DNA of 64,000 bases. It comes from a virus. Shown in pieces: positions 1 to 64,000 of the stretch (within the stretch, counting starts at the first letter, position 1; every line of letters begins with the position of its first letter). The notes below the pieces were generated by a model. That model made no database searches. It saw nothing but the letters and a program-made list of their open reading frames with translations, and was not told the DNA's origin. The position numbers and the translations under genes are program-made. The stretch is from the IMG/VR virus record IMGVR_UViG_3300035698_017294, positions 1 to 64,000 of that record; one strand, given 5' to 3'.

Positions 1-1
1 A

Positions 2-94
2 GGACAGCCAGGACAACCGGGACCACCAGAAGAAGACGGCCAAGTAAATGACGAGAAGAAGGTTGGGGACAAATTCAAAGGCAAGAAAGACTAA
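2..94 (+). CDS. 3' end of an upstream gene with a Gln/Pro/Gly/acidic tail; possibly the portal C-terminus
   Basis: Frame from nt 2 reads GQPGQPGPPEEDGQVNDEKKVGDKFKGKKD*. Low-complexity tails like this are common on portal proteins, and no portal is seen elsewhere in the window (inference). Confidence 0.3.
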   Translation, partial: GQPGQPGPPEEDGQVNDEKKVGDKFKGKKD

Positions 95-110
95 AGGCAG
101 AAGACTAAAC

Positions 111-455
111 ATGCTAACCAAATTAGGTTTCTCACCGGCCAAATCAATCAAGTTACTTGGCAGACCATTCGGGGTGCTGGGATCCAAGATTAACAACAAG
201 GTAAACCAGTACACCGCGAACAGGGCGATGCTTGGGTTTAACAAAGCTCGAAGCCTGCCTGTGGCACAACAAGCTAAGGGATATCATCTAGCGCGTAAAC
301 GCGCTAATAGGTATGCTCGTCTTTCACGTGCATTCAATAATGGCACTAGAACAGGCGTAGGCGTAGCCGCGGTAGGATTGGGCAGTGTAGGACTCGCTGG
401 AACAGCACTAGGTTTATTAAATAAAAAAAGTAAAAATAGGTATACATATGGGTAA
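111..455 (+). CDS. small basic virion/membrane protein with KLGF leader
   Basis: Likely start ATG at 111 (MLTKLGFSPAK). Gly/Ala-rich hydrophobic C-terminal segment. Confidence 0.6.
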   Translation: MLTKLGFSPAKSIKLLGRPFGVLGSKINNKVNQYTANRAMLGFNKARSLPVAQQAKGYHLARKRANRYARLSRAFNNGTRTGVGVAAVGLGSVGLAGTALGLLNKKSKNRYTYG

Positions 456-801
456 CAGACCAGGACTACAAAAACTTGGCTTCGTCAAGAAAGCCGGTCT
501 CAGCTTAGAAGACATCGAAGGCGATATTGGAACAACTCTAAGCGATAGACAGGAACCGACAGTACGTAGACTAATATCAGAGCAGTACCAGAAGCGTACG
601 GCATTGCGACATCCTGTAGCTACAGGTATACCGACTCTGGGAATAGCTCCGGCGATAGCAAAGCATAGAGCTAAGAAAGAAGTAAAGAACAAATTACTTA
701 ACATAGCGGCTAAGACTGGCCAGAAGAACCACACTATACTAAAGCGAGATTTTATAAGACTTGCAAGACAACACTATGATAAAAACCATGGTATAATGTA
801 A
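448..801 (+). CDS. small basic protein with KLGF-KKA leader
   Basis: Motif LQKLGFVKKAG. Overlapping start/stop coupling with neighbours. Confidence 0.6.
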   Translation: MGNRPGLQKLGFVKKAGLSLEDIEGDIGTTLSDRQEPTVRRLISEQYQKRTALRHPVATGIPTLGIAPAIAKHRAKKEVKNKLLNIAAKTGQKNHTILKRDFIRLARQHYDKNHGIM

Positions 802-1370
802 TGCCTAAGAGGCTAAATACTGCACTATCATTAGCTGCGCTAGGCTTTGCGGGGCTCGGCACTGCCGACCTTATCAGATCTAGAGGTATGCGTGAACATA
901 CCAAGTATATCGATAATATAAATTCGACGAGCGACTCAACTAATTATCCAGTACCAAACAGAATTCATAGTACTAGCGTTCAGCGCCTTGCGGTTGATTC
1001 ATCGAACAAAGATGTGTATACTTTATTACACCGAGATGGAAATCAGGCATTTATCGTAGCACCGAACACGGCGCATCCAATAGCTATCGAACACGAACTC
1101 GGCCATGTAAAGGCCAAGTACCATGAGAAGCATCCTGGAATAGCTGCAAGGGCAGTTAGTATAGTGCACAAGCCGACGTTTAAAGCTACAAAGATACGCA
1201 ATGAAGAAGAAGCGTGGAGCTATGTCCATCCGTCCAGGGAAAAGCATGTATTGAAGCAACATGCGCTTGGGGCGTATGACAAAGAATTCCATAGAAAGCG
1301 AGGGCTTGCAGCAGTAGCTGCTGCAGTATTGGCAGCATCTCCACTGGTAGCTAGGAAATTTATCAAGTAA
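801..1370 (+). CDS. putative zincin-like metallopeptidase flanked by hydrophobic helices
   Basis: HELGH (HExxH) with a downstream EEEAW motif. Hydrophobic N- and C-terminal segments. Confidence 0.55.
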   Translation: MPKRLNTALSLAALGFAGLGTADLIRSRGMREHTKYIDNINSTSDSTNYPVPNRIHSTSVQRLAVDSSNKDVYTLLHRDGNQAFIVAPNTAHPIAIEHELGHVKAKYHEKHPGIAARAVSIVHKPTFKATKIRNEEEAWSYVHPSREKHVLKQHALGAYDKEFHRKRGLAAVAAAVLAASPLVARKFIK

Positions 1371-1392
1371 TAACCTCCGATAAGGGGACGCC

Positions 1393-1818
1393 ATGGGTGC
1401 TAATATAGATACACTGCTTGACAAGGTAGAGCAGGTTGTTGAAGTAATAGCCAATATTCTGCTGAAGCAACGTGAGCATAAGATCCAGATTGATGCTAAT
1501 AAGGATTTGCTCAATAACAACGAGAAGTTAGAAGAAAAGCGTAACGAGTCGTTAGAGAAGGATATAAAGCTAGTCGACACTAAAATTGAGGTGTATGACA
1601 AATCGGCTAAGTCCTCTAATAATCGCGTTTGGGCTATTCTTTTTTTAATTATTATTCCAATGTTTGCCGGCATGTGGGGATACATGTTCAACATGAAGGA
1701 TAAGATGCACGAGATGAACGTTAATCTGAAGGTGATGCAGGCAACACAACACAAACCAGCAACAACCACACCTGAATTTAAAATGCCGAAGGACTCACTA
1801 GATGCCGCCAACGATTAA
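1393..1818 (+). CDS. coiled-coil protein with one transmembrane helix
   Basis: Heptad-rich N-terminus, TM VWAILFLIIIPMFAGMWGY, RBS AAGGGG. Confidence 0.55.
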   Translation: MGANIDTLLDKVEQVVEVIANILLKQREHKIQIDANKDLLNNNEKLEEKRNESLEKDIKLVDTKIEVYDKSAKSSNNRVWAILFLIIIPMFAGMWGYMFNMKDKMHEMNVNLKVMQATQHKPATTTPEFKMPKDSLDAAND

Positions 1819-2374
1819 CTCACCGGCCATGAGAGCGTGTCTTGTGGTACAGGCATCTGATTCGATTGTCGCGTCTACGTATAAACTTATAAAGTTAGAC
1901 GAGATCGTAAAAGAATGTGCACTACTCAACAATGCTGTACCATCTTCTGAAGCAGCAATAAGGTGTGACATGTTTAAACTACCTATTGAAGCAGTTCATG
2001 CTGCGATAGATATCCTTGCGGATATAAGAAAGCACAACTCTAAGCACACCGACAAAGAAATTATAGTACACATTGCAATCACGTTTGGGGAAGTACGTTT
2101 AGAGAGAGAACATATGACTGATCTGCCAACATGTGTTGGTCCTAGCTTATCGCGTGCTAGAGAGTTAGTTCAGACATCACTTCCAAATTATATATTGGTG
2201 GACGATATAATTTACGGGAATCTAAAGCAACACAGTATTGACTTTAGATTAATAACACGCGACGACGCACCAGATACCCCATTTTACAGCGTTAAAACAA
2301 ACGAAGATGTTTCAGACGAGACATCTCGTCGTATCAATTCACTTAATATGAAAATTGAGAAATTAGAACGATGA
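1802..2374 (+). CDS. degenerate class III nucleotidyl-cyclase-like protein
   Basis: VHIAITFGEV...VGPSLSRARELVQTSLPNYILVDDIIY parallels the cyclase pattern R.GIH.GEV...G..VN.AARL...A....ILVS...Y. Catalytic Asp/Asn positions appear substituted. Confidence 0.45.
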   Translation: MPPTINSPAMRACLVVQASDSIVASTYKLIKLDEIVKECALLNNAVPSSEAAIRCDMFKLPIEAVHAAIDILADIRKHNSKHTDKEIIVHIAITFGEVRLEREHMTDLPTCVGPSLSRARELVQTSLPNYILVDDIIYGNLKQHSIDFRLITRDDAPDTPFYSVKTNEDVSDETSRRINSLNMKIEKLER

Positions 2375-2832
2375 CAGAAGCACAAACACAAATAAAGATG
2401 GCCAATCTATCTAATCGAATTGATGAGATTTTGGCGGTTACAAATGGGCATTCAGAAATAGATCTTGGCGTTAATAGAATACCTAGCGCCGTATCATACG
2501 ACGTCGGCGACACAGCACTCAAAGCAATCGGTTATCTACTATTCAAAGATATAGATAGCAGGATTCGAATTCAGCATGTCGAAGCCGACGTTGGTGCTGC
2601 AACAAGTTTTCACGATTATGGTGAAAGCCTGGCCATATGTATTTTATACAAAGGCAAACAGAGAGTAGAATACTCTAGCGACCGGGAAACCGAGACGCTT
2701 GAAGCTGGAGGTTTCACCATCCTGCTTCCGTTCGAAGGTCACAAGAACACCGTAATAGAAAAAGTAAAAGGTGTAGTGATTACAATGCCGGCAGCAAAGG
2801 GTTATCCAGATAATGAAAAGACCAGAGCGTAA
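2371..2832 (+). CDS. cupin-fold protein
   Basis: TSFHDYGESLAICILYKG...LEAGGFTILLPFEGH matches cupin motifs 1 and 2. Confidence 0.55.
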   Translation: MTEAQTQIKMANLSNRIDEILAVTNGHSEIDLGVNRIPSAVSYDVGDTALKAIGYLLFKDIDSRIRIQHVEADVGAATSFHDYGESLAICILYKGKQRVEYSSDRETETLEAGGFTILLPFEGHKNTVIEKVKGVVITMPAAKGYPDNEKTRA

Positions 2833-2836
2833 CAAC

Positions 2837-2865
2837 TTGACGAACAGCGCCCTAGCTAGTATACT
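2837..2865 (+). promoter_or_regulatory. sigma70-type promoter
   Basis: TTGACG-N17-TATACT in an intergenic gap. Confidence 0.7.
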
Positions 2866-2910
2866 ATTGACACAAATGCACAAATGGTACAAAGGATACA
2901 AAGGATAAAC

Positions 2911-3165
2911 ATGGCACTGACATTTTGGGATCTGATGATGACAAAGGAGTCGTCATTACCACTAAACGCTGATTACTTAGATGACCCGGTAAAGGGAAAG
3001 CTAAAATATCCTAAGGCTGGCAAAGTAAAGAAGCCAAACATATTCAAACGTCATAAAGGCAAGCTACTAGGCACCGCGGCAGTATTAGGAGCGGCTGGTG
3101 CACTTAAGGGACTTAAATCGTACAGTGACAAGCAAAGACAAAAGCAACTCTCACGGAGATTCTAA
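2911..3165 (+). CDS. small basic protein with hydrophobic helix
   Basis: Likely start MALTFWDLMMTKESS after AAAGGA. Hydrophobic segment LLGTAAVLGAAGAL. Confidence 0.55.
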   Translation: MALTFWDLMMTKESSLPLNADYLDDPVKGKLKYPKAGKVKKPNIFKRHKGKLLGTAAVLGAAGALKGLKSYSDKQRQKQLSRRF

Positions 3166-3168
3166 CGC

Positions 3169-3510
3169 ATGCTGAAAACGCTAGGCTTCACCAAGAAAGC
3201 ATTCTTGGGAATGAAGACCCCGATGCTAGGCTATTCGCACAAGCACGTCAGTGACGAGCTAGGGCAGTTCAAGTTCCATAGGGATTACGAGTATGCCGCA
3301 CGAAGCGCAGGAGATTACGAAGGGATGCGAGGAGCAGTTGCTCGCAAAGCTGAAAGCAGCACCAAGATAAAAACTATGGTAGCCGCACGTAAGGCTCGCA
3401 AAAAAGCAATGCGTTCAACATTCAAGACACTTGCTCCTTGGACCGCAGGACTAGAAGCACCAATGGCGTTTAACGATATTAAGAAAACACTAAAGGCGTC
3501 CAGACTATGA
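3169..3510 (+). CDS. small basic protein with LGF-KKA leader
   Basis: N-terminus MLKTLGFTKKAF. Confidence 0.6.
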   Translation: MLKTLGFTKKAFLGMKTPMLGYSHKHVSDELGQFKFHRDYEYAARSAGDYEGMRGAVARKAESSTKIKTMVAARKARKKAMRSTFKTLAPWTAGLEAPMAFNDIKKTLKASRL

Positions 3511-3833
3511 GTTACTACTACCCGCAACAAATGCAACCGCAACAACAAATACAACAATTGCCACCAGAATATGAATCAGTAGTTTCCAAAGTTGCCTCTA
3601 ACCCAGCATTGATGACAGTGCTTGGGGCCCTGTTTGGTCAATACCAAATGGACGGCCATCCAGCTAAAGGTGGTATGGCTGGACTAGTAACCAGTTTATT
3701 TTGGAACTTGATAAAAAAGAAAGAAGAGAACACAGAAGATGTTCAAAGTCAACTTCAGCAACATCCTCAAACGTATCGGCCAGGCGCTATTCCCTATAAT
3801 CCTAGCATGGGCCATAGAGTTTTTCCTCGCTAG
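3507..3833 (+). CDS. Gln/Pro-rich small membrane protein
   Basis: Two short hydrophobic Gly-containing helices, VSKVAS motif, ATGA overlap with the previous gene. Confidence 0.55.
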   Translation: MSYYYPQQMQPQQQIQQLPPEYESVVSKVASNPALMTVLGALFGQYQMDGHPAKGGMAGLVTSLFWNLIKKKEENTEDVQSQLQQHPQTYRPGAIPYNPSMGHRVFPR

Positions 3834-3984
3834 CATTGATACGAAGAAGGAACGAGAAGACCTAGCGAAAGATCTAGCGTCAAAGATCGATCTCAACTTG
3901 CCATTCCCATTACCGGATTCGGTTAAGGAAGAGATGATCGAACAGATACTTGCAATACTTTACGATGAGTTCAAAACCAAGTAA
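3739..3984 (+). CDS. small protein with N-terminal amphipathic/hydrophobic helix (holin-like?)
   Basis: ORF track. Overlaps the previous gene by about 95 nt and fills the gap to 4001. Confidence 0.4.
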   Translation: MFKVNFSNILKRIGQALFPIILAWAIEFFLASIDTKKEREDLAKDLASKIDLNLPFPLPDSVKEEMIEQILAILYDEFKTK

Positions 3985-4000
3985 TAAAGTAACAAAGTAA

Positions 4001-4660
4001 ATGCTAAAGAAATTAGGATTCAAAAACAAAGCATGGGCTCTTGGAGGTGCAACAGTACTTCCAGCAGCCGTCTATGGTTACCAAAAGCTCCTTGGGACGA
4101 AGGGCATAGCAGAGGTCGACAAGCACTTAAAGCGCGATAAATCCATAGGTGGCGAAGTGTACGGGTATACCCCGGCGCACATAGCATCTAGGGCTTATGC
4201 TTTGAATCCTAAAGCTGCACTCGTTGCATCTGCGGGAGTAGGCGCAACCATGGCCAAAAAGATGGGCGACACACTAGATACAGTAGCACACGGCGAGCCA
4301 CGGGCAAGAGGGGTATCTAAGGCCGCGATACAAAAATTAACATTGAGCTACAAAGCACCAGCTTTAGCATTGGCAGCAGCTGGAGCCATGGCCGGGTTGG
4401 GGCTGGGCTTAACGAAGAAAGAAAACCCAAAGCATAAAGAAGTGGCTATGTTATCGGCTGCTACCGGACTAGGTTCCGCTGGAATAACTGCTGCCGGATT
4501 TAGCAAATCCAAATTATATGCTAAACATCCAAAGTTACGAGCTAATCACATTATAGCTACTGGGGCTATTGGGGCAGCATTACCCGCTATGGGTTATGGT
4601 TGGAACAAACTAGAGAAATGGCTAGCACCTAATGAGAAAAAAACTATTAATACCACATAA
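4001..4660 (+). CDS. Ala/Gly-rich multi-helix membrane-type virion protein with KLGF leader
   Basis: MLKKLGFKNKA followed by several glycine-zipper-like hydrophobic helices. Confidence 0.6.
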   Translation: MLKKLGFKNKAWALGGATVLPAAVYGYQKLLGTKGIAEVDKHLKRDKSIGGEVYGYTPAHIASRAYALNPKAALVASAGVGATMAKKMGDTLDTVAHGEPRARGVSKAAIQKLTLSYKAPALALAAAGAMAGLGLGLTKKENPKHKEVAMLSAATGLGSAGITAAGFSKSKLYAKHPKLRANHIIATGAIGAALPAMGYGWNKLEKWLAPNEKKTINTT

Positions 4661-5543
4661 GCGGTATATACAGGTTCTGATGGTTAGGGGTCTATCCTCA
4701 AAGGCCCTGATACAGGATCTAGAAGCATTAACACTTCCCATTCCAAATCCTGCAGGCTTAATTAAAAGCCTGTATTCGGATCTATATAAAACTAATCCTG
4801 ATCATTTTGATATGGGCGATCCACTCAAGCCAGACATGGATTGGCTGGAGGGCCTAGGTATAGATTCGATATATGCCTACAAATACAATCTTGGATGTAG
4901 AGCAATGGATCCAGGTATCAAAGGCGCTTTTAGAGTGATAGATGATCCGCTAATGCGGAAAGCTATACAGTCACTTGCCTTTGGCAAAGTGACAAATGAA
5001 GATATCGAGCTTATCGTTAATGGCAAGTTTGATATCGGTTATGCTTCAGAAGACTTCGAGGCATTTCTAAAATACTTCTTCGACATTCACGATTGGAATT
5101 TTAACGAACGTCAAGAGTATATGCAGTTGGAACAAAAGTCAGGGTATAAGCGCTTCTATAAACTAGCGCTGGAAGGCGACAAACCTTACCTAATGTGGAA
5201 GCTTGGCCTTTCGCCGAGCCGTACATACGATGACATGCTACGTGAAATGTTTGATGACTCCTTCTATAACTTCAAGGAACGGTCACGACACGATCCGGAA
5301 CTAGCGCAGAAGTGGGGAACACTTGCTGTGAAGCTGTCTGATAAGATCGAAAAGAACGAGAGGGACGACAAAGAGAAGGATGAATACTTCCAGTCATTCC
5401 AGATCGAGACCGATAACTTCGAGGACAAAGAAGAGCCGTTCCCACACATTAGCGAGTTTCAAGATACCGAAGCAGTTGAAGATGGAACAGTTCGTATTGA
5501 AGACCTGCTATCAGCTGAAGACCAAAAGGGATTCAATAAGTGA
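4632..5543 (+). CDS. hypothetical protein, candidate terminase small subunit
   Basis: Helical protein with an acidic tail, two genes upstream of the large terminase (positional inference only). Confidence 0.35.
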   Translation: MRKKLLIPHKRYIQVLMVRGLSSKALIQDLEALTLPIPNPAGLIKSLYSDLYKTNPDHFDMGDPLKPDMDWLEGLGIDSIYAYKYNLGCRAMDPGIKGAFRVIDDPLMRKAIQSLAFGKVTNEDIELIVNGKFDIGYASEDFEAFLKYFFDIHDWNFNERQEYMQLEQKSGYKRFYKLALEGDKPYLMWKLGLSPSRTYDDMLREMFDDSFYNFKERSRHDPELAQKWGTLAVKLSDKIEKNERDDKEKDEYFQSFQIETDNFEDKEEPFPHISEFQDTEAVEDGTVRIEDLLSAEDQKGFNK

Positions 5544-6463
5544 TACGCCAATTAATCCCAGCTGGACTTCTATTCGGTACTGGCGCTGGCGTTGCTATAG
5601 GCAATCGACAGCTAGTGGACAAGTACAACAGGCGCTCTGCACCCAAGTCGTTCAAAGACTTGCGAAACCAGTATAAGGATACGAAGCCAGGGGACGTGAT
5701 ACTGATACGCGATTCGCACATGCGCGGACCGTCACACACGGCGCTGGTATCCAGTAAAGGTGTGGTATCAGAAGTGCTCGTACCATCACAACATAAAAGC
5801 GTAGCACGCAATGTCCCACTAGAGAAATTTTTAAGGGATAGATCAAGAAGCGGTGGGCGGTATAGTCAAGACGCTGCTGCTAAAATATCAGACGTATTCA
5901 GACCACAGGCAGTGGATGCAAGAAAGCTAAAGTCGTTGTCCAATGCTGCAATAGATAAGGCTAAAAGAGGCATGGTAAAATATGATCCTCTTGCTAACAT
6001 ATCGCACGGAACTGCGATAGTTGGCGACAAGGACATTAAGGCAACATGTGTATCTTTTACAGATGCACTACTACGTGAATCTGGAGCAAAGAGAAGAAAA
6101 AACAAAACTCCCGTACTTCCAAGATCCGCAGTAGTTGGCTTAGATAAGGTAACCAACCTGGATAGACGTGAATCGTACATAGCGCCGCTGAGTGCTATGA
6201 CAGCGGCTTCAGGTGCTATAGCGCTGGCTTCCAAAAGAATGAAGCTCGGCCTACCTCTACTAGCTGCGGGCATCGCTGGTAATGCTATACCCACTGCACG
6301 TGACTCAGATAACTACTTAGTAAGTGCAGCAACAAGGGGTGTTGGCAGCTCGTTACGTAAAGTATTCCGTGGCAAAAATAAAGAATACGATAACGCCATA
6401 GGCGCAGGACTTCTAGCACTTCCTACTTCTCTCGGCATCGCTAAACTACTGAAGCTGAGATAA
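5540..6463 (+). CDS. permuted NlpC/P60 papain-like (YiiX/LRAT-type) protein with hydrophobic helices
   Basis: KPGDVILI...SHTALV...YD...TCVSF, i.e. His before Cys (permuted order). Confidence 0.6.
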   Translation: MIRQLIPAGLLFGTGAGVAIGNRQLVDKYNRRSAPKSFKDLRNQYKDTKPGDVILIRDSHMRGPSHTALVSSKGVVSEVLVPSQHKSVARNVPLEKFLRDRSRSGGRYSQDAAAKISDVFRPQAVDARKLKSLSNAAIDKAKRGMVKYDPLANISHGTAIVGDKDIKATCVSFTDALLRESGAKRRKNKTPVLPRSAVVGLDKVTNLDRRESYIAPLSAMTAASGAIALASKRMKLGLPLLAAGIAGNAIPTARDSDNYLVSAATRGVGSSLRKVFRGKNKEYDNAIGAGLLALPTSLGIAKLLKLR

Positions 6464-9129
6464 TGAAAAAGAAAACGATCAAAATACGCAAATCGCAACT
6501 TGTAGAAGGAGCGTTCCATTTAAACGGCGCTCCTCTTTCGCTAAAGGACTACAAGCACATGCGCCCTATGTATGATATGGGTCGTAAGAAACTTGTGATG
6601 CAGTTTGGTCGACAGACTACCAAGTCGTCTACCATGGCTAATCTAATGTTAGCCAACAGTATGGTACATCCTGGATTTCACTCCATGTATGTAAGCCCAA
6701 CTGTAGATCAGACTAAGGTATTTTCTAATGACCGTCTTGGTCCTCTGATCATGAATTCGCCTTATGTAAAAAATAACTATCTAAGCAATAAGCTGGAACA
6801 GAATGTGTTCCGTAAAAAACTGCGCAACGAATCTACTATGTACTTACGTTACGCTCTTCTAAGTGCTGATAGGTTAAGAGGTTATTGCCTAACCAATTGT
6901 GATTATTATACTTATAGAGGATGGGTACCAGCAACAGATTTAAAAAAAGATGATCTGGTTTTAACTAAAAATGAAAAGACGGGAGAATTTGAGTTCCAAA
7001 AACCCACGGAAATAATAGAGCAGGACTATGATGGCCAGTTAGATATTTATACTGCCAAAGGTTTCCGCTGTGAGGTAACACCTGAACACAGAATGCACCT
7101 ATCTTTTGATGTAAGAGCTGATCATGCTTATGGTGATAAAACTTTACCCCTAGAATGGCAAACTGATTACAAATCTAAAGATTTATATAACCGCAATTTT
7201 AAATTAGGTTTAGGTGATATAAATCAGTGCTATTACAAAGGGAAGTCCCCGGAATTTTTTGAACTTCCTGAACTAAGAACTAATATAAGGGCAACCGGTA
7301 ATGCATATGTAGACGGCGGTATAAGGACTTACAAACCAATCAAACTTCCCATAAAACCGTTTATGCGGTGGATGGGGTGGTGGTTGTCCGAAGGATGGAC
7401 GGTATTGAATAATCCTACTATAGGTATTGCCCAATCTAAAGAGCACAACCCGAAGTATTGGAAAGAGATAGATGAATTATTTAACGAGCTGTTTCCGAAA
7501 CGCGCCAAGTATAATACTGGTATAGAAACATGGGTATTGAATAGTGAATATCGAACTCTTTACGAGTGGCTTAAACCTTTAGGTAAATCTGGCGATAAAT
7601 ATATACCCAGGGAGCTGCTTGAATATACTGAGTACTTACCAGACCTACTGGATGCACTTTACAAGGGAGATGGGGACAATTGCAGGACATATAAAAAGAG
7701 TGATAGATACAAAGATTACCTTAGATTAAATACCAAATCGAAAGAACTTGCAAATACAGTACAAGAGGCATGGTTGCGTATTGGTAAGTTGGCATCTATA
7801 AGACACCGAGATCGTAAATACGGTCGTATTTATACTGTAGAATTAAAATCTAAAAATTATTTTAATTTTTATTTAAACAGGGCATCTTGTTCTGGACAAG
7901 TAACACACGAGCATTATAAAGGTAAAATTTATTGTGTTACAGTTCCAAATCATAATTTTGTAGCTCGCCATTCAAAAGAAAAAATGCCGTTTGTAACTGG
8001 CAATTCCAACGACATGATCCTATACGACGAGGCACAGGATTTATTACAGGACATTGTTCCTGTTGCCAATCAGTCTATGTCGCATTCAATGTTCAAATGG
8101 CTAATGTTTGCGGGTACCCCAAAACGCACAATCGGTACTCTATCGTTTTACTGGAACCTATCCAGTAAGAATGAGTGGATGCCAAAATGTCCGGCATGTA
8201 ACAAGTATAATTATCTCGATGAAAAGAACATAGGCAAAGAAGGTTTGATATGTCGGTTCTGCGGACACATGCTAGACCCAAACAATGGCTTATGGGTAAG
8301 CACTGGTCCGAAGAATGCTGAGTACGAAGGCTTCCGTGTATCACAGCTACAGTTCTTTAATGCCCCGTGGGTTGACTGGAAAAATGATATTATCATACCT
8401 CACGAACAGTATGGTATCACAAAATTCTATAACGAGGTTCTAGGTATTGCGCACGATGAAGGCGTGGTACCAATTACAGAGGCAGAGATCCGAGCGTGCT
8501 GTACTGGCGGCCCCATGACGGATAAGCCAACCAGAGTTGACCAAGGCCACAAACATGTCATAGGGCTTGACTACGGTCCAGTGAACTCAAATAAGTCATA
8601 TACCCTTCTATCTGTGTTATGCAAAAAGCCTGGACCGGCCAAGGTGATACAGGTAAAGTATTTGAAGAAATATGAGGGTAAAGAAGCAGACTTCTCGTTT
8701 ATCCATGATGATGTGCCAGTGAAGTTTAATAGATGGAACGCGTACGTAATAGGCAGCGATTACGGGTTAGGTGAAGCTTCCAATTCTGAGCTGCGTGCCA
8801 AATTAGGGGAAGATAAGGTTATTGCATACCAGCACACTGGAACACAAAAAGACCGCGTGCGCTGGAACAAGCAGATGCGTGCTTATACATTATCCCGTAA
8901 TACAACACTTGGGCAGCTATTTGCTAGGATAAAGAAAAGGAAGATCATATTCCCACGATGGGAAGATTTTGAACCGTTTGCGCGTGACATTTTGGCCATC
9001 ATGATAGACTATGATGAAGAGAAGGGCACCATGTCATACATCAACAGTGAACCAGACGATGCTATGCATTCTATATTATACGGCGGCATGGCATTGGAAT
9101 TACTGGAGGGCATGACAGATGAATACTAG
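6463..9129 (+). CDS. terL: terminase large subunit (intein-containing)
   Basis: Walker A-like GRQTTKS. After splicing LRGY|SNDMILYDE forms Walker B. Coupling motif GTP, CxxC zinc ribbons, nuclease IGLDYG...DDAMHS. Confidence 0.9.
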   Translation: MKKKTIKIRKSQLVEGAFHLNGAPLSLKDYKHMRPMYDMGRKKLVMQFGRQTTKSSTMANLMLANSMVHPGFHSMYVSPTVDQTKVFSNDRLGPLIMNSPYVKNNYLSNKLEQNVFRKKLRNESTMYLRYALLSADRLRGYCLTNCDYYTYRGWVPATDLKKDDLVLTKNEKTGEFEFQKPTEIIEQDYDGQLDIYTAKGFRCEVTPEHRMHLSFDVRADHAYGDKTLPLEWQTDYKSKDLYNRNFKLGLGDINQCYYKGKSPEFFELPELRTNIRATGNAYVDGGIRTYKPIKLPIKPFMRWMGWWLSEGWTVLNNPTIGIAQSKEHNPKYWKEIDELFNELFPKRAKYNTGIETWVLNSEYRTLYEWLKPLGKSGDKYIPRELLEYTEYLPDLLDALYKGDGDNCRTYKKSDRYKDYLRLNTKSKELANTVQEAWLRIGKLASIRHRDRKYGRIYTVELKSKNYFNFYLNRASCSGQVTHEHYKGKIYCVTVPNHNFVARHSKEKMPFVTGNSNDMILYDEAQDLLQDIVPVANQSMSHSMFKWLMFAGTPKRTIGTLSFYWNLSSKNEWMPKCPACNKYNYLDEKNIGKEGLICRFCGHMLDPNNGLWVSTGPKNAEYEGFRVSQLQFFNAPWVDWKNDIIIPHEQYGITKFYNEVLGIAHDEGVVPITEAEIRACCTGGPMTDKPTRVDQGHKHVIGLDYGPVNSNKSYTLLSVLCKKPGPAKVIQVKYLKKYEGKEADFSFIHDDVPVKFNRWNAYVIGSDYGLGEASNSELRAKLGEDKVIAYQHTGTQKDRVRWNKQMRAYTLSRNTTLGQLFARIKKRKIIFPRWEDFEPFARDILAIMIDYDEEKGTMSYINSEPDDAMHSILYGGMALELLEGMTDEY
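6886..8004 (+). mobile_element. intein (373 aa) with LAGLIDADG homing endonuclease in terL
   Basis: Starts C1 (CLTN), block B VTPEHRM, LAGLIDADG-like MGWWLSEG and LDALYKGDG, block F YCVTVPNHNF, ends GN followed by +1 Ser. Confidence 0.9.
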
Positions 9130-9649
9130 AACGTTTTGGGAATACATGAGTAAGCACGGAGCACAAAAAGTTACTAACGGAAGATATTTTATTGCTATTC
9201 CAACCTCATACGGCGGACCTGAACATATGACGGTTAAGTTCCTAGGTGAACTTAGCGAGACACAAGTACAGAAGGCCAAGGATCGGATGGAGGCATTAGC
9301 TAATATAGAGAAAGTGCCACTAACGAGTAAAGGTGTTGGCCTACTAGGTCGCAAGTCACCCTACTTCGTTGATTTTGTAGATGATGAGGATCGTCGCATT
9401 CGTGACATATTTAAAACATTTAATAAGTCTAGCAAGAAAACGATACCACACGTAACTGCCTTTAAGATAAAGAAAACAGACACAACTTTTAATACCGGAG
9501 CAATTGACCCAATGAGTTCAGTGCTGGCCGATAAAGTTGTCTTATATAGAACTGCTGGCATGCATAAGTACGAGACCGTTTACGAAGTAGCCTTGAAGAA
9601 TAGGACTCCGTGGAATTGGGTCAAAGATAGATTTGCAAATTGGCTATAA
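9119..9649 (+). CDS. 2H phosphoesterase (ThpR/Acb1-like fold)
   Basis: Two HxT motifs (EHMTVKFLG and PHVTAF) plus C-terminal VVLYRT...YE. Confidence 0.75.
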   Translation: MNTRTFWEYMSKHGAQKVTNGRYFIAIPTSYGGPEHMTVKFLGELSETQVQKAKDRMEALANIEKVPLTSKGVGLLGRKSPYFVDFVDDEDRRIRDIFKTFNKSSKKTIPHVTAFKIKKTDTTFNTGAIDPMSSVLADKVVLYRTAGMHKYETVYEVALKNRTPWNWVKDRFANWL

Positions 9650-9661
9650 ATCCCTTATACT
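9633..9661 (+). promoter_or_regulatory. sigma70-type promoter
   Basis: TTGCAA-N17-TATACT upstream of the head genes. Confidence 0.6.
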
Positions 9662-9693
9662 TCAATTGTACGAAGTCAATTTAAGGAAAAACA

Positions 9694-10431
9694 ATGTTAA
9701 CACAAGAAGAATTCGCAGAATATGGACGGCAAGCTGCTCGGGCTCATATGGATAGTGATATACCATTGACGGATTCAGTAATTAAGATCGCTGAGGAATT
9801 CTCTCTCAATCGACATGAAATAGATCGGCTTGTTGAAGAAGCCAATACTAGCACATATATGGAAATGTTCAGTAAGCAGGCCGATAAATATATCGAGTTC
9901 GAAGTTGCTGAAGCTGCAAAGGTTGCTGAAGCGATTGCGCCAAAAATGGCATTCTCCAAAGTAGCTGCGTTTTGTGAAGACTATGAATCCCCTCCTGACC
10001 AGTACGATCTAGGTATTGAACTAACTGATGTATTTGGCAACGAAGAAGCAGGCCCAGACGAAGCTCTAGAAAAGGAAGCTTCCGCCATTGCATTAGAAAA
10101 GGTATCTATAGAAAAGCGAGCTGCTACAGAAGAGCAGATGCGCGAGCTGGCATATAATTTCGATGATAGGTCTGACCAATTCATCAACTTTGTAAAAAGT
10201 GCAGCGGCTGCAGGAGTGTCACCAGATTCTATGAAGGTGTCGATCGAAACACACACTGGCGAAAATGCCGTACTGGATTCCCTTTTTAATAAGGCTGCAG
10301 GAGGCATTAAGCACCCAGAGGATTGCTTGAAGAAGATCGCCAAATTAGATGATACGACTGGCATAGTATTACTAGCTAATGAGCTAATAAAGACTGCCGA
10401 AAAATATGTAACACTAAAAGGGCAGGTATAA
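9694..10431 (+). CDS. acidic head morphogenesis / scaffold-like protein with 11 K-x-A motifs
   Basis: Position between terL and the protease. Repeated KIA/KQA/KVA/KEA/KRA/KSA/KTA. Confidence 0.55.
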   Translation: MLTQEEFAEYGRQAARAHMDSDIPLTDSVIKIAEEFSLNRHEIDRLVEEANTSTYMEMFSKQADKYIEFEVAEAAKVAEAIAPKMAFSKVAAFCEDYESPPDQYDLGIELTDVFGNEEAGPDEALEKEASAIALEKVSIEKRAATEEQMRELAYNFDDRSDQFINFVKSAAAAGVSPDSMKVSIETHTGENAVLDSLFNKAAGGIKHPEDCLKKIAKLDDTTGIVLLANELIKTAEKYVTLKGQV

Positions 10432-11105
10432 TGACTGAGCAATTTGTAAGACTATATAAGCAAGGTAAATTACCTGCTAGCACACTTATTAAAATGGCCG
10501 CTCTTAAAGAAGAGATAGAGAAGAAAGCCGGATGGAAAGGATTTGGCCAAATTGGCAAGTTCCTTGGGTACGGTAGTGCAAAAGCACGTGAAGGCTCAGC
10601 GGAATTGGGCCAACTCGGCCCTGTTAATTCGCTAGGCGGCGGCGCTAAGGCACTTGGTGGGCTAATGCTTATATCCGCATTAGCGGGAGGCCTAATGTCA
10701 GCTGGCCAAACTGGTATCGATAAACTAGATAAAAATCTATTCGATGAAAAAAGAATGACTGGCGCATTAGATGCTATGGTAGAGAAGTTCCCAGAGATGG
10801 GATCCAAAGAAAATAAGGAATTGGTGCACAGCTATTTCAAATCATTGTGGCATTTTAGTCCTCACATAGCTAACGATCCCATGGCGGCACGCGCGTATAT
10901 AAAGCATGCTCTAACGTTACATGAAGTAGGCGGACCTACTCACTTGACGTATAAGGATCTCATTGAAGCCCAGAAAAATAGAGGCCAGACAGAACAGGCA
11001 CTACCTGTTCGCAGCGCTATGAGTGGATCACTTAATGCACTTAAAGCATTTGGTGGACCTCCTGCAAATGATTACATGCTGAACCCAGCAATCGGTAAGC
11101 TTTAA
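10431..11105 (+). CDS. putative internal head protein with hydrophobic helix
   Basis: LIKMAA and IEKKAG motifs, Gly/Ala-rich hydrophobic segment. Confidence 0.5.
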   Translation: MTEQFVRLYKQGKLPASTLIKMAALKEEIEKKAGWKGFGQIGKFLGYGSAKAREGSAELGQLGPVNSLGGGAKALGGLMLISALAGGLMSAGQTGIDKLDKNLFDEKRMTGALDAMVEKFPEMGSKENKELVHSYFKSLWHFSPHIANDPMAARAYIKHALTLHEVGGPTHLTYKDLIEAQKNRGQTEQALPVRSAMSGSLNALKAFGGPPANDYMLNPAIGKL

Positions 11106-11109
11106 ATAA

Positions 11110-13923
11110 ATGCTAAAACTTGTAGAATATAAAGCCGAAGATGATTTTGGTGTGCAAATAGAACTTATCGAGCCAGGTGGGCCGATGGTTAAAACTGCAG
11201 AAGCATCAGACGAACTTCAAGAGGCTATAGCGCTGATAAAGCCAAACGCAGCAAAGCTGTACATCTTGGTAAATGCTATGGGCGCTGGTGAGTATTACGG
11301 GTCTAATCGAAATGGTGACTACTTCCCTGAAAAGGTATTACAGCAGTATCACAAAACGTTTGAGACCCTGGCACGAGTATATAAGCACCATGTTAATAAA
11401 GATCCAATGCGGTCTTACGGTCGACCTGTATTTAGTCACTACAACAATAAGATGCATCGCGTCGAGCTGATCTTAGAGATAGACAAGGGAAAAGATGCCA
11501 AGATCGAGCAGCAGGTACGTGAAGGAACGATAAAAGTATCAATGGGTGCAAAAGTTCCGTTTGATATATGTCTTGATGTTAATACTTTAGTCAACACAAC
11601 TATTTTAAAGAATATTGAACCGGGGGATTTTGTATTTACCCATGAAGGTAGATCTAAGGAAGTAGTTGCTACATCAACGCGTATTGTAGATTCCTATATA
11701 GAAGTTTTACCTTTTGGTGATTACTTATCTCTAAACTCTACCGAAGAACATCCATTTCAAATTGCTAACTACAAGCAATTCAAGGAAGGCAAAATAACAA
11801 GGCTGAAGGCTTTAAAAACTGATTACCCGATTTTAGACTGGAAAGAGGCCAAAGACTTAAATATTGGTGATTATCTAGTATTTAGAAAAACAGCTAAACA
11901 TGTGTCTACCCTAGGTATTAATTTTGCTAGAATTTTGGGTTACTACTTAGCGGAAGGTTGGCTAATAAAGCAAAGATCCGGTAAGAAAAAAGATGGCCCA
12001 ATGAAAACAATGGGAGTATCTTTTTCTTTTAATATAAATGAACATGACTATATTGATGAATTAGCAGACCTTCTTTCAGAATATGGAACACCAAAAATAT
12101 ATAATGCCCCAGAAAAGCATGAGTGCCGTATAAGTGTTTATTCAAAAGACTTAGTCGACAAGTTATTAAAATATGGTGGTGAGTACCCAGGTACTAAATT
12201 TATTAATTCAGAACTTTATAAAGAATCAGAAGATTTTATTCTGGAACTTTTAGGGACTTTAATAAATGGCGACGGTAGCCAAGATCATTCTTCACAGCAA
12301 GGGGTAATAAGATATAGCACTATATCCGAGTATCTGGGAAGAGGTATTCGTCGACTATGTCTTGAGGCTGGTATAACAGCTAGTATAAATAGACGCGAAA
12401 CGAAAACTACGTATGGCGATTCTACGGTATATACTGTATATATTCCAGCTAGCGCTAGTAAGATTCTTTCAAGCTATTCAGTAAAAGTTAAATCTTATGA
12501 TAAAGGAACTTCTTCTAGGCTATTTAATTTTGATAATCATGTATTAATTCCTATAAAGAAGATATGTAATCACGACGATTACCTTGAAGTTAAAAATATT
12601 CAGGTAGAGGATGACGAATCCTATCAAGCGCAAGATTATGTTTCACATAATTGCTCAATATGTGGACACAAGGCGCGTCGCATGGTAGACTATTGCGAGC
12701 ATCTTAAACGTCCGAATATCAATAGGCTTAGACCTGATGGTCGTCGTGCGTATGCGATTAACACGCAGCCAAAGTTCTTCGATATATCCGTGGTGACAAT
12801 ACCAGCAGATCGTACTGCTTTTATGATGAGAAAGCTAGCGGAGTTCGAAGGCAACAGTGAGTTCGTAAAGCTGTCATCTGAGATGTATCACGAGGTATTA
12901 AAGAAAGCTGATGTTAAGGAAGCGGAAATAGAGAAGCAGATAGACGGCGAGACTATGTCTACTGCGGATACAGATCCTAAGGGGCTTATATATAATACTC
13001 AGGACGAGTTACCAAAAGCTGATCTTATAAATCTGGTAGACAAGCACGGTGCAGAAGCAATACTACGTGCACTTGCCGAAATGAATATCATGCCAAAGCC
13101 TGTGGACTTCCAGAGAATAATGCTACGCTCAGGACACATGGACGATCTAATGGATCACATGGATAGTCATAGGCGAGTTTTCCCGATCTTCTCAGATACG
13201 GAACCATTGCCGTTCAAATGTAATCATAGTGAATTGCCAGATGAGCTGCTACATGAAATGTCGACATACGTTCCCAGACGGTCATTATCAAAACCATTGA
13301 TAATTGTCCGCGTAATGCGCAAGTTTGCAGAGAATAAAAACATCATGTCGGATGATCCATATACGCAGTATTCAAAAAACGAATTGGCGCAGATGGAGAA
13401 CGGCTCACATGTTAAGACTCCAATTTACAAGAATCCAGCTATACCTCTAACCGCCCTCGGCGGCATGTATCTTGGATACTCAAGGTATTTTAAAAAGGCT
13501 GGATCCAGATCTGCTGTGGCGAACAAGTTTATCAAGAAGCCGTGGATGTACCCGCTATTGGCTTTTGGTATAGGAGCAGGAACTGTTGGTGCGCAGAAGG
13601 TTAAAGAGTTCAGCTTATCAAATATTAGCCAAATGCAGAAACAAGCAGGCGCAGCTTCTAACATAGCGGCAGGAATGCTAGTATCTTTACCAGCTACGTA
13701 TTACACTTCATATAACGTAGGTGCGAAGAAGAGATATGGTATACCAGTCGGAAACATAGAAAATACAGTAGCTAAGCATCCATTTATTACTGGGCTAGCG
13801 TCCAGCGTGGCTGCTGGAGCGGCTATTAAAAGACTAACAAAAGTTGCTTCGGCAGAATATTTTTCTACAATGTCAAACAAGGTTATAGACGAATTGTATG
13901 AAAAACTTGTACTTAGCACTTGA
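11110..13923 (+). CDS. prohead (maturation) protease with intein and long C-terminal extension
   Basis: NRNGDYF, HH, VSMG (catalytic Ser context), CSICGH...YCEHL zinc site, FFDISVVTIPAD (protease-type FxEISxV..PA). Located in the head module. Confidence 0.75.
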   Translation: MLKLVEYKAEDDFGVQIELIEPGGPMVKTAEASDELQEAIALIKPNAAKLYILVNAMGAGEYYGSNRNGDYFPEKVLQQYHKTFETLARVYKHHVNKDPMRSYGRPVFSHYNNKMHRVELILEIDKGKDAKIEQQVREGTIKVSMGAKVPFDICLDVNTLVNTTILKNIEPGDFVFTHEGRSKEVVATSTRIVDSYIEVLPFGDYLSLNSTEEHPFQIANYKQFKEGKITRLKALKTDYPILDWKEAKDLNIGDYLVFRKTAKHVSTLGINFARILGYYLAEGWLIKQRSGKKKDGPMKTMGVSFSFNINEHDYIDELADLLSEYGTPKIYNAPEKHECRISVYSKDLVDKLLKYGGEYPGTKFINSELYKESEDFILELLGTLINGDGSQDHSSQQGVIRYSTISEYLGRGIRRLCLEAGITASINRRETKTTYGDSTVYTVYIPASASKILSSYSVKVKSYDKGTSSRLFNFDNHVLIPIKKICNHDDYLEVKNIQVEDDESYQAQDYVSHNCSICGHKARRMVDYCEHLKRPNINRLRPDGRRAYAINTQPKFFDISVVTIPADRTAFMMRKLAEFEGNSEFVKLSSEMYHEVLKKADVKEAEIEKQIDGETMSTADTDPKGLIYNTQDELPKADLINLVDKHGAEAILRALAEMNIMPKPVDFQRIMLRSGHMDDLMDHMDSHRRVFPIFSDTEPLPFKCNHSELPDELLHEMSTYVPRRSLSKPLIIVRVMRKFAENKNIMSDDPYTQYSKNELAQMENGSHVKTPIYKNPAIPLTALGGMYLGYSRYFKKAGSRSAVANKFIKKPWMYPLLAFGIGAGTVGAQKVKEFSLSNISQMQKQAGAASNIAAGMLVSLPATYYTSYNVGAKKRYGIPVGNIENTVAKHPFITGLASSVAAGAAIKRLTKVASAEYFSTMSNKVIDELYEKLVLST
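11569..12651 (+). mobile_element. intein (361 aa) with LAGLIDADG endonuclease in the prohead protease
   Basis: C1 CLDVNT, block B STEEHPF, LGYYLAEG and LGTLINGDG, terminal SHN followed by +1 Cys (CSICG). Confidence 0.9.
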
Positions 13924-13947
13924 CAAAATAGATATGCATATTATACT
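13920..13947 (+). promoter_or_regulatory. sigma70-type promoter for the scaffold/capsid operon
   Basis: TTGACA-N16-TATACT, followed by a strong AGGAGG RBS. Confidence 0.75.
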
Positions 13948-13996
13948 AGTAACGTTAAATTAAATAAACTGTTTATTTAGCAGGAGGTTTTAAAAA

Positions 13997-14551
13997 ATGG
14001 CTTTAAATTTACAAGAAGTGATTGACAACCTAGAGAGTCAGACTGATCCAGCGGACAACTTTTTCGCAAAATTGGCATCAGATGAAAATCAAGAAGTTGT
14101 TGATGAGGTAACTTCGGACATTGAAGCTTCTGAATATACAGATGAAGAGCAAGAAAAAATCGCCGAAGCTTTTGAGCTAGGGCAATTAGCTGCACAATCT
14201 GTATCCGATGATCTAGAAAAAATAGCTGTTGGTAAAACTGGTATGACACCAGAAACTGGTGCTCCAATGAACCCAGCAATAGCTATGGCAACTAATAATG
14301 CCGATGTTAATCCTCAAGTCTTGGCGCAAGTTATGGCTTTGATTAACCAAGCAGCTAGCGGAATTGGCCAAACTGGCTCACTTGCACACGGCTCAGTCGG
14401 TGGACAAGGTGCAGCGGCGGCTCAAGCTCCCGCAGTTACAGACGCGTATCCCATTGCATCAGATGCAATCGGAACTCCAGGTAGAGTTAAAACCGCGGCT
14501 GATTACGTAGTTGGTGGATTGTACGGGCTCTATTTCGGGGGTGAGGAATAA
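13997..14551 (+). CDS. acidic scaffold-like protein
   Basis: Strong RBS. 4 of 5 Lys lie in K-x-A. Shares EKIAE...G..AA with the next gene. Confidence 0.6.
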   Translation: MALNLQEVIDNLESQTDPADNFFAKLASDENQEVVDEVTSDIEASEYTDEEQEKIAEAFELGQLAAQSVSDDLEKIAVGKTGMTPETGAPMNPAIAMATNNADVNPQVLAQVMALINQAASGIGQTGSLAHGSVGGQGAAAAQAPAVTDAYPIASDAIGTPGRVKTAADYVVGGLYGLYFGGEE

Positions 14552-14841
14552 TGGCTGGATTACTTGAAATGTATGAACAAATGACAAAAGAAGCAGAAGA
14601 GACACAAGTCGATGTGCAGCTGGACGAAGAGCGTGTAGGTGTGATCGAGAAGTATGCTTCCTTTGCCGAAGATGTGTTGATTGATAATGGCGAAGATTAT
14701 ACAGAAGATGATGTCATCAAACTGGCTAGTGCGTTGATCGATCATGATCTCGAAGTAGAAGACCAGATGGACAAGGTAGCCGAGCTAGACGAAGCTGGCC
14801 GCATCATGGCACGTGCTTTTCTTGCAGAACTGCAAAACTAA
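14551..14841 (+). CDS. acidic scaffold-like protein
   Basis: All 4 Lys lie in K-x-A (KEA, KYA, KLA, KVA). Confidence 0.6.
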   Translation: MAGLLEMYEQMTKEAEETQVDVQLDEERVGVIEKYASFAEDVLIDNGEDYTEDDVIKLASALIDHDLEVEDQMDKVAELDEAGRIMARAFLAELQN

Positions 14842-14854
14842 GTCTGGAGAAAAA

Positions 14855-15229
14855 ATGGCAAGTTTACTAGAAATATTAGCTGAATCTAACATAACGTTAG
14901 GTGACGACGAGAGCCAAGTTAAACTGGCTAGCGGTGAGCTGGATACTTCTGTGAACTTAGATAAGGACTCGATCGAAAAGCTGGCTGAAACGCTGGATGC
15001 TTTTGGCGAAGAGGATTCATTACTTGATGAGATGGCAAAAATTGCTGTGTTGCAAGACATGATCAACTTGGTTGAAGCTTCAGACGAACACAAAGCTATT
15101 TTGAAAGAAGCTGGACTGGCTTTACCGCCTTATGCCGAAACTGAACCAGATCGAAATCGTTTTGAATATTTGGCTGAGCGAATTGCTAATGGCGAACGGT
15201 TACTACCCGGAGGCACAGCAAATGACTAA
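14855..15229 (+). CDS. acidic scaffold-like protein
   Basis: Start MASLL after GGAGA. Motifs KLA, KLA, KIA, KEA. Confidence 0.6.
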   Translation: MASLLEILAESNITLGDDESQVKLASGELDTSVNLDKDSIEKLAETLDAFGEEDSLLDEMAKIAVLQDMINLVEASDEHKAILKEAGLALPPYAETEPDRNRFEYLAERIANGERLLPGGTAND

Positions 15230-15551
15230 ACACGAATTATGCAAACAAGCGGCAGCGACGATAAGGGCTCAATTCGAACGTATTGAACAACTAGAGAACG
15301 AAAGATTAGTGCTTGACAAAGCTATCGATCTTACCTCTGATTTAGTAGAACACGAAAAGATTTCGTCAGTCAAAGCTTTTGATAAACTAGCTGAATTACG
15401 TGGCCAAACTTTAGAGCAGCTGGTTACGCTGGACAAGGCAATCGAGCTTACTAAGGAGTCAGGCTTTAATCTAGAATTAGGTAGATTATCTGACGAGCAC
15501 AGCAGTGCTAATGGTGACCCTCTAACCAGTTGGTTACTAGACGACAATTAA
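15222..15551 (+). CDS. coiled-coil scaffold-like protein
   Basis: Start MTKHEL after GGAGG. C-terminal DPLTSWLL amphipathic tail, just before the capsid genes. Confidence 0.55.
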   Translation: MTKHELCKQAAATIRAQFERIEQLENERLVLDKAIDLTSDLVEHEKISSVKAFDKLAELRGQTLEQLVTLDKAIELTKESGFNLELGRLSDEHSSANGDPLTSWLLDDN

Positions 15552-15583
15552 ACTAAATAATGATATTATTTGGAGGTTAAATA

Positions 15584-16045
15584 ATGTTAAAGATAAGAAC
15601 GAATCTAGACATGATAGATCGTTTTGATGCTACGGTTCGATCTGGCGCAGGTAATGATTTACTGGCTAGTGGTTACCAAGGTGTGTGGGCTGTTCCGTCA
15701 GCAAATGGGTTCGATTTACCCACGTCTGTTGGAACCCATCCTGCCTACATGGTATGGACCGAAGGTAATTACAATCCCACTACAGGTGTCGAGTCAATTG
15801 GCTTTACACCCGATGCGACACAGACAACTAAGCTAACTTTCTTGGCCGGTAAATTCCGTATTTTAACAAATATGTTTGAAGATACCCCAACGCCTACAGT
15901 AGGATCTCCTATGTGCGTTAACGCAACGACAGGTAAGTTAATTCAGATAACCGATGATGGTAACGCGTTTGCTAGTGGCGTGGTTGCACACGTCATGACT
16001 GCCGAAGACGCAACAACCGGTTATCTTGAAATTCAAACATTCTAA
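15584..16045 (+). CDS. putative capsid decoration/cement protein
   Basis: Beta-rich 153-aa protein directly upstream of the MCP, GGAGG RBS. Confidence 0.55.
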   Translation: MLKIRTNLDMIDRFDATVRSGAGNDLLASGYQGVWAVPSANGFDLPTSVGTHPAYMVWTEGNYNPTTGVESIGFTPDATQTTKLTFLAGKFRILTNMFEDTPTPTVGSPMCVNATTGKLIQITDDGNAFASGVVAHVMTAEDATTGYLEIQTF

Positions 16046-16062
16046 CAGGAGGTACTAAGAAT

Positions 16063-16989
16063 ATGTCTTATGATGTTGATCCTAAAGCCCTGACAGAACT
16101 CTTCATTGAGAAGATGGGCACAGACATGGAGAAGACAGCAGCTGAGGCTGGTGCCTTCGTGCGTATGAGATTGCGCGAGCTTTCCTTCATGCGTAAAATC
16201 ATGAACCCTACGTACGTTACTGCGGCTGACTGCCAGCGTTCCGTGCTACATGACCAATTGGTCAAAATCGTTGATAAGGAGCCTGATTCAACTGCGTACA
16301 CTATGAACTTCCGTGGCAAAGCTAACGCTACCTACGTGAAGGGTGAACGCTATGAAATTTCTTTCTTCTTAGTGGGATCGGAAGATTTCCAGAAGACTGA
16401 GGAAGAGCTCCTAGCATACGAGATGCCTATTACAGATGTTATTGAAAAGAACTCTGTTAAAGACATTCAAAAAGTTGAAGATACTGTATTTATCCAAACC
16501 ATTTCTGGAATATGTGATGACAATTCTAAGAGTAGAAGCCTGGCAACAGGAATCTCTGGAATTACCAATCCTATTCCTCAGCTGGTTTTCCGTACCGGAT
16601 TCAATTTACTTGAATCCGTAAGTGGAAATGACCCATTGTATACTGACTTGATTCTTATGAACCAAGCTGATTACAATAAACTTATTGAGTGGAATAGTAC
16701 TCAGATCGGTGATCAAATCGCGACTGAGATTACTACTAATGGTTTCACTTACCCAACTCTGTTCGGTAAGAAAGTTATCACCACAATTAAGGGTGCATTG
16801 GTTCCTGAGAATACACTGTATTTCTTTGCACCAAAAGAGTACTTGGGTCACGCCTACATTCTAGGTGATACAAAGTTCTGGATCGAAAAGAGAAAGAATC
16901 TTGTGACTTGGGGTGCTTACGAGCATATCGGTGTAGGTATCGGTAACAACAACGGTGTTGCTAGAGTTACATACAGCGTTTTATCATAA
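16063..16989 (+). CDS. major capsid protein (HK97-like)
   Basis: 308 aa, AGGAGG RBS, followed by a terminator. RLRELSFMRKI and C-terminal YEHIGVGIGN fit the HK97-fold pattern. Confidence 0.8.
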   Translation: MSYDVDPKALTELFIEKMGTDMEKTAAEAGAFVRMRLRELSFMRKIMNPTYVTAADCQRSVLHDQLVKIVDKEPDSTAYTMNFRGKANATYVKGERYEISFFLVGSEDFQKTEEELLAYEMPITDVIEKNSVKDIQKVEDTVFIQTISGICDDNSKSRSLATGISGITNPIPQLVFRTGFNLLESVSGNDPLYTDLILMNQADYNKLIEWNSTQIGDQIATEITTNGFTYPTLFGKKVITTIKGALVPENTLYFFAPKEYLGHAYILGDTKFWIEKRKNLVTWGAYEHIGVGIGNNNGVARVTYSVLS

Positions 16990-17034
16990 TCACCCGACCC
17001 TGTCGGTTTATTATACATTCACTCCCTTTTCCTG

Positions 17035-17068
17035 CCCTCGAGCTTCAACCACTCGGGGGTTTTTATTT
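17035..17068 (+). terminator. intrinsic terminator after the capsid gene
   Basis: CCCTCGAG...CTCGGGGG stem followed by TTTTTATTT. Confidence 0.7.
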
Positions 17069-17081
17069 GGGGGGGGGGGGT

Positions 17082-17285
17082 AAAAAAGGAACCAAAGGTT
17101 CCTTTCAATGCTAAGAAGCTGCAGCCAACCTTCTTTCCTTTTCACCTCCCTCATGAAGAGGTGGCCAATTTTCTACGGAGTGTGCTTTAAGGTGGGAGGA
17201 ATATGCCCACCAAAGTAGCTATCTGGCACTACCCAGCCGCAGAGTACCAAACATCACGAATCGAGCCCTCGGAAGCGCTTACTTT
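17082..17285 (-). ncRNA. candidate structured non-coding RNA antisense to the capsid operon
   Basis: ORF-free stretch with hairpins (GGTGGG/CCCACC, CACCTC/GAGGTG). Ends in AAAGGAACC/GGTTCCTTT plus a U-tract on the - strand. Confidence 0.3.
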
Positions 17286-17301
17286 ACTTATGCCTTAATT
17301 C

Positions 17302-17330
17302 TTGACATTTCTTTTTATATTTTATATACT
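17302..17330 (+). promoter_or_regulatory. sigma70-type promoter
   Basis: TTGACA-N17-TATACT. Confidence 0.75.
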
Positions 17331-17420
17331 ATAGTGGTACTGTGGTTTTCATGGTTGCCTCCTTTCGGTTAGAGAGTGCTCGGAGTGAGCGCTCTCTTTC
17401 TATTTAAGAAAGAAAGTTTT

Positions 17421-17762
17421 ATGGAAGTTGTCGATCGTCCCTGGGGTTACTTCTTAGTTTTAGACGAGGATAAAGACTCCAAGACCAAAAAAATAGTTGT
17501 GCACCCCAACCAACGTTTAAGTTTACAGCGCCACTGTAAGCGAGACGAGCACTGGTTCATTACACACGGCTTAGCCGTGGTAACGATGAACGATGCTGCC
17601 CTTAACCTAAAGAAGGGCCAACAGGTAACCATTCCTAGGATGGTACGACATAGGGTGCATAACACAGGAACGGAAGACCTGGTCTTTATTGAGATACAGA
17701 CTGGTGATTACTTCGGGGAAGACGACATTGAGAGATTTGAAGATGATTATGAAAGGGAATGA
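17421..17762 (+). CDS. type II mannose-6-phosphate isomerase C-terminal cupin domain protein
   Basis: RPWG...LSLQRH..RDEHW...HRVHN...EIQTGDYFGEDDIERFEDDY. Confidence 0.85.
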   Translation: MEVVDRPWGYFLVLDEDKDSKTKKIVVHPNQRLSLQRHCKRDEHWFITHGLAVVTMNDAALNLKKGQQVTIPRMVRHRVHNTGTEDLVFIEIQTGDYFGEDDIERFEDDYERE

Positions 17763-18148
17763 GAATGGGTTATTCATACGGACCAATTGACTGGGATAGT
17801 GATGGAAGGGTTAATTGGAATCAAGCAGGTGAAGAGCACCCGCCACCATACGGCGTAAGGAACGAATGCAATAGAACTGAAAATGATGAGTTCTACTATT
17901 TCTGGATCCCGGCCCCAGGCGCCATTAAGGATAAAATAAAAATTACGGTTGCGGACAATACTATTACAGTTATAGCAAATATTGACTACCCGTGGGGTAC
18001 TAAGAGAACTATAGCAATGGACATTGATATTCCCACCAACGGTGACAGCGATAAGATCAATTCAATCATGCACAATGGCTTGCTGGAGATCAATATACAA
18101 AAGACTAAAGAACCAAGATCAGTGCCTATTGAGATTAAAGTAACTTAA
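17759..18148 (+). CDS. Hsp20/alpha-crystallin small heat-shock protein
   Basis: PG..KDKIKITV.DN.ITV...P...D.DKI.S.MHNGLLEI.I.K. Confidence 0.75.
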   Translation: MRMGYSYGPIDWDSDGRVNWNQAGEEHPPPYGVRNECNRTENDEFYYFWIPAPGAIKDKIKITVADNTITVIANIDYPWGTKRTIAMDIDIPTNGDSDKINSIMHNGLLEINIQKTKEPRSVPIEIKVT

Positions 18149-18170
18149 ATCCGCTAAAACCGCTATCCGA

Positions 18171-18199
18171 TTGACTTTAACCCCTGTCTGTATTATACT
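18171..18199 (+). promoter_or_regulatory. sigma70-type promoter embedded in an inverted repeat
   Basis: TTGACT-N17-TATACT, flanked by TAACCCCTGT (18178-18187) and ACAGGGGTTA (18216-18225). Confidence 0.7.
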
Positions 18200-18230
18200 T
18201 TAGGTATAGTTCAACACAGGGGTTATTTAT

Positions 18231-18701
18231 ATGGCTATATCTACAGCTAATCAAGCCTACGTCGATAGATTGCGAAACTGGCTAGGTGACATGGCGGATC
18301 TTAACGTACTCACAGGGGTACAAGAAAGCTCCGATGTATTTCTATATGAAGCGCTAGAAGATGCTATTGATGAGGTAAACAACGAATGGGGCTTTGAGTC
18401 TACATACACTATGGGCACATTTCCTAACTTCAGTTTATTGAAGTATGGTGCAGCATGCCAGGTACTAATGGGTAAAGGAATCCTATCGGCGCGTAACACG
18501 CTTACCTACAGGGATGCTGGCGGGGTCCAGGTTTCAGATCTGGATAAGTATCAGCGCTACATGCCTATATTCAACCAGTTACTACAGAAGTGGACCGCAG
18601 GGGTGCGTGGCATGATTCGCAGAATCAATGTTGATGGTGCCTACGGTGGCGTCGGTACAGAGATGGATCAGAATACATTTGATGGTGATCTGTGGTACTA
18701 A
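18231..18701 (+). CDS. head-tail adaptor/connector protein
   Basis: Helical 156-aa protein (RLRNWLGD...ALEDAIDE) downstream of the MCP. Confidence 0.55.
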   Translation: MAISTANQAYVDRLRNWLGDMADLNVLTGVQESSDVFLYEALEDAIDEVNNEWGFESTYTMGTFPNFSLLKYGAACQVLMGKGILSARNTLTYRDAGGVQVSDLDKYQRYMPIFNQLLQKWTAGVRGMIRRINVDGAYGGVGTEMDQNTFDGDLWY

Positions 18702-19480
18702 TAGAAGACCTAACCGTATATGCGGCGGGCGTAAATTCTGTCTACCTAACGTTTACCCCGACGCCGCTTAATGGTGAGACATTGAGCTTGTATCGTATAG
18801 CTATACAGCGAAGTGAGGTTAACACCGACAATACTGATGTGTGGTCAACGGTGGATATTGTAACAGCTGATAACACAGACTACACCGATATATCCCTATC
18901 GGGATTTAACTACAACAAGTTCAGAGATTTGTGGTACCGAGCCCGAGCATACCAAGCATCAATTCCAAACAATGTATCACCTTTGTGTGACAAAAAATCT
19001 ATTGCATATGATCCAGATCTATACGCGTTGGAGATTATAAGGCAGCAAACCTTAGCCCTTCAACCAAGATATGCAGGACAAAATATTTGCGTGTTACGTA
19101 AACGTAGCACAACAGATAGATGTGATACATGTTGGGATGCTGTGTTACAGAGAGTAAACGACCCAGACTGCTCAGACTGCTATGGCACTGGGTTTACGAC
19201 CGGTTACTATGCCTCGATAAGTGGGCTAGCTACTATATCGGCCGATTCTAAGAATAAACAGATAAACCAATTCGGCGCATTTGAGGAATCTAATAAAGTG
19301 TTACATATGGGGCCATTCCCTTTTATATACCCACAAGATATTATTGAAGATCAGTTTGGCCGTAGGTGGAGAGTTAACCAAGTAAACACAGAAGAGAAAA
19401 ACGGTCAGAAGATTAATCAATCCGCACAGATAGCAGAGATTGATAGAGAAGATATTATTTACACGATAGAGATTCCATAA
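18692..19480 (+). CDS. neck/head-closure protein with FN3-like N-terminus and Zn-finger
   Basis: WYRARAY FN3-like strand, RCDTCWD...CSDCYGTGF. Confidence 0.55.
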   Translation: MVLIEDLTVYAAGVNSVYLTFTPTPLNGETLSLYRIAIQRSEVNTDNTDVWSTVDIVTADNTDYTDISLSGFNYNKFRDLWYRARAYQASIPNNVSPLCDKKSIAYDPDLYALEIIRQQTLALQPRYAGQNICVLRKRSTTDRCDTCWDAVLQRVNDPDCSDCYGTGFTTGYYASISGLATISADSKNKQINQFGAFEESNKVLHMGPFPFIYPQDIIEDQFGRRWRVNQVNTEEKNGQKINQSAQIAEIDREDIIYTIEIP

Positions 19481-21058
19481 ATGGCAATTCTTGAAGTACC
19501 ATCAGCCCATGCTACAATTGTAGCCGCGCAGATAGCTGCAACCGACGGCGACATTATCAATGTAGCTGCTGGGGCATATACCGAAACCAGTGCTATTGGT
19601 TATGTATCTGGTAAATCATTAACTGTTCGCGGAGATTCCGGCAGCGAAAGGACAGAGGTTATAATTCGGGCAACTCCGGGCAACGCTTATGGATTCCGTC
19701 CAATGTCGTCTGGTAAGACCTTAACGCTGGAAAACTTGACGATAGAAATAGATCATACCCAGTCCCCAGTTTGGGCATGCATATTTGCTGCAGCTGATAC
19801 CAATATAAGTTTGAGCAATGTGTGGGTTAGAATTATTGACCAAGGCGCTTCGCAGTATATTATCCGCTCAGATTCTGGTTCGTTGATTACAGCAGTGAAC
19901 TGTAAGATAAGCTCAGAGTGCGGGCTTGTGAATTTATGGAAGAGATTCTTACAGACTACTATGACGTGGGACACCTGCGACTTCTATGATATAAGATTTT
20001 GGTCCTATAGCAATGGGGGCGCTAATACAAATCTAGCGGGCGAGCACCATTTTGTAGATTGTACGTTCAGCCGCGTAACAGAGACAACAGGGGTAATTTA
20101 CATACACTTCCACGACGGAACTGCCGCTAAGGAAGCAATTACATGTACCAATACTTCGTTTTACGGCATTGAAGGAAAAGAAACATATCAGAGCGGATTT
20201 TACAGAAATGATGTAACTGTAGATAACGATGTAATAACAGGATGCTTTTTCCAACATCTAGCCATTGCAATTACCATTGCAGATTATAGTGGCGCGGAGG
20301 GAACTGCCGAGAATGTACGTATCACAAATAATACTATAGAGGATTGTGAAAACGTAGGCGTATCGTGTGGTACACTTAGGCCTGTTATACAAGGAAATTC
20401 ATTTTACCACACTTCGACGTTTACCCCAACCGAACAATTCCATGCTATCCTTCCAGGTTCAAATGCAAGAGCGCACTTTACCAACAAGCAAGGAAAAGGA
20501 TCTATTATTACTGGGAACTATGCAGACATCAAAAGTGGGTATCTGCTAGTAGACAAAGGTGATGATATTCTATTTTTCGGGAATTATGGTATACTAAGAG
20601 GCGATGCTGGAGCGGTGTTTTACATCAAAGGTGGAAATGGCGGCCAATATCGTGGCAATGTATGCGTATCTAATCAACGATTACTTACTGTCGCAACGTG
20701 GGTTGGGCATACACCAGAAGACTGGGTTGTAGAGGACAATTTATTTGTAACCGAAGGCGGTGATTACATTGTATCTGATGTTGACGGTGTTGACATGTCA
20801 CAAGGTACTATAGGTAATAACAGGTATAAAGGAACACCTGCGGTTGCCTTTTATAACGATAGCGGTATAGCCAGAGACTGGAGCTGGTGGCAGGCTAACA
20901 CAAATGATTCTACTAGTACCTATCCTGATACTGATGCATGGACGGACGAAGGTAGAGAAAAGCTTTTAATTCATTCATTTACTTCGGGGAAGCCGTACTT
21001 TCCGCAGATGCGCATAGGGTCAGCTGGTTCTTGGAGCGGCGATGGCTGGAGAAAATAG
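19481..21058 (+). CDS. right-handed beta-helix (pectin-lyase-like) fibre/spike protein
   Basis: TIVAA...A.DGD.I.V.AG.Y.E cap, with repeated ITNN/IQGN/ITGN/VEDN Asn ladders. Confidence 0.7.
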   Translation: MAILEVPSAHATIVAAQIAATDGDIINVAAGAYTETSAIGYVSGKSLTVRGDSGSERTEVIIRATPGNAYGFRPMSSGKTLTLENLTIEIDHTQSPVWACIFAAADTNISLSNVWVRIIDQGASQYIIRSDSGSLITAVNCKISSECGLVNLWKRFLQTTMTWDTCDFYDIRFWSYSNGGANTNLAGEHHFVDCTFSRVTETTGVIYIHFHDGTAAKEAITCTNTSFYGIEGKETYQSGFYRNDVTVDNDVITGCFFQHLAIAITIADYSGAEGTAENVRITNNTIEDCENVGVSCGTLRPVIQGNSFYHTSTFTPTEQFHAILPGSNARAHFTNKQGKGSIITGNYADIKSGYLLVDKGDDILFFGNYGILRGDAGAVFYIKGGNGGQYRGNVCVSNQRLLTVATWVGHTPEDWVVEDNLFVTEGGDYIVSDVDGVDMSQGTIGNNRYKGTPAVAFYNDSGIARDWSWWQANTNDSTSTYPDTDAWTDEGREKLLIHSFTSGKPYFPQMRIGSAGSWSGDGWRK

Positions 21059-21081
21059 TATGATAGTTATTAGGAGATATT

Positions 21082-21795
21082 TTGTCTAGATATACTTATG
21101 GAGAATATGGAACTATAGGCGGGTCCTTCACCACAGGTGATACAGTTACAGTTACTGTATATGACCTTTCTACAGAAAGTTCAGTTTCTTTATCTATACC
21201 ATCCGCGTCAGAGATTGGTGCAACTGGAGAATTTTATTGGAGTTTTTCTAATCTTACAACTGCTCCTACTGTTTTTACTGAGTACTTAGCTGTAATGACT
21301 AATGGTACAGTGTCTCACAGTTTCCAGCACACGATAGGCGGGTATCCAAACGATCTAGCATCTTCCATTGCTCTTATATCTGGGGTTCTCGATACTCCAG
21401 CAAACTTCATGGCTGATGTTTCAGCATTAGCTACTCCAGCAAACTTCATGGCAGATGTCACGGCTCTTGCAGGATCTGGGGTTCTAGGTGAAGTAAAAGC
21501 AAAGACAGACTTGATTCCACTTAACCCGACTTCTGTAAATGAATACGCAGCGCGGTTAGCCACACTTCAAACTGATGTGTCAGCGACAGCTACCGAAGCA
21601 ACAGTATCTGGAATGAATGTTACAGTATCTGGAATGGATAGTTTCATAACAGATGTCCATGACGAGGTAATGGGTAAGTGGGTTGTAGATACGGCAGCTA
21701 ATACACTAACCTTATACCGTATAGATGGTGATACCGTATTAGAGACGTTTGACCTAACAGGTACTAGTCCATCTTACACAGGCAGAACACCATAA
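21082..21795 (+). CDS. virion structural protein with internal repeats
   Basis: TTG start after AGGAG. Thr/Ser-rich, with repeats TPANFMADV x2 and TVSGM x2. Confidence 0.6.
   Translation: MSRYTYGEYGTIGGSFTTGDTVTVTVYDLSTESSVSLSIPSASEIGATGEFYWSFSNLTTAPTVFTEYLAVMTNGTVSHSFQHTIGGYPNDLASSIALISGVLDTPANFMADVSALATPANFMADVTALAGSGVLGEVKAKTDLIPLNPTSVNEYAARLATLQTDVSATATEATVSGMNVTVSGMDSFITDVHDEVMGKWVVDTAANTLTLYRIDGDTVLETFDLTGTSPSYTGRTP
21394..21471 (+). repeat. 39-bp in-frame tandem repeat (2 copies)
   Basis: ACTCCAGCAAACTTCATGGC begins at both 21394 and 21433, encoding TPANFMADV[S/T]ALA. Confidence 0.85.
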
Positions 21796-21989
21796 TGATA
21801 ATCACACGCGGCTATGGTGCAAACTTCTCTATCGTGACACAAGGATATGCTGGTACAACGCAAAAAATAATAAGGGTGCCGTCACCGCTGCATAGAAAGC
21901 TAGGATACGCCTCATCTATAGTGCAAACCATTTCAGAAGAGTCGTCACCAAATAGGGCTTTATTTTTATCTTCATCTTTAAACGCATAG
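21795..21989 (+). CDS. small virion protein
   Basis: IITRGYG / IVTQGYA repeat, coupled start. Confidence 0.5.
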   Translation: MIITRGYGANFSIVTQGYAGTTQKIIRVPSPLHRKLGYASSIVQTISEESSPNRALFLSSSLNA

Positions 21990-22014
21990 ATGTAGACTTC
22001 GAAGGAGACTTGAG

Positions 22015-22299
22015 TTGAGCAAAACATATGTAGGAGATGTCGGCACTATAATAATTGTCGATATAGGCGAGAGTGTCTCTGCGGCAACCTATACAGCGCT
22101 AAAGGTGCGTAAGCCGGGCGCTGATACAGAGTATATATGGTCCGGCGAAGTATACAATACAAACTACGTTAAGTACACTACCGTAGATGGGGATTTCAGT
22201 ATAGCTGGCCAGTATCACGTTCAGCCGCATATCATAACATCGACCTGGGATGGTCTGGGTGAAACAATCACACTAACTGTATTTGATCCATTCGAGTAA
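22015..22299 (+). CDS. small Ig-like (BppU N-terminal-like) virion protein
   Basis: YVGDVGT...VRKP...VKYTT.DGDF..AG.Y.VQ pattern. Confidence 0.5.
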   Translation: MSKTYVGDVGTIIIVDIGESVSAATYTALKVRKPGADTEYIWSGEVYNTNYVKYTTVDGDFSIAGQYHVQPHIITSTWDGLGETITLTVFDPFE

Positions 22300-22308
22300 A
22301 GGTAACAC

Positions 22309-23013
22309 ATGAGTCTATTTGATCCAATTAAACCATATCTTTGTCCGGATATTTTCAACAAACAGAATAAGCTTCGGCCGTATGTACGGCTGGTCATAAC
22401 GACCGGCGTTGAACTGCTTGTACCGAAGGAACATGTTGGAGGCATCTATATACGCGGATCTGTTATCGATTACAAGTGGAGCTACACATCCGATGTGGAT
22501 GTTAATATTCTACTGAAGCCCGAGCACGCAGATAGGCGGGCAGAGTTCCACTCAATGGTAAAAGGATCCAATGGTAAGACGTTCATCAAGAAGCATCCTA
22601 TAAACTACTTTATAGATATTATGCCAGATGAATGGAACATGCTACATCTGCGCAGGCTGTACGACGTTACAAATAATAAATGGGTTGCTACTCCAGACAG
22701 AACAAAAGCTATTACACGTAAGAAGGCACTAGAGCTAGCATCGCCAGTGGCTCCAATAGCGGCAACAAATGCTGAGCTGCAAATTGAGCAATTGGCTAAA
22801 GCCATTAGATCTGGAGACATGGACCGTATACTACACGAGGCAAAAGACGTAACACAATTCTATAAAATACTTGACCGCAAGCGAAAACGTGGCTATGCTC
22901 TAGGAGCGGGAACCTACTCTCACCAGAATGCGCTATACAAGTATGTAGAACATGAGGGTAAGTACCCAGACACGCTTGGAAAGATATACGAACTACTTAG
23001 AGATAGAGTGTAA
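22309..23013 (+). CDS. Pol-beta-superfamily nucleotidyltransferase
   Basis: RGSVIDYKWSYTSDVDVNI (GS...DxD signature). Confidence 0.7.
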   Translation: MSLFDPIKPYLCPDIFNKQNKLRPYVRLVITTGVELLVPKEHVGGIYIRGSVIDYKWSYTSDVDVNILLKPEHADRRAEFHSMVKGSNGKTFIKKHPINYFIDIMPDEWNMLHLRRLYDVTNNKWVATPDRTKAITRKKALELASPVAPIAATNAELQIEQLAKAIRSGDMDRILHEAKDVTQFYKILDRKRKRGYALGAGTYSHQNALYKYVEHEGKYPDTLGKIYELLRDRV

Positions 23014-24395
23014 TGTCAGCAGACGCAGTAATAGAACGATATAAAAGATCGCCTGCCGGATTACTAGTGGTACGCCCAACCGGCAGCGGAAAAACTAGGC
23101 TTGCATTAAAGGCGACCAGAGAAGACAAACGTAACACGGTTGTTGGCACTGCTTCCCTAACCAAGAACTTTGAGGGCGAAGAGAAAAAGGTCTTTAAGGC
23201 TACTACGCCGAGAAAGGTTACAACTTACTCTAGTGTAGCACGAGGCAATGAGCTACCAGGCGGTAATAATCTGATTCTAGACGAGTCACATTATATCCGT
23301 AACCCAAAAACGCGAACTGCAAAGATGCTAACCCAGGAGCGTAAAAAGTACAACAAGGCCCTACTACTTACAGCGACTCCTATAGTAAATGAGCCGTATG
23401 ACTTAGCAAGCCAGGTAAACTTGGTTGCTAATCGCGAAGTAATGCCGGCGGATAAGAAAGAATTCTATAGCAAGTATTACGATTCCAAGAATGTCAAACC
23501 GGGCTTCTTTGGGAGAATGCTAGGGGTTAAGCCAGGTGCCGTAAGGGAACTTAAAAAAAGAACTGATCTAGAAGACACTGTATCACAATTTGTTGACATT
23601 GCAGATAAAAAAGAAGTTGCCGAATTCATGCCAAAGACTAAGCATGAGGTAGTCAACGTTCCTATGGCCGAGGACCAATCAAAGATCTATAAGTATCTGG
23701 AGGGTAAAATGCCCTTCCATGTGCGATACAAAATAAAGAAAGGCCTGCCACCATCTAAGTCTGAGAGCGCGAATCTAAACGCATACATGACTGGTCTACG
23801 CCAAGTATCTAACACAACAGCACCTTACGTAAAAGAAGGTGTACAGCCGGTTAGCTCTAAGCTAGACCAAATGGTTAAAGACATGCGGGCCGAGTTGGCA
23901 AATAAGGGTAAAGTGATAACCTACTCCAATTTCCTAGGTGCCGGCTCAACTCGTATCAAGGCTCGACTAGACAAGAAGAATATACAGTACAGCGAAATAC
24001 ACGGGTCGTTGACTAAGAAGCAGCGTGCGGCCGAGGTAGAGAAATATACCTCTAACAAGTCCAACGTCATGTTGTTTAGCGGCGCTGGTTCTGAGGGATT
24101 GAACCTGCCTAAGACTACAATGGTCCAGATCACAGAACCGCATTGGAATGAGGCACGCGTCTATCAGGCGGCATCGCGAGGAGTTCGTCGAGGAGATGAT
24201 CCTAATCGTACAGTCAACATTAGACATTATTTATCGACTCGGCCGGAATCAAAATTAAACAGACTGGGCTTTGGTAAGCCGAAAAAGTCGGCTGATCAAT
24301 ATCTATATGAAATGAGTAAGCGCAAAAAAGAAGAATCTGATTCCATGCTGCGCGCGCTACGGGGAAAAAGTGATGCTAAGAGAACTAGGGTTTGA
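23013..24395 (+). CDS. SNF2-like superfamily 2 helicase
   Basis: PTGSGKT, ILDESH, LLTATP, GSEGLNL, QAASRGVR. Confidence 0.85.
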   Translation: MSADAVIERYKRSPAGLLVVRPTGSGKTRLALKATREDKRNTVVGTASLTKNFEGEEKKVFKATTPRKVTTYSSVARGNELPGGNNLILDESHYIRNPKTRTAKMLTQERKKYNKALLLTATPIVNEPYDLASQVNLVANREVMPADKKEFYSKYYDSKNVKPGFFGRMLGVKPGAVRELKKRTDLEDTVSQFVDIADKKEVAEFMPKTKHEVVNVPMAEDQSKIYKYLEGKMPFHVRYKIKKGLPPSKSESANLNAYMTGLRQVSNTTAPYVKEGVQPVSSKLDQMVKDMRAELANKGKVITYSNFLGAGSTRIKARLDKKNIQYSEIHGSLTKKQRAAEVEKYTSNKSNVMLFSGAGSEGLNLPKTTMVQITEPHWNEARVYQAASRGVRRGDDPNRTVNIRHYLSTRPESKLNRLGFGKPKKSADQYLYEMSKRKKEESDSMLRALRGKSDAKRTRV

Positions 24396-24660
24396 GAAGA
24401 CTGCCAAGAAGAAAAGCGAATTCAAGGTATTGCAGGAGAACAAAGTCCCGCTGACTCCAGAAGAGCGGGCTAAGGTAATGGGCAGTAAGGCAGTTTGGCA
24501 TTTTAACGGGGGTTCCCCTAGTCCGGCTGTATGGAAGTCGGTTAACAAGCAAACTGGTAAAACGACTTTTGTGACACATACGCACAGAGCATATAACACA
24601 GCTCCTACAGTGCAGGGTGGCATAGGTCGCTTTCACAAGTTTATCAAAGGCACAGCATAA
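24373..24660 (+). CDS. small basic protein with LGF-EKTA leader
   Basis: N-terminus MLRELGFEKTA. Confidence 0.6.
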   Translation: MLRELGFEKTAKKKSEFKVLQENKVPLTPEERAKVMGSKAVWHFNGGSPSPAVWKSVNKQTGKTTFVTHTHRAYNTAPTVQGGIGRFHKFIKGTA

Positions 24661-26024
24661 TGGCAGAGTTTGCCCCAGGTCTTCCTAACAAGAAGATAAC
24701 TACACCAGTCCCATCCACACGTTACCAAACGTGGGAGTATTCCATACAAAGGCACGATGCTGTTAAAGCTGGATTACATTATGACCTGCGCTTAGGCAGC
24801 GGGACATCGGGCGTAGCACATTCTTGGGTTATTAAAAGTATACCGCGGCCCGGGCAGAAGGTACTAGCGATTGAGCAGCCGGATCATACGCTGGAATACA
24901 TGCGTTATTCTGGAAGACTCAAATCAGGGTATGGTATGGGCCAGGTACAGGTAGTGGAAAGCGCCAATGCCGAAATGTTGGAATCCTCATCTGATAAGCT
25001 TGTATTCAATATTTATAAGGGCGCCGATACACATCGATTTGCACTTATAAGAACTGGTGGCAAGAATTGGTTGTTTTACAATACCACTAATACGCGCGAC
25101 CGTGTTAAGATACCATCTACCAAGAGGAGTTATAAAACCGTTAGTGTGGACGCATTGGATCCAAATAAACCGGATACGCTGTGGTCGCCTAAGGTAGACG
25201 GTGCGCACAATATTTTTTACCTTAAAAAGGGTCGTCGTCCTGAGATATTTTCATATCGCACATCTAAGCGCGACAGTAATAAACTGATAGAGCACACATA
25301 TAAAACGGAGCTGTATAAGGAGCGTGTTCCAAATGAGATAGGTGAGACGATATTACGAGGGGAACTATACGGGGTTGATAATGTAGGCAAGGTAGTATCC
25401 AGCGCGACAACCGCCGGCATACTGAATTCAAATGTTTGGCTATCCCGTAATTCTGCGGGAAAAGTTGGGGGATCCGAAAAATCGCTAGGGCGAAAGGTCC
25501 GGATCGACCATGTCATATTTGACATAGATCGCTATAAAGGCAAAGATGTCAGTGACTTGCCGTATAGTCAGAAGCTGTTGCTAATGAGAGAGGTGAGCAG
25601 ACAAATGCCATCTATCAAATTAGCTCCAATGGTATCCAGCCCAGATAAGAAAATTCACATGCTCAAGTCTATTAAAGAGGGCAATCATCCTTTAAGTAAA
25701 GAAGGTATTGTTGAAATTGACTTAAACAAGTCGATTCCTACAAAGGCCAAACTGAAAAAGGAGATTGATGTTTACGTTACTATGGTTTTTCCTGGAGGAG
25801 GAAAGTACGGTGGAAGCGCAGCCGGTGGCTTTTTGGCTTCACGGACCCAAGGAGGCCCAGCAAGTATTAGAGTTGGTTCAGGATTCTCCGATGCTGAGCG
25901 TATTAAAATGTGGAATAATCGCAAACGCTACATCGGCAGATTTGCAAAAATTGAGATTCAAGAAGAACTTCCGTCAGGAAAAGTACGTAGCCCAGTCTTT
26001 AAAGAATGGCGTTCGTACATTTAA
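24660..26024 (+). CDS. LigD-like 3'-phosphoesterase fused to an ATP-dependent DNA ligase
   Basis: PE motifs QRHDA...HYDLRL...SW. Ligase motifs KVDG, LRGELY, IFDI, EGIV. OB domain VGSGFSD...RSPVF. Confidence 0.8.
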   Translation: MAEFAPGLPNKKITTPVPSTRYQTWEYSIQRHDAVKAGLHYDLRLGSGTSGVAHSWVIKSIPRPGQKVLAIEQPDHTLEYMRYSGRLKSGYGMGQVQVVESANAEMLESSSDKLVFNIYKGADTHRFALIRTGGKNWLFYNTTNTRDRVKIPSTKRSYKTVSVDALDPNKPDTLWSPKVDGAHNIFYLKKGRRPEIFSYRTSKRDSNKLIEHTYKTELYKERVPNEIGETILRGELYGVDNVGKVVSSATTAGILNSNVWLSRNSAGKVGGSEKSLGRKVRIDHVIFDIDRYKGKDVSDLPYSQKLLLMREVSRQMPSIKLAPMVSSPDKKIHMLKSIKEGNHPLSKEGIVEIDLNKSIPTKAKLKKEIDVYVTMVFPGGGKYGGSAAGGFLASRTQGGPASIRVGSGFSDAERIKMWNNRKRYIGRFAKIEIQEELPSGKVRSPVFKEWRSYI

Positions 26025-26027
26025 TGC

Positions 26028-26055
26028 TTGACAAAGTGCAGTAAATTAGTATACT
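26028..26055 (+). promoter_or_regulatory. sigma70-type promoter for the tail operon
   Basis: TTGACA-N16-TATACT. Confidence 0.75.
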
Positions 26056-26067
26056 TAACAAGTAGAG

Positions 26068-27174
26068 GTGCAATCAGTGAGCGTGCTGATCGATGTTAAA
26101 CATATAGTTCTGTCTTTCTTACAGACTTACTTCGAAAACAAGAGCACTACGCACCCTTGGTCTTCGACATATGCCCAAACCAAGATTATTATAGCGGACA
26201 AGTTCGCTGTGGATCTGAAGTCTATAGAAAAGAAACCGGCTATAATTCTCTCTCGCGGACAGGCGAGATGGACCAAGTTGGTTATGGACCAACGTGCCAC
26301 AACCGATATAGTTGGCAAAGATAAAACGTATACGGATCTTGTTCGTATGTCATTGACACTAAACATTATAGGAAAGAATGGTATAGTCCTAGAGGACATA
26401 GCCAGTACACTTTTCAATATATTTGTGGGACATAAGGATATTCTAAAAGCGGCCGGAATTGATACAATTGACGCAATAGAGATTGGACAAGAACAAGTTA
26501 TACAGTCTGATTCTGAAATTAATTTGGTTAGAGTACCAGTATCAATGGTAGTTACAATTGCCAAAACATTGGCATCGTATACCGATTCTACTTTTGCAAC
26601 TATCCTTGTTTCTGGCACTACGACTCAGGTTAGAGAAGGCGAAGATTATCACATTGTTGGCCAATCCGTAATAATGGAGGACGCTGACGATCAAGATAAT
26701 TTCTCTATAACTTATCTGGATAATACAGATTATACTTCGCATACAGAATATCTGACAATGGAAGATCATGCGATGTATCTTCCGCTAACATTTAACGCGT
26801 ATGCGCCATCAGGAATTTCTGTTAAAGCGCTAAACGCGATGACGAATGTAGAATACCCGATAGATGCTGTGTATATTAGTGGCTTAGTTCCTGTTGGTGA
26901 TGAAATTGTAACAGTGCGCGTAAGCGGAATGTATTACGAATCACTACCTAGCGGAATAACAACGAGCGACATATCGGATGCTTTTAAGACGACTTATTAC
27001 CTAGATGCTCGTACACCCGTGCATCGATACATATTAATGCGTTCCGGATTAGTCGATTATACAGACTATGGTGTATACGGAGATTACCTTGCAGGTAATT
27101 GGGCATACGATCCTGACGAGACACTTTCTACATATCCATATGTTAGTGGTGTTCTAGGAGTTATAAATGAATAA
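26068..27174 (+). CDS. tail terminator/completion-like protein with Ser-Gly-rich C-terminal extension
   Basis: Directly upstream of the sheath. KPAIILSRG motif, and 7 SG dipeptides all in the C-terminal half. Confidence 0.55.
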   Translation: MQSVSVLIDVKHIVLSFLQTYFENKSTTHPWSSTYAQTKIIIADKFAVDLKSIEKKPAIILSRGQARWTKLVMDQRATTDIVGKDKTYTDLVRMSLTLNIIGKNGIVLEDIASTLFNIFVGHKDILKAAGIDTIDAIEIGQEQVIQSDSEINLVRVPVSMVVTIAKTLASYTDSTFATILVSGTTTQVREGEDYHIVGQSVIMEDADDQDNFSITYLDNTDYTSHTEYLTMEDHAMYLPLTFNAYAPSGISVKALNAMTNVEYPIDAVYISGLVPVGDEIVTVRVSGMYYESLPSGITTSDISDAFKTTYYLDARTPVHRYILMRSGLVDYTDYGVYGDYLAGNWAYDPDETLSTYPYVSGVLGVINE

Positions 27175-27195
27175 AATTACAATAGGAGACTTATA

Positions 27196-28830
27196 ATGAC
27201 TTATGTGAAACCCGGTGTTGAAATCACCCAGGTTCAGAAAACCGTCTCCCCAAACTTAGGGGCTCCCTCCTTACCTGCGGCCATTATAGGTCCTGGCTAC
27301 TATATAAGCCATATTGTGGAAAACCCAGAATCGGCTTACATGCATGATGGCTTACCAATAGCCGGTGTTGACGGGGAAGAAACAGTAGAGATCGGGTTAG
27401 CCGGGCTCATGAATAGCGGTTTAACTACTATGCCTTCGGGAATAGGTAGCCCAGGTGCGATATATGCTGGTGTTTATGCAACAAGTAGCACCGAATCCAC
27501 TTATGCTCAAACCATGATACCGATGATTTCAGGTGTCACGTGTGAGGGAATGTGGTATAATGCCGGTGCAGAGGTTTTAACTATTTCCGGTATATCGTCT
27601 TCGATAACTTCTGGTTTACTATACTTCGGCTTCAGATCATTGCGCGATGACCAAGCTGGGGATGTTATTGAATATGACAGTGCGGACAAAATTGAATACA
27701 AGTTGGGCGCTATAACGGTTTTCAATCCCCTGGCCAAAGCGATCTACTTAGCTATGCAATCAGCTGGTGCGTCGGTCTATGGATTTGCAATTAGTGGACT
27801 TGATCTATACTCTGGAGCAATTGGTACTGGCACTGGTAAGCTTGAAAACAAAGAAGTTTACACCCTTGTACCACTTACACAGGATGCAACTTATACAGAT
27901 GCGGTTGAATTACATTGTAGTACAATGTCTAGCGCAACTAATAAAAAAGAACGTATCATGGTCTACAGTCACCACACTACATACAATGCAGATGCTGCGG
28001 TTTGGTCTGCTGCTATAAAAAATTACGCAGGCTCAGTAATGAATAAGCGTTCCATCCATGTATGGCCAACTGTGGCATACATACGCGAGCGTCTATTTAG
28101 TGCTCAGTATAAACCGAGTTACATAACAGCAAACATGCTGCCGAATCCGTATACTACTGAAACGGCTATGATAACAACCAACGCTAAGCTGACTGGCAAC
28201 CTTACACTTTCAAGTGGTGCTAAATACTACGAAGGTGATGAAATTACTGAAACGATATGGACTGCTATTTATTTAGAATTCCCATTCTTAACAGTAGATG
28301 TTCCAGTTCCTGGATGGTATGCTGCAGCTATCGTAGCTGGCCAAATTGCCGGACAGAACCCAGAGCAAAGTTTAACAAACTTGCCTATAGCTGGACTAAG
28401 TAAGCTAAGGTATGTTAGTGACACATTCTCTGAGACCCAGCTAAACACTATCGGCGGCGGTGGTAACTACCTAATGTGGCAGGCAACTCCTGCATCTAGG
28501 ATAGTATGTCGTCACCAGTTATCTACCAATGTGATGAGTGTTGAGACCAAGGAACTTAGTATCACAAAGACAATTGACTATGTGGCTAAGTTTGTTCGTA
28601 ACCAACTACTGCCATTCGTAGGCAGATGGAATATCGATACTAATCTGATTAAGATTGTGTCATCTCATATGCGCGCTATTGGCGACTATTTGAAAAATAA
28701 TGGAACAGTTGAAGATTTTGTAGTTGAGAAGGTAGAGCAAGATGCTAGCCAAAAAGATGTTCTGAATCTTACTATCAACGTGAAGCCCTTGTATCCAGCT
28801 AACTACATTAAAGTTACTTTAACTTTCTAA
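27196..28830 (+). CDS. contractile tail sheath protein
   Basis: N-terminal YVKPGVEI and C-terminal V.P.YPANYIKVTL, typical of sheath proteins. Confidence 0.85.
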   Translation: MTYVKPGVEITQVQKTVSPNLGAPSLPAAIIGPGYYISHIVENPESAYMHDGLPIAGVDGEETVEIGLAGLMNSGLTTMPSGIGSPGAIYAGVYATSSTESTYAQTMIPMISGVTCEGMWYNAGAEVLTISGISSSITSGLLYFGFRSLRDDQAGDVIEYDSADKIEYKLGAITVFNPLAKAIYLAMQSAGASVYGFAISGLDLYSGAIGTGTGKLENKEVYTLVPLTQDATYTDAVELHCSTMSSATNKKERIMVYSHHTTYNADAAVWSAAIKNYAGSVMNKRSIHVWPTVAYIRERLFSAQYKPSYITANMLPNPYTTETAMITTNAKLTGNLTLSSGAKYYEGDEITETIWTAIYLEFPFLTVDVPVPGWYAAAIVAGQIAGQNPEQSLTNLPIAGLSKLRYVSDTFSETQLNTIGGGGNYLMWQATPASRIVCRHQLSTNVMSVETKELSITKTIDYVAKFVRNQLLPFVGRWNIDTNLIKIVSSHMRAIGDYLKNNGTVEDFVVEKVEQDASQKDVLNLTINVKPLYPANYIKVTLTF

Positions 28831-28845
28831 ATTAAGGAGTAGGCT

Positions 28846-29487
28846 ATGTCTCAAAACGTAACTGAGTGGACATCCAACTTCACTGCAAAACACGTAGACG
28901 ATAATGTCAATGACGGGGAATTTATTTCCGGTGAGTCTATTGTCATTGCCGCACTGAACCAGGTGACTGGCAGTATCGACCAGGATCAATTCGCCATGAA
29001 CCCTGCTAACTATACGGCTATAGGGCTTTTGGAAACTGGATCAGTTCGACAAGATAAGCAGATTCAGCAGCTATTCGAAATCGGATCTGCACTACCATAT
29101 TTCGTACCGGGCCATACAATGATATCAATGGCGCTAAACCGCGTCATGTTTAACGGGGAATCCCTGTTGAAGGTTATCTATGGTGATAAAGGTGCGGGTA
29201 GTATTGTTCCTAGTCCAGGCCCATCATTCGAGATTGGCACCCGCGATGATCCACGGCAAGCTGATTTCTATATTAACCTTGCGTCAACTTTCTTTAACTC
29301 TCCAACTACTATCGGAATTTTCATGTGTGACAATTCTGGAGACTTTGTCGGTGGGTTTGGTTTGGCAGGATGCTATGTACAAAGCCATGTTATGGCATTT
29401 AGCAGCCGTCAAGTGGTTATCGCGGAGAACGTATCGATAAGAGCTACCAAAATGCTCGGATTCGCAACTGCGGAATCAAGCGAATAG
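28846..29487 (+). CDS. tail tube protein
   Basis: Follows the sheath. QQLFEIGS...Y..PG motif. Confidence 0.75.
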   Translation: MSQNVTEWTSNFTAKHVDDNVNDGEFISGESIVIAALNQVTGSIDQDQFAMNPANYTAIGLLETGSVRQDKQIQQLFEIGSALPYFVPGHTMISMALNRVMFNGESLLKVIYGDKGAGSIVPSPGPSFEIGTRDDPRQADFYINLASTFFNSPTTIGIFMCDNSGDFVGGFGLAGCYVQSHVMAFSSRQVVIAENVSIRATKMLGFATAESSE

Positions 29488-29496
29488 ATTTAGGCT

Positions 29497-29531
29497 AAAA
29501 AAATAAAGGCGGGTTTTATCCCGCCTTTTTT
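29497..29531. terminator. bidirectional terminator at the convergence of the two arms
   Basis: AAAGGCGGG-ttttat-CCCGCCTTT with A- and T-tracts on either side. Confidence 0.85.
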
Positions 29532-29544
29532 GTAACTCAATTAT

Positions 29545-30159
29545 CTAAATATAGCGATCTATCTCAACTTTATTTCCATCAATGTCCCCAGCAAGTATTA
29601 TACCGTGGTGGATATCGTCGATCTCCAATTCAGATGCATGCCGCAACACCTCTGGTCGGGATTCTCCGACGCGCTCTAGCTGCTGCTCCTCGCTAACAAG
29701 GAGCTTGAATTGTAGGAATCCGAACTTCTCTAAAGCATCTGCCTCGTTAATAAATCTACAGTCATCTACCGCATAATTGATCTCAGGATGTAGTACAATT
29801 TCTCGCAGAAGGTATTTATACCAAATGCCATCGTCTAACAACTTTCGACATCCGTCAGTTCCGAAGTACTGATAGCGTTTTCGGTTTTTGCCCTTCTCGG
29901 CAGGAATCTTAAATGTCTCCTTCAAGATATCATTTAGTCTTCCGACACTAAGTCCGGCACCTGCCGCTTTTAGCATGCTTACAATATTTTTCCATGCCTG
30001 GGTATCCTCTGGACAGCATGAGTCACATATTTCTTTGATAGGGCTCGCAAAGCTAATCTTCACGAACCCATACTTCTCTACGAGGTAATCAGCTAGCGTC
30101 GTTTTCCCGCTCGCCAACTTCCCGATTAAACTCACATTCAAGTTTAGCTTTGTCCTCAA
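29545..30159 (-). CDS. deoxynucleoside monophosphate kinase
   Basis: GKLASGKTT, SFASPIK, YQYFGTD, DDCRFINE, HASE. Exact start uncertain. Confidence 0.8.
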   Translation of the reverse strand: MRTKLNLNVSLIGKLASGKTTLADYLVEKYGFVKISFASPIKEICDSCCPEDTQAWKNIVSMLKAAGAGLSVGRLNDILKETFKIPAEKGKNRKRYQYFGTDGCRKLLDDGIWYKYLLREIVLHPEINYAVDDCRFINEADALEKFGFLQFKLLVSEEQQLERVGESRPEVLRHASELEIDDIHHGIILAGDIDGNKVEIDRYI

Positions 30160-30988
30160 GTTTGCTCCAAGTGTATTTAATTAATTCCTTGTCTCTTTTC
30201 TCGCCCTTAGTGCGACCAAGATCATAGATAGGAAAGGTGTGCTGCGTTAGGACTGTTCCATTACGCTTGTTGAAGGTACACACTTCAGAGTCGTCAAAAT
30301 CGAACCGCATTAAACCGCAGGTCTTAATATAGTCTTCTACAGAACGTCCCATAAACGATGCAAATAGTAAACGTACTTGGTTTTTCCCGGTATTGGTTTC
30401 CATGTTCTTTATCCGGCAATAAAGGTTAGCGTACTTTGTTTCATTGTGGCCGGTGTATCCAACCTTGACCTTATGTGGATACGCAGTGGATGTTATGTAA
30501 AACAGATCAAATAGCTGTAAATCTTCTAAGCCCATCAATGTCGATAATATCTTCACCATGCCGTGCCCGTTCCTACTGGCAAACGCCAGCAGTTGTAGCA
30601 GTGCTGGCAGGACGTCAGTTTCGCCATAGTAGCTAAAATCGAATTTAGAAATACCAGGAAATGGGCCATGCACCGAATATCTAGTTTCCTCTAGTAGGTC
30701 ATATATAGCGGATATTTTTTCAGTAGTGTAGTTTCTACCTTTAATGTAGATCTCACTAACTTCACCAACCTCTTTCAGGAACGGCATATTGTTATACTGT
30801 AGCGGCGCACGAGTACCATCATCTGTTACTATTTCAATAATAGTAGAGCCCTTGGCGCCCATAAGTGCTTTTTTAAATGGTGATAAACCATCAACCCATG
30901 ATCCGTCCTTTTCTTCTTCTTTGTCAATGGCTTTATAGGAAGCCACGATGTCTTTTGTTGCTAGTTGCGTTGTCGAATTTTCACTCAC
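30089..30988 (-). CDS. hypothetical protein
   Basis: 299-aa ORF on the coding strand, no recognisable motif. Confidence 0.5.
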   Translation of the reverse strand: MSENSTTQLATKDIVASYKAIDKEEEKDGSWVDGLSPFKKALMGAKGSTIIEIVTDDGTRAPLQYNNMPFLKEVGEVSEIYIKGRNYTTEKISAIYDLLEETRYSVHGPFPGISKFDFSYYGETDVLPALLQLLAFASRNGHGMVKILSTLMGLEDLQLFDLFYITSTAYPHKVKVGYTGHNETKYANLYCRIKNMETNTGKNQVRLLFASFMGRSVEDYIKTCGLMRFDFDDSEVCTFNKRNGTVLTQHTFPIYDLGRTKGEKRDKELIKYTWSKLEDKAKLECEFNREVGERENDAS

Positions 30989-31007
30989 TTCAATTTCCTA
31001 TCAAATG

Positions 31008-33363
31008 TTAATGCTGCCAACATTCCGCGACTTTTGCCTCGGCTTTCATTGGAACACGTGTTAAAAGTCTGTAGGCTGCCTGTATCATCTCATGTTCCAC
31101 CATGGATTTTACTTCAGCTACATCATCCTTGTGCACTTCTAGTAGTATCTCGTCGTGCACTACATTGATCAATTTGGCTTGATAGCCTTTCTCTTTTAGT
31201 CTTAGTCTGATGTTGGTCAATGCAATTTTGGTTATAGTTGCATTTCCACCTTGGAAGGGTAGATTTTTTGCTTGATTGCTCGCGTGGCTTGCTTCTCCGG
31301 AAACGGCCCAGTCTGTTTGCAGCATATAAAGCCGCCGACCGTCAAGGGGGCTGTAAGCATAACCATTTGTTTTTGCATGTTTTACAAGCTTGTCCAACAT
31401 TTCTTTAATCTTCGGAAAGGTGGCCCAGAATCTAGCTAATAGTTTTTTAGCAGCTTGCTTGCTGATATTCAACTTCTTTGCTAGCCTGAATGGGCCCATT
31501 CCGTAGGCAACCGGTTTCCCTATAGTTTCCCATAGGCCCGGACTATCCCTTTATGTACTTGCCCGTTACGGGGCTTCGTTTGCAATGATGCATTTGATGA
31601 CAACGCTTACATAAAACTTCCCAATTAGTTGGGGCGTTATTGTTCCTATCGTGATCTTTATGATGCACTAATAGATTATCTATAGATCCGCACTGGTTAC
31701 ATTTTTTACCATAATGCGCAAATGCTTTTTTCGAGAAACCACCAATTCCGTTTTTATAGGAATGGTTTTTCTCGCCCAGTTGGTTTCCTCCACTACCGGC
31801 TCCTGGTAATTTGAAATCACCTTTTTGGAGTTTGTGCCAGTAAGAATTACACCTTTGGGAGCAAAATTTCTTTTGCTGTCCTGACAGTTCATTGCTACAA
31901 CGAATACATACCCGTCGTCTAGTCTCTACACCTTCCGCTGTCACACGGCTTGGCTCGGGATTGCCACCACCATTACGTGCTGAGGTTTCCCCGAATTTGG
32001 CGAGTTTTGATTCGGCATTATTTTTCACCATACCGAAATTGATGCCTTTGGCTTGTTGTCTTAGATCTGCATATTCCTCTTTAATCTCATGGTTCACAGT
32101 TAATTCGGTGTATTCCATTTCGAATAGCAGGGAGGCAACATAGCTATGAATGTCATAGCCGTTCTCTAATGCGTAAATCCACGAATCCTCGCCAGATAGC
32201 TCGGCAATTATTCGTAGCTCACAGCCAGCGTAATCTGAGGCCATGATAAGCCAATCGCCGAACTGTGCGGTAAACGCAGCTCTGTATACATTGGCTCGTG
32301 GTATGTTTTGCAGGTTTGGATTTCGACTCGAAGAGCGGCCCGTATCTGCTTCAATTTGCTTAAAATCGGAATGTATTCTACCTGTATCGTCGCGAACATG
32401 TTCGTCGTACAAAACCATTCCGTAGGTAGTTATCAGCTTGGACGCTTTGCGCCAGGCCAGTAGGTTTGCTACAACTGGTCTATCGCTGTATATCTCAATT
32501 ACATCATTACCTGTTCCGGCAAGTGGTTTTCCTACAGCTGATTCTAAAATCGGCTTTACCTGCGCAGGTGATCCGTAGTTCAATAAATACGCAAACTCAT
32601 CACCGAAGTCCAGCGCGCCTTGCCCAGTATCGGGCAGGTGCGGCTTTACAGCGTGATCCAATCGTATCTTAGCTAGATCGCGCGCCTTAATGGCAGAATC
32701 TTCAAGCTTCTGCCAGCGCTCCTTATTTAGGAATATTCCATTTAATTCCATGTCACCCATAGCTGAAACTGTGCCACATTCTATGTTTAGCAGTTCTAGC
32801 ATTTTTTTGTCGTTCATGGATTTTGCGTTAGCCAGCTGTTCCCCTATTATTGGTAGCATAACTTCTGCATCATACGCGGAATATTCTAGTTGGGCTTTTG
32901 TAAAAGAATCGCCGTAAGTCATTTCTGCAAAAGAGTTCCGCTCCTCCTTATCCATTGGTTTATATCTTGGCAGGTAGCGTTCAACAAGATGGGCCAAACT
33001 AAACCCCTTCTTACGCTTACCCTTATTAAGCACTTGCTCAATTATGAACGTGTCCATAATATTAACAAGCTCAACTCCGAAGTTTGTTTTTATCATTTTA
33101 TAATCAAACTTCAGATTGTGTCCTACCCATTTAGTCTTTTGATTTCCTAAGAAATCTCCTAGACGGTCGTATTCAAGGGCACTTAGCTGCGCTACATCAA
33201 ATACGTACTGAAATTCATCTGTACCTAGCTGCACCAATAAAACTTGGCACGATAGCGGATCCAGTCCAGTTGTTTCAGTATCAAGACCTAACGCCGGGTA
33301 GTGCGAAAGCACGCCCAACGCCTTGTCTAAATCTTTGCCTGATGTAATTACTTTATAGCTCAT
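31008..33363 (-). CDS. polA: family A DNA polymerase (3'-5' exo + pol), exons 33363-32032 and 31511-31008
   Basis: ExoI LDTETTG, TGRSSSRNPNLQNIP, motif A DYAGCELR. Motif B is rejoined across the intron as RQQAKGINFG|VAYGMG. Motif C VVHDEI. Confidence 0.92.
31512..32031 (-). mobile_element. group I self-splicing intron (520 nt) with HNH endonuclease
   Basis: P1 TTCGGT^AT pairs with ATGCCGAA (U-G at the splice site). P AAATTCGGGGAA, Q AATCCCGAGC, R GTAGAGACTA, S AAGGGATAGTCC, P9 CCTATGG-GAAA-CTATAGG, terminal G. Confidence 0.92.
31543..32031 (-). CDS. intron-encoded HNH endonuclease, in frame with polA exon 1
   Basis: CIRC...FCSQRC zinc finger and CNQC...VHHKDHDRNNN...LCKRCH. Confidence 0.8.
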   Translation of the reverse strand: MVKNNAESKLAKFGETSARNGGGNPEPSRVTAEGVETRRRVCIRCSNELSGQQKKFCSQRCNSYWHKLQKGDFKLPGAGSGGNQLGEKNHSYKNGIGGFSKKAFAHYGKKCNQCGSIDNLLVHHKDHDRNNNAPTNWEVLCKRCHQMHHCKRSPVTGKYIKG

Positions 33364-34174
33364 CGACGTAGTATCTGAGTTTGTTGGTAGCGTCCTTGGA
33401 CAGTTCTTCCAATACTGCTTTCTTGATTTGTCTCACACGTTCGCGCGTGATGCCAAATAAGTTTCCAATCTCTTCAAGAGTAAGAGGATGTATATCTGCT
33501 ATTCCGTAATACAATCTTAAAATATCTTTTTCGCGTGGTCCGAGGTTTCGTATCACGACCTCGATATGTTTTAACTTTTCATCCTGATGTAAAAAGTAAT
33601 CCGGTTCTGGGTCATCTGCTTGGATGGTATCTTTTATTTCTATACCTTCAGCATTAGTGTCATATAAACTTACTGGGGTAAGGCTACCATGCAGCATTTC
33701 GAAGGTATCGACTTTACTGCCAAGTGCGTCTTGAATCTCAATAAGGGTTGGCATGCGTCCAAGTTTTTTTGCTAGGGTATCTAGCTGTCCCTTATATCTA
33801 CTAATATCAATATTCTTGTTAGCGGGCAGTCGTATCAGCCGACCTTGGTCAGCTATGTATTTTAAAATCGCTTGCCGGATCCACCATGTAGCATAAGTGA
33901 TAAGCCTGAACCCGCGTTCTGGGTCGAATCTCTCGACTGCGGTTATAAGGCCCTCGTTACCTGATTGTATTAGATCGTCGAGCGATAGCTTGTCGTTTTC
34001 ATATTTCTTTGCGATGGTTATGACATATCGCAGATTACAAACTATAAGCCTATCCCTGGCTTCCATGTCGTCTCTATTTCTGAAGTATCGAAACGATAGC
34101 TCTTTTTCTTCCTGTGGCTTTAGAAGGGGATAACATGATATCTGTCGCAGATATATTTTGATGTTATTATCCAT
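33353..34174 (-). CDS. RpoD/SigA-like sigma70 factor
   Basis: NLRYVITIAKKY, DLIQSGNEGL..AVERFDPERGFR..TYATWWIRQAI, region 4 TLEEIG..FGITRERVRQI. Confidence 0.92.
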   Translation of the reverse strand: MDNNIKIYLRQISCYPLLKPQEEKELSFRYFRNRDDMEARDRLIVCNLRYVITIAKKYENDKLSLDDLIQSGNEGLITAVERFDPERGFRLITYATWWIRQAILKYIADQGRLIRLPANKNIDISRYKGQLDTLAKKLGRMPTLIEIQDALGSKVDTFEMLHGSLTPVSLYDTNAEGIEIKDTIQADDPEPDYFLHQDEKLKHIEVVIRNLGPREKDILRLYYGIADIHPLTLEEIGNLFGITRERVRQIKKAVLEELSKDATNKLRYYVDEL

Positions 34175-34679
34175 TAATGCTTCCCATTAGTAATGAGTTG
34201 AAAGATACTGGGGCTTCGCCCCACAGCGAGCAGTCTATATTTACTACAGACTTGTCCAGTAGATATGAGTAGTGAGCACCCCTCATATGCTGTCCAGGGC
34301 GTTTGCGACTCCATTCAGCAGATGCGTCACTCACTATTTCTGGTATCTTAGATGAAGTTAGGTTCTTAGCTAAAGTGCTTACGACAAACACGGCATTCCT
34401 CTTTGGGTTATTTCGCAAAGTGAATGTTCCATCACTGTATAGAAATAGGTTTTTGAACTTAACCCCTTTATTGCCTTCGACATTGTACTCGGAACCTGTT
34501 ACGAATACAATTAGGCCGTTTAGCGCTAGCTGATAATAATCAGCTTTGCCGTCAGAAAAATTTCCGACGTGTATTACCATATCTTCGGCACGGACGGTTT
34601 TATTCCAGTTGTTTATACGTAGTGCATTCTGTTCCGGGGTATCCCCAGAGAAGCCTACATTGCCGATAAGGTATAGCAT
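34167..34679 (-). CDS. degenerate calcineurin-like phosphoesterase
   Basis: INNWNKTV..EDMVIHVGNFS...LNGLIVFVTG resembles 62915..63454 but with metal ligands substituted. Confidence 0.45.
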   Translation of the reverse strand: MLYLIGNVGFSGDTPEQNALRINNWNKTVRAEDMVIHVGNFSDGKADYYQLALNGLIVFVTGSEYNVEGNKGVKFKNLFLYSDGTFTLRNNPKRNAVFVVSTLAKNLTSSKIPEIVSDASAEWSRKRPGQHMRGAHYSYLLDKSVVNIDCSLWGEAPVSFNSLLMGSING

Positions 34680-34681
34680 GG

Positions 34682-34972
34682 TTAGTTTATTTCCTTGTCG
34701 TCTTCGGTGAAGTCAGGTAGATCGGTATCCAACTCATCTCCAAATTTATCTATGAATGATTCACTGAGCGTAAATAGCGCAGTTCGTAAGACGCTTAAGG
34801 TGTTTTCCATGCCCTTTTTCTCTGGCAGTTTATCACCATTTTCATCTTGTACTACGCCGGTTTCTATAATAAGAGACTTGTCCGCAGATAGATAGATTTG
34901 CAATATAAGTGCATCGTCATCAGTGATATTGTACTCTTCAGTAAAATCCGCAGTATATTCTTTTTTTGGCAT
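34682..34972 (-). CDS. acidic hypothetical protein
   Basis: ORF track, coding strand. Confidence 0.5.
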   Translation of the reverse strand: MPKKEYTADFTEEYNITDDDALILQIYLSADKSLIIETGVVQDENGDKLPEKKGMENTLSVLRTALFTLSESFIDKFGDELDTDLPDFTEDDKEIN

Positions 34973-34980
34973 TCAATTTC

Positions 34981-35685
34981 CTAGTGTTTTATAAATACTA
35001 CATCCTTCGGCGTTACTTTATCAAAGCATAGCCGACATGTTTCGCATGCCCCTTTGAGATCCATTTTTCCGGATGTTGCCGGACAAGCAAATGAATTCTT
35101 TGGTAGTTCTTTAGTTTTAGCCCATGGGCCAAACGCTAGTTTAATCTTATACTTTTTCGCGAATTTCTTTGCCGCTTTTGCGTTATAGTCATCACTAGAA
35201 GCTAGCAGATAAAAGTTCTTTAGCTTCACTATCTTTTTGAAGTCTAAATCAAATGACCTCGTATAGGCCCAGAACACCGTGCCTGGCTTTGACTTTATAA
35301 CTTTGGTCCATGCATCTATTGCAAACTGGCTGTGGAAATCGCCAGATTCGTGTATTCGAAAAATATCGGCAGTTCGTGGTATCATTTTCTTAAGTGCATT
35401 AGCACATAATATAATACCGTTTGGATCGGATTCCAAGTGTTTTATTAGTGCCCAATTTTGGGCAAATGCTGATTGAACAGCAACAAAAATATGTCTGCCT
35501 TTCATTGCGTAGCACCCTTTACACGCCTCGGTTTCGCCCGGACATGAATACTCTTTGGATGCTGGTAAAGAAAATGCTCTTTTTGACTTCGTTGAGATCT
35601 TAGCTGGGGAAGATGCTTTAAACCCCTCCGGTATTATCGTATTTAATACGACACCTTCCATCTTTTGTGTATATGTGTTGATCAT
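34981..35685 (-). CDS. GP88-like (radical-SAM-related) phage protein
   Basis: FSLPA...SCPG...ACKGCYA, FRIHESGDF, FWAYTRS, C-terminal CPA...C..CRLC. Confidence 0.7.
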   Translation of the reverse strand: MINTYTQKMEGVVLNTIIPEGFKASSPAKISTKSKRAFSLPASKEYSCPGETEACKGCYAMKGRHIFVAVQSAFAQNWALIKHLESDPNGIILCANALKKMIPRTADIFRIHESGDFHSQFAIDAWTKVIKSKPGTVFWAYTRSFDLDFKKIVKLKNFYLLASSDDYNAKAAKKFAKKYKIKLAFGPWAKTKELPKNSFACPATSGKMDLKGACETCRLCFDKVTPKDVVFIKH

Positions 35686-35712
35686 TAGTTTCCTGTGTAG
35701 TTTAAGTATTGA

Positions 35713-36102
35713 TTACTTAAAACTTACACTAGGACTGATACTTATTTTATTTATATTTTTAGTGTATATGTCGTTAAAATCACCAGTATACGTGTCACAA
35801 GTGGGCGGACTATCAAGTAGTAATGTAAAACTTTCGTCGTCATTTTCCACAACAGTACAATCGAAAAGTACCTCTATATTGGAAGTAGGTAGTTTGAATT
35901 TGACAAATAGTTCGGTATCCTCGTCACGCCAAGAAGATTCTTCAATACGTATATTTTCAAGAACTAAGGCTTTTTCAATATATTTAATTATTGAGGATCT
36001 TAATAATGGTATAGCTTGCTCCGAAACGGAGTCTAATACCAGGCCATACGGAATTTTTCCCACTGGGCACTGGTCCGCATAATCTCCATATTCGTTAGAC
36101 AT
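35713..36102 (-). CDS. hypothetical protein
   Basis: ORF track, coupled to neighbours. Confidence 0.45.
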   Translation of the reverse strand: MSNEYGDYADQCPVGKIPYGLVLDSVSEQAIPLLRSSIIKYIEKALVLENIRIEESSWRDEDTELFVKFKLPTSNIEVLFDCTVVENDDESFTLLLDSPPTCDTYTGDFNDIYTKNINKISISPSVSFK

Positions 36103-36436
36103 CTTTAGGTGCCCCCTGCGCTTCCATTATATTAGAGGGTATTGTACATATTTTACATATCTCCAACTTATTGCCTGGAATATGCGCTACCAGTCCTCCC
36201 CTAGCCTGTAGGTCCCTAATGCCATATACAACAGGATGAAATCTTATGTCCGTTAAATGGACACCTTCAAGTAAATCATTAAAAACGTTTACGGCTATAT
36301 TATGCCTTAACCGTTTAAGTTCCTGTTTGTACGGTTCTGGAAGAGTGGCCTCTAAGCGTTGAGTAGCGTCAATACATGTAACACCAATTTTTTTATCATT
36401 GGCAACATCATATCTTGTGCTTTTTGTACAACTCAT
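36095..36436 (-). CDS. hypothetical protein
   Basis: ORF track, AGGAG RBS. Confidence 0.45.
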   Translation of the reverse strand: MSCTKSTRYDVANDKKIGVTCIDATQRLEATLPEPYKQELKRLRHNIAVNVFNDLLEGVHLTDIRFHPVVYGIRDLQARGGLVAHIPGNKLEICKICTIPSNIMEAQGAPKDV

Positions 36437-36629
36437 TACTCCTACAATCTAGTACAGCAGTACCATCGTTTCTCATTAGGCAGAAATCCCAATTGTTCTT
36501 TTGTAGCACGCCTTTGCTGTATTTTGCCTGGAATGCGGTTTTACTGGTTTGTGACACAATAGAATACTGGACACCCAGATTACACGATGTCGCCGCCAGC
36601 TTAAAAAGAAACTCGATTACATCTTTCAT
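36408..36629 (-). CDS. hypothetical protein
   Basis: ATGA overlap with the upstream gene. Confidence 0.45.
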   Translation of the reverse strand: MKDVIEFLFKLAATSCNLGVQYSIVSQTSKTAFQAKYSKGVLQKNNWDFCLMRNDGTAVLDCRSNELYKKHKI

Positions 36630-37207
36630 TTCTTAGCCCTCATGAACAGGTAGTAGTATCGTAAACTAACGCCGTCCATAAGTCGGCAGCAGAATATCCA
36701 GCTGCCTTCCTGTAGCTCTTCTACTAGCTCTTCAACGGTCTGTGTGAGACATTCAGATGCCCTATACTCTACGCCATTGACAAAGAAGTCAATGACCTCC
36801 CCGGTGCGTGCTTCGATCAATGTCTCAATCTGCTTACGCAGTTCTCTGGGCTTAATCTCATGTTCAGCTGCAATCTTACGAATTAGGCGCTGCGACTTGC
36901 CCTCATTCATAGACTCTTTTGGCTCTTCTATTAACTCCCCAGTTCCTTCCCCCACTGCGGCACAGTCGTGATCTTTACTCTTTTCTGCCTTAGCCGATTT
37001 AGCCTTTGGCTTACGTTTTGCCTTTTCAGGCTTTGCTGCAGTATCGGCTTTCGTCTTCTTATTCGCAGTGGCTTTCTTAGGTGCCACGCCAGTATTCTGC
37101 TTAGGCTGTCCAGATTCATCGCTTGCCTCCCTTCTTGCTTTAACTTCCTCTAGCGATAGCCCTAAAGCTATTTCTTCCTTCGTTCTTCTTATGCGTGATG
37201 CCATCAA
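36626..37207 (-). CDS. Lys/Ala-rich hypothetical protein (possible DNA-binding)
   Basis: RIRRTKEEI N-terminus and a histone-like KKA/KAK tract. Confidence 0.5.
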   Translation of the reverse strand: MMASRIRRTKEEIALGLSLEEVKARREASDESGQPKQNTGVAPKKATANKKTKADTAAKPEKAKRKPKAKSAKAEKSKDHDCAAVGEGTGELIEEPKESMNEGKSQRLIRKIAAEHEIKPRELRKQIETLIEARTGEVIDFFVNGVEYRASECLTQTVEELVEELQEGSWIFCCRLMDGVSLRYYYLFMRAKK

Positions 37208-37224
37208 CGTCCTTTCGTATATGT

Positions 37225-37255
37225 AAAAGAAGTGGACACAATAGTGCCCACTCCT
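37225..37255 (-). terminator. intrinsic terminator closing the Ubl-JAB-E1-HTH unit
   Basis: GGAGTGGGCAC-tatt-GTGTCCACTTC-TTTT on the - strand. Confidence 0.65.
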
Positions 37256-37264
37256 CTAAATAGT

Positions 37265-37741
37265 CTATTTTTGCCGCATCAGTTGAGAAAGGTACCATGC
37301 CTTCAATGCGCGGTAGGTTGTTTTGTGGGGTATGGTTTTCCCCGCCCGCATGTTATGGATCGTAGTGCTTGTCACACCTAAGGTCAACGCAGCGGCTCTT
37401 TGGTTGTTGTTATGTGCTTCGATTAGCTTTACTACCATTTTTTCAGTTTCTGCTTTTGCCTTTGATGTTGAATGTGGAGGCCACTGAGTTCCTCCAGTCA
37501 GTGCGAAAATCCTAACTAAATCGTTCTCGTACTCCGGTACCAGTTTCATCATTTTGGCTATTTCGTACAGTTTAGCCATGTGCTTCTGTTGGGGGCGTGT
37601 GCCATTAATCCACCTGGCTATTTGTCGAGTATGTACGCCGACTTTGTTAGCAAGAATATCGGCCTCTATGCCCTGAATGATACCCTCTACTAACTCACTA
37701 ACGGTTACTGGATTGTTAACTGAATGGTCAAATGTTTGCAT
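37265..37741 (-). CDS. tandem XRE-type HTH protein
   Basis: LANKVGVHTRQIARWING.RP and NQRAAALTLGVTSTTIHNMRAGKT.P. Confidence 0.75.
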   Translation of the reverse strand: MQTFDHSVNNPVTVSELVEGIIQGIEADILANKVGVHTRQIARWINGTRPQQKHMAKLYEIAKMMKLVPEYENDLVRIFALTGGTQWPPHSTSKAKAETEKMVVKLIEAHNNNQRAAALTLGVTSTTIHNMRAGKTIPHKTTYRALKAWYLSQLMRQK

Positions 37742-37751
37742 CTAATGCTCC

Positions 37752-38363
37752 TTACTTAAAACTGTGTATGTACTTAATAGGATAGGCGTCTTCGCGAATC
37801 ATATGCAGGAATACCTGACTACCGATGGTAGCTATGATCTTATTGCCCTGCTGAATTATGTTCTGATCTAGCTCATACTTCATCTGGCAACTTGTGTCTT
37901 CGCGTCCGGTTTTTACCGTATCAAGTAAATCTTCAACTTTCGCCTTGGGATGAGATGTGAACAATGCTACGGTTGCACCTTCAGATCTCATATCAATGAA
38001 CTTAAACTTGGTTGTGTCCCACAGTTCAAACATATGCCTGCGGAAACTGGTCCCATCAACACAACTGATAACGAAATCGTATCCATCGTCCAAGTATTCT
38101 TGTAGGTCTGTTACCCGTCCGATTATTCCTTTATGAACCTGTAGGTCTTTTTTCCATCTTGTCTTAAGCGCCTTTACCTTGAATTCGCCAATATCGTCTT
38201 TGGTAAAATTCTGATACTTGATTACCTTTTCTGTAACCATATCATCATCTATCATCGTGAACAGGTAATTATTAGGTATCTGGTCGGCGATCATCAGTTC
38301 GTGCATTTCATACATGAAGCGGCTACCAATGCCGCCTACGCCAACTACTAAAACTTTTATCAT
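37752..38363 (-). CDS. E1/ThiF-family adenylyltransferase (ubiquitin-activating-like)
   Basis: VLVVGVGGIGS, IDDD.V...Q.F...DIG.FKV.AL, VISCVD, FIDMRSEG, candidate catalytic Cys in TSCQ. Confidence 0.88.
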   Translation of the reverse strand: MIKVLVVGVGGIGSRFMYEMHELMIADQIPNNYLFTMIDDDMVTEKVIKYQNFTKDDIGEFKVKALKTRWKKDLQVHKGIIGRVTDLQEYLDDGYDFVISCVDGTSFRRHMFELWDTTKFKFIDMRSEGATVALFTSHPKAKVEDLLDTVKTGREDTSCQMKYELDQNIIQQGNKIIATIGSQVFLHMIREDAYPIKYIHSFK

Positions 38364-38836
38364 TCGTGTATCTCCAACTTTACTGATGTATACCCATCAT
38401 TTTCATAATTCCACTTCCATCCGCGAAGTATTTTATCGCCACCGCCCCAGATTAGGTATGGCACGTTGTGTCCGTTACCTCTCCGGTATTCTCCAGAATC
38501 AATAACTGATGGTATGCCAACGCTATGGGGATGATTATGTACCGACACGGCTTGTGTTTTGCTTTTTAGATCCATGACAGATGTATTTTTCAATACATTC
38601 ATCATTTGCTGCGGATCCATGCGATAGTCAGCAACGTCTTGCTGATGTTCGGATAGTAGGTTTGTGACCCAATGGAAATTCTCTACATGAAGAATAACAT
38701 CCTGCTTTCCAAAATATACGCCGGTAAAAAATCCACAGAATTCACGCTTGTACGCCATATCTAATGTAAACAGATGCTTTAGTAGGTGGCGCGGTACATG
38801 AATTAATTCAACACTTAGTGTCTTATGCTTATTCAA
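38360..38836 (-). CDS. JAB/MPN+ (JAMM) metallo-isopeptidase
   Basis: REFCG (catalytic Glu) and HNHPHSVGIPSVID (HxH-x7-S-x2-D). TTG start after AGGAG. Confidence 0.88.
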   Translation of the reverse strand: MNKHKTLSVELIHVPRHLLKHLFTLDMAYKREFCGFFTGVYFGKQDVILHVENFHWVTNLLSEHQQDVADYRMDPQQMMNVLKNTSVMDLKSKTQAVSVHNHPHSVGIPSVIDSGEYRRGNGHNVPYLIWGGGDKILRGWKWNYENDGYTSVKLEIHE

Positions 38837-38864
38837 AACTTAAACTCCTGTGACTTAAATTTAT

Positions 38865-38891
38865 AAAGAAAGAGCGGGACTAGCCCGCTCT
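38865..38891 (-). terminator. intrinsic terminator/attenuator between the Ubl and JAB genes
   Basis: AGAGCGGG-ctagt-CCCGCTCT-TTCTTT. Confidence 0.7.
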
Positions 38892-38904
38892 CATTGTTGC
38901 CAAA

Positions 38905-39621
38905 TTAAATACGCAGTGCGTTGCGGAGATCAGCGTCATTTTGCTGAATAGTTCCTTCTAGTTGTTTCTTGATTGCACCAACGATATGATTTCTAGCGTT
39001 AAGGATGTCGTAGCGATTTTCATTATCAACCGTTACTTTTACCTTTTTATTTGCAGGATTCAATCCGACTAGCATATGGGCGTGGGGCTTAATTGACCCA
39101 GCGAACTTAGCTTCCATACGGCGCTTATCTACGCACGCAGCTACCAAGCTCATCTTACCTGTATTTAGGTCAGACATCACTTCGTTATACTCATCCTGGG
39201 TTAGCTGTACAAGTCCTGCTTCAATATACTTATACAATTCATTACGCCAAGCGAAGATCTCTGGAAGGCGATCTTTGTTAAGCTGAACTTCAATAACGTC
39301 AGGCTCGGTTTTAAAAGTGATAGCCACACAGGTGTCACCAATGTAGGGGAAGTTCTCATCTACATTAAGCACAATTGCATAGTTCTCAGCTCCACCAACT
39401 AAGGCTGCCGACAAAACAATGTTCTCTTCACCAATCAGGTCATCAGTGGTAATAGTGTTAACGTCCTGCATGCGGCCGTCAACAAACAACCATTTATCTT
39501 CGTCTTTTGCGATCTCTTGAATCTTTTTAACAGCCTCATTTGGAATCAGGCTATAAGGTGTATCACCCTCAGTACTCATCACTGCGAAATCTATCTTTTG
39601 GATATTATCTTCCATCTTCAT
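38905..39621 (-). CDS. ubiquitin-like (beta-grasp) domain ending in Gly-Gly at aa 76-77, fused to a duplicated C-terminal domain
   Basis: IDFAVMS-GDTPYSL-helix-WLFVDGR-...-IVLSAALVGG gives the beta-grasp order. Adjacent to JAB and E1. Confidence 0.7.
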   Translation of the reverse strand: MKMEDNIQKIDFAVMSTEGDTPYSLIPNEAVKKIQEIAKDEDKWLFVDGRMQDVNTITTDDLIGEENIVLSAALVGGAENYAIVLNVDENFPYIGDTCVAITFKTEPDVIEVQLNKDRLPEIFAWRNELYKYIEAGLVQLTQDEYNEVMSDLNTGKMSLVAACVDKRRMEAKFAGSIKPHAHMLVGLNPANKKVKVTVDNENRYDILNARNHIVGAIKKQLEGTIQQNDADLRNALRI

Positions 39622-39633
39622 TCCTTATGTATT

Positions 39634-41829
39634 CTAAAGTGTAGTTATTTTGTCTGCAACCATTGAATCGTTTGCTACGGCCAGCATTCTAGCAACCAGC
39701 ATATCTCTACCGGCGACTCTGTGGCCTTTACCAACGATGCAAAGGTAACTGAAATTCTCATCATAAACCTGATGATCATTTCCTACTTCAACGTAGTATG
39801 TTTGTTTTTTTCCCTCTACCTTGTAGGCCTGCATGGTGCCGTATTGATTACGTGTCGGTATGTCTACCAGCTCGGCATTGAGGGATTTTACAGTTTTTGC
39901 CAGCAGGACCTCCGACTTGCGGATCACTTCGTTATATTCCGCTAATCCGGCTTTAAGAAGGTTAGTAACTGCTGACTGCGGTATGGTGATCAGCGCTGGG
40001 TCACCAAACAATGCAAACATATCCTCTAGGGATCTGCATCTTGTTATTTTTGTTTTGAATTGCTTTATATTTCTAACGTGATGCAAAGTCTTATTTTCAT
40101 CATTACCCTTTAGATAATTTTTACCGCGCTTCCTGGTAAGATGAAATACATAGTGCACTGGAATGTTTAAGAAGTTGTCACGATAGGATGCACCGAGTCC
40201 CGTGGCTATGGTGTCATGCAGCTCCATTGAGCAATTGGTAATTGACTTTAGGAACGCATCATACTCTTCATCTGTGTTGTAACACAAAGCTGTAGCAATA
40301 ATTTGCGAAGCCTCTCCCAGGTTTACGCGTACACCATTTATAGTTAGCTTGCTCTGCCGTGTTCCAACAGCTGTCAGCTTAGTAGTACGTAACCCATTCA
40401 CGTTAACTGTTCCAATTTTTGCTTTGAATGACGCCCCTTCGGTACCGGCTCGTATCCCCTGCTCAAGATTTGCACAAAACGCTGTCACAATGTCATCGAA
40501 CTGTACGTTTGCTATACCGCTGTTCCATGTGTATTGTTCTTTATCTCGCAGATATACGCCAATAGCTGATTTGTAGCGGTCATCTAGTACATCATTTATC
40601 TTGTATTCTATGAGTTCAATTCGCTGCGTATCATAGGTTACAGTACCATTTTCGTAGGTTACACCATTGAATTTCAATATCTCGTCTTTTGCAAGTTTGG
40701 ATTGTAGGGCTTTTCGCAGACCTTCCTTGAGCTCTTTTTCGTCATCCGCTTTTCGCATAGCAACTAGCATAGGCAATGAAGTCTCATAGAATTTATCTAT
40801 ATCAAGAGCCAATGAATTTTTCTCACCTACTTCATCTTTGTATGACCGCCAAGCATCGACCCACTCAACCTCCTCCAAAATATTGTTAAGCACTTCGGCT
40901 GAAAACGTGCTACCGTCAATAAAACAAGTAGGAGCGGCCTCGCGGGGGTCTTTAAATAAAAGCATTCCTGCGTCACAATATGGGTATATTTCACTGTCGT
41001 CCGAAACGGTCATTGATTTAGCCAGCATATGTTCATTAACATCAGCAGCATTATCAACGTCTTCTGCATTTTGAAGGTATTGGTTTTCGGCAGACCGGTA
41101 TACTACTGTTCTAACACCATCTTTTTCAGCTACCATTGTGATTTTACATATGCACCACCTATAGGGCAGTTTGTGTATAAGAGATGTCATGTCCTTATGC
41201 TCTTGCAGAGTGGTAAACGCTTCGGTGATTTTATACCCATCTTCTCTGAATTGCTCTACTGCCGCTGGAGTGTCTAGGCGGATTTTTCTGTTCTTATTAG
41301 CCACCTCATAAAGGCTATCAAAATCTGCACAATGCATTTCGATATCTTCAGCTAGAAAATTGATTTTGGAAAAATAGCTCAGCTTTCCAAGCTGTTCTAG
41401 CTTAGGCAGCTCATCTGATCTCCACGAGCAGAGTTTATTACCAGATCCGTATCTGGACACTGATGGCATGGTGAATCTAATAAGATACTTAGATGCTATT
41501 GCACCGTGATCAGCCAGTTCGGATCGTGCGTGTGACTCTAGAATCACTCTAAGTAGTGGGAGTGGGTCGCGGGTGGTATTAAATGTGGCTTCGCACCTTA
41601 GCCACCGTGCTGGAGCGGCATGAATACTACGATCGAAATGTACTGAAAACGGAAAAAAATGACCTACGTTAGGTTTTAAATCCCCTTCAACCCATTCGTC
41701 TATTTCTTTTGATAATTCATCAACTTTAGTAAAGAATTCATCAACTGCGCCTTCTTCGCTGAAGTTGTATATGGCCGCCATGCCCTCTATTTGCTCTCTA
41801 GATCTTCCTTCATACTTAATTTTAGTCAT
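39634..41829 (-). CDS. large hypothetical protein co-oriented with the Ubl module
   Basis: 731 aa, ending 12 nt upstream of the Ubl gene. C-terminal VEGK..TY.V...YLCIV...D...MLA..ND domain. Confidence 0.55.
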   Translation of the reverse strand: MTKIKYEGRSREQIEGMAAIYNFSEEGAVDEFFTKVDELSKEIDEWVEGDLKPNVGHFFPFSVHFDRSIHAAPARWLRCEATFNTTRDPLPLLRVILESHARSELADHGAIASKYLIRFTMPSVSRYGSGNKLCSWRSDELPKLEQLGKLSYFSKINFLAEDIEMHCADFDSLYEVANKNRKIRLDTPAAVEQFREDGYKITEAFTTLQEHKDMTSLIHKLPYRWCICKITMVAEKDGVRTVVYRSAENQYLQNAEDVDNAADVNEHMLAKSMTVSDDSEIYPYCDAGMLLFKDPREAAPTCFIDGSTFSAEVLNNILEEVEWVDAWRSYKDEVGEKNSLALDIDKFYETSLPMLVAMRKADDEKELKEGLRKALQSKLAKDEILKFNGVTYENGTVTYDTQRIELIEYKINDVLDDRYKSAIGVYLRDKEQYTWNSGIANVQFDDIVTAFCANLEQGIRAGTEGASFKAKIGTVNVNGLRTTKLTAVGTRQSKLTINGVRVNLGEASQIIATALCYNTDEEYDAFLKSITNCSMELHDTIATGLGASYRDNFLNIPVHYVFHLTRKRGKNYLKGNDENKTLHHVRNIKQFKTKITRCRSLEDMFALFGDPALITIPQSAVTNLLKAGLAEYNEVIRKSEVLLAKTVKSLNAELVDIPTRNQYGTMQAYKVEGKKQTYYVEVGNDHQVYDENFSYLCIVGKGHRVAGRDMLVARMLAVANDSMVADKITTL

Positions 41830-41848
41830 TTATTTTTAATTTCCTTAC

Positions 41849-42238
41849 TTACTCTTCGTCTTTGAATTTCTCGTGCTCACAAGCTATGATAGCCTTGTAC
41901 CCATTTTCCTTGGGCCATGTGGACATTTCTTTTCCAATTAATTCCGCGGGCGTGACTACACCCAGATACTTCATTACTTGTACAAGCACGCTTCTCGCGT
42001 CTAGTTTGCCTGCTGGATCGGTTGATATCCACATCCCTTTGTGTGTAGGATCGCCTGCCCTATCGAGGATCCAAGCTTCATCAATTTGGTAATCGATTCC
42101 GTTTGGGTCACTGCATATAAGGACAGCTTTGGTAGCGACCTTATCAGGTGCCGTGTTAACTTCTCTCGATTCTACGTTCGTTATTTTCAAGTCTTTTCGT
42201 GAAGATCCTATCTTCATATTCAGGATGTTGGTTTCCAT
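41849..42238 (-). CDS. hypothetical protein (possible OB-fold)
   Basis: Beta-rich 129 aa. Confidence 0.4.
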   Translation of the reverse strand: METNILNMKIGSSRKDLKITNVESREVNTAPDKVATKAVLICSDPNGIDYQIDEAWILDRAGDPTHKGMWISTDPAGKLDARSVLVQVMKYLGVVTPAELIGKEMSTWPKENGYKAIIACEHEKFKDEE

Positions 42239-42241
42239 GTA

Positions 42242-42703
42242 TTACTTTTCCTCTGCGCTGTCTGAGCTTCCAAAACCTTTTTCGCCGCGCTCTGTATCAT
42301 CAAGATTGTCTGCCCACTCGAAAGTAGCATCTATTCTATGATGTAAAACAAATTGAGCTATTTTGTCGCCCAGCTCTATATTTATTGGCTCTGGACCGTG
42401 ATTGGCCAGTACCACTTTAACTTCTCCTCGATAACCAGGATCAACGACGCCACCTTTGATAAAAACACTTTCCCTGGATGCAAACCCACTACGTTCGTCG
42501 ATTTTGATGTAGTAGTCTTCTGGAATGGCTACTGCTATACCTAGTGGCAGCACAGCTTTGGACCAGCCTGTAATACGCGTATACCCTACTGCTATTACAT
42601 CGAAGCCTACGTCGGTCCGGTTTATCTTAACTGGCAGCTTGGCATTTTTATGTAATTTCTTAATCTTGATCGTTAAGTTTTCGAATTTCTGAGATTGACC
42701 CAC
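42242..42703 (-). CDS. dut: trimeric dUTPase
   Basis: GFD, ERSG, GVVDPGYRGE, IAQ, RGEKGFGSS. Confidence 0.92.
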   Translation of the reverse strand: MGQSQKFENLTIKIKKLHKNAKLPVKINRTDVGFDVIAVGYTRITGWSKAVLPLGIAVAIPEDYYIKIDERSGFASRESVFIKGGVVDPGYRGEVKVVLANHGPEPINIELGDKIAQFVLHHRIDATFEWADNLDDTERGEKGFGSSDSAEEK

Positions 42704-42957
42704 TATATTTTTCCATTTCCTTTTGCGTTAGTAATTTTCCTACTGTCATTATACTCGATTCCCTTATTCGCATCTCGCCTGGCACTGGCACGGCCCGCTC
42801 AAGAAATGGGGATGCGAGTTCCATCTTTTTTTTAGGTAAAGGTAGAAGAATGATTGTTTCGCCGTTGGGCGTAGAATCACCCATTAGTCCTATATAACTT
42901 ATACCACAGTTTAAGTGAATTAGTACGGGCGTGTCCTTTTCGAACATTGTCATCATG
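42660..42957 (-). CDS. small hypothetical protein (possible Sm-like fold)
   Basis: VLIHLNCG.SY.G...IIL...MRIRESSI pattern. Start uncertain. Confidence 0.35.
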
Positions 42958-43429
42958 TTAACAACTCCATGTAATCTGTGAGTGGAACCAGCCACTCGTC
43001 TTTGAATTCATCTGTCGGAATACTCTTACGCCCATCATCGTCGTATGCACTATTCCAGAACTTGCATATGAGCTCCATAGGGACCTTGTGAGCGTGCGTT
43101 TCGTTTAAACTGTAAAAGTGTACCAAGAAGAATGCCGCGCCTCCTAGGGCGTCCCATAGGCGCAGAAATTCAACCTGATGCTGCTTAAGAAGAGCGAGAG
43201 GCAAAGAAGTTTTGTTCTGGGTCTCTTTAGCATCAAATGCTATCCCTTTACCGCCCTTCAACACGCCGATAAAATCGACTGTACTTAGCTGCGGAATTAG
43301 ACCCTGACTGGTTGGAACAATGGGCGTCTCAATCTTTTGTATGTTGGCAAGCTTCTTTTTACGGTAAGTTCGGTTACATCTTTGAACTGCTTTTTCCAGT
43401 GCCTTGCCGCGTGGTATCTTTTTAGTCAT
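42953..43429 (-). CDS. recU: RecU Holliday junction resolvase
   Basis: RG..LE, STVDFIG, AFDAKET, HQ.EFL, GGAAFFLV.F. Confidence 0.88.
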   Translation of the reverse strand: MTKKIPRGKALEKAVQRCNRTYRKKKLANIQKIETPIVPTSQGLIPQLSTVDFIGVLKGGKGIAFDAKETQNKTSLPLALLKQHQVEFLRLWDALGGAAFFLVHFYSLNETHAHKVPMELICKFWNSAYDDDGRKSIPTDEFKDEWLVPLTDYMELLT

Positions 43430-43430
43430 T

Positions 43431-44051
43431 TTATCTTCTACCTATAATTCTAAGATACGGACATAGCCCGTCCTTGTGTGTATTCCTAGTTAGCTCTATC
43501 ACTTCAAGACCCAGTTTGTCGAAAATTGCTCGAAGCTTTCCCCCTGTGTATGCATTTCTGTGGAACTGTCCTTTACCATTCTGGTGTCCGAATAGAGTAG
43601 CAGTTAGGTAACCCCACCTACTGGTGAAGTCCTTTTTGTATTGCCCGAACCAATGCGCGTCATCACGAAATCCCACTTCATAAAAGTCTTGGAAATTCTC
43701 GTCAGCTTCTAACCATATCTTAATCTGTGCCTCGAAATCCGGAACAAAAATATTGACCGTACCACCCGGTGCTAGCAGTCTGCGGATTTCTAGGAATAAT
43801 TTCTTTTCTTCATCAAAAGATAAATGCTCTGCGACGGATTCGCACAATATTTCTGATGCGCAGGCATCTTTAAACGGTAGAGCAAATATGTCGTAATTGA
43901 AAACTGGGATTGATGGGTAAGATGTAGGATCCAATCCGTTCTGGGGAAGAATATCACTCTTCGAATCCATATCAATATTAATCCAATCGTCACCCAGTAT
44001 GTTTTTGCCACAACCTAAATGTAATTTCATCATGTTTTTAGCCGTTATCAC
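43431..44051 (-). CDS. class I SAM-dependent methyltransferase
   Basis: LHLGCG...WINID...LPF.D...EHL...RLLAPGG...VPD. Confidence 0.85.
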   Translation of the reverse strand: MITAKNMMKLHLGCGKNILGDDWINIDMDSKSDILPQNGLDPTSYPSIPVFNYDIFALPFKDACASEILCESVAEHLSFDEEKKLFLEIRRLLAPGGTVNIFVPDFEAQIKIWLEADENFQDFYEVGFRDDAHWFGQYKKDFTSRWGYLTATLFGHQNGKGQFHRNAYTGGKLRAIFDKLGLEVIELTRNTHKDGLCPYLRIIGRR

Positions 44052-44691
44052 CCTTTACAAACATTTTGTAATTTCTTTCCATCATTTGTCCATAACTAAC
44101 TTCGTGCTTTTCAATATCACTTATACCTGTTGCTTGGATTGCGGCAATTGGGTACATAGCGTATACATCAAATTTACGGGCTTGTGTGACATACCAATCG
44201 GTATATCGATCGATGGGCTGTTTAAAATTTTTTAAACCTTTAATCAAAAAATCGTACAGGGTAGACTTTATAGCATAAGCATGTAGTGCTTTTGCTGCTC
44301 TTGGAATTATTAAATTTGGGCTTGCCAAATTAGAATAATCGATAAGGTTACAACCGAAATATAGCATGTCCCAATCTTCTGGTAATTGTTCCATTGCTTT
44401 TGGTATTGTATCTTCCCACTCATTTGCTAGTTCGAAATCATCTTCGAATATTAAAACATTTTCGTAATTGTTTTCTTTTGCGTACTCATATATTTTACAG
44501 TGACTGTCCTTACAACCAACGGTTGGCTGTGTAGGATTGTCAATGCCTTCGAACTTTATTACTCTGTCTGCGATTCCCAATTTTTCAAATTCTTTACTTA
44601 CAGCTTCCCATCGTTCGGTCCGCCGCTTTAAGTTAATGCAAAAAATTTGACCAAATAGGTCTAATGCGTTTTTCATAATATTTTTATCCAA
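44038..44691 (-). CDS. glycosyltransferase family 25
   Basis: CINLKRRTERW, GC..SH, LIFEDD, WDMLYFG, HAY. Confidence 0.85.
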   Translation of the reverse strand: MDKNIMKNALDLFGQIFCINLKRRTERWEAVSKEFEKLGIADRVIKFEGIDNPTQPTVGCKDSHCKIYEYAKENNYENVLIFEDDFELANEWEDTIPKAMEQLPEDWDMLYFGCNLIDYSNLASPNLIIPRAAKALHAYAIKSTLYDFLIKGLKNFKQPIDRYTDWYVTQARKFDVYAMYPIAAIQATGISDIEKHEVSYGQMMERNYKMFVKGDNG

Positions 44692-45644
44692 TACTGAATC
44701 ATTTCGTCTAACATTGTCTCAAAGGTATAGACAGGCTTCCAACCTAATGTCGTTTTGGCCTTGCGCGAATCGCCCTTTAGTCGAGCAAGTTCTTCAGGGC
44801 GCAGGTACTTACTGTCGGTTTTTACATAGGTGCGATAGTCTAGCCCAAGCTTATCGAATACGTATTTGCATAGGTCTTGTACCGTGTGTGATACACCTGT
44901 AGCGCATACGAAGTCATTGGGCTGTTCTTGCTGAAGCATCATCCACATTGCTTTTACATAGTCTGAGGCGTGTCCCCAATCTCGAGCAGCGTCTAAATTT
45001 CCCAATGTGAGATGATCTAGGTGCCCCAGTTTGATTTCAACGGCACCTTTTACTACTTTGTTAGTAACAAAGTTTATTCCCCTTCTTGGAGATTCGTGAT
45101 TGAATAGTATACCATTGGATATGAACATGCCGTAAGCATTACGATAGTTTTTAGTTAAATGATAAGCATATAACTTAGCACAGCCATAAGGACTCACAGG
45201 TGACATTGGAGTAGTTTCTCGTTGGAATCCATCTGAGTCTATATTGTTCCCGAACATTTCTGAGGAACTAGCTTGATATATTTTTGCATGACGTACAGCA
45301 TGTCTAGAGGTTTCCAACAAGTTTAACGTACCAATAGCATTTACCTGGGAGGTGTAAATTGGCTCATCAAAACTTATTCGTACGTGTGATTGGGCACCAA
45401 GATTGTAAACTTCATCTGGCGAGTATTTACTAAATATACGCTCCAATGAAGAAGTGTCAAGCAGGTCCCCATACTCAAGGGTTATCTGATTCTGTAGGTG
45501 GTCAATCCGGATTGATTGGCTTTCCGGAACGCTGTTTCGGCGTATCATTCCGACTACTCGATATCCTTTAGATATAAGAAACTCGGCTAAGTATGAGCCA
45601 TCTTGACCGTTAATACCTGTTATTAGCGCAGTTTTTTTATCCAT
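44673..45644 (-). CDS. gmd: GDP-mannose 4,6-dehydratase
   Basis: ITGINGQDGSYLAE, AQSHV, YQASSSE, SPYGCAK, LFNHESPRRG, RDWGHA. Confidence 0.95.
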   Translation of the reverse strand: MDKKTALITGINGQDGSYLAEFLISKGYRVVGMIRRNSVPESQSIRIDHLQNQITLEYGDLLDTSSLERIFSKYSPDEVYNLGAQSHVRISFDEPIYTSQVNAIGTLNLLETSRHAVRHAKIYQASSSEMFGNNIDSDGFQRETTPMSPVSPYGCAKLYAYHLTKNYRNAYGMFISNGILFNHESPRRGINFVTNKVVKGAVEIKLGHLDHLTLGNLDAARDWGHASDYVKAMWMMLQQEQPNDFVCATGVSHTVQDLCKYVFDKLGLDYRTYVKTDSKYLRPEELARLKGDSRKAKTTLGWKPVYTFETMLDEMIQYWIKIL

Positions 45645-46797
45645 TTATCACCTTATTAATAACTGAGCAGACTGTCCTAATGTTAGCTTCTGACATGCCT
45701 GGATGATTTGGTATGTAAAGTCCTTTATTGTGAACCAAGTCATTGGCTACAGGACATGTATCACGTGAACTATAGGCTCGTTGATATGCTGGCTGCATTT
45801 CCATACTTCCGCATATAAGTGGCCTTGTTTCTATATCATTTTCGATTAGAGCTTTAGCGATTTCATCCCGCTTCGGATGTATTACAGGATAAGCAAAACT
45901 GGAGACGGTTCCACATGGAACCCTTGGTTTCCAGAAATCATTCATCAAAGTTTCCTGATACAGTTCGAAACCATTATGCCTTGCTCTTACAATTCTATCT
46001 AGCTTATCAAGTTGTCGAAGACCTATACGTGCTTGTAAATCAGTAGATCTTAAATTCATGCCAGAGAAATAGAATGTAAAGGATTGGTGGAAATCAGAGA
46101 TACCATGACTGTTCTGAAGCGTATCACTAGTTTTTTCCGACAGATCTCTTGCCCACCCATGGCTTCTGATACTTAGCATAACTTCATACAACTCTTTATC
46201 ATTGGTGCAAACCATTCCACCTTCAATAGTGGAAATGTGGTGACCGAAATATGTAGAGAAGCTGGACATCTTTCCATATGATCCTAGTTTAGTGCCGTAG
46301 TAAGTTGAGCCTAGGGACTCGCATGCATCTTCGAGTAGGATCATATGACGATCCTCACAAATCCTTTTTATTGCTTCCATCTGCGGTTGCATGCCTAATA
46401 CCGATACTAGTAAAAGTGCTTTAACTTTTGGGTCTGCGGTTAATTCGCCAAAGTGTTTAAAATCTACCGATAATGTCTCTTTGTTGCAATCACAAAGTAC
46501 CGGAACTAACCCAAGTTGCATTACGGGAAACAGGTCTGTTGCCCACGATACTGCGGGTACAATAACCTTGTCGCCTTTGACAAGTTGGCCTAATTCGAGA
46601 AGAGCTTGTATCATTATCAGATTGGCAGAGGATCCAGAGTTTACAAACACTGCATGTTCGCGTCCTATATACTGTGCCCATTTCTTTTCGAATTCTTTTG
46701 TAACTGGGCCCTGAGTTAGTCTGGGGTAGGTTTTTAACCATCGAACGAGATCATCTAAATCTAGTCCATCTATAGTATCATTTATTAGTTTTATCAT
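45637..46797 (-). CDS. PLP-dependent GDP-4-keto-6-deoxymannose 3-dehydratase (ColD-like)
   Basis: DegT family, but FSTYFGHHISTIEGG has His in place of the Schiff-base Lys (ColD signature). Also VNSGSSANL and RSHGW. Confidence 0.8.
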   Translation of the reverse strand: MIKLINDTIDGLDLDDLVRWLKTYPRLTQGPVTKEFEKKWAQYIGREHAVFVNSGSSANLIMIQALLELGQLVKGDKVIVPAVSWATDLFPVMQLGLVPVLCDCNKETLSVDFKHFGELTADPKVKALLLVSVLGMQPQMEAIKRICEDRHMILLEDACESLGSTYYGTKLGSYGKMSSFSTYFGHHISTIEGGMVCTNDKELYEVMLSIRSHGWARDLSEKTSDTLQNSHGISDFHQSFTFYFSGMNLRSTDLQARIGLRQLDKLDRIVRARHNGFELYQETLMNDFWKPRVPCGTVSSFAYPVIHPKRDEIAKALIENDIETRPLICGSMEMQPAYQRAYSSRDTCPVANDLVHNKGLYIPNHPGMSEANIRTVCSVINKVING

Positions 46798-47707
46798 TGT
46801 CCCACTTTTCTTTCATTTGATCGTAAGTGTGTTTAATCCCACTCTCAAGACTTGTTAAGAATATAGGGAAAGGAGTATTACAAAAAGTATGTAGTTTACT
46901 ATTGCTTATATCTTTACGATGTTGCCCACCGAGCATGCCATTAAACTTTATTTTCAGGTGAGGTTTTCCGCAAGCACGAATTGCTATATTGGCAATTTTC
47001 TTAATACTATAATTCTCTGATGAGCCTACGTTCATATTTTCATTTACGTCCTTAAGTATTACATACTTGATTACTTTCGCTAAATCTCCAGCATACATGA
47101 ATTGACGTAGTGGAGTACCATCTCCCCACAGTTCTATTTCGTCCTCAGCCTCATATATTTTACGAAGGAGGGATGCTACAAAGTGGCTGTTATGGGGTTC
47201 ATACTTATCGTATATACCATACAAGTTTGATGGTATCAAGTAGCTATATTTTTTATTGTATTGCTGACGGTAAGCATCTATTTGTGCCGCCATAGCTCTT
47301 TTGGCCATTGCATACGCAAAGTTACTTTGGGGGGCTGGTCCCTGATACAGCATGTCTTCAGTCATTGGGTACTGTTTCACCTGTTCAGGATAAATACAAC
47401 TGCTCAACATGCCAATGAATCGATCTACTCCATAAGCATGTGCATGCTTAAGTATGAGAGTGTTCATTAAGATGTTATCTTCCAGGTACTTTGTCGGATT
47501 AGATGTGTTATCCTGTATGCCCCCCACTTTGGCCGCTAAGTGTATTACAATTTTCGGTTGGTATAGATAGAACATTTCTTCAACATCCGGTTCAGAAGTC
47601 AAATCATATTCTGCTGAGGATAAATAATTAAAATCTGGCATCACTTCTTGGAGGTATTGACCTACTAAGCCATATCCTCCGGTTATTAAGGTTTTAGTCA
47701 TTAGCAT
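46778..47707 (-). CDS. GDP-L-fucose/colitose synthase (Fcl/ColC-like)
   Basis: TGGYGLVG, HLAAKVGGI, SSCIYP, YAMAKR, PSNLYG, WGDGTPLRQF. Confidence 0.88.
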   Translation of the reverse strand: MLMTKTLITGGYGLVGQYLQEVMPDFNYLSSAEYDLTSEPDVEEMFYLYQPKIVIHLAAKVGGIQDNTSNPTKYLEDNILMNTLILKHAHAYGVDRFIGMLSSCIYPEQVKQYPMTEDMLYQGPAPQSNFAYAMAKRAMAAQIDAYRQQYNKKYSYLIPSNLYGIYDKYEPHNSHFVASLLRKIYEAEDEIELWGDGTPLRQFMYAGDLAKVIKYVILKDVNENMNVGSSENYSIKKIANIAIRACGKPHLKIKFNGMLGGQHRKDISNSKLHTFCNTPFPIFLTSLESGIKHTYDQMKEKWDNDKTNK

Positions 47708-48756
47708 ATTCTTTCTGTAGGCTGTTGTTTAGCAAACTCCAACGTCTTCGCCGATTCATGCTCTAATAAAATATAAAATATTTTACTAATATCAGCAGTC
47801 TTACCACTTAAAACTAAATCGACTAGGCTAATAGATTCAACGGAACTATAATATTTTTTCCTATCATCACATATAGATACCCCTATGACATGTTTCAAGT
47901 TCATTTTAATTGACATAGCCCATTCTGTACTTAGCAGGAATACGTCGTTAAGGGAGCATGCGTTTAACATGAAAGCACCATTTTCACCATTAAGTAATAA
48001 TCCATCACTTAAATAGAAAAGTGCTAAGACTTCATCCTGCGTTAAGGTATCATTTATTTCGTGATAATTGGTGTGCGCAGGAGATATGGTTTGTGGCGGA
48101 AACCCTATATTTACGATATTCATACCCGAATCTAAAATTTTAGTTATTATATTCGGTAAGTTTGGTATTATGTTAAGAGTATTCGTGTTAGGTTGCTTTT
48201 TTGAGAAGTTCCGTGTTATAATTATGTATGTTTTGTTGTCAAAGTATTTGTTATATTTTTCTTTAATCTTGAGAAAGGTTGGATAATAGGGTTTTAAGCT
48301 ATTACCATCTTGAATATAATCTGAGATAAATCTAAAATCTCTACGATAGCAGGATGCGAGATCTTTGTCTCGCACAGAATACCATTCTCGAAATAAAATG
48401 TAATCTCTTATGTTTCGCATAAGAAATTCATTATAAAAGATTACGTTTTCTGGATTTATGCTGCTATAGTTAGTGTTAACATGTGTGATGAATTTTTCCT
48501 TAGTATCAGTTACATTGCGATCCCCAAGGTAATCTAAAATATCTGGAAGGGCTCCCTTTTGACTTTTCATATAATCTGTCGAAAATACTAAAAGCTTATC
48601 GGCTTCGGGAATTACACCTATTACATTCTCTGGTATTGCTACAATTACTTGTATAGGATCGGTGTAGGTTTGTCGCAGTTTATAGATAAAAACATTTAGT
48701 CTAAAAAAAGCATTAAACTCAAATATTGGGGCGTATATTATAAAAGTTTCCACCAC
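47701..48756 (-). CDS. hypothetical protein in the glycan cluster (possible GT-B transferase)
   Basis: AT-rich ORF. Context only. Confidence 0.4.
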   Translation of the reverse strand: MVETFIIYAPIFEFNAFFRLNVFIYKLRQTYTDPIQVIVAIPENVIGVIPEADKLLVFSTDYMKSQKGALPDILDYLGDRNVTDTKEKFITHVNTNYSSINPENVIFYNEFLMRNIRDYILFREWYSVRDKDLASCYRRDFRFISDYIQDGNSLKPYYPTFLKIKEKYNKYFDNKTYIIITRNFSKKQPNTNTLNIIPNLPNIITKILDSGMNIVNIGFPPQTISPAHTNYHEINDTLTQDEVLALFYLSDGLLLNGENGAFMLNACSLNDVFLLSTEWAMSIKMNLKHVIGVSICDDRKKYYSSVESISLVDLVLSGKTADISKIFYILLEHESAKTLEFAKQQPTERIC

Positions 48757-49049
48757 ACCTCCAAGTCTTCAATAGTAAATGCTTTGTCGTCTATAAACAA
48801 ATCGAATGCAGGTTTTCCAAATTTAAGCTCGTGATACTTTACTTTCCAACGCTTGAGTTGGGCTTTAGTAATTTTTGACCAATCTTTTTTAGATTGCGTT
48901 CCACGAGCTGTCCAGTATATAATACGATGGCCTTGATCAAATAACTTATTTATCATTTTTATTTTATCTGCACGAGGCATCGCAAGCGAGTAATCCATGT
49001 GCGGCGATTCCGTACATATTGTGTTATCTATATCGACATAAATTATCAT
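48738..49049 (-). CDS. minimal HAD phosphatase (capsule-biosynthesis type)
   Basis: VDIDNTI, WTARG, GKP..DLFIDDKA. Confidence 0.8.
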   Translation of the reverse strand: MIIYVDIDNTICTESPHMDYSLAMPRADKIKMINKLFDQGHRIIYWTARGTQSKKDWSKITKAQLKRWKVKYHELKFGKPAFDLFIDDKAFTIEDLEVWWKLL

Positions 49050-49897
49050 TATTTTCTTAATCTTTTTCTAGTTTTGATTTCGGCTTCGGTTACCTGTTTA
49101 TCAGGACTCCCCAACATCTTTTCTATATCAGCACATCTTTTATATAGCATATCCATAGCTAATATTTCAAGACTAGCATGTTGATCGGTGCCCCAAAGTT
49201 TTTTAGATAGTGTAATATGCCTTTCAATTACTTTGGCGCCAAGTGATACCGCAAGAACGGTAGGTTCTAAATCTTCTTCGTGCCCTGAGTACCCTATTGT
49301 ACAACCATATCGTTGCCTTAGGGTATCTATCACACGCAAATTAATTTGATCGACAGGGGTCGGATATGCTGAATTACAATGCATAATCACTGGGTTATGC
49401 GTTTTGGAAATAATTAAATTAACAGCTGAATCTATCTCTTCTAATGTTGACATTCCCGTCGAGATTAGAAGTGGTATATTAGTAGAGCACAAACGACGAA
49501 TTAATTCTAAATCAGTAACTAGTGCTGAAGGTATTTTAATGAAAGGTGGGTTAAATTGTGTAATGAACTCTAAACTTGGAATATCCCATACTGATGCTGT
49601 CCAGTCAATTGGTTTTTGTTTGCAATAGGAATTTATGTCAGAATAATTTTTTGCAGTTAGTTCAACTTTATATCTATAGTCTAAATACGATATTCGCCCC
49701 CAAGGAGTATCACGCATTATATTTTTTTGATGTTCTGGAACACATGTAGCTGGGTCACGTTTTTGAAATTTGGCACAATCCCAGTTACACGCAAAAACTG
49801 CATCTAGCAATTTCTTAACAATGCTCATATCCCCGTTATGGTTAATTCCTATTTCGCCAACAAAGTAAGGTTTTTCTAGGGCGTTAAAATCTACCAT
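49049..49897 (-). CDS. NeuB-family ulosonic acid (phosphate) synthase, no SAF domain
   Basis: EIGINHNGD, KFQKR, KIPSA, ISTGMST, HCNSAYP, GYSGHE, IERHITL. Start MVDF at 49897. Confidence 0.88.
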   Translation of the reverse strand: MVDFNALEKPYFVGEIGINHNGDMSIVKKLLDAVFACNWDCAKFQKRDPATCVPEHQKNIMRDTPWGRISYLDYRYKVELTAKNYSDINSYCKQKPIDWTASVWDIPSLEFITQFNPPFIKIPSALVTDLELIRRLCSTNIPLLISTGMSTLEEIDSAVNLIISKTHNPVIMHCNSAYPTPVDQINLRVIDTLRQRYGCTIGYSGHEEDLEPTVLAVSLGAKVIERHITLSKKLWGTDQHASLEILAMDMLYKRCADIEKMLGSPDKQVTEAEIKTRKRLRK

Positions 49898-50571
49898 GCT
49901 GTCCATCCCCCATCTACTACTATATTTGATCCAGTCATATAGGAACAGTTTTTTGAGCACATGTAGTTTAAAAGTTCATTTAATTCGTTATTTGCCATCA
50001 TTCGCTTTAAAGGAGTATGTTCAGCATATTTATCTTTAAAATCCTTGCTTTGCTCAAATAGTACGCCCCCCGGGCTTACACAATTAACTAGGAATTGTGG
50101 AGAGAGGTGTGTAGCGAGATGTTTTGTAAGTTGTATAACTCCTGCCTTAGAAACACTATACCCGATATGTTTTTCGCCTGCTTCATATAGATCAGGCCTA
50201 GGTGAGACTAAACCATATGTAGAAGATACATTAACTATATGCCCAATTTTATTGTTAGCGGCGAAAGCTCTACAAACAGAAAATAGTGCTACTAGATTTA
50301 TGTCAAGGTAATCTTTAAAAGAGCTAAGAGAGATATCGAACAGAGTTTGGCATTTTCCGGAGTTATCGACGTGATCATTCAAAGCGAACATGTTTATTAA
50401 ATAGTTAGCTTTATTATGAGTGAAGAAATGATTAACTTCTTTTTCGTTTGTTAGGTCGTTACCCAGTTTAGTGTCACATCTAATAACTTGTGTTTCTTTT
50501 TGCTCCTCAAGAAATGCACTTATGCTTGATCCAATTAATCCTTCTGAGCCGGTAACTATTATAGTTCTCAT
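49891..50571 (-). CDS. SDR oxidoreductase
   Basis: TGSEGLIG, SSTYG, YSVSKAG, VNCVSPGG, VDGG. Confidence 0.85.
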   Translation of the reverse strand: MRTIIVTGSEGLIGSSISAFLEEQKETQVIRCDTKLGNDLTNEKEVNHFFTHNKANYLINMFALNDHVDNSGKCQTLFDISLSSFKDYLDINLVALFSVCRAFAANNKIGHIVNVSSTYGLVSPRPDLYEAGEKHIGYSVSKAGVIQLTKHLATHLSPQFLVNCVSPGGVLFEQSKDFKDKYAEHTPLKRMMANNELNELLNYMCSKNCSYMTGSNIVVDGGWTAW

Positions 50572-51761
50572 TTGAAAAGTTCTCTTATTGCTTTTTCCAA
50601 TATTTCAGCCTGCTTATCGGCTTCTGACTTATTATAGTTTGTTTGGAAAACCATTAGATTTTTTTGGAGTGACTCTGCAATTGGGCATAGCCCAGGTTTG
50701 TATGAAATATTACCGTATATCTCAGGTAATCTTTTTCTAAACTCTCCTGTTTGCATTAATGGCTCCAGGTAAGGCACGCTCCAAGCACTGTAAAATGCTT
50801 CTCCACCCAGTTCTACAACTTTAGTTTGAAACTCTTTCCAACTTACTCCGTGTGTACTGCCGTTAAATCGGGCAGCAACTGACCAGTAGGAATGGATTGC
50901 ATTAGAAGAAATAGTTTGTAATCCAAATATACCTTGCCCAGTGTTAAGTGCACGGGAAATAATTTCGCCAGCGTAATACCTTTTTTGGACTAAATCTTCT
51001 AATTGCTCTAGTTGCCCCAGGGCCACAGCTGAACATAACTCTGATAATCTGTAATTCCAGCCTAGTGAATCATGTCTTTTGTATAAAGGATCCTTAAAAA
51101 CTATTGGGTCAAGCTTGACTTTTCCTTCATCTGCTTTTAAAGCTTTAAAACCGTGGCCTCCTAATTTTCGCGCTTTAACTGCTAAGTCTGCATTATCGGT
51201 GATTAATATTCCCCCTTCCCCGCAGGACAGATGCTTTGAAGTTTCGAAACTGAAACTTGACATATCGCCGTGTTCCCCAACTATTTTATTATTATAAACT
51301 CCTAAAAAGCATTCTGCATTATCCTCGATTACGGGAATACCATGCCGTTTTGATATTTCCATAATGGCTTTCATGTCGCAAGGTACTCCGTAGACACTTA
51401 CAGTCATAATGGCTTTAGTTTTTTTGGTTATTTTATTTTTTATACTTTCAGGATCTATAGTAAAAGTATAGGGAGACACATCAGCGTAGACTGGAATAGC
51501 GTTAGCGTGTAAAGTGGCTGCTGTATTCATTATCACAGTAAGTGCTGGGGAGATAACCTCATCTCCCGCTCGAACACCCACAGCTTCTAAAGCTGCGTGT
51601 AGGGTTGATGTGCCAGAATTAAAGGCTATTCCGTATTTTTTGTTGAACTTATTAGCGAAAGCTTTTTCAAGCGTAGTAGTGAAATCACCTTGTGTAGCAC
51701 TATGTTTATCCTCAAACAAAACCTGCGCAAGGTATTTTAGTTCGTTTCCATCATATTTCAT
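50568..51761 (-). CDS. DegT/DnrJ PLP sugar aminotransferase
   Basis: NSGTSTL, IEDNAE, FSFETSKH (Lys retained), GEGG, GWNYR. Confidence 0.88.
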   Translation of the reverse strand: MKYDGNELKYLAQVLFEDKHSATQGDFTTTLEKAFANKFNKKYGIAFNSGTSTLHAALEAVGVRAGDEVISPALTVIMNTAATLHANAIPVYADVSPYTFTIDPESIKNKITKKTKAIMTVSVYGVPCDMKAIMEISKRHGIPVIEDNAECFLGVYNNKIVGEHGDMSSFSFETSKHLSCGEGGILITDNADLAVKARKLGGHGFKALKADEGKVKLDPIVFKDPLYKRHDSLGWNYRLSELCSAVALGQLEQLEDLVQKRYYAGEIISRALNTGQGIFGLQTISSNAIHSYWSVAARFNGSTHGVSWKEFQTKVVELGGEAFYSAWSVPYLEPLMQTGEFRKRLPEIYGNISYKPGLCPIAESLQKNLMVFQTNYNKSEADKQAEILEKAIRELFK

Positions 51762-52521
51762 GTTTTATCTTAAAGTTTGTTGTTTTTAATTGGTTTTGCC
51801 GCCACTCAGCATGTCTAAACATATTGGTGTTTTTCAAGTGCTTATTAGCATTTATGTACTCCAATATTTCTTTTAACGTGCATTCCTTTTGTAGTACAAA
51901 ACTGTGGCCTAGCCCTGTTATGAGATGTTTGAAAAAGTCTAAATCCTCTTTGTAATCTAAAGTTAATCGAATTGTGTTATCCTTATACCCATCAGGTACG
52001 GATTTTAATTGGCTTATATCGATATTTGGTATTTTGGTAAAATAAGGTTCTATCATTTCAGTATCATCTGTATCTTTTATATCACAAACGTGTTGTAACG
52101 CTTTGCGGCTTATCCCATAAGTAAACCCACCGCATACGATACTGGGGCTATAAATAAAATCGTTACCTAAATGCTCGTGTTGGGAAAATGCTAAATCTGC
52201 CAGATGTGGATCACACAATAAATCGTCTCCGTCAGCCGTTACGAAAAAGTTTATATTAAAAGCTTTGCATGCGCTATTCCAGCGAATAAGTTTATCAGTT
52301 TTACTTCCTCTAAAATATTGTATATCGTGCTTAATTGCTAATTCGCATAGTTTGTCGTCTTCGGAATTTTCTGTTGTACACAATATTATTTTGCCAGCCA
52401 AAAGACTATGCTTCATTCTCAGTATCACGTAGACGATTGTGGGAATTCCACATATAGTTAAAAGTGCCTTATTTGGTAATCGCTTTGAGCCTGTTCTGAC
52501 TGTAATAAAAATTGCATTCAT
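51751..52521 (-). CDS. cytidylyltransferase (SpsF/KdsB-like)
   Basis: VRTGSKRLPNK, FRGS..D, DGDD, RLTLDY.ED. Confidence 0.85.
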   Translation of the reverse strand: MNAIFITVRTGSKRLPNKALLTICGIPTIVYVILRMKHSLLAGKIILCTTENSEDDKLCELAIKHDIQYFRGSKTDKLIRWNSACKAFNINFFVTADGDDLLCDPHLADLAFSQHEHLGNDFIYSPSIVCGGFTYGISRKALQHVCDIKDTDDTEMIEPYFTKIPNIDISQLKSVPDGYKDNTIRLTLDYKEDLDFFKHLITGLGHSFVLQKECTLKEILEYINANKHLKNTNMFRHAEWRQNQLKTTNFKIKHEI

Positions 52522-53939
52522 ACTTGCCTAAATCCTCTAAAATCGCTATTATGTTCTAAATATAAAAGTCTCGATTGTTCCCTACTAATGTTCAATTTTT
52601 TAGAGTAGTAGTTATTAATTAAGATCTGATTTGCTTCGAATAGGGCTTTATGAAATCCATCGTCAGTTAAATTGGTAAAATTTATAGTTAGCAAATCTGA
52701 ATTTAAATGTTTAGTTTCGTAGAAATCTTGTACTGGATTATCTTTAGATAATAATCCTTGGTCTACGGCGTAGTTAAATAAGGGAGTACCAGGATAAGGT
52801 GTGACAGGCCTAATAGTACGCAATTCGGCACAATTATCGTACTTTAATAGGAAGTCGACTCCCTTTCTCAAGGTATCACAGGTTTCTCCAAGATTCCCCC
52901 ATATTATATTAAACCCGATGTGGATATTTTCTTTTTGTGTAGCTTCGATACCTTTTATTATGGTTGAAACTGTTAGTGATTTATTCATTAATTCTAATGC
53001 ATTATCATCCATAGATTCTATGCCGTAATTAATGTATATGCATCCTGCTTTTTTCATCAACGCTAAGATTTTACTATTCGCATAATTTAGTCTTCCGTTG
53101 CATTCCCAAGTAAACTTTCTATACTTTTCTTGGTATCTTATAAAACTCTCGCAAAGTGAAGTTATTCGTTTTTCCCCCAACATTAACAGTTCATCTGAAA
53201 ATACAAAATAGTTGATATCATGTAAGTTTTGTAAGTAACTTATTTCGTGTATAATGCTTTCTGCACTTCTACTTCTATGCCCTTTATCCATTCTATAGCA
53301 AAAGTTACAACGAAATGGGCATCCTCGTCCAGATAGTATTGGCATAGAGAAGTCAGTAGCTTTAATCCAAGGCGTGCGTATTAATTTGTAATGGTTTATG
53401 GGGAATGAATCGTAGGCAGGCATTGGTAATTTATCAATATTTTTAATCTGGTCTCTTGCTGAATTTATTCTTATCTCGTTATTTTCTTGATAAGCTATGC
53501 CAGGAATATTGGTAAAATTTGTATTACTTTTAAAGGCTTGCACTACTTCTTTAATCGTTTCTTCTCCCTCCCCCATAACAACAAGGTCGGCATTAGTTTT
53601 ATTTAAGAAATATTTGGGATCAGGTGAGGGCCCGTGTCCGCCCAATAGGAATAAAGCTGGTCTGTTTTTTGAGTGGTTAATAGCATTCGAGAGCCCGATT
53701 AATTTTTTAAATTGCCAATAACCTGCTATAACCCCTATTCCTATTAAATCGAAAGGTTCTTCTGTATCCAGATAATTGGTTAAGGCACTATCGGGGCTAT
53801 GATTTATATCTTGATGATAAAATGATAAATCACAGTCTTGTCGTAACACACTTGCTAGTGCTGCGATTCCTTGCGGAAACCAACTTATATGTGATTCATT
53901 GTCGTAAATAACAAAAAGAAAACGTGGGTTATTTTTCAT
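52518..53939 (-). CDS. cobalamin-binding radical SAM enzyme
   Basis: GGHGPS, GEGE, SGRGCPFRCNFC, GIES, PYPGT. Confidence 0.9.
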   Translation of the reverse strand: MKNNPRFLFVIYDNESHISWFPQGIAALASVLRQDCDLSFYHQDINHSPDSALTNYLDTEEPFDLIGIGVIAGYWQFKKLIGLSNAINHSKNRPALFLLGGHGPSPDPKYFLNKTNADLVVMGEGEETIKEVVQAFKSNTNFTNIPGIAYQENNEIRINSARDQIKNIDKLPMPAYDSFPINHYKLIRTPWIKATDFSMPILSGRGCPFRCNFCYRMDKGHRSRSAESIIHEISYLQNLHDINYFVFSDELLMLGEKRITSLCESFIRYQEKYRKFTWECNGRLNYANSKILALMKKAGCIYINYGIESMDDNALELMNKSLTVSTIIKGIEATQKENIHIGFNIIWGNLGETCDTLRKGVDFLLKYDNCAELRTIRPVTPYPGTPLFNYAVDQGLLSKDNPVQDFYETKHLNSDLLTINFTNLTDDGFHKALFEANQILINNYYSKKLNISREQSRLLYLEHNSDFRGFRQV

Positions 53940-54726
53940 GTAAGCTACCTAACTCAAAACTACTATACCATGGGTCCTTTGTGGTATTTATTATTTGAAT
54001 ATTTAAGTTTTGTGCTGATCCTTGCAAAATGTCAAAGTCCTTTTTAACTCGCGGTCTGGCGTTATCCAATCCTCCTACGTCAGGTGATCCTTGTTTATTA
54101 GTAATAATAGTTCCCGGTTTTAAAGCTTTTGCGTATAGGTCTCCACCTCGTGTGTAACTCATATCCATGCCTAAAAGGTAAATTGGATTACATCCCATAA
54201 TAATAGCTGCCGCTATCATATGTAGTGAAACTGAGTCACCGCTACTATAATGTTCTGGGTAATTTGATAATTTTTGGACTTGCTCTTGTATACATAATTG
54301 GTTCTTGTCAATTCGACTACAACAGGATATTCCATTTTTATAGATTTGTCTAGAGCCGTGCGCTGGGCAAGGTTGAGTATTGAAATGTCTTTGATCATAT
54401 CCTAGAAAATCACAAGATAGGTTAGCGTCTATAAAGGAATAGGGAGTTAAATCTATATTGCGAGCATATAAGACGGTAGCGCCTACCTCATTCATTTTTC
54501 TGTGATGCACGGTTATCGACTCCGAACCGCTAGCTAATACCCAATAGTTTGGCTTTGTTTCTATATGCGTGAACCAATCGTTACATGAAAATTGAAGTGA
54601 CGCAGGGTTTTCTTCCATGTAGGTATAAGCTTTCTCTAACTCGTTATTTAAACTGGGACCGTGGCCCATAATCAGAGCTGTTATATTTTTGTGCTTATCT
54701 ACTATATCGTTTAAGTGTAATTTCAT
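53929..54726 (-). CDS. Maf/DUF115-like ulosonate (sialyl-type) transferase
   Basis: IMGHGPSL, FSCN, MGCNPIYLLGMD. Confidence 0.6.
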   Translation of the reverse strand: MKLHLNDIVDKHKNITALIMGHGPSLNNELEKAYTYMEENPASLQFSCNDWFTHIETKPNYWVLASGSESITVHHRKMNEVGATVLYARNIDLTPYSFIDANLSCDFLGYDQRHFNTQPCPAHGSRQIYKNGISCCSRIDKNQLCIQEQVQKLSNYPEHYSSGDSVSLHMIAAAIIMGCNPIYLLGMDMSYTRGGDLYAKALKPGTIITNKQGSPDVGGLDNARPRVKKDFDILQGSAQNLNIQIINTTKDPWYSSFELGSLHEK

Positions 54727-55556
54727 AGCACGCCTTTTAGTATGTTTTCATACATCCAATCCTCTGTAATTGCGTATTGCTGAAAGCTTTGAAAATTGGA
54801 TTTTACAGCTTTGGCTCTTCTATCATAATCTTCATCTGCCAAAGAGGTCAATATTGATTCTAATTCTTTTAAATTAGTAAAATGTAATATACCTTCGGGG
54901 TCAAAGAAGTCTTTTATATTGGGGCATCCCCAATATATAGGTATGGTACCGACAGCAAAGCAATCTAGTAATTTTTCTGTAAAGTAATTTTCAGCTTTGC
55001 AGTTTTCTGTGACCACGGAGAATCGGTATTTTTTTAAACCTTCTTCTTTCCGGCTTAGTCGCACTCCGGTTCCTGTTCCATACAAATCTATAAGGTGTTT
55101 AAAGCGCAAAGCCGCAGCATGGCGAAATTGGTGTCCTAGAGTAGATTTTTTAGTGGAGTAAATCATAGAAACGCTTTTGGTTTTTTGATGAATTTGGTAC
55201 TGTGTTTCCGGTATCCAGCAACCTCCGAATGGAATAAATTTGGTTTTATTGGGGAATTGTGCTAGTAGCTTACTATCGTGAGTCATTGTAAAATCTAATA
55301 GATCTTTGTAGTTTTCAAAGCTTTCATAGCGCGCAGTAGCGTCCATTAATGTATTTTGTCGATTCTCAAGTAACCAGCCTATTTTTATTTTGGAGTTTAC
55401 AGCCTTTATTAAATCTTGGCGAAGATTACGATCGGTAAAAATAGTAATACCATTCCAGTTAAGCTGATCCCGAATATATTCTATTTTGTTAGAATCTTTA
55501 TCGTGTACTGATATTTTAAGATGTCGGAATTCATCATCGAATAAGTTTAATTTCAC
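54723..55556 (-). CDS. GT10-like fucosyltransferase
   Basis: YRFSVVTEN...NYFTEKL.DCF..GTIPIYWG. Confidence 0.8.
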   Translation of the reverse strand: MKLNLFDDEFRHLKISVHDKDSNKIEYIRDQLNWNGITIFTDRNLRQDLIKAVNSKIKIGWLLENRQNTLMDATARYESFENYKDLLDFTMTHDSKLLAQFPNKTKFIPFGGCWIPETQYQIHQKTKSVSMIYSTKKSTLGHQFRHAAALRFKHLIDLYGTGTGVRLSRKEEGLKKYRFSVVTENCKAENYFTEKLLDCFAVGTIPIYWGCPNIKDFFDPEGILHFTNLKELESILTSLADEDYDRRAKAVKSNFQSFQQYAITEDWMYENILKGVL

Positions 55557-56299
55557 ATTTTAATCCAATCTAACGGTAGCAAATCTGATAAATCATAGTT
55601 ACACTTTTTAATACCAAGCCACAACTTAGGTGCTACTACCTGTTTATTTGGGTTCACTCCAAGCCATGCACTCCACCAACTAAAACTACTATTGGCAATT
55701 ATGTGATTATCGCATAATGACTGCACGGCCATATCCACATATTGATTATTACCTTCGATAAATATGGAACGACTGTCTGCTAAATTTTCTTTACACCAAT
55801 TTATATCGTCTGATGTTATTATAAAATTACTATCTGGGAATTTATCTTTTGCTTGAGTATAATACTCTGTGCTACAAATTGGAAAACTTTCTGGTTTTGT
55901 TAAGTAGTCGCCTCTACGTACATGAAGGCTTGTATTGATACCAGCGGGTAAAAGTTTTTTTGCTTTATTTAAGATAAATGGTCTAAAAGTAAAATCTTTT
56001 CGTATTACATCTTCTATAGCTTTAAAGTATTTCTCTGATTGGAAATAGCCATATAGATCGCAGTTATCTGGGCAGTTAAAGAGATCGGACCAGTAATGAA
56101 AATGAAGTTCTTGTACAATAGAAGCATCTGGCACTATCCCAGCTATAGCATCTAATAGAAAACATTTAAACAAATGGTGTCCGCTAAGCGGTAAGCACAT
56201 TTCATAATTATTCTTTAGTGCAACAGCTTTAAGTGCTGCGTACTGGAACATTTGGTTTCCTAAATGTCCGTACGAGCCTAATTTAGAAAAGGTAATCAT
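55553..56299 (-). CDS. GT11 alpha-1,2-fucosyl/colitosyltransferase
   Basis: GHLGNQMFQYA, GYFQSEKYF, HVRRGDY, SDD..WC, NSSFSWW. Confidence 0.9.
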   Translation of the reverse strand: MITFSKLGSYGHLGNQMFQYAALKAVALKNNYEMCLPLSGHHLFKCFLLDAIAGIVPDASIVQELHFHYWSDLFNCPDNCDLYGYFQSEKYFKAIEDVIRKDFTFRPFILNKAKKLLPAGINTSLHVRRGDYLTKPESFPICSTEYYTQAKDKFPDSNFIITSDDINWCKENLADSRSIFIEGNNQYVDMAVQSLCDNHIIANSSFSWWSAWLGVNPNKQVVAPKLWLGIKKCNYDLSDLLPLDWIKM

Positions 56300-56973
56300 T
56301 TAAAAATCTCCATTGCGCTTACTTCTTCCCCGATAAAGTTAACCGCTTTATCGTGGTATTGTGCTATAGCTTTGGCTCCAACATGCCCAATATGCTCTAC
56401 TATAGAGGGTAAGGTACAAATTAAATTACCTCCATATTTTTTAACATCTGTAGTTAAAGCCCAATCCCACTCTTCTCCTATTTTAAAAGGATGCTTCTCA
56501 AAATAGTCCATAGCGATTAATAAATTAGCTCCGCCTATTGATGTTTTAGTACAATAATGTCCATGATCGTCTATTAAATCATGCTGGTTAGTTCGTGTAT
56601 CAAAACCAGTAATAACTGGCTGTTGGGTTTCCTGGTATAATTTAACAAGAGCCGTTATCCAATCTTTTGAATACAGCATATCTGCGTCGGTAACTAAAAA
56701 GTATGGAACCTTTTCTACAAGCTTGCGTATTCTAATGTCTTGCGCTATGCGCATTACCTTGCACAATGGAATTCCTATATGCCTATGTACTTGATAGGTC
56801 CATTTATACTCTAAAGCTACACTTCGTAATTGCGCTTGTAAATTTTCGTTAGACCCGTCATCCATAATAATGACTTCGATATCTTCCGGGGTACTAGAAT
56901 TAAAGAGGCTAGTTAAACTACGCAATGTAATGTCATCACGGTTATAAGTGCTTATATATAATGGTATTTTCAT
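56296..56973 (-). CDS. GT2/GT-A glycosyltransferase
   Basis: STYNR, MDDGS, TDAD, EHIG. Confidence 0.8.
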   Translation of the reverse strand: MKIPLYISTYNRDDITLRSLTSLFNSSTPEDIEVIIMDDGSNENLQAQLRSVALEYKWTYQVHRHIGIPLCKVMRIAQDIRIRKLVEKVPYFLVTDADMLYSKDWITALVKLYQETQQPVITGFDTRTNQHDLIDDHGHYCTKTSIGGANLLIAMDYFEKHPFKIGEEWDWALTTDVKKYGGNLICTLPSIVEHIGHVGAKAIAQYHDKAVNFIGEEVSAMEIFK

Positions 56974-57623
56974 TTATTAAAGGGCCTTTCGTATTTTTCA
57001 TGCCCGGGCATTCCTCCCCACTTTCTAATGTAATACGTTTGACTACGTTGAAAATAAACTTGCAGTTCAGGCGTTTTTTCTAATGTTTGGGAAACTAACT
57101 TAACTTCGGGTGATAACTCATCTACCAATAAGCACCATTTATCTGGAGCTCCAAGATTACATCGATACATAATATCATTGTCTTCATACCAAGCTGGCCA
57201 AATGATTTCGTCTGCATATTTTCCAGGTGCATATTCTAAGAATTCTGCTCCTTTTCGATTTAGCGCCCATGCAGCAAATCCGCTCGTAGCTCGCATAAAC
57301 CAGTACGGAGTGGTCTTTAGATAATTTTTAATTATCTCTATTTGGCCCTGCCCATATCTTATGTCATCATTTAGTATTAGTAAAAAGTCTATTTCTTTTT
57401 CTTTGAAGCTTCGGTTAATTGCACGATTCCAGCTTTTTGCGACCCCTAGATTTTTTGGTTGCGTGTCAATGAATACTTTTGGGTGATCTACGTGTATACT
57501 TTGATTTCCGTTATCCACTATATGTATATACTCAAAATGCTCAGACTGTGGTAATAGCGTATCCAAGGATTGTTCTAGTAAATCTTTCCTGTTCAGAGTA
57601 GGTATTGTAATTGCTAATTTCAC
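56970..57623 (-). CDS. GT2 glycosyltransferase
   Basis: IPTLNR, VDNG, NLGVAKSWN, LNDD, YEDND, KWGG.PG.E. Confidence 0.82.
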   Translation of the reverse strand: MKLAITIPTLNRKDLLEQSLDTLLPQSEHFEYIHIVDNGNQSIHVDHPKVFIDTQPKNLGVAKSWNRAINRSFKEKEIDFLLILNDDIRYGQGQIEIIKNYLKTTPYWFMRATSGFAAWALNRKGAEFLEYAPGKYADEIIWPAWYEDNDIMYRCNLGAPDKWCLLVDELSPEVKLVSQTLEKTPELQVYFQRSQTYYIRKWGGMPGHEKYERPFNK

Positions 57624-58627
57624 GTATCTTCCTCTATAACAGCCTCAGATAGCGCTCCAGCTGCTACGGCGTGTAGCGGGTCCGCGACTAACTCGATACT
57701 TTTAATGTTAATTGGGAAGTCCAGTTCATCGTAAATTCTTTTGAACACGTCAATAAATCCGTCTGCCATCGAAGTTCCACCACCACATACAATCTTTACA
57801 GGTGTCTTAAAATGTGGCATACCTTCGCTTGTATTGAACAGGTGTGCTATATGAGTTAGGATATTTTTGATCGCATGGGTATAGTAGCTGCGTATAGCCA
57901 GTTGCTCTCTGCCAGCGTCCGATAAATTCTTAGTTAAAGAAAAGTCGGGGTCTTCCTTTATAGAAGTAATCTGTGGTATTGGGGTAGCTGTATCACGCGC
58001 TGCTTGTTGATCAATCCAGTCGCCTGATTTTGTAACACTAAAGTCTAGGGCAGCGACACCACGATACATCACAGTAACGTTAGCCATGCCGGCTCCCCAA
58101 GATATGGCTATCCCAGTGTAATCTTCGTCAGCCAAGGAACCATAGGCTAGGGCATGAGCTTCTTTAACTGTCTTTGGTGTATAGCCCAGGGATGCTAAAA
58201 TAGCGTCAATTACATCTGTGTGATAATTTGTATGCGCGTCAGAATCAATAGGTTTGGAGGGTGTTACATAGATACAGGTTTCGTCCTCAATCTCAGGATC
58301 GCCGAGAATGGCAGCTATTACAGCTTTAATAATTGGAAGAGCGTCTTTTTCAGACGGATTAAGTAACCCCAAAGCCATTGGACGCCGTAGCTCAATGTTG
58401 CCAAAAATATTAGCATAATCGTAAGCACCATTGCCAATAACGTATACATTGTCCCCAATGCGTACATAATTTATCCTCATTCGAACTAGTTCGTTTTTTC
58501 GTTGTTCCCACTTCCCCAAATAAACGAAAGCATTTCGTTCTGATGAAAACGTAGTTGTGTTCTTTTTACCTTTGGTTCGTCTAGCACCGACTATATTGCC
58601 GGTGCCAACATCAATTCCTACTGGCAT
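57620..58627 (-). CDS. actin-like ATPase (MreB/ParM/MamK superfamily)
   Basis: Phosphate-1 GIDVGT, connect-1 EAHA, phosphate-2 SWGAG, GDWID...IKE, adenosine CGGGTS, connect-2 DPLHAVAAG. Confidence 0.82.
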   Translation of the reverse strand: MPVGIDVGTGNIVGARRTKGKKNTTTFSSERNAFVYLGKWEQRKNELVRMRINYVRIGDNVYVIGNGAYDYANIFGNIELRRPMALGLLNPSEKDALPIIKAVIAAILGDPEIEDETCIYVTPSKPIDSDAHTNYHTDVIDAILASLGYTPKTVKEAHALAYGSLADEDYTGIAISWGAGMANVTVMYRGVAALDFSVTKSGDWIDQQAARDTATPIPQITSIKEDPDFSLTKNLSDAGREQLAIRSYYTHAIKNILTHIAHLFNTSEGMPHFKTPVKIVCGGGTSMADGFIDVFKRIYDELDFPINIKSIELVADPLHAVAAGALSEAVIEEDT

Positions 58628-58900
58628 TTATTTCTCCTCCGTATCAACACTGATGCGGCTTTCTACTGTTTCTATATCTGGCACACCGTAGCCGCCGACC
58701 AGGTCTCTTGAATCAATTGTTCGTACACCGTGTTTATCGCCCGGCTTCGTTGCCTTGTTGCTAACGTAACTGTTTTTGCGTGTACTAATTTCAATTAATC
58801 CCGATAGTAGATTCTGCAGCATTCTTTCATTATTCCGCATCGTCCCCAATACCTGCCAAGCACAGTACGCTATAGCTATGAGAAGGATTTCAGTAATCAT
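58628..58900 (-). CDS. small protein with N-terminal membrane anchor
   Basis: ILLIAIAYCAWQVL. Abuts the actin-like gene. Confidence 0.5.
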   Translation of the reverse strand: MITEILLIAIAYCAWQVLGTMRNNERMLQNLLSGLIEISTRKNSYVSNKATKPGDKHGVRTIDSRDLVGGYGVPDIETVESRISVDTEEK

Positions 58901-59714
58901 TGATTACATCCTTTATTTTGTCCCACTTATTGTCGAAGTTATCGAAGCATGCGTGGAATGTGTTTTCTTTGTTTTGGCCCCAAGACCACTGATCAGAAAT
59001 ACCTGTATCAAACCCATGCCGCTTTTCAGTTTCTGCGTCGTATAGCAGAATTTGCGGCTTGTCCATATGCCAAGCAAGTGCATTGATAGCGCTATGTGAG
59101 CACACTACACCGCAAGCCCCTTCTATGAGAGATGCTGTTTCTGGCACCGTAAGCTTATCTATTAGATTGTGCACTCGAGGGTATTGGCAAAACTCTTGCT
59201 CTATGCGCTCGGCTTTATGCCCATCAATGCTTGTATAGTTTTTACCAACTATAACACAGTGATAATCTGTGGTGTCTAGTATGTGGTCAATTATTTTGGT
59301 GGTTATTGAAATAGGAATGTGTCGTTTTGTATCAGTGCCTGTAGTTGAAAAGACGACATACTTCTTGTTACCAAGAAATCCGAAATCCGTTGGGCCTGGC
59401 ACATACCAAATAATAGGTCTGCGGAGGCTAGCGGGTAGATAGGAGAGCCGCTTCCACGGAATTCCTGCCTTGTCCCAAGCTGCTGCAATATCTTCTTGTT
59501 TTTGAAAGCCGACATTGACTACGGTAAGCTGGTCTCTTTTAGGATGCCATTCAAATATTTCTTTTGCCGATGGGTTGTGGCACATGAGGGCGACATAGAC
59601 GTGCACATTAGGTTCTAAGTGGGCGAGGTTGCAGTATTGGGTACCACTATACATGTTATTGATCATGTCGCCTAGGCCGCCGCCCCAGGCTATCATATGT
59701 TCTCTCTTTTCCAT
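58890..59714 (-). CDS. GT9-like (GT-B) glycosyltransferase
   Basis: GGLGD, NLIDKLT..ETA.LI.GA..VV...SA...LA. Confidence 0.7.
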   Translation of the reverse strand: MEKREHMIAWGGGLGDMINNMYSGTQYCNLAHLEPNVHVYVALMCHNPSAKEIFEWHPKRDQLTVVNVGFQKQEDIAAAWDKAGIPWKRLSYLPASLRRPIIWYVPGPTDFGFLGNKKYVVFSTTGTDTKRHIPISITTKIIDHILDTTDYHCVIVGKNYTSIDGHKAERIEQEFCQYPRVHNLIDKLTVPETASLIEGACGVVCSHSAINALAWHMDKPQILLYDAETEKRHGFDTGISDQWSWGQNKENTFHACFDNFDNKWDKIKDVINDY

Positions 59715-59731
59715 AAACTTAGTATAGCGAA

Positions 59732-59929
59732 TTACTCAACTTTGTCAAGTACTTTAACCTCGACAAGTTCAAAACTCGCTTCTCCTATCATTATGTTTTT
59801 TGGTAAGATAGACCTTAACCTCTTAGGGTTGGGATTCTCGCAAGTGTAGATATATTTATCCAACCAAGTTCGGGGATCGTTGTGGTCGAATTCAGGACTA
59901 ATGTTTCTGTATATTACTTCACACTTCAT
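59732..59929 (-). CDS. hypothetical protein
   Basis: ATGA overlap with thyX. Confidence 0.45.
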   Translation of the reverse strand: MKCEVIYRNISPEFDHNDPRTWLDKYIYTCENPNPKRLRSILPKNIMIGEASFELVEVKVLDKVE

Positions 59930-60549
59930 TGGTCACTCCTCGTGAATAAACATTGTAGATCTTCTGGTATCACGTCATACATCATGTTAGCAAGGAGATA
60001 AAAAGGGGTAAATACAGTAGGGACAAGTCGCAGATCAAAGAGATGTTGCAAGCTAACCATGTTGAACTGATATAGGCCCGTAGTGAGCCAGCTTTCGGGG
60101 AGCGCATGTTTTAATTCCTCAATTTTTTCTTTTTTACTTAACTTATCCATGAGTACTATACGTCTTACTTTACTAGCAAATTCGCTAGCTAGATCGTCAA
60201 TAAATACTGATGGATAGAGATTTTGTTTCACGATATCTCGTACTTCAAAGAAAGGCCTCTTACCCTCTTCCAATAATCTACCAAATGTATATCTGGTGGA
60301 CTTAACTGAAGGTGACACAGCAATTCTATGTCGCGATATCTCTTGTAATACATTTCGCGGAAAGTCGATTAACCTAAAAGTCAGATGCCACTTTTCTCCT
60401 ACACTAGTATGATGATACTGGTGTACTACTTTTTTAATATACTCAATATCTACATTATCTGGATCTATTTTATATTCTAAATTGTAACACGTACGCGCTG
60501 ACTCCTCTACCAGAGCCAGCCCAGAGTGTTCTCGTAATACAACTTTCAT
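59926..60549 (-). CDS. thyX: flavin-dependent thymidylate synthase
   Basis: ARTCY, HTSVGE, QEISRHR...SVKSTRY, LP, LR. Confidence 0.88.
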   Translation of the reverse strand: MKVVLREHSGLALVEESARTCYNLEYKIDPDNVDIEYIKKVVHQYHHTSVGEKWHLTFRLIDFPRNVLQEISRHRIAVSPSVKSTRYTFGRLLEEGKRPFFEVRDIVKQNLYPSVFIDDLASEFASKVRRIVLMDKLSKKEKIEELKHALPESWLTTGLYQFNMVSLQHLFDLRLVPTVFTPFYLLANMMYDVIPEDLQCLFTRSDQ

Positions 60550-60770
60550 TTAGCTTTTCCAACGTTTATGTTTCTAGGCTGAGGGCGATTTAGGTCACGC
60601 TGTAGCACAAGTTTTAATCGTTGCCCTGTCTCACGAAAGGCGCGGAACTTATAAGGCTCCTGACCAGATTGAGTTTCGTTGTGACTACGCATACCGGCAA
60701 TCAACTCATCAGTTTTCTTTAAGAAGGTTACAGCCAATGCACGCATGGCGTTGATTTTACTTAGCTCCAT
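60546..60770 (-). CDS. hypothetical protein
   Basis: ORF track, coupled to neighbours. Confidence 0.45.
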   Translation of the reverse strand: MELSKINAMRALAVTFLKKTDELIAGMRSHNETQSGQEPYKFRAFRETGQRLKLVLQRDLNRPQPRNINVGKAK

Positions 60771-61083
60771 TTACATCTCCGGTACCGTTAGGATTAGGAT
60801 TGAACTGTATCACGTTGCCAGTACTGTTGGGATCAACATCTTGCGGGGCCAAGGTCTTAATAGTATCGTCCTCTGGTGGGGCATCCATCTTTTCTTTTAC
60901 TTGTTCCATGAATTCAGCAAAACCCTCTTCCATCTTGGCCTTGACTTCTTTTTGCTTTTCTTCATCCCATTTGAACTCATCGGTAAGTACGGACATCATA
61001 ACGCCGACTTGGATTTGCAGCATACGAATATCCATTGTTAGATTGGACACCATAGCGGTAAGCTGCATGTTGTTAAACATCAT
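60757..61083 (-). CDS. hypothetical protein
   Basis: AAAGGA RBS, GNVIQF tail. Confidence 0.5.
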   Translation of the reverse strand: MMFNNMQLTAMVSNLTMDIRMLQIQVGVMMSVLTDEFKWDEEKQKEVKAKMEEGFAEFMEQVKEKMDAPPEDDTIKTLAPQDVDPNSTGNVIQFNPNPNGTGDVNGAK

Positions 61084-61129
61084 ATTTTCTTTTCCTTTAT
61101 CTATAATTTGGGTGTATAATAAGCTAAAA

Positions 61130-61204
61130 AGCAGCGGGAGGGATTCGAACCCATCGTCCCCGGCTTTGCAGGCCGGTGCATGAACCAGACTCTACCACCG
61201 CTGC
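61130..61204 (-). tRNA. tRNA-Cys(GCA)
   Basis: Acceptor GCAGCGG/CCGCTGC, anticodon arm CCGGC-CTGCAAA-GCCGG, T loop TTCGAAT, U73, no encoded CCA. Confidence 0.92.
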
Positions 61205-61212
61205 ACTGTGGG

Positions 61213-61359
61213 TTAATCGTTTTTCTTTTCTTCTTTACTCGAATGCTTGTCGCACAAAGTAACATGGATTACGTCGGAATACTCTCCATAGCCGTCACTT
61301 ACTTTCACTTTACAACCACACTTAGCATCTCGACCATTTACAAATGTAAGTTTTTCCAT
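61213..61359 (-). CDS. 48-aa protein with Cys/His (CGC...CDKH), below the ORF-track cutoff
   Basis: MEKLTFVNGRDAKCGCK...LCDKH. GAAAGG RBS. Confidence 0.5.
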   Translation of the reverse strand: MEKLTFVNGRDAKCGCKVKVSDGYGEYSDVIHVTLCDKHSSKEEKKND

Positions 61360-61398
61360 GTGAACGAATACCTTTCTGTTCCCTATTTCATTTATATA

Positions 61399-61661
61399 TC
61401 AATCTGGGTCAGGCCCAATATCTATTATGGGTATTTCAAATATTTGTGAATACTCTTGATCTGCATGTCTCCAGGATTTTTGGTTACCATCTTTATCACA
61501 TGGTACCTTGCAGGCTCGACTAATACAAAAATTGTGCTTGTCGGCAGTAATAAATTCGCCAAAGTGTCCAGAAACTCCTACCGGTAAATCGTCTGGAATA
61601 CTCTCTAATAGCTTTTTTAAATCTCTTACGGTAAAATATTTTGGATAGGTTTTTTTGGCAT
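61399..61661 (-). pseudogene. small phage gene frameshifted at an A7 run
   Basis: AAAGGAG RBS then ATG CCA AAA AAA, which stops after 11 codons. The -1 frame continues TYPKYFTVRDLKKLLESIPDDLPV...GPDPD*. Confidence 0.55.
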
Positions 61662-61680
61662 AATCTCTCCTTTAATTAAG

Positions 61681-61755
61681 GGCCCCCGACCGGATTTGAA
61701 CCGGCAAAAATCCTGGGCCACGGCCAGGCGCTTTAACCTATTAAGCTTCGAGGGC
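61681..61755 (-). tRNA. tRNA-His(GTG), atypical (C33, no encoded G-1)
   Basis: Acceptor GCCCTCG/CGGGGGC, C73, arm CCTGG-CCGTGGC-CCAGG, T loop TTCAAAT. Confidence 0.75.
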
Positions 61756-61757
61756 AG

Positions 61758-61828
61758 TGGGAAATAAGGGTAACGATCCCCTGTTTAATGGATGTAAGCC
61801 ATTTGTTCTACCTTTGAACTAATTTCCC
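61758..61828 (-). tRNA. tRNA-Val(TAC)
   Basis: Acceptor GGGAAAT/ATTTCCC, A73, arm AATGG-CTTACAT-CCATT, variant T loop ATCGTTA. Confidence 0.8.
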
Positions 61829-62436
61829 TGGTAATAATTTTTCATATGAAAGTATCTAATCGAGTTGTGATTTAAAGACCCATAGTTTTCTGTGAGTGAG
61901 TGGCAGTTTGGGCAAATGTATTCTAAGTTTTCTTCCTTATTATTTAGGCAATTACCATCAATGTGGTTTATGTGTAAGGGGATCTTATGGGTTTTAGGGT
62001 TTATTTTAGACCAACCGCATTTTTCACATTTTCCATTACTACGTTTTCGCAGATAGGCGCGTATATGTTCTGAAATCCCAAACTTGCCTTTGATTCCAGT
62101 TACTGTACCTGCTTTCCATTTTTTGATATAAGTTTTGTACCTATATTCGAGATCACATGTTTGGCAACAATATTTTCGTTGGTTCCCAGTTAGTAGTTTA
62201 TTGCAATTTAAACACTGGTGTAGCTTTACTGCTCGACATTCTGTGCATCTTGTTTTATGGTTGGCTCTTATATTAGCCTCGAATGTTTTGTTACAGGTTG
62301 GGCAGGTACTCGTCTTTGTGCGAATATCATTTTTCGGATTGAATTTGCGGCGAGAATTGTTATATTTAGCTGCGCATGCACTACAGCAAAACTTTTTATT
62401 ATATGTTGAACGTCCACAGCGTTTACATTTATTCAT
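61819..62436 (-). CDS. free-standing HNH endonuclease with zinc-finger array
   Basis: Start MNKCKRC, repeated CxxC/FCCxxC, and CEKCG...HINHIDGN..NN..ENL..ICPNCHS.T. Confidence 0.85.
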   Translation of the reverse strand: MNKCKRCGRSTYNKKFCCSACAAKYNNSRRKFNPKNDIRTKTSTCPTCNKTFEANIRANHKTRCTECRAVKLHQCLNCNKLLTGNQRKYCCQTCDLEYRYKTYIKKWKAGTVTGIKGKFGISEHIRAYLRKRSNGKCEKCGWSKINPKTHKIPLHINHIDGNCLNNKEENLEYICPNCHSLTENYGSLNHNSIRYFHMKNYYQGN

Positions 62437-62461
62437 TTCGAACCTTATTAACTTTATTATA

Positions 62462-62489
62462 AATATACGAAATATCCAAGTAAAGTCAA
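62462..62489 (-). promoter_or_regulatory. sigma70-type promoter upstream of the HNH
   Basis: TTGACT-N16-TATATT on the - strand. Confidence 0.5.
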
Positions 62490-62513
62490 TAGGTTCGAAA
62501 TGAAATAATAAAG

Positions 62514-62589
62514 CATGACCCAAGGGCATTGAACCCTCCACATGACAGGTTTCACGCCTGCCATCGCCGACCCAGGAACATGGGGCCAT
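62514..62589 (-). tRNA. atypical tRNA-like gene, nominal anticodon TGA
   Basis: Acceptor ATGGCCC/GGGTCAT, G73, 7-bp arm TGGCAGG-CGTGAAA-CCTGTCA, T arm GAGGG-TTCAATG-CCCTT, weak D arm. Confidence 0.55.
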
Positions 62590-62685
62590 ATGAAAAACCG
62601 TAGAGCCGTTATACGTACAATGAGGGCAGACCCGTAGGCCCACCCGTGGGGTTTGCGCCCACTACTCTACGGTTTAATTCGATAT
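62588..62685 (-). ncRNA. Y RNA (YrlA)-like circularly permuted tRNA mimic
   Basis: Terminal helix ATAT(C)GAA/TTCATAT with a bulged C, 11-bp stem AAACCGTAGAG/CTCTACGGTTT, T-like arm GTGGG-CGCAAAC-CCCAC, closed acceptor-like stem GGGTGGGCC-TACG-GGTCTGCCC, weak D-like hairpin. Confidence 0.65.
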
Positions 62686-62918
62686 TGTGTGTCACGGTAC
62701 CTCTTCCAGTTGCGGAACGGTACGCGTACTCTTGAAAAGTTGCATCCCCACACAGAGCGGGTTTTAGAATCATAGTGAGATACATCTTTACAAACAATGT
62801 CGCAAGCTTCTTGAAAACTATCTGCCAGCGCACAGCCTTCGTAGTGGGCACATGCCTCATTACCAGTTGCAATGTAACCTTCTGACCAAACTGCATAGTG
62901 TCTTTTTTCGTCACTCAT
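62667..62918 (-). CDS. small hypothetical phage protein
   Basis: VWSEGY.ATG...A...G...ADSF.EAC...WGC. The 3' end overlaps the ncRNA and may be wrong. Confidence 0.5.
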   Translation of the reverse strand: MSDEKRHYAVWSEGYIATGNEACAHYEGCALADSFQEACDIVCKDVSHYDSKTRSVWGCNFSRVRVPFRNWKRYRDTQYRIKP

Positions 62919-63454
62919 AATTTATCTCCGTTGTTGGGCCTTTCGGACATTATAACTGTTAACTCTTCAAGACTTATAGGACTGTAGTCGTTATTATCGA
63001 CTCCGACGTCCCACGATTTTCCAATCGGCGGTAAACTAGAATGGCTATGTCCGTAGATGTGCCACGAATTCCTATGTGATTGATTCCATACGCGCATGGC
63101 ATAGTGACACATCGTAAGTCTCACTCGGCTATCAAGTTGAATTTCAACCAGTGGTGATACAAATTTAAACAGGTGTTTAACGTTTAGTGCAGGTTTATCA
63201 TGGTTCCCTGAAATAAGAACTATGTCACCGTTCAATTGGTGAATAAATGGGGCAGCCGGACTAAAAGAAAAGTCACCGAGGTGGTATACTAAATCCCCAT
63301 GCTTAACTTTCTTATTCCAGTTTTCGACTAGAGATTTGTTCATGTGGTGTGCGTTATCAAAGGGTCGCTGGCAAAATTTAATAATATTGGCATGACCGAA
63401 GTGTGTATCGGCTGTGAAAAATAGATTCATTTTGCTATTACACATTTCTGCCAA
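62915..63454 (-). CDS. calcineurin-like metallophosphoesterase
   Basis: ADTHFGH, HLGD, GNHD, CHY, GHSH, DVGVD. Start probably MNLFF. Confidence 0.88.
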   Translation of the reverse strand: MAEMCNSKMNLFFTADTHFGHANIIKFCQRPFDNAHHMNKSLVENWNKKVKHGDLVYHLGDFSFSPAAPFIHQLNGDIVLISGNHDKPALNVKHLFKFVSPLVEIQLDSRVRLTMCHYAMRVWNQSHRNSWHIYGHSHSSLPPIGKSWDVGVDNNDYSPISLEELTVIMSERPNNGDKL

Positions 63455-63810
63455 GCGAATGGGAAGTCGGTTACTCTGGCCGCACCGAGGTTATCAGCTA
63501 GAATTTCTAACATCCATTGCCGTCCTTTTGGGTTTATGCTATGTAGGACCACAACACCGGGGAATATAATTGGGCCTAACTCTTCTGCTATATACCTAGC
63601 TACATCACTACCAGTTCCTGCGGCTCCCGCTTCTAGCATTTCTTGCCCGCCCAGATCGTGATCTAAAAAGACGACATCAAATTTTGGGTTTAGTTTTAAT
63701 AGTTCAATTGCTCTATCTGCTGTACGTACGAAGTGGATATTCTCTGGAAAGTAATTATCTACGAATTGAGCTATTCTTTCTGCGTTGTCTTCTAAAATTA
63801 ATATTCTCAT
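63427..63810 (-). CDS. cyclic-phosphate-processing receiver-like domain protein
   Basis: ILILED, FLDHDLG, TG.DVA, HSINP.G. Confidence 0.7.
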   Translation of the reverse strand: MRILILEDNAERIAQFVDNYFPENIHFVRTADRAIELLKLNPKFDVVFLDHDLGGQEMLEAGAAGTGSDVARYIAEELGPIIFPGVVVLHSINPKGRQWMLEILADNLGAARVTDFPFAWQKCVIAK

Positions 63811-63837
63811 TTTTCCCCTTTTAACTTAAATAAAAAA

Positions 63838-63909
63838 AGCACCCGGAGAGACTCGAACTCTCGTCACCTGGGTGGAAGCCAGGGTCCTTAACCGCTAGGA
63901 TACGGGTGC
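63838..63909 (-). tRNA. tRNA-Gly(TCC)
   Basis: Acceptor GCACCCG/CGGGTGC, U73, arm CCTGG-CTTCCAC-CCAGG, T loop TTCGAGT. Confidence 0.92.
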
Positions 63910-64000
63910 ATTAGCTGTTTAATAATCAGTTACTATCCAGTAAGTGCCGTCGCTAAAATCAAATGTAGCTTCGTGACACTCATCGAGATTCATATTGTCT

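Follow-up and report, generated by a model that had tools for sequence, protein, structure and literature searches.

The window, a 64,000-nucleotide stretch of DNA from an uncultured large phage, carries virion genes on the plus strand and a glycan-synthesis island on the minus strand (Table 1). The tail terminator gene is located directly upstream of the sheath gene, and the two adjoin each other in 64 loci. The glycosyltransferases (GTs) assigned by Pfam in the island are two GT2, one GT9-like, one GT10, one GT11 and one GT25 protein and a Maf/MptE-like protein. They are accompanied by a methyltransferase, Gmd, two DegT aminotransferases, an epimerase, NeuB, an SDR protein, a cytidylyltransferase, a B12 radical-SAM enzyme and an actin-like protein (volactin). 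In what follows, SG denotes the Ser-Gly dipeptide and SGh denotes SG[ILVM], that is, Ser-Gly followed by I, L, V or M.

Table 1. Features of the window considered in the analysis.
Feature	Coordinates	Strand	Basis or remark
153-aa protein upstream of MCP, putative 'decoration' protein	15584..16045	+	3 SG, 1 SGh
Major capsid protein (MCP)	16063..16989	+	phrog_2522, E 6e-8
Virion-module protein, phrog_2806	18692..19480	+	2 SG in this phage
Probable tail/fibre protein, 525 aa	19481..21058	+	weak PHROG tail-protein match
Fibre-like protein, 237 aa	21082..21795	+	homology to 1152-aa SG-rich protein of a relative
Tail terminator ('gateway'/gpU-like)	26068..27174	+	Foldseek matches to neck gateway/terminator proteins
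Tail sheath, 544 aa	27196..28830	+	PHROG tail sheath, Pfam Phage_sheath_1C (PF17482)
Tail tube	28846..29487	+	buried under sheath; internal negative control
Glycan-synthesis island, ~16 kb	43431..59714	-	Pfam; NCBIfam hits all below curated cut-offs
Gmd (GDP-mannose 4,6-dehydratase), aminotransferase, epimerase/reductase	44673..47707	-	Pfam
NeuB	49049-49960	within island	Pfam
Cytidylyltransferase	51751-52521	within island	Pfam
Maf/MptE-like protein, 265 aa	53929..54726	-	PF01973 44.5 bits (cut-off 34.6)
GT2 glycosyltransferase	56296..56973	-	57% identity in close relative; candidate first-sugar transferase
GT9-like (heptosyltransferase-like), 274 aa	58890..59714	-	PF01075 34.3 bits (cut-off 22)

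The SG counts of the earlier note (for 15584-16045, MCP, 21082-21795, 26068-27174, the sheath and a 731-aa non-virion protein) were all reproduced exactly. Only three proteins were individually significant for SGh. The sheath contains eight SG, six of them followed by I/L/V/M (6 SGh vs 0.9 expected), and the terminator seven (6 SGh vs 0.5), all located at residues 182-360 of its C-terminal extension with none upstream. In 21082-21795, each of the four SG (ISGV, GSGV, VSGM and VSGM) is followed by V or M (4 SGh vs 0.5), some of them lying within short internal repeats. The three SG of MCP (ISGI, ISGI and VSGN; 3 vs 1.2) and the three of 15584-16045 (3 vs 0.7) were not significant, and no match to back the 'decoration' label of the latter was found in Pfam or PHROG. 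The claim that the motif is concentrated in outer virion proteins held for the sheath, the terminator and 21082-21795 and was not convincing for MCP and the putative decoration protein. The 19481-21058 protein contains 10 SG (4.3 expected), mostly in polar contexts and with one SGh; no homologue was found in the close relative and the protein is specific to this phage. The tail tube has two SG against 2.0 expected and no SGh.

A set of 13 virion ORFs (3188 aa), chosen by position only, was compared with 1000 whole-protein shuffles and with 20-aa local shuffles. The set contains 41 SG (18.3-18.9 expected), 21 SGh (4.3-4.5 expected) and 15 copies of the pattern [IVP]SG[ILVM] (0.8 expected), and in none of these cases was the observed number reached in 1000 shuffles of either kind. 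Both in this phage and in its relatives, outer proteins of the tail, neck and fibres have SGh at about five times the chance rate, and they do so only in that family branch whose members encode genes for building sugars. SG in non-virion proteins was at expectation, as in the 731-aa protein (2 vs 2.2). The proposed enrichment in virion proteins was borne out and is strong, directional and Ser-specific. No motif excess was seen in polA, and T4 virion proteins had no SG excess although they are rich in beta-helices and fibres.

Of all 400 dipeptides, SG ranked first both in the virion set of this phage (z 5.2) and in that of a complete 189-kb relative (z 13.4), and SG followed by an aliphatic residue ranked first among 1600 dipeptide-plus-class patterns (z 7.6, with 4.0 for the next pattern). 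The controls GS, [ILVM]GS, TG/AG/NG[ILVM] and SA[ILVM] were all at expectation, so that the signal is specific for Ser and Gly and directional; the NG and DG dipeptides were at or below expectation. The Ser codons are a mixture of TCN and AGY, so the excess is not a DNA word. The motif-rich proteins belong to at least six unrelated folds, including the sheath, terminator, baseplate J, beta-helix, fn3 and collagen fibre, and no common domain was detected among them by BLAST. The SG excess is real, at the protein level and across unrelated folds. The pattern could be put down to chance, to amino-acid composition, to a repeated domain common to the proteins or to a word in the DNA, because the motif was chosen by eye after the fact and a few sites are located in internal repeats or paralogues. 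This explanation is practically untenable and was rejected on the basis of the shuffles, the unbiased pattern scans in two genomes, the mixed codons, the lack of a domain in common and the recurrence of the excess in nine further genomes.

The flanks of virion SG are hydrophobic, with aliphatic or beta-branched residues at -3, -1, +1 and +2, and between -3 and +4 aliphatics are enriched and D, E, K, R and Q depleted. The consensus is hydrophobic-Ser-Gly-[I/L/V/M]-[V/T/I]; in non-virion proteins, the residue following SG is K, D or N. In eukaryotic proteoglycans, xylosyltransferase uses a Ser-Gly acceptor, for which a small +1 residue is needed, and the sites have acidic flanks. The phage motif has the dipeptide in common with this acceptor, but the analogy drawn earlier fails on context because the phage sites have hydrophobic flanks poor in charged residues; nor was a GT14-type enzyme seen. 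Flanks as hydrophobic as these suggest strands that are partly buried, which counts against glycosylation. Flanks of this beta-strand type also fit a purely structural role, in which the motif would be a strand-Ser-Gly-strand tight turn or beta-arc of clade-specific beta-rich domains, nothing would modify it and the glycan island would serve another target. We consider this explanation a serious rival, somewhat less probable than glycosylation. The turn-forming NG and DG are not in excess and TG, AG and NG followed by an aliphatic residue are at expectation, T4 virion proteins lack the excess and the carriers comprise unrelated folds without a detectable common domain, all of which argue against it.

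Predicted structures placed the SG sites at strand ends, hairpin turns, strand starts or in low-confidence loops. In the terminator model, residues 286-287 form a two-residue hairpin turn with SG. These AlphaFold placements agree with the structural role. The AF2 model of the sheath (pLDDT 77) matched solved sheaths over its core (Z 23-28), with VIA-align scoring the sheath of phage 812 at Z 28.3 (rmsd 3.0 over 311 aligned residues) and those of pyocin and diffocin at Z 23-25. Seven of the eight SG are located in a variable insertion (residues 74-206), and six of the eight are preserved in a 71%-identical relative. The terminator consists of an N-terminal domain (about residues 1-170, model pLDDT ~90) and a lineage-specific C-terminal extension. 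Foldseek matched it to neck proteins of PhiTE, Pa193, E217 and phage 812 and to lambda gpU (E 6.5e-6 to 8e-4), and its homologues have only the N-terminal part in common. In both proteins, the SG sites lie in the variable insertion or extension, outside the conserved cores, and the mapping on predicted structures did not refute the glycosylation idea.

The motif was stronger in the complete 189-kb relative, in which the virion proteins contain 239 SG (103 expected) and 116 SGh (23 expected, 0/1000 shuffles), and the motif also occurs in the wedge of the baseplate, in beta-helix spikes and in fibres. Its 1152-aa SG-rich protein, to both ends and internal repeats of which 21082-21795 is homologous, has 24 SG (8.4 expected) and 16 SGh (1.9 expected) and repeats an SG-containing unit. 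In one relative, SG recurs regularly in a tandem repeat whose 23-aa unit holds two of them, a placement that looks structural; these repeats, like that of the 1152-aa fibre, favor a turn or beta-arc. The virion homologues were enriched in all nine further genomes of the closer clade (164 vs 71 in total), whereas those of a distant clade were not (84 vs 93). Non-virion proteins gave 82 vs 92, so that avoidance of the motif is not general, and the absence of a consistent depletion outside virion proteins again agrees with a structural role. The sheath and terminator figures were 64/22 and 46/11 in the closer, motif-enriched clade and 59/59 and 3/7 for the distant orthologues without enrichment. 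For the 18692-19480 family, SGh was 3.6-fold enriched among members from the closer clade and depleted among those from the distant one. The MCP family (2/3) and the tube family of the closer clade (6/11) showed no enrichment.

Sugar-nucleotide epimerase/dehydratase genes were found in 9 of the 10 closer-clade records tested and in 0 of 17 distant-clade records. A core GT-B was present in eight closer-clade records and 0 of 26 distant ones, its gene being located outside this incomplete record. The expectation that homologues from phages without sugar genes lack the SG sites was borne out in this form, as one phylogenetic contrast between two clades, which also differ in insertion domains, a point in favor of the structural role. 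Motif strength varied from 1.2- to 2.4-fold across closer-clade genomes and tracked no single transferase gene, a further point against glycosylation. Per-site conservation of SG was no higher than that of other Ser or Gly (63% for Ser within SG vs 51% for other Ser, p 0.16, not significant), as a structural motif would allow. From one relative to another, individual sites are gained and lost at a maintained overall density, which is expected of a coat rather than of fixed structural positions.

The enrichment and the clade contrast make SG followed by an aliphatic residue a good candidate site for sugar-coating of the phage's own particle. The reading preferred here, held tentatively and with somewhat less than even confidence, is that it is a selected, Ser-specific virion tag and the candidate acceptor of a soluble phage O-glycosyltransferase. 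Three of the four refuting analyses set beforehand were run, and none refuted glycosylation. Points against the original proposal are its dependence on one phylogenetic contrast, the unconvincing place of MCP and the 'decoration' protein in the pattern, the failed proteoglycan analogy and the distribution of the island. GT genes are indeed present at 43-60 kb, but the complete close relative, which has the strongest motif, lacks most of this island, including the genes for NeuB, the CMP-transferase and the Maf-like protein. A conserved transferase is therefore a more likely reader of the motif than the island as such. No flippase, polymerase, initiating transferase or export families were found among the Pfam and NCBIfam hits of the island; many soluble transferases without export or polymerase genes were counted for the glycosylation reading.

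The GT2 at 56296-56973 is one of only two island transferases kept in the close relative. The GT9-like gene is also kept there (48%) and in one other record. Its PF01075 match spans residues 115-234 only, and it scored 32.7 bits for NCBIfam heptosyltransferase I, far under the cut-off of 185. The gene adjoins a Thy1-like gene, so its product may act on DNA instead, as some of the transferases may. The match of the Maf-like protein is limited to the last ~45 profile positions of PF01973. Its gene is located beside the NeuB and CMP-transferase genes and the protein probably adds nonulosonic acid. PF01973 had no match in the complete close relative with the stronger motif and matched only 2 of 40 records; the Maf-like protein was on this ground rejected as the motif reader, a capping function being more likely. 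This phage and the relative have Gmd and the epimerase in common, which points to a conserved supply of GDP-6-deoxyhexose.

Under the preferred reading of an O-glycosylation tag, the tagged outward-facing parts in this phage would be the sheath insertion domain, the terminator C-terminal extension and the fibre-like protein. A conserved cytoplasmic transferase (the GT2, the GT9-like protein or the clade-core GT-B) would begin the glycan by linking a sugar to the hydroxyl group of the Ser, at a point where a beta-strand passes into a loop and the Gly next in sequence would leave room. The conserved Gmd/epimerase pair would provide GDP-6-deoxyhexose in a second step. The strain-variable rest of the island would then lengthen the glycan, here by GT10/GT11 fucosyl-type transferases and with nonulosonic acid via NeuB, the CMP-transferase and the Maf-like enzyme, and in the relative to a phosphonate-bearing glycan. 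The outcome would be a sugar-coated tail, neck and fibres, with a glycan varying among related phages.

The relative's island, with its genes for PEP mutase and a phosphotransferase (Glyphos_transf), also bears on the possibility that a different conserved phage enzyme, e.g., 22309-23013, modifies the Ser in another way, be it by phosphorylation, nucleotidylation, acylation or the attachment of a phospho-sugar. The Ser-specific signal and the location of 22309-23013 among virion genes, with 71% conservation in the relative, would fit such an activity. We judge it improbable: the family search gave no assignment for this protein, no kinase or acyltransferase was seen and the clade-wide trait co-occurring with the motif is the sugar islands.

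Several known systems resemble the proposed glycosylation in part. In mycobacteriophages, the phage's own glycosyltransferases glycosylate the virion (Freeman et al. 2023, Cell Host Microbe, summarised in PMC12619734), with glycans at the C-termini of capsid and tail-tube subunits according to the same summary. These tailed phages encode their GTs and are proposed to attach glycans to structural proteins in the cytoplasm as a shield; the present phage encodes GTs too and would do likewise. In contrast to that system, the candidate sites here lie inside the chains, as S-G-aliphatic motifs of the sheath, terminator, baseplate and fibres, the tube and the MCP family are not enriched and the island of about 16 kb includes nonulosonic-acid and fucosyl-type genes.

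TibC is a cytoplasmic heptosyltransferase modifying Ser, not Thr, including at an N-S-G-G site (PMC4358343). In the TibC/Aah (BAHT) systems acting on TibA/AIDA-I, a soluble GT9-related enzyme hyper-glycosylates a beta-rich repetitive surface protein at many serines (PMC4358343). The GT9-like gene conserved in the close relative and the Ser-specific motif (TG plus aliphatic being at expectation) recall these systems as a resemblance of patterns only. The GT9-like protein is shorter than the ~400 aa of BAHT, the motif has aliphatic flanks and a variety of proteins, not a single partner, would serve as acceptors. The four-Cys iron finger of BAHT is not conserved in it (the two orthologues have 7 and 4 Cys at different positions), it had no match at E <= 1 among PDB chains, TibC included, and no heptose-nucleotide genes were found near its gene.

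Maf flagellin glycosyltransferases transfer pseudaminic or legionaminic acid, O-linked to Ser/Thr of a surface filament and without a strict sequon. An MptE/DUF115-type protein adjoining NeuB and a CMP-sugar synthetase is found here too, although it is short, with a partial profile match, and no flagellin is present. The chlorovirus PBCV-1, a eukaryotic virus, uses its own cytoplasmic machinery to attach N-linked glycans to its capsid at atypical sites. The linkage and the capsid location set PBCV-1 apart from the present phage; like it, the phage encodes its own transferases, and the clade-core GT-B, encoded outside this record, weakly matches PBCV-1 B736L (E 0.0013).

The sequence analysed makes up the initial 64 kb of a viral record in IMG/VR that is 106 kb long and has an estimated completeness of 56%. 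The plus strand up to 29.5 kb encodes the large terminase, head protease, major capsid protein (MCP), sheath and tube. The N-terminal domain of the terminator (pLDDT about 90) matches myovirus 'gateway'/tail-terminator proteins and lambda gpU, and the C-terminal extension is not common to its homologues. Nothing was matched when the region was compared by megablast with 50,697 phage records, or when viral contigs were scanned with a single protein, the sheath.

Features of the window and of related genomes (G001, complete close relative; G020, a further relative; L-numbers, fetched loci)
Genome	Feature	Position	Strand	Remarks
Window	Large terminase	6463-9129	+	888 aa
Window	Protease-containing protein	11110-13923	+	937 aa
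Window	Protein upstream of MCP	15584-16045		153 aa
Window	MCP	16063-16989	+	phrog_2522
Window	18692-type protein	18692-19480		no name returned by ESM Atlas
Window	SG-rich protein	21082-21795		
Window	Helicase (phrog_62) and ligase-type protein	22309-26024	+	between head/fibre and terminator/sheath genes
Window	Terminator	26068-27174		
Window	Sheath	27196-28830	+	PHROG and Pfam
Window	polA-type, two adjacent ORFs	31008-31499; 31543-33363	-	
Window	Glycan island	43431-59714 (43.4-59.7 kb)	-	Gmd, two DegT aminotransferases, epimerase, NeuB, SDR, cytidylyltransferase, B12 radical-SAM enzyme, Maf/MptE-like, GT10, GT11, two GT2, GT9-like, GT25, methyltransferase; every NCBIfam match under the curated cut-off
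Window	Volactin-type actin homologue	57620-58627	-	full-length; PF25216, E 1e-72; within the glycan island
G001	Glycan island	L085 5699-20000 and L086 1-2791 (85.7-102.8 kb)		different content, same genomic position
G001	Core GT-B of the closer clade	170412-171782 (L089 10412-11782)	-	about 440 aa; 38-44% identity
G001	Fusion of GT2, GT8-like and GT1 domains	185163-187718 (L090 5163-7718)		851 aa
G020	Tandem-repeat protein	92927-94405 (L154)	-	492 aa; units of about 23 aa, two SG each

An earlier note had reported Ser-Gly followed by a hydrophobic residue as concentrated in outer virion proteins and had proposed it as a candidate O-glycosylation sequon; its SG counts per protein were all exact on recount. 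Against post-hoc bias, the virion set was defined by position alone and all patterns were scanned. SG ranked first among the 400 dipeptides in this set (41 observed vs 18.4 expected, z = 5.2; next dipeptide 3.1) and was at expectation in the non-virion proteins of the phage (110 vs 108), so that the comparison of virion with non-virion proteins proposed in that note returned a strong excess confined to the virion. SG followed by an aliphatic residue was the first of 1600 dipeptide-plus-class patterns. The count of SG[ILVM], 21 vs 4.3-4.5, was reached by none of the 1000 whole-protein or 20-aa local shuffles, which rules out global or local composition as the cause; the same shuffles put the reversed order at expectation, and likewise an aliphatic residue after TG, AG, NG or SA. 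All 15 occurrences of [I/V/P]-S-G-[I/L/V/M] were located between 16063 and 28830, with at most one elsewhere in the 106-kb record. A DNA-level word was excluded because Ser is encoded by both TCN and AGY codons, which indicates selection of the pattern at the protein level. When proteins were considered one by one, significance was reached only by the terminator, the sheath and the 21082-21795 product; the MCP and the 153-aa protein upstream of it, which the note had called a decoration protein and listed among the carriers, did not.

Sheath homologues were gathered and then used to fetch 79 viral loci. Among them was G001, a complete 189-kb genome with terminal repeats and a 71% identical sheath (a second record represents the same phage). 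The signal in G001 was much stronger, since it comes in part from a module of baseplate and fibre genes that is missing from the record of the window: SG 239 vs 103 (z = 13.4; next dipeptide 4.1), SG[ILVM] 116 vs 23 and SG[ILVM][VTI] 45 vs 4.9. The SG-rich G001 proteins comprised a baseplate-J wedge protein, beta-helix spikes (1995 and 893 aa), an 1152-aa fibre, an fn3-containing protein, a collagen-like fibre, the sheath and the terminator; PHROG annotation of the G001 tail module was mostly empty. All-against-all BLAST among the SG-rich proteins revealed no common domain, only orthologues and one paralogue pair, and Pfam found different folds, which rules out one repeated shared domain as the cause. 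The consensus around SG was aliphatic at -3, T/V/A at -2, I/A/V at -1, L/V/I at +1, V/T/I at +2 and Y/F at +3. Charged residues were depleted around virion SG, and in non-virion proteins K/D/N came next instead. These flanks do not fit the proteoglycan analogy drawn earlier. SG.T was enriched in both phages and [S/T]GS in neither. T-G-x-T showed a 3.4-fold excess in the G001 virion set (L098, L099; 34 vs 10; window 3 vs 2.6) and may be a second, overlapping motif.

The sheath-family relatives fell into a closer and a distant clade. Among full-length sheath relatives of the closer clade, G001 excluded, SG[ILVM] was in excess in the sheath (64 vs 22), the terminator (46 vs 11) and the 18692-type protein (19 vs 5), and not in the tube (6 vs 11), MCP (2 vs 3) or polA (5 vs 9). 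The distant clade gave 59/59 for the sheath, 3/7 for the terminator and 1/7 for the 18692-type protein. In nine more closer-clade genomes, whole or partial, the virion-set homologues were enriched in 9/9 (total 164 vs 71), whereas those of the distant clade were not (84 vs 93). The deficit of the motif in non-virion proteins of this phage (15 vs 27) was not general, as their homologues in the nine genomes gave 82 vs 92, without excess, and avoidance was therefore not used as evidence. T4 virion proteins (n = 29, 13,308 aa) gave SG 85 vs 81 (rank 126/400) and SG[ILVM] 23 vs 18; together with the distant clade they rule out a generic trait of myovirus virions. The ligase family also showed an excess of SG, in its case within polar contexts.

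A serious rival to any modification signal is that the motif is structural, SG forming the turn between two strands, and the positions of the sites bear on it. Seven of the eight sheath SG lie within residues 74-206, the variable region of the family alignment. The alignment with minimal two-domain sheaths (Z 23-25) takes in about 300-312 residues of the sheath model and leaves about 230 over; the extra domains of solved sheaths face outward. In the AF2 model of the sheath (pLDDT 77), S131 is at a strand end, S139 at a strand start, S112 in an isolated bridge, S200 two residues past a strand and S340 in a short hairpin loop, and S74, S81 and S206 are in low-confidence loops. All seven terminator SG are in the C-terminal extension, where S182 directly follows a strand, S286-G287 forms a two-residue hairpin turn and S271 is inside a strand, the remaining sites being in low-confidence coil. 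In G020, the repeat unit of the tandem protein resembles T-P-S-P-I-T-V-V-A-S-G-V-D-P (14 SG-aliphatic vs 1.4 expected), and the 1152-aa fibre of G001 also repeats an SG-containing unit; SG in both looks structural. Between this phage and G001, the Ser of SG was kept in 63% of cases and other Ser in 51%, a difference that is not significant (p = 0.16); for Gly the figures were 76% in SG and 80% elsewhere. A number of sites were gained or lost with density maintained, which fits selection for the number of sites over fixed positions without being decisive.

The sugar genes followed the same division. The sugar-nucleotide epimerase/dehydratase family (PF01370) was present in 9/10 closer-clade records tested and in 0/17 of the distant clade, ten of those 17 being complete; GT2 and GT1 genes showed the same split with few exceptions. 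The expected co-occurrence of SG sites with glycosyltransferase clusters thus holds between clades, although as a single phylogenetic contrast between groups whose insertion domains also differ. Motif strength within the closer clade (1.2 to 2.4-fold genome-wide) tracked no single transferase. The core GT-B was found in eight closer-clade records. These comprise every one with a completeness of 47% or more, apart from one and the truncated record of the window. None of 26 distant records carried it. In three genomes the gene is 6-12 kb away from the module of SG-rich fibres, and its product weakly matches chlorovirus B736L. Large multi-domain transferases similar to the 851-aa G001 fusion were observed in two distant-clade genomes without SG excess.

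The island at 43-60 kb, previously proposed to read the motif, is largely not conserved and is more likely a variable extender. It has in common with G001 only Gmd, an epimerase, one GT2 (57%) and the GT9-like protein (48%). The rest is replaced in G001 by a PEP mutase fused to a cytidylyltransferase, glycerophosphotransferase-type, GT8, rhamnosyltransferase-like and other genes, among them an Fe-ADH and a methyltransferase, a set that suggests a phosphonate-decorated glycan. Because the island is mostly unshared, a motif reader, if any, should be a conserved enzyme, with the variable genes extending the glycan. The Maf-like enzyme was ruled out as reader, being absent from the complete G001, as was the GT9-like gene as a clade-wide reader (3/49 records).

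To our knowledge, virion glycosylation has been shown chemically for few phages only (e.g., mycobacteriophages), and no acceptor sequon is known. In the best-documented phage case, according to the summary in PMC12619734, the C-termini of capsid and tail-tube subunits carry the glycans, which differs from the motif described above. Mechanistically, the TibC/Aah family comes closest: these cytoplasmic, GT9-related enzymes modify Ser and not Thr, and one of the sites in TibA is N-S-G-G (PMC4358343). The GT9-like protein of the window was ruled out as a member (274 aa, without a conserved four-Cys set, no PDB chain match). It could act on DNA, since its gene adjoins a Thy1-like gene; phage transferases glycosylating DNA are known (e.g., 10.1101/2023.12.21.572611).

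A serine-specific, directional motif limited to outer virion parts is real, and at clade level it travels with phage sugar islands. The observation in the earlier note was therefore confirmed and extended to a clade, and its glycosylation reading is a candidate that was supported in part. As a tentative possibility, rather than the expected outcome, a whole clade of large uncultured phages may carry a serine-only sequon, hydrophobic-S-G-[ILVM]-[VTI], read by a soluble phage glycosyltransferase that coats sheath, neck, baseplate and fibres, with the outer glycan swapped between relatives. The outer glycan would contain nonulosonic acid and fucose in this phage and would be phosphonate-bearing in the closest relative. 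Such a sequon would be the first defined for O-glycosylation in a virus of bacteria, and with it would come a system of virion 'serotypes'. It would also explain the big, fast-changing glycan islands without export genes in large aquatic phages and would suggest that glycan coats are a variable layer affecting phage stability, adsorption and escape from recognition by hosts or grazers. Were the motif purely structural, it would still represent a design rule, specific to the clade, for beta-rich decoration domains of virions. With a short tag that is serine-specific and statistically unmistakable, the glycosylation question would become directly testable.

The terminase and the protease-containing protein of the window are much longer than their G001 orthologues (516 and 570 aa; query coverage 58-62%), which suggests inteins or other insertions. 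The polA-type gene is split, as the two adjacent ORFs both match a single 609-aa ORF of G001. The helicase and the ligase-type protein are kept in G001 at 70-73% identity. Homologues of the volactin-type protein (40-43% identity) are located elsewhere in three related phage genomes.
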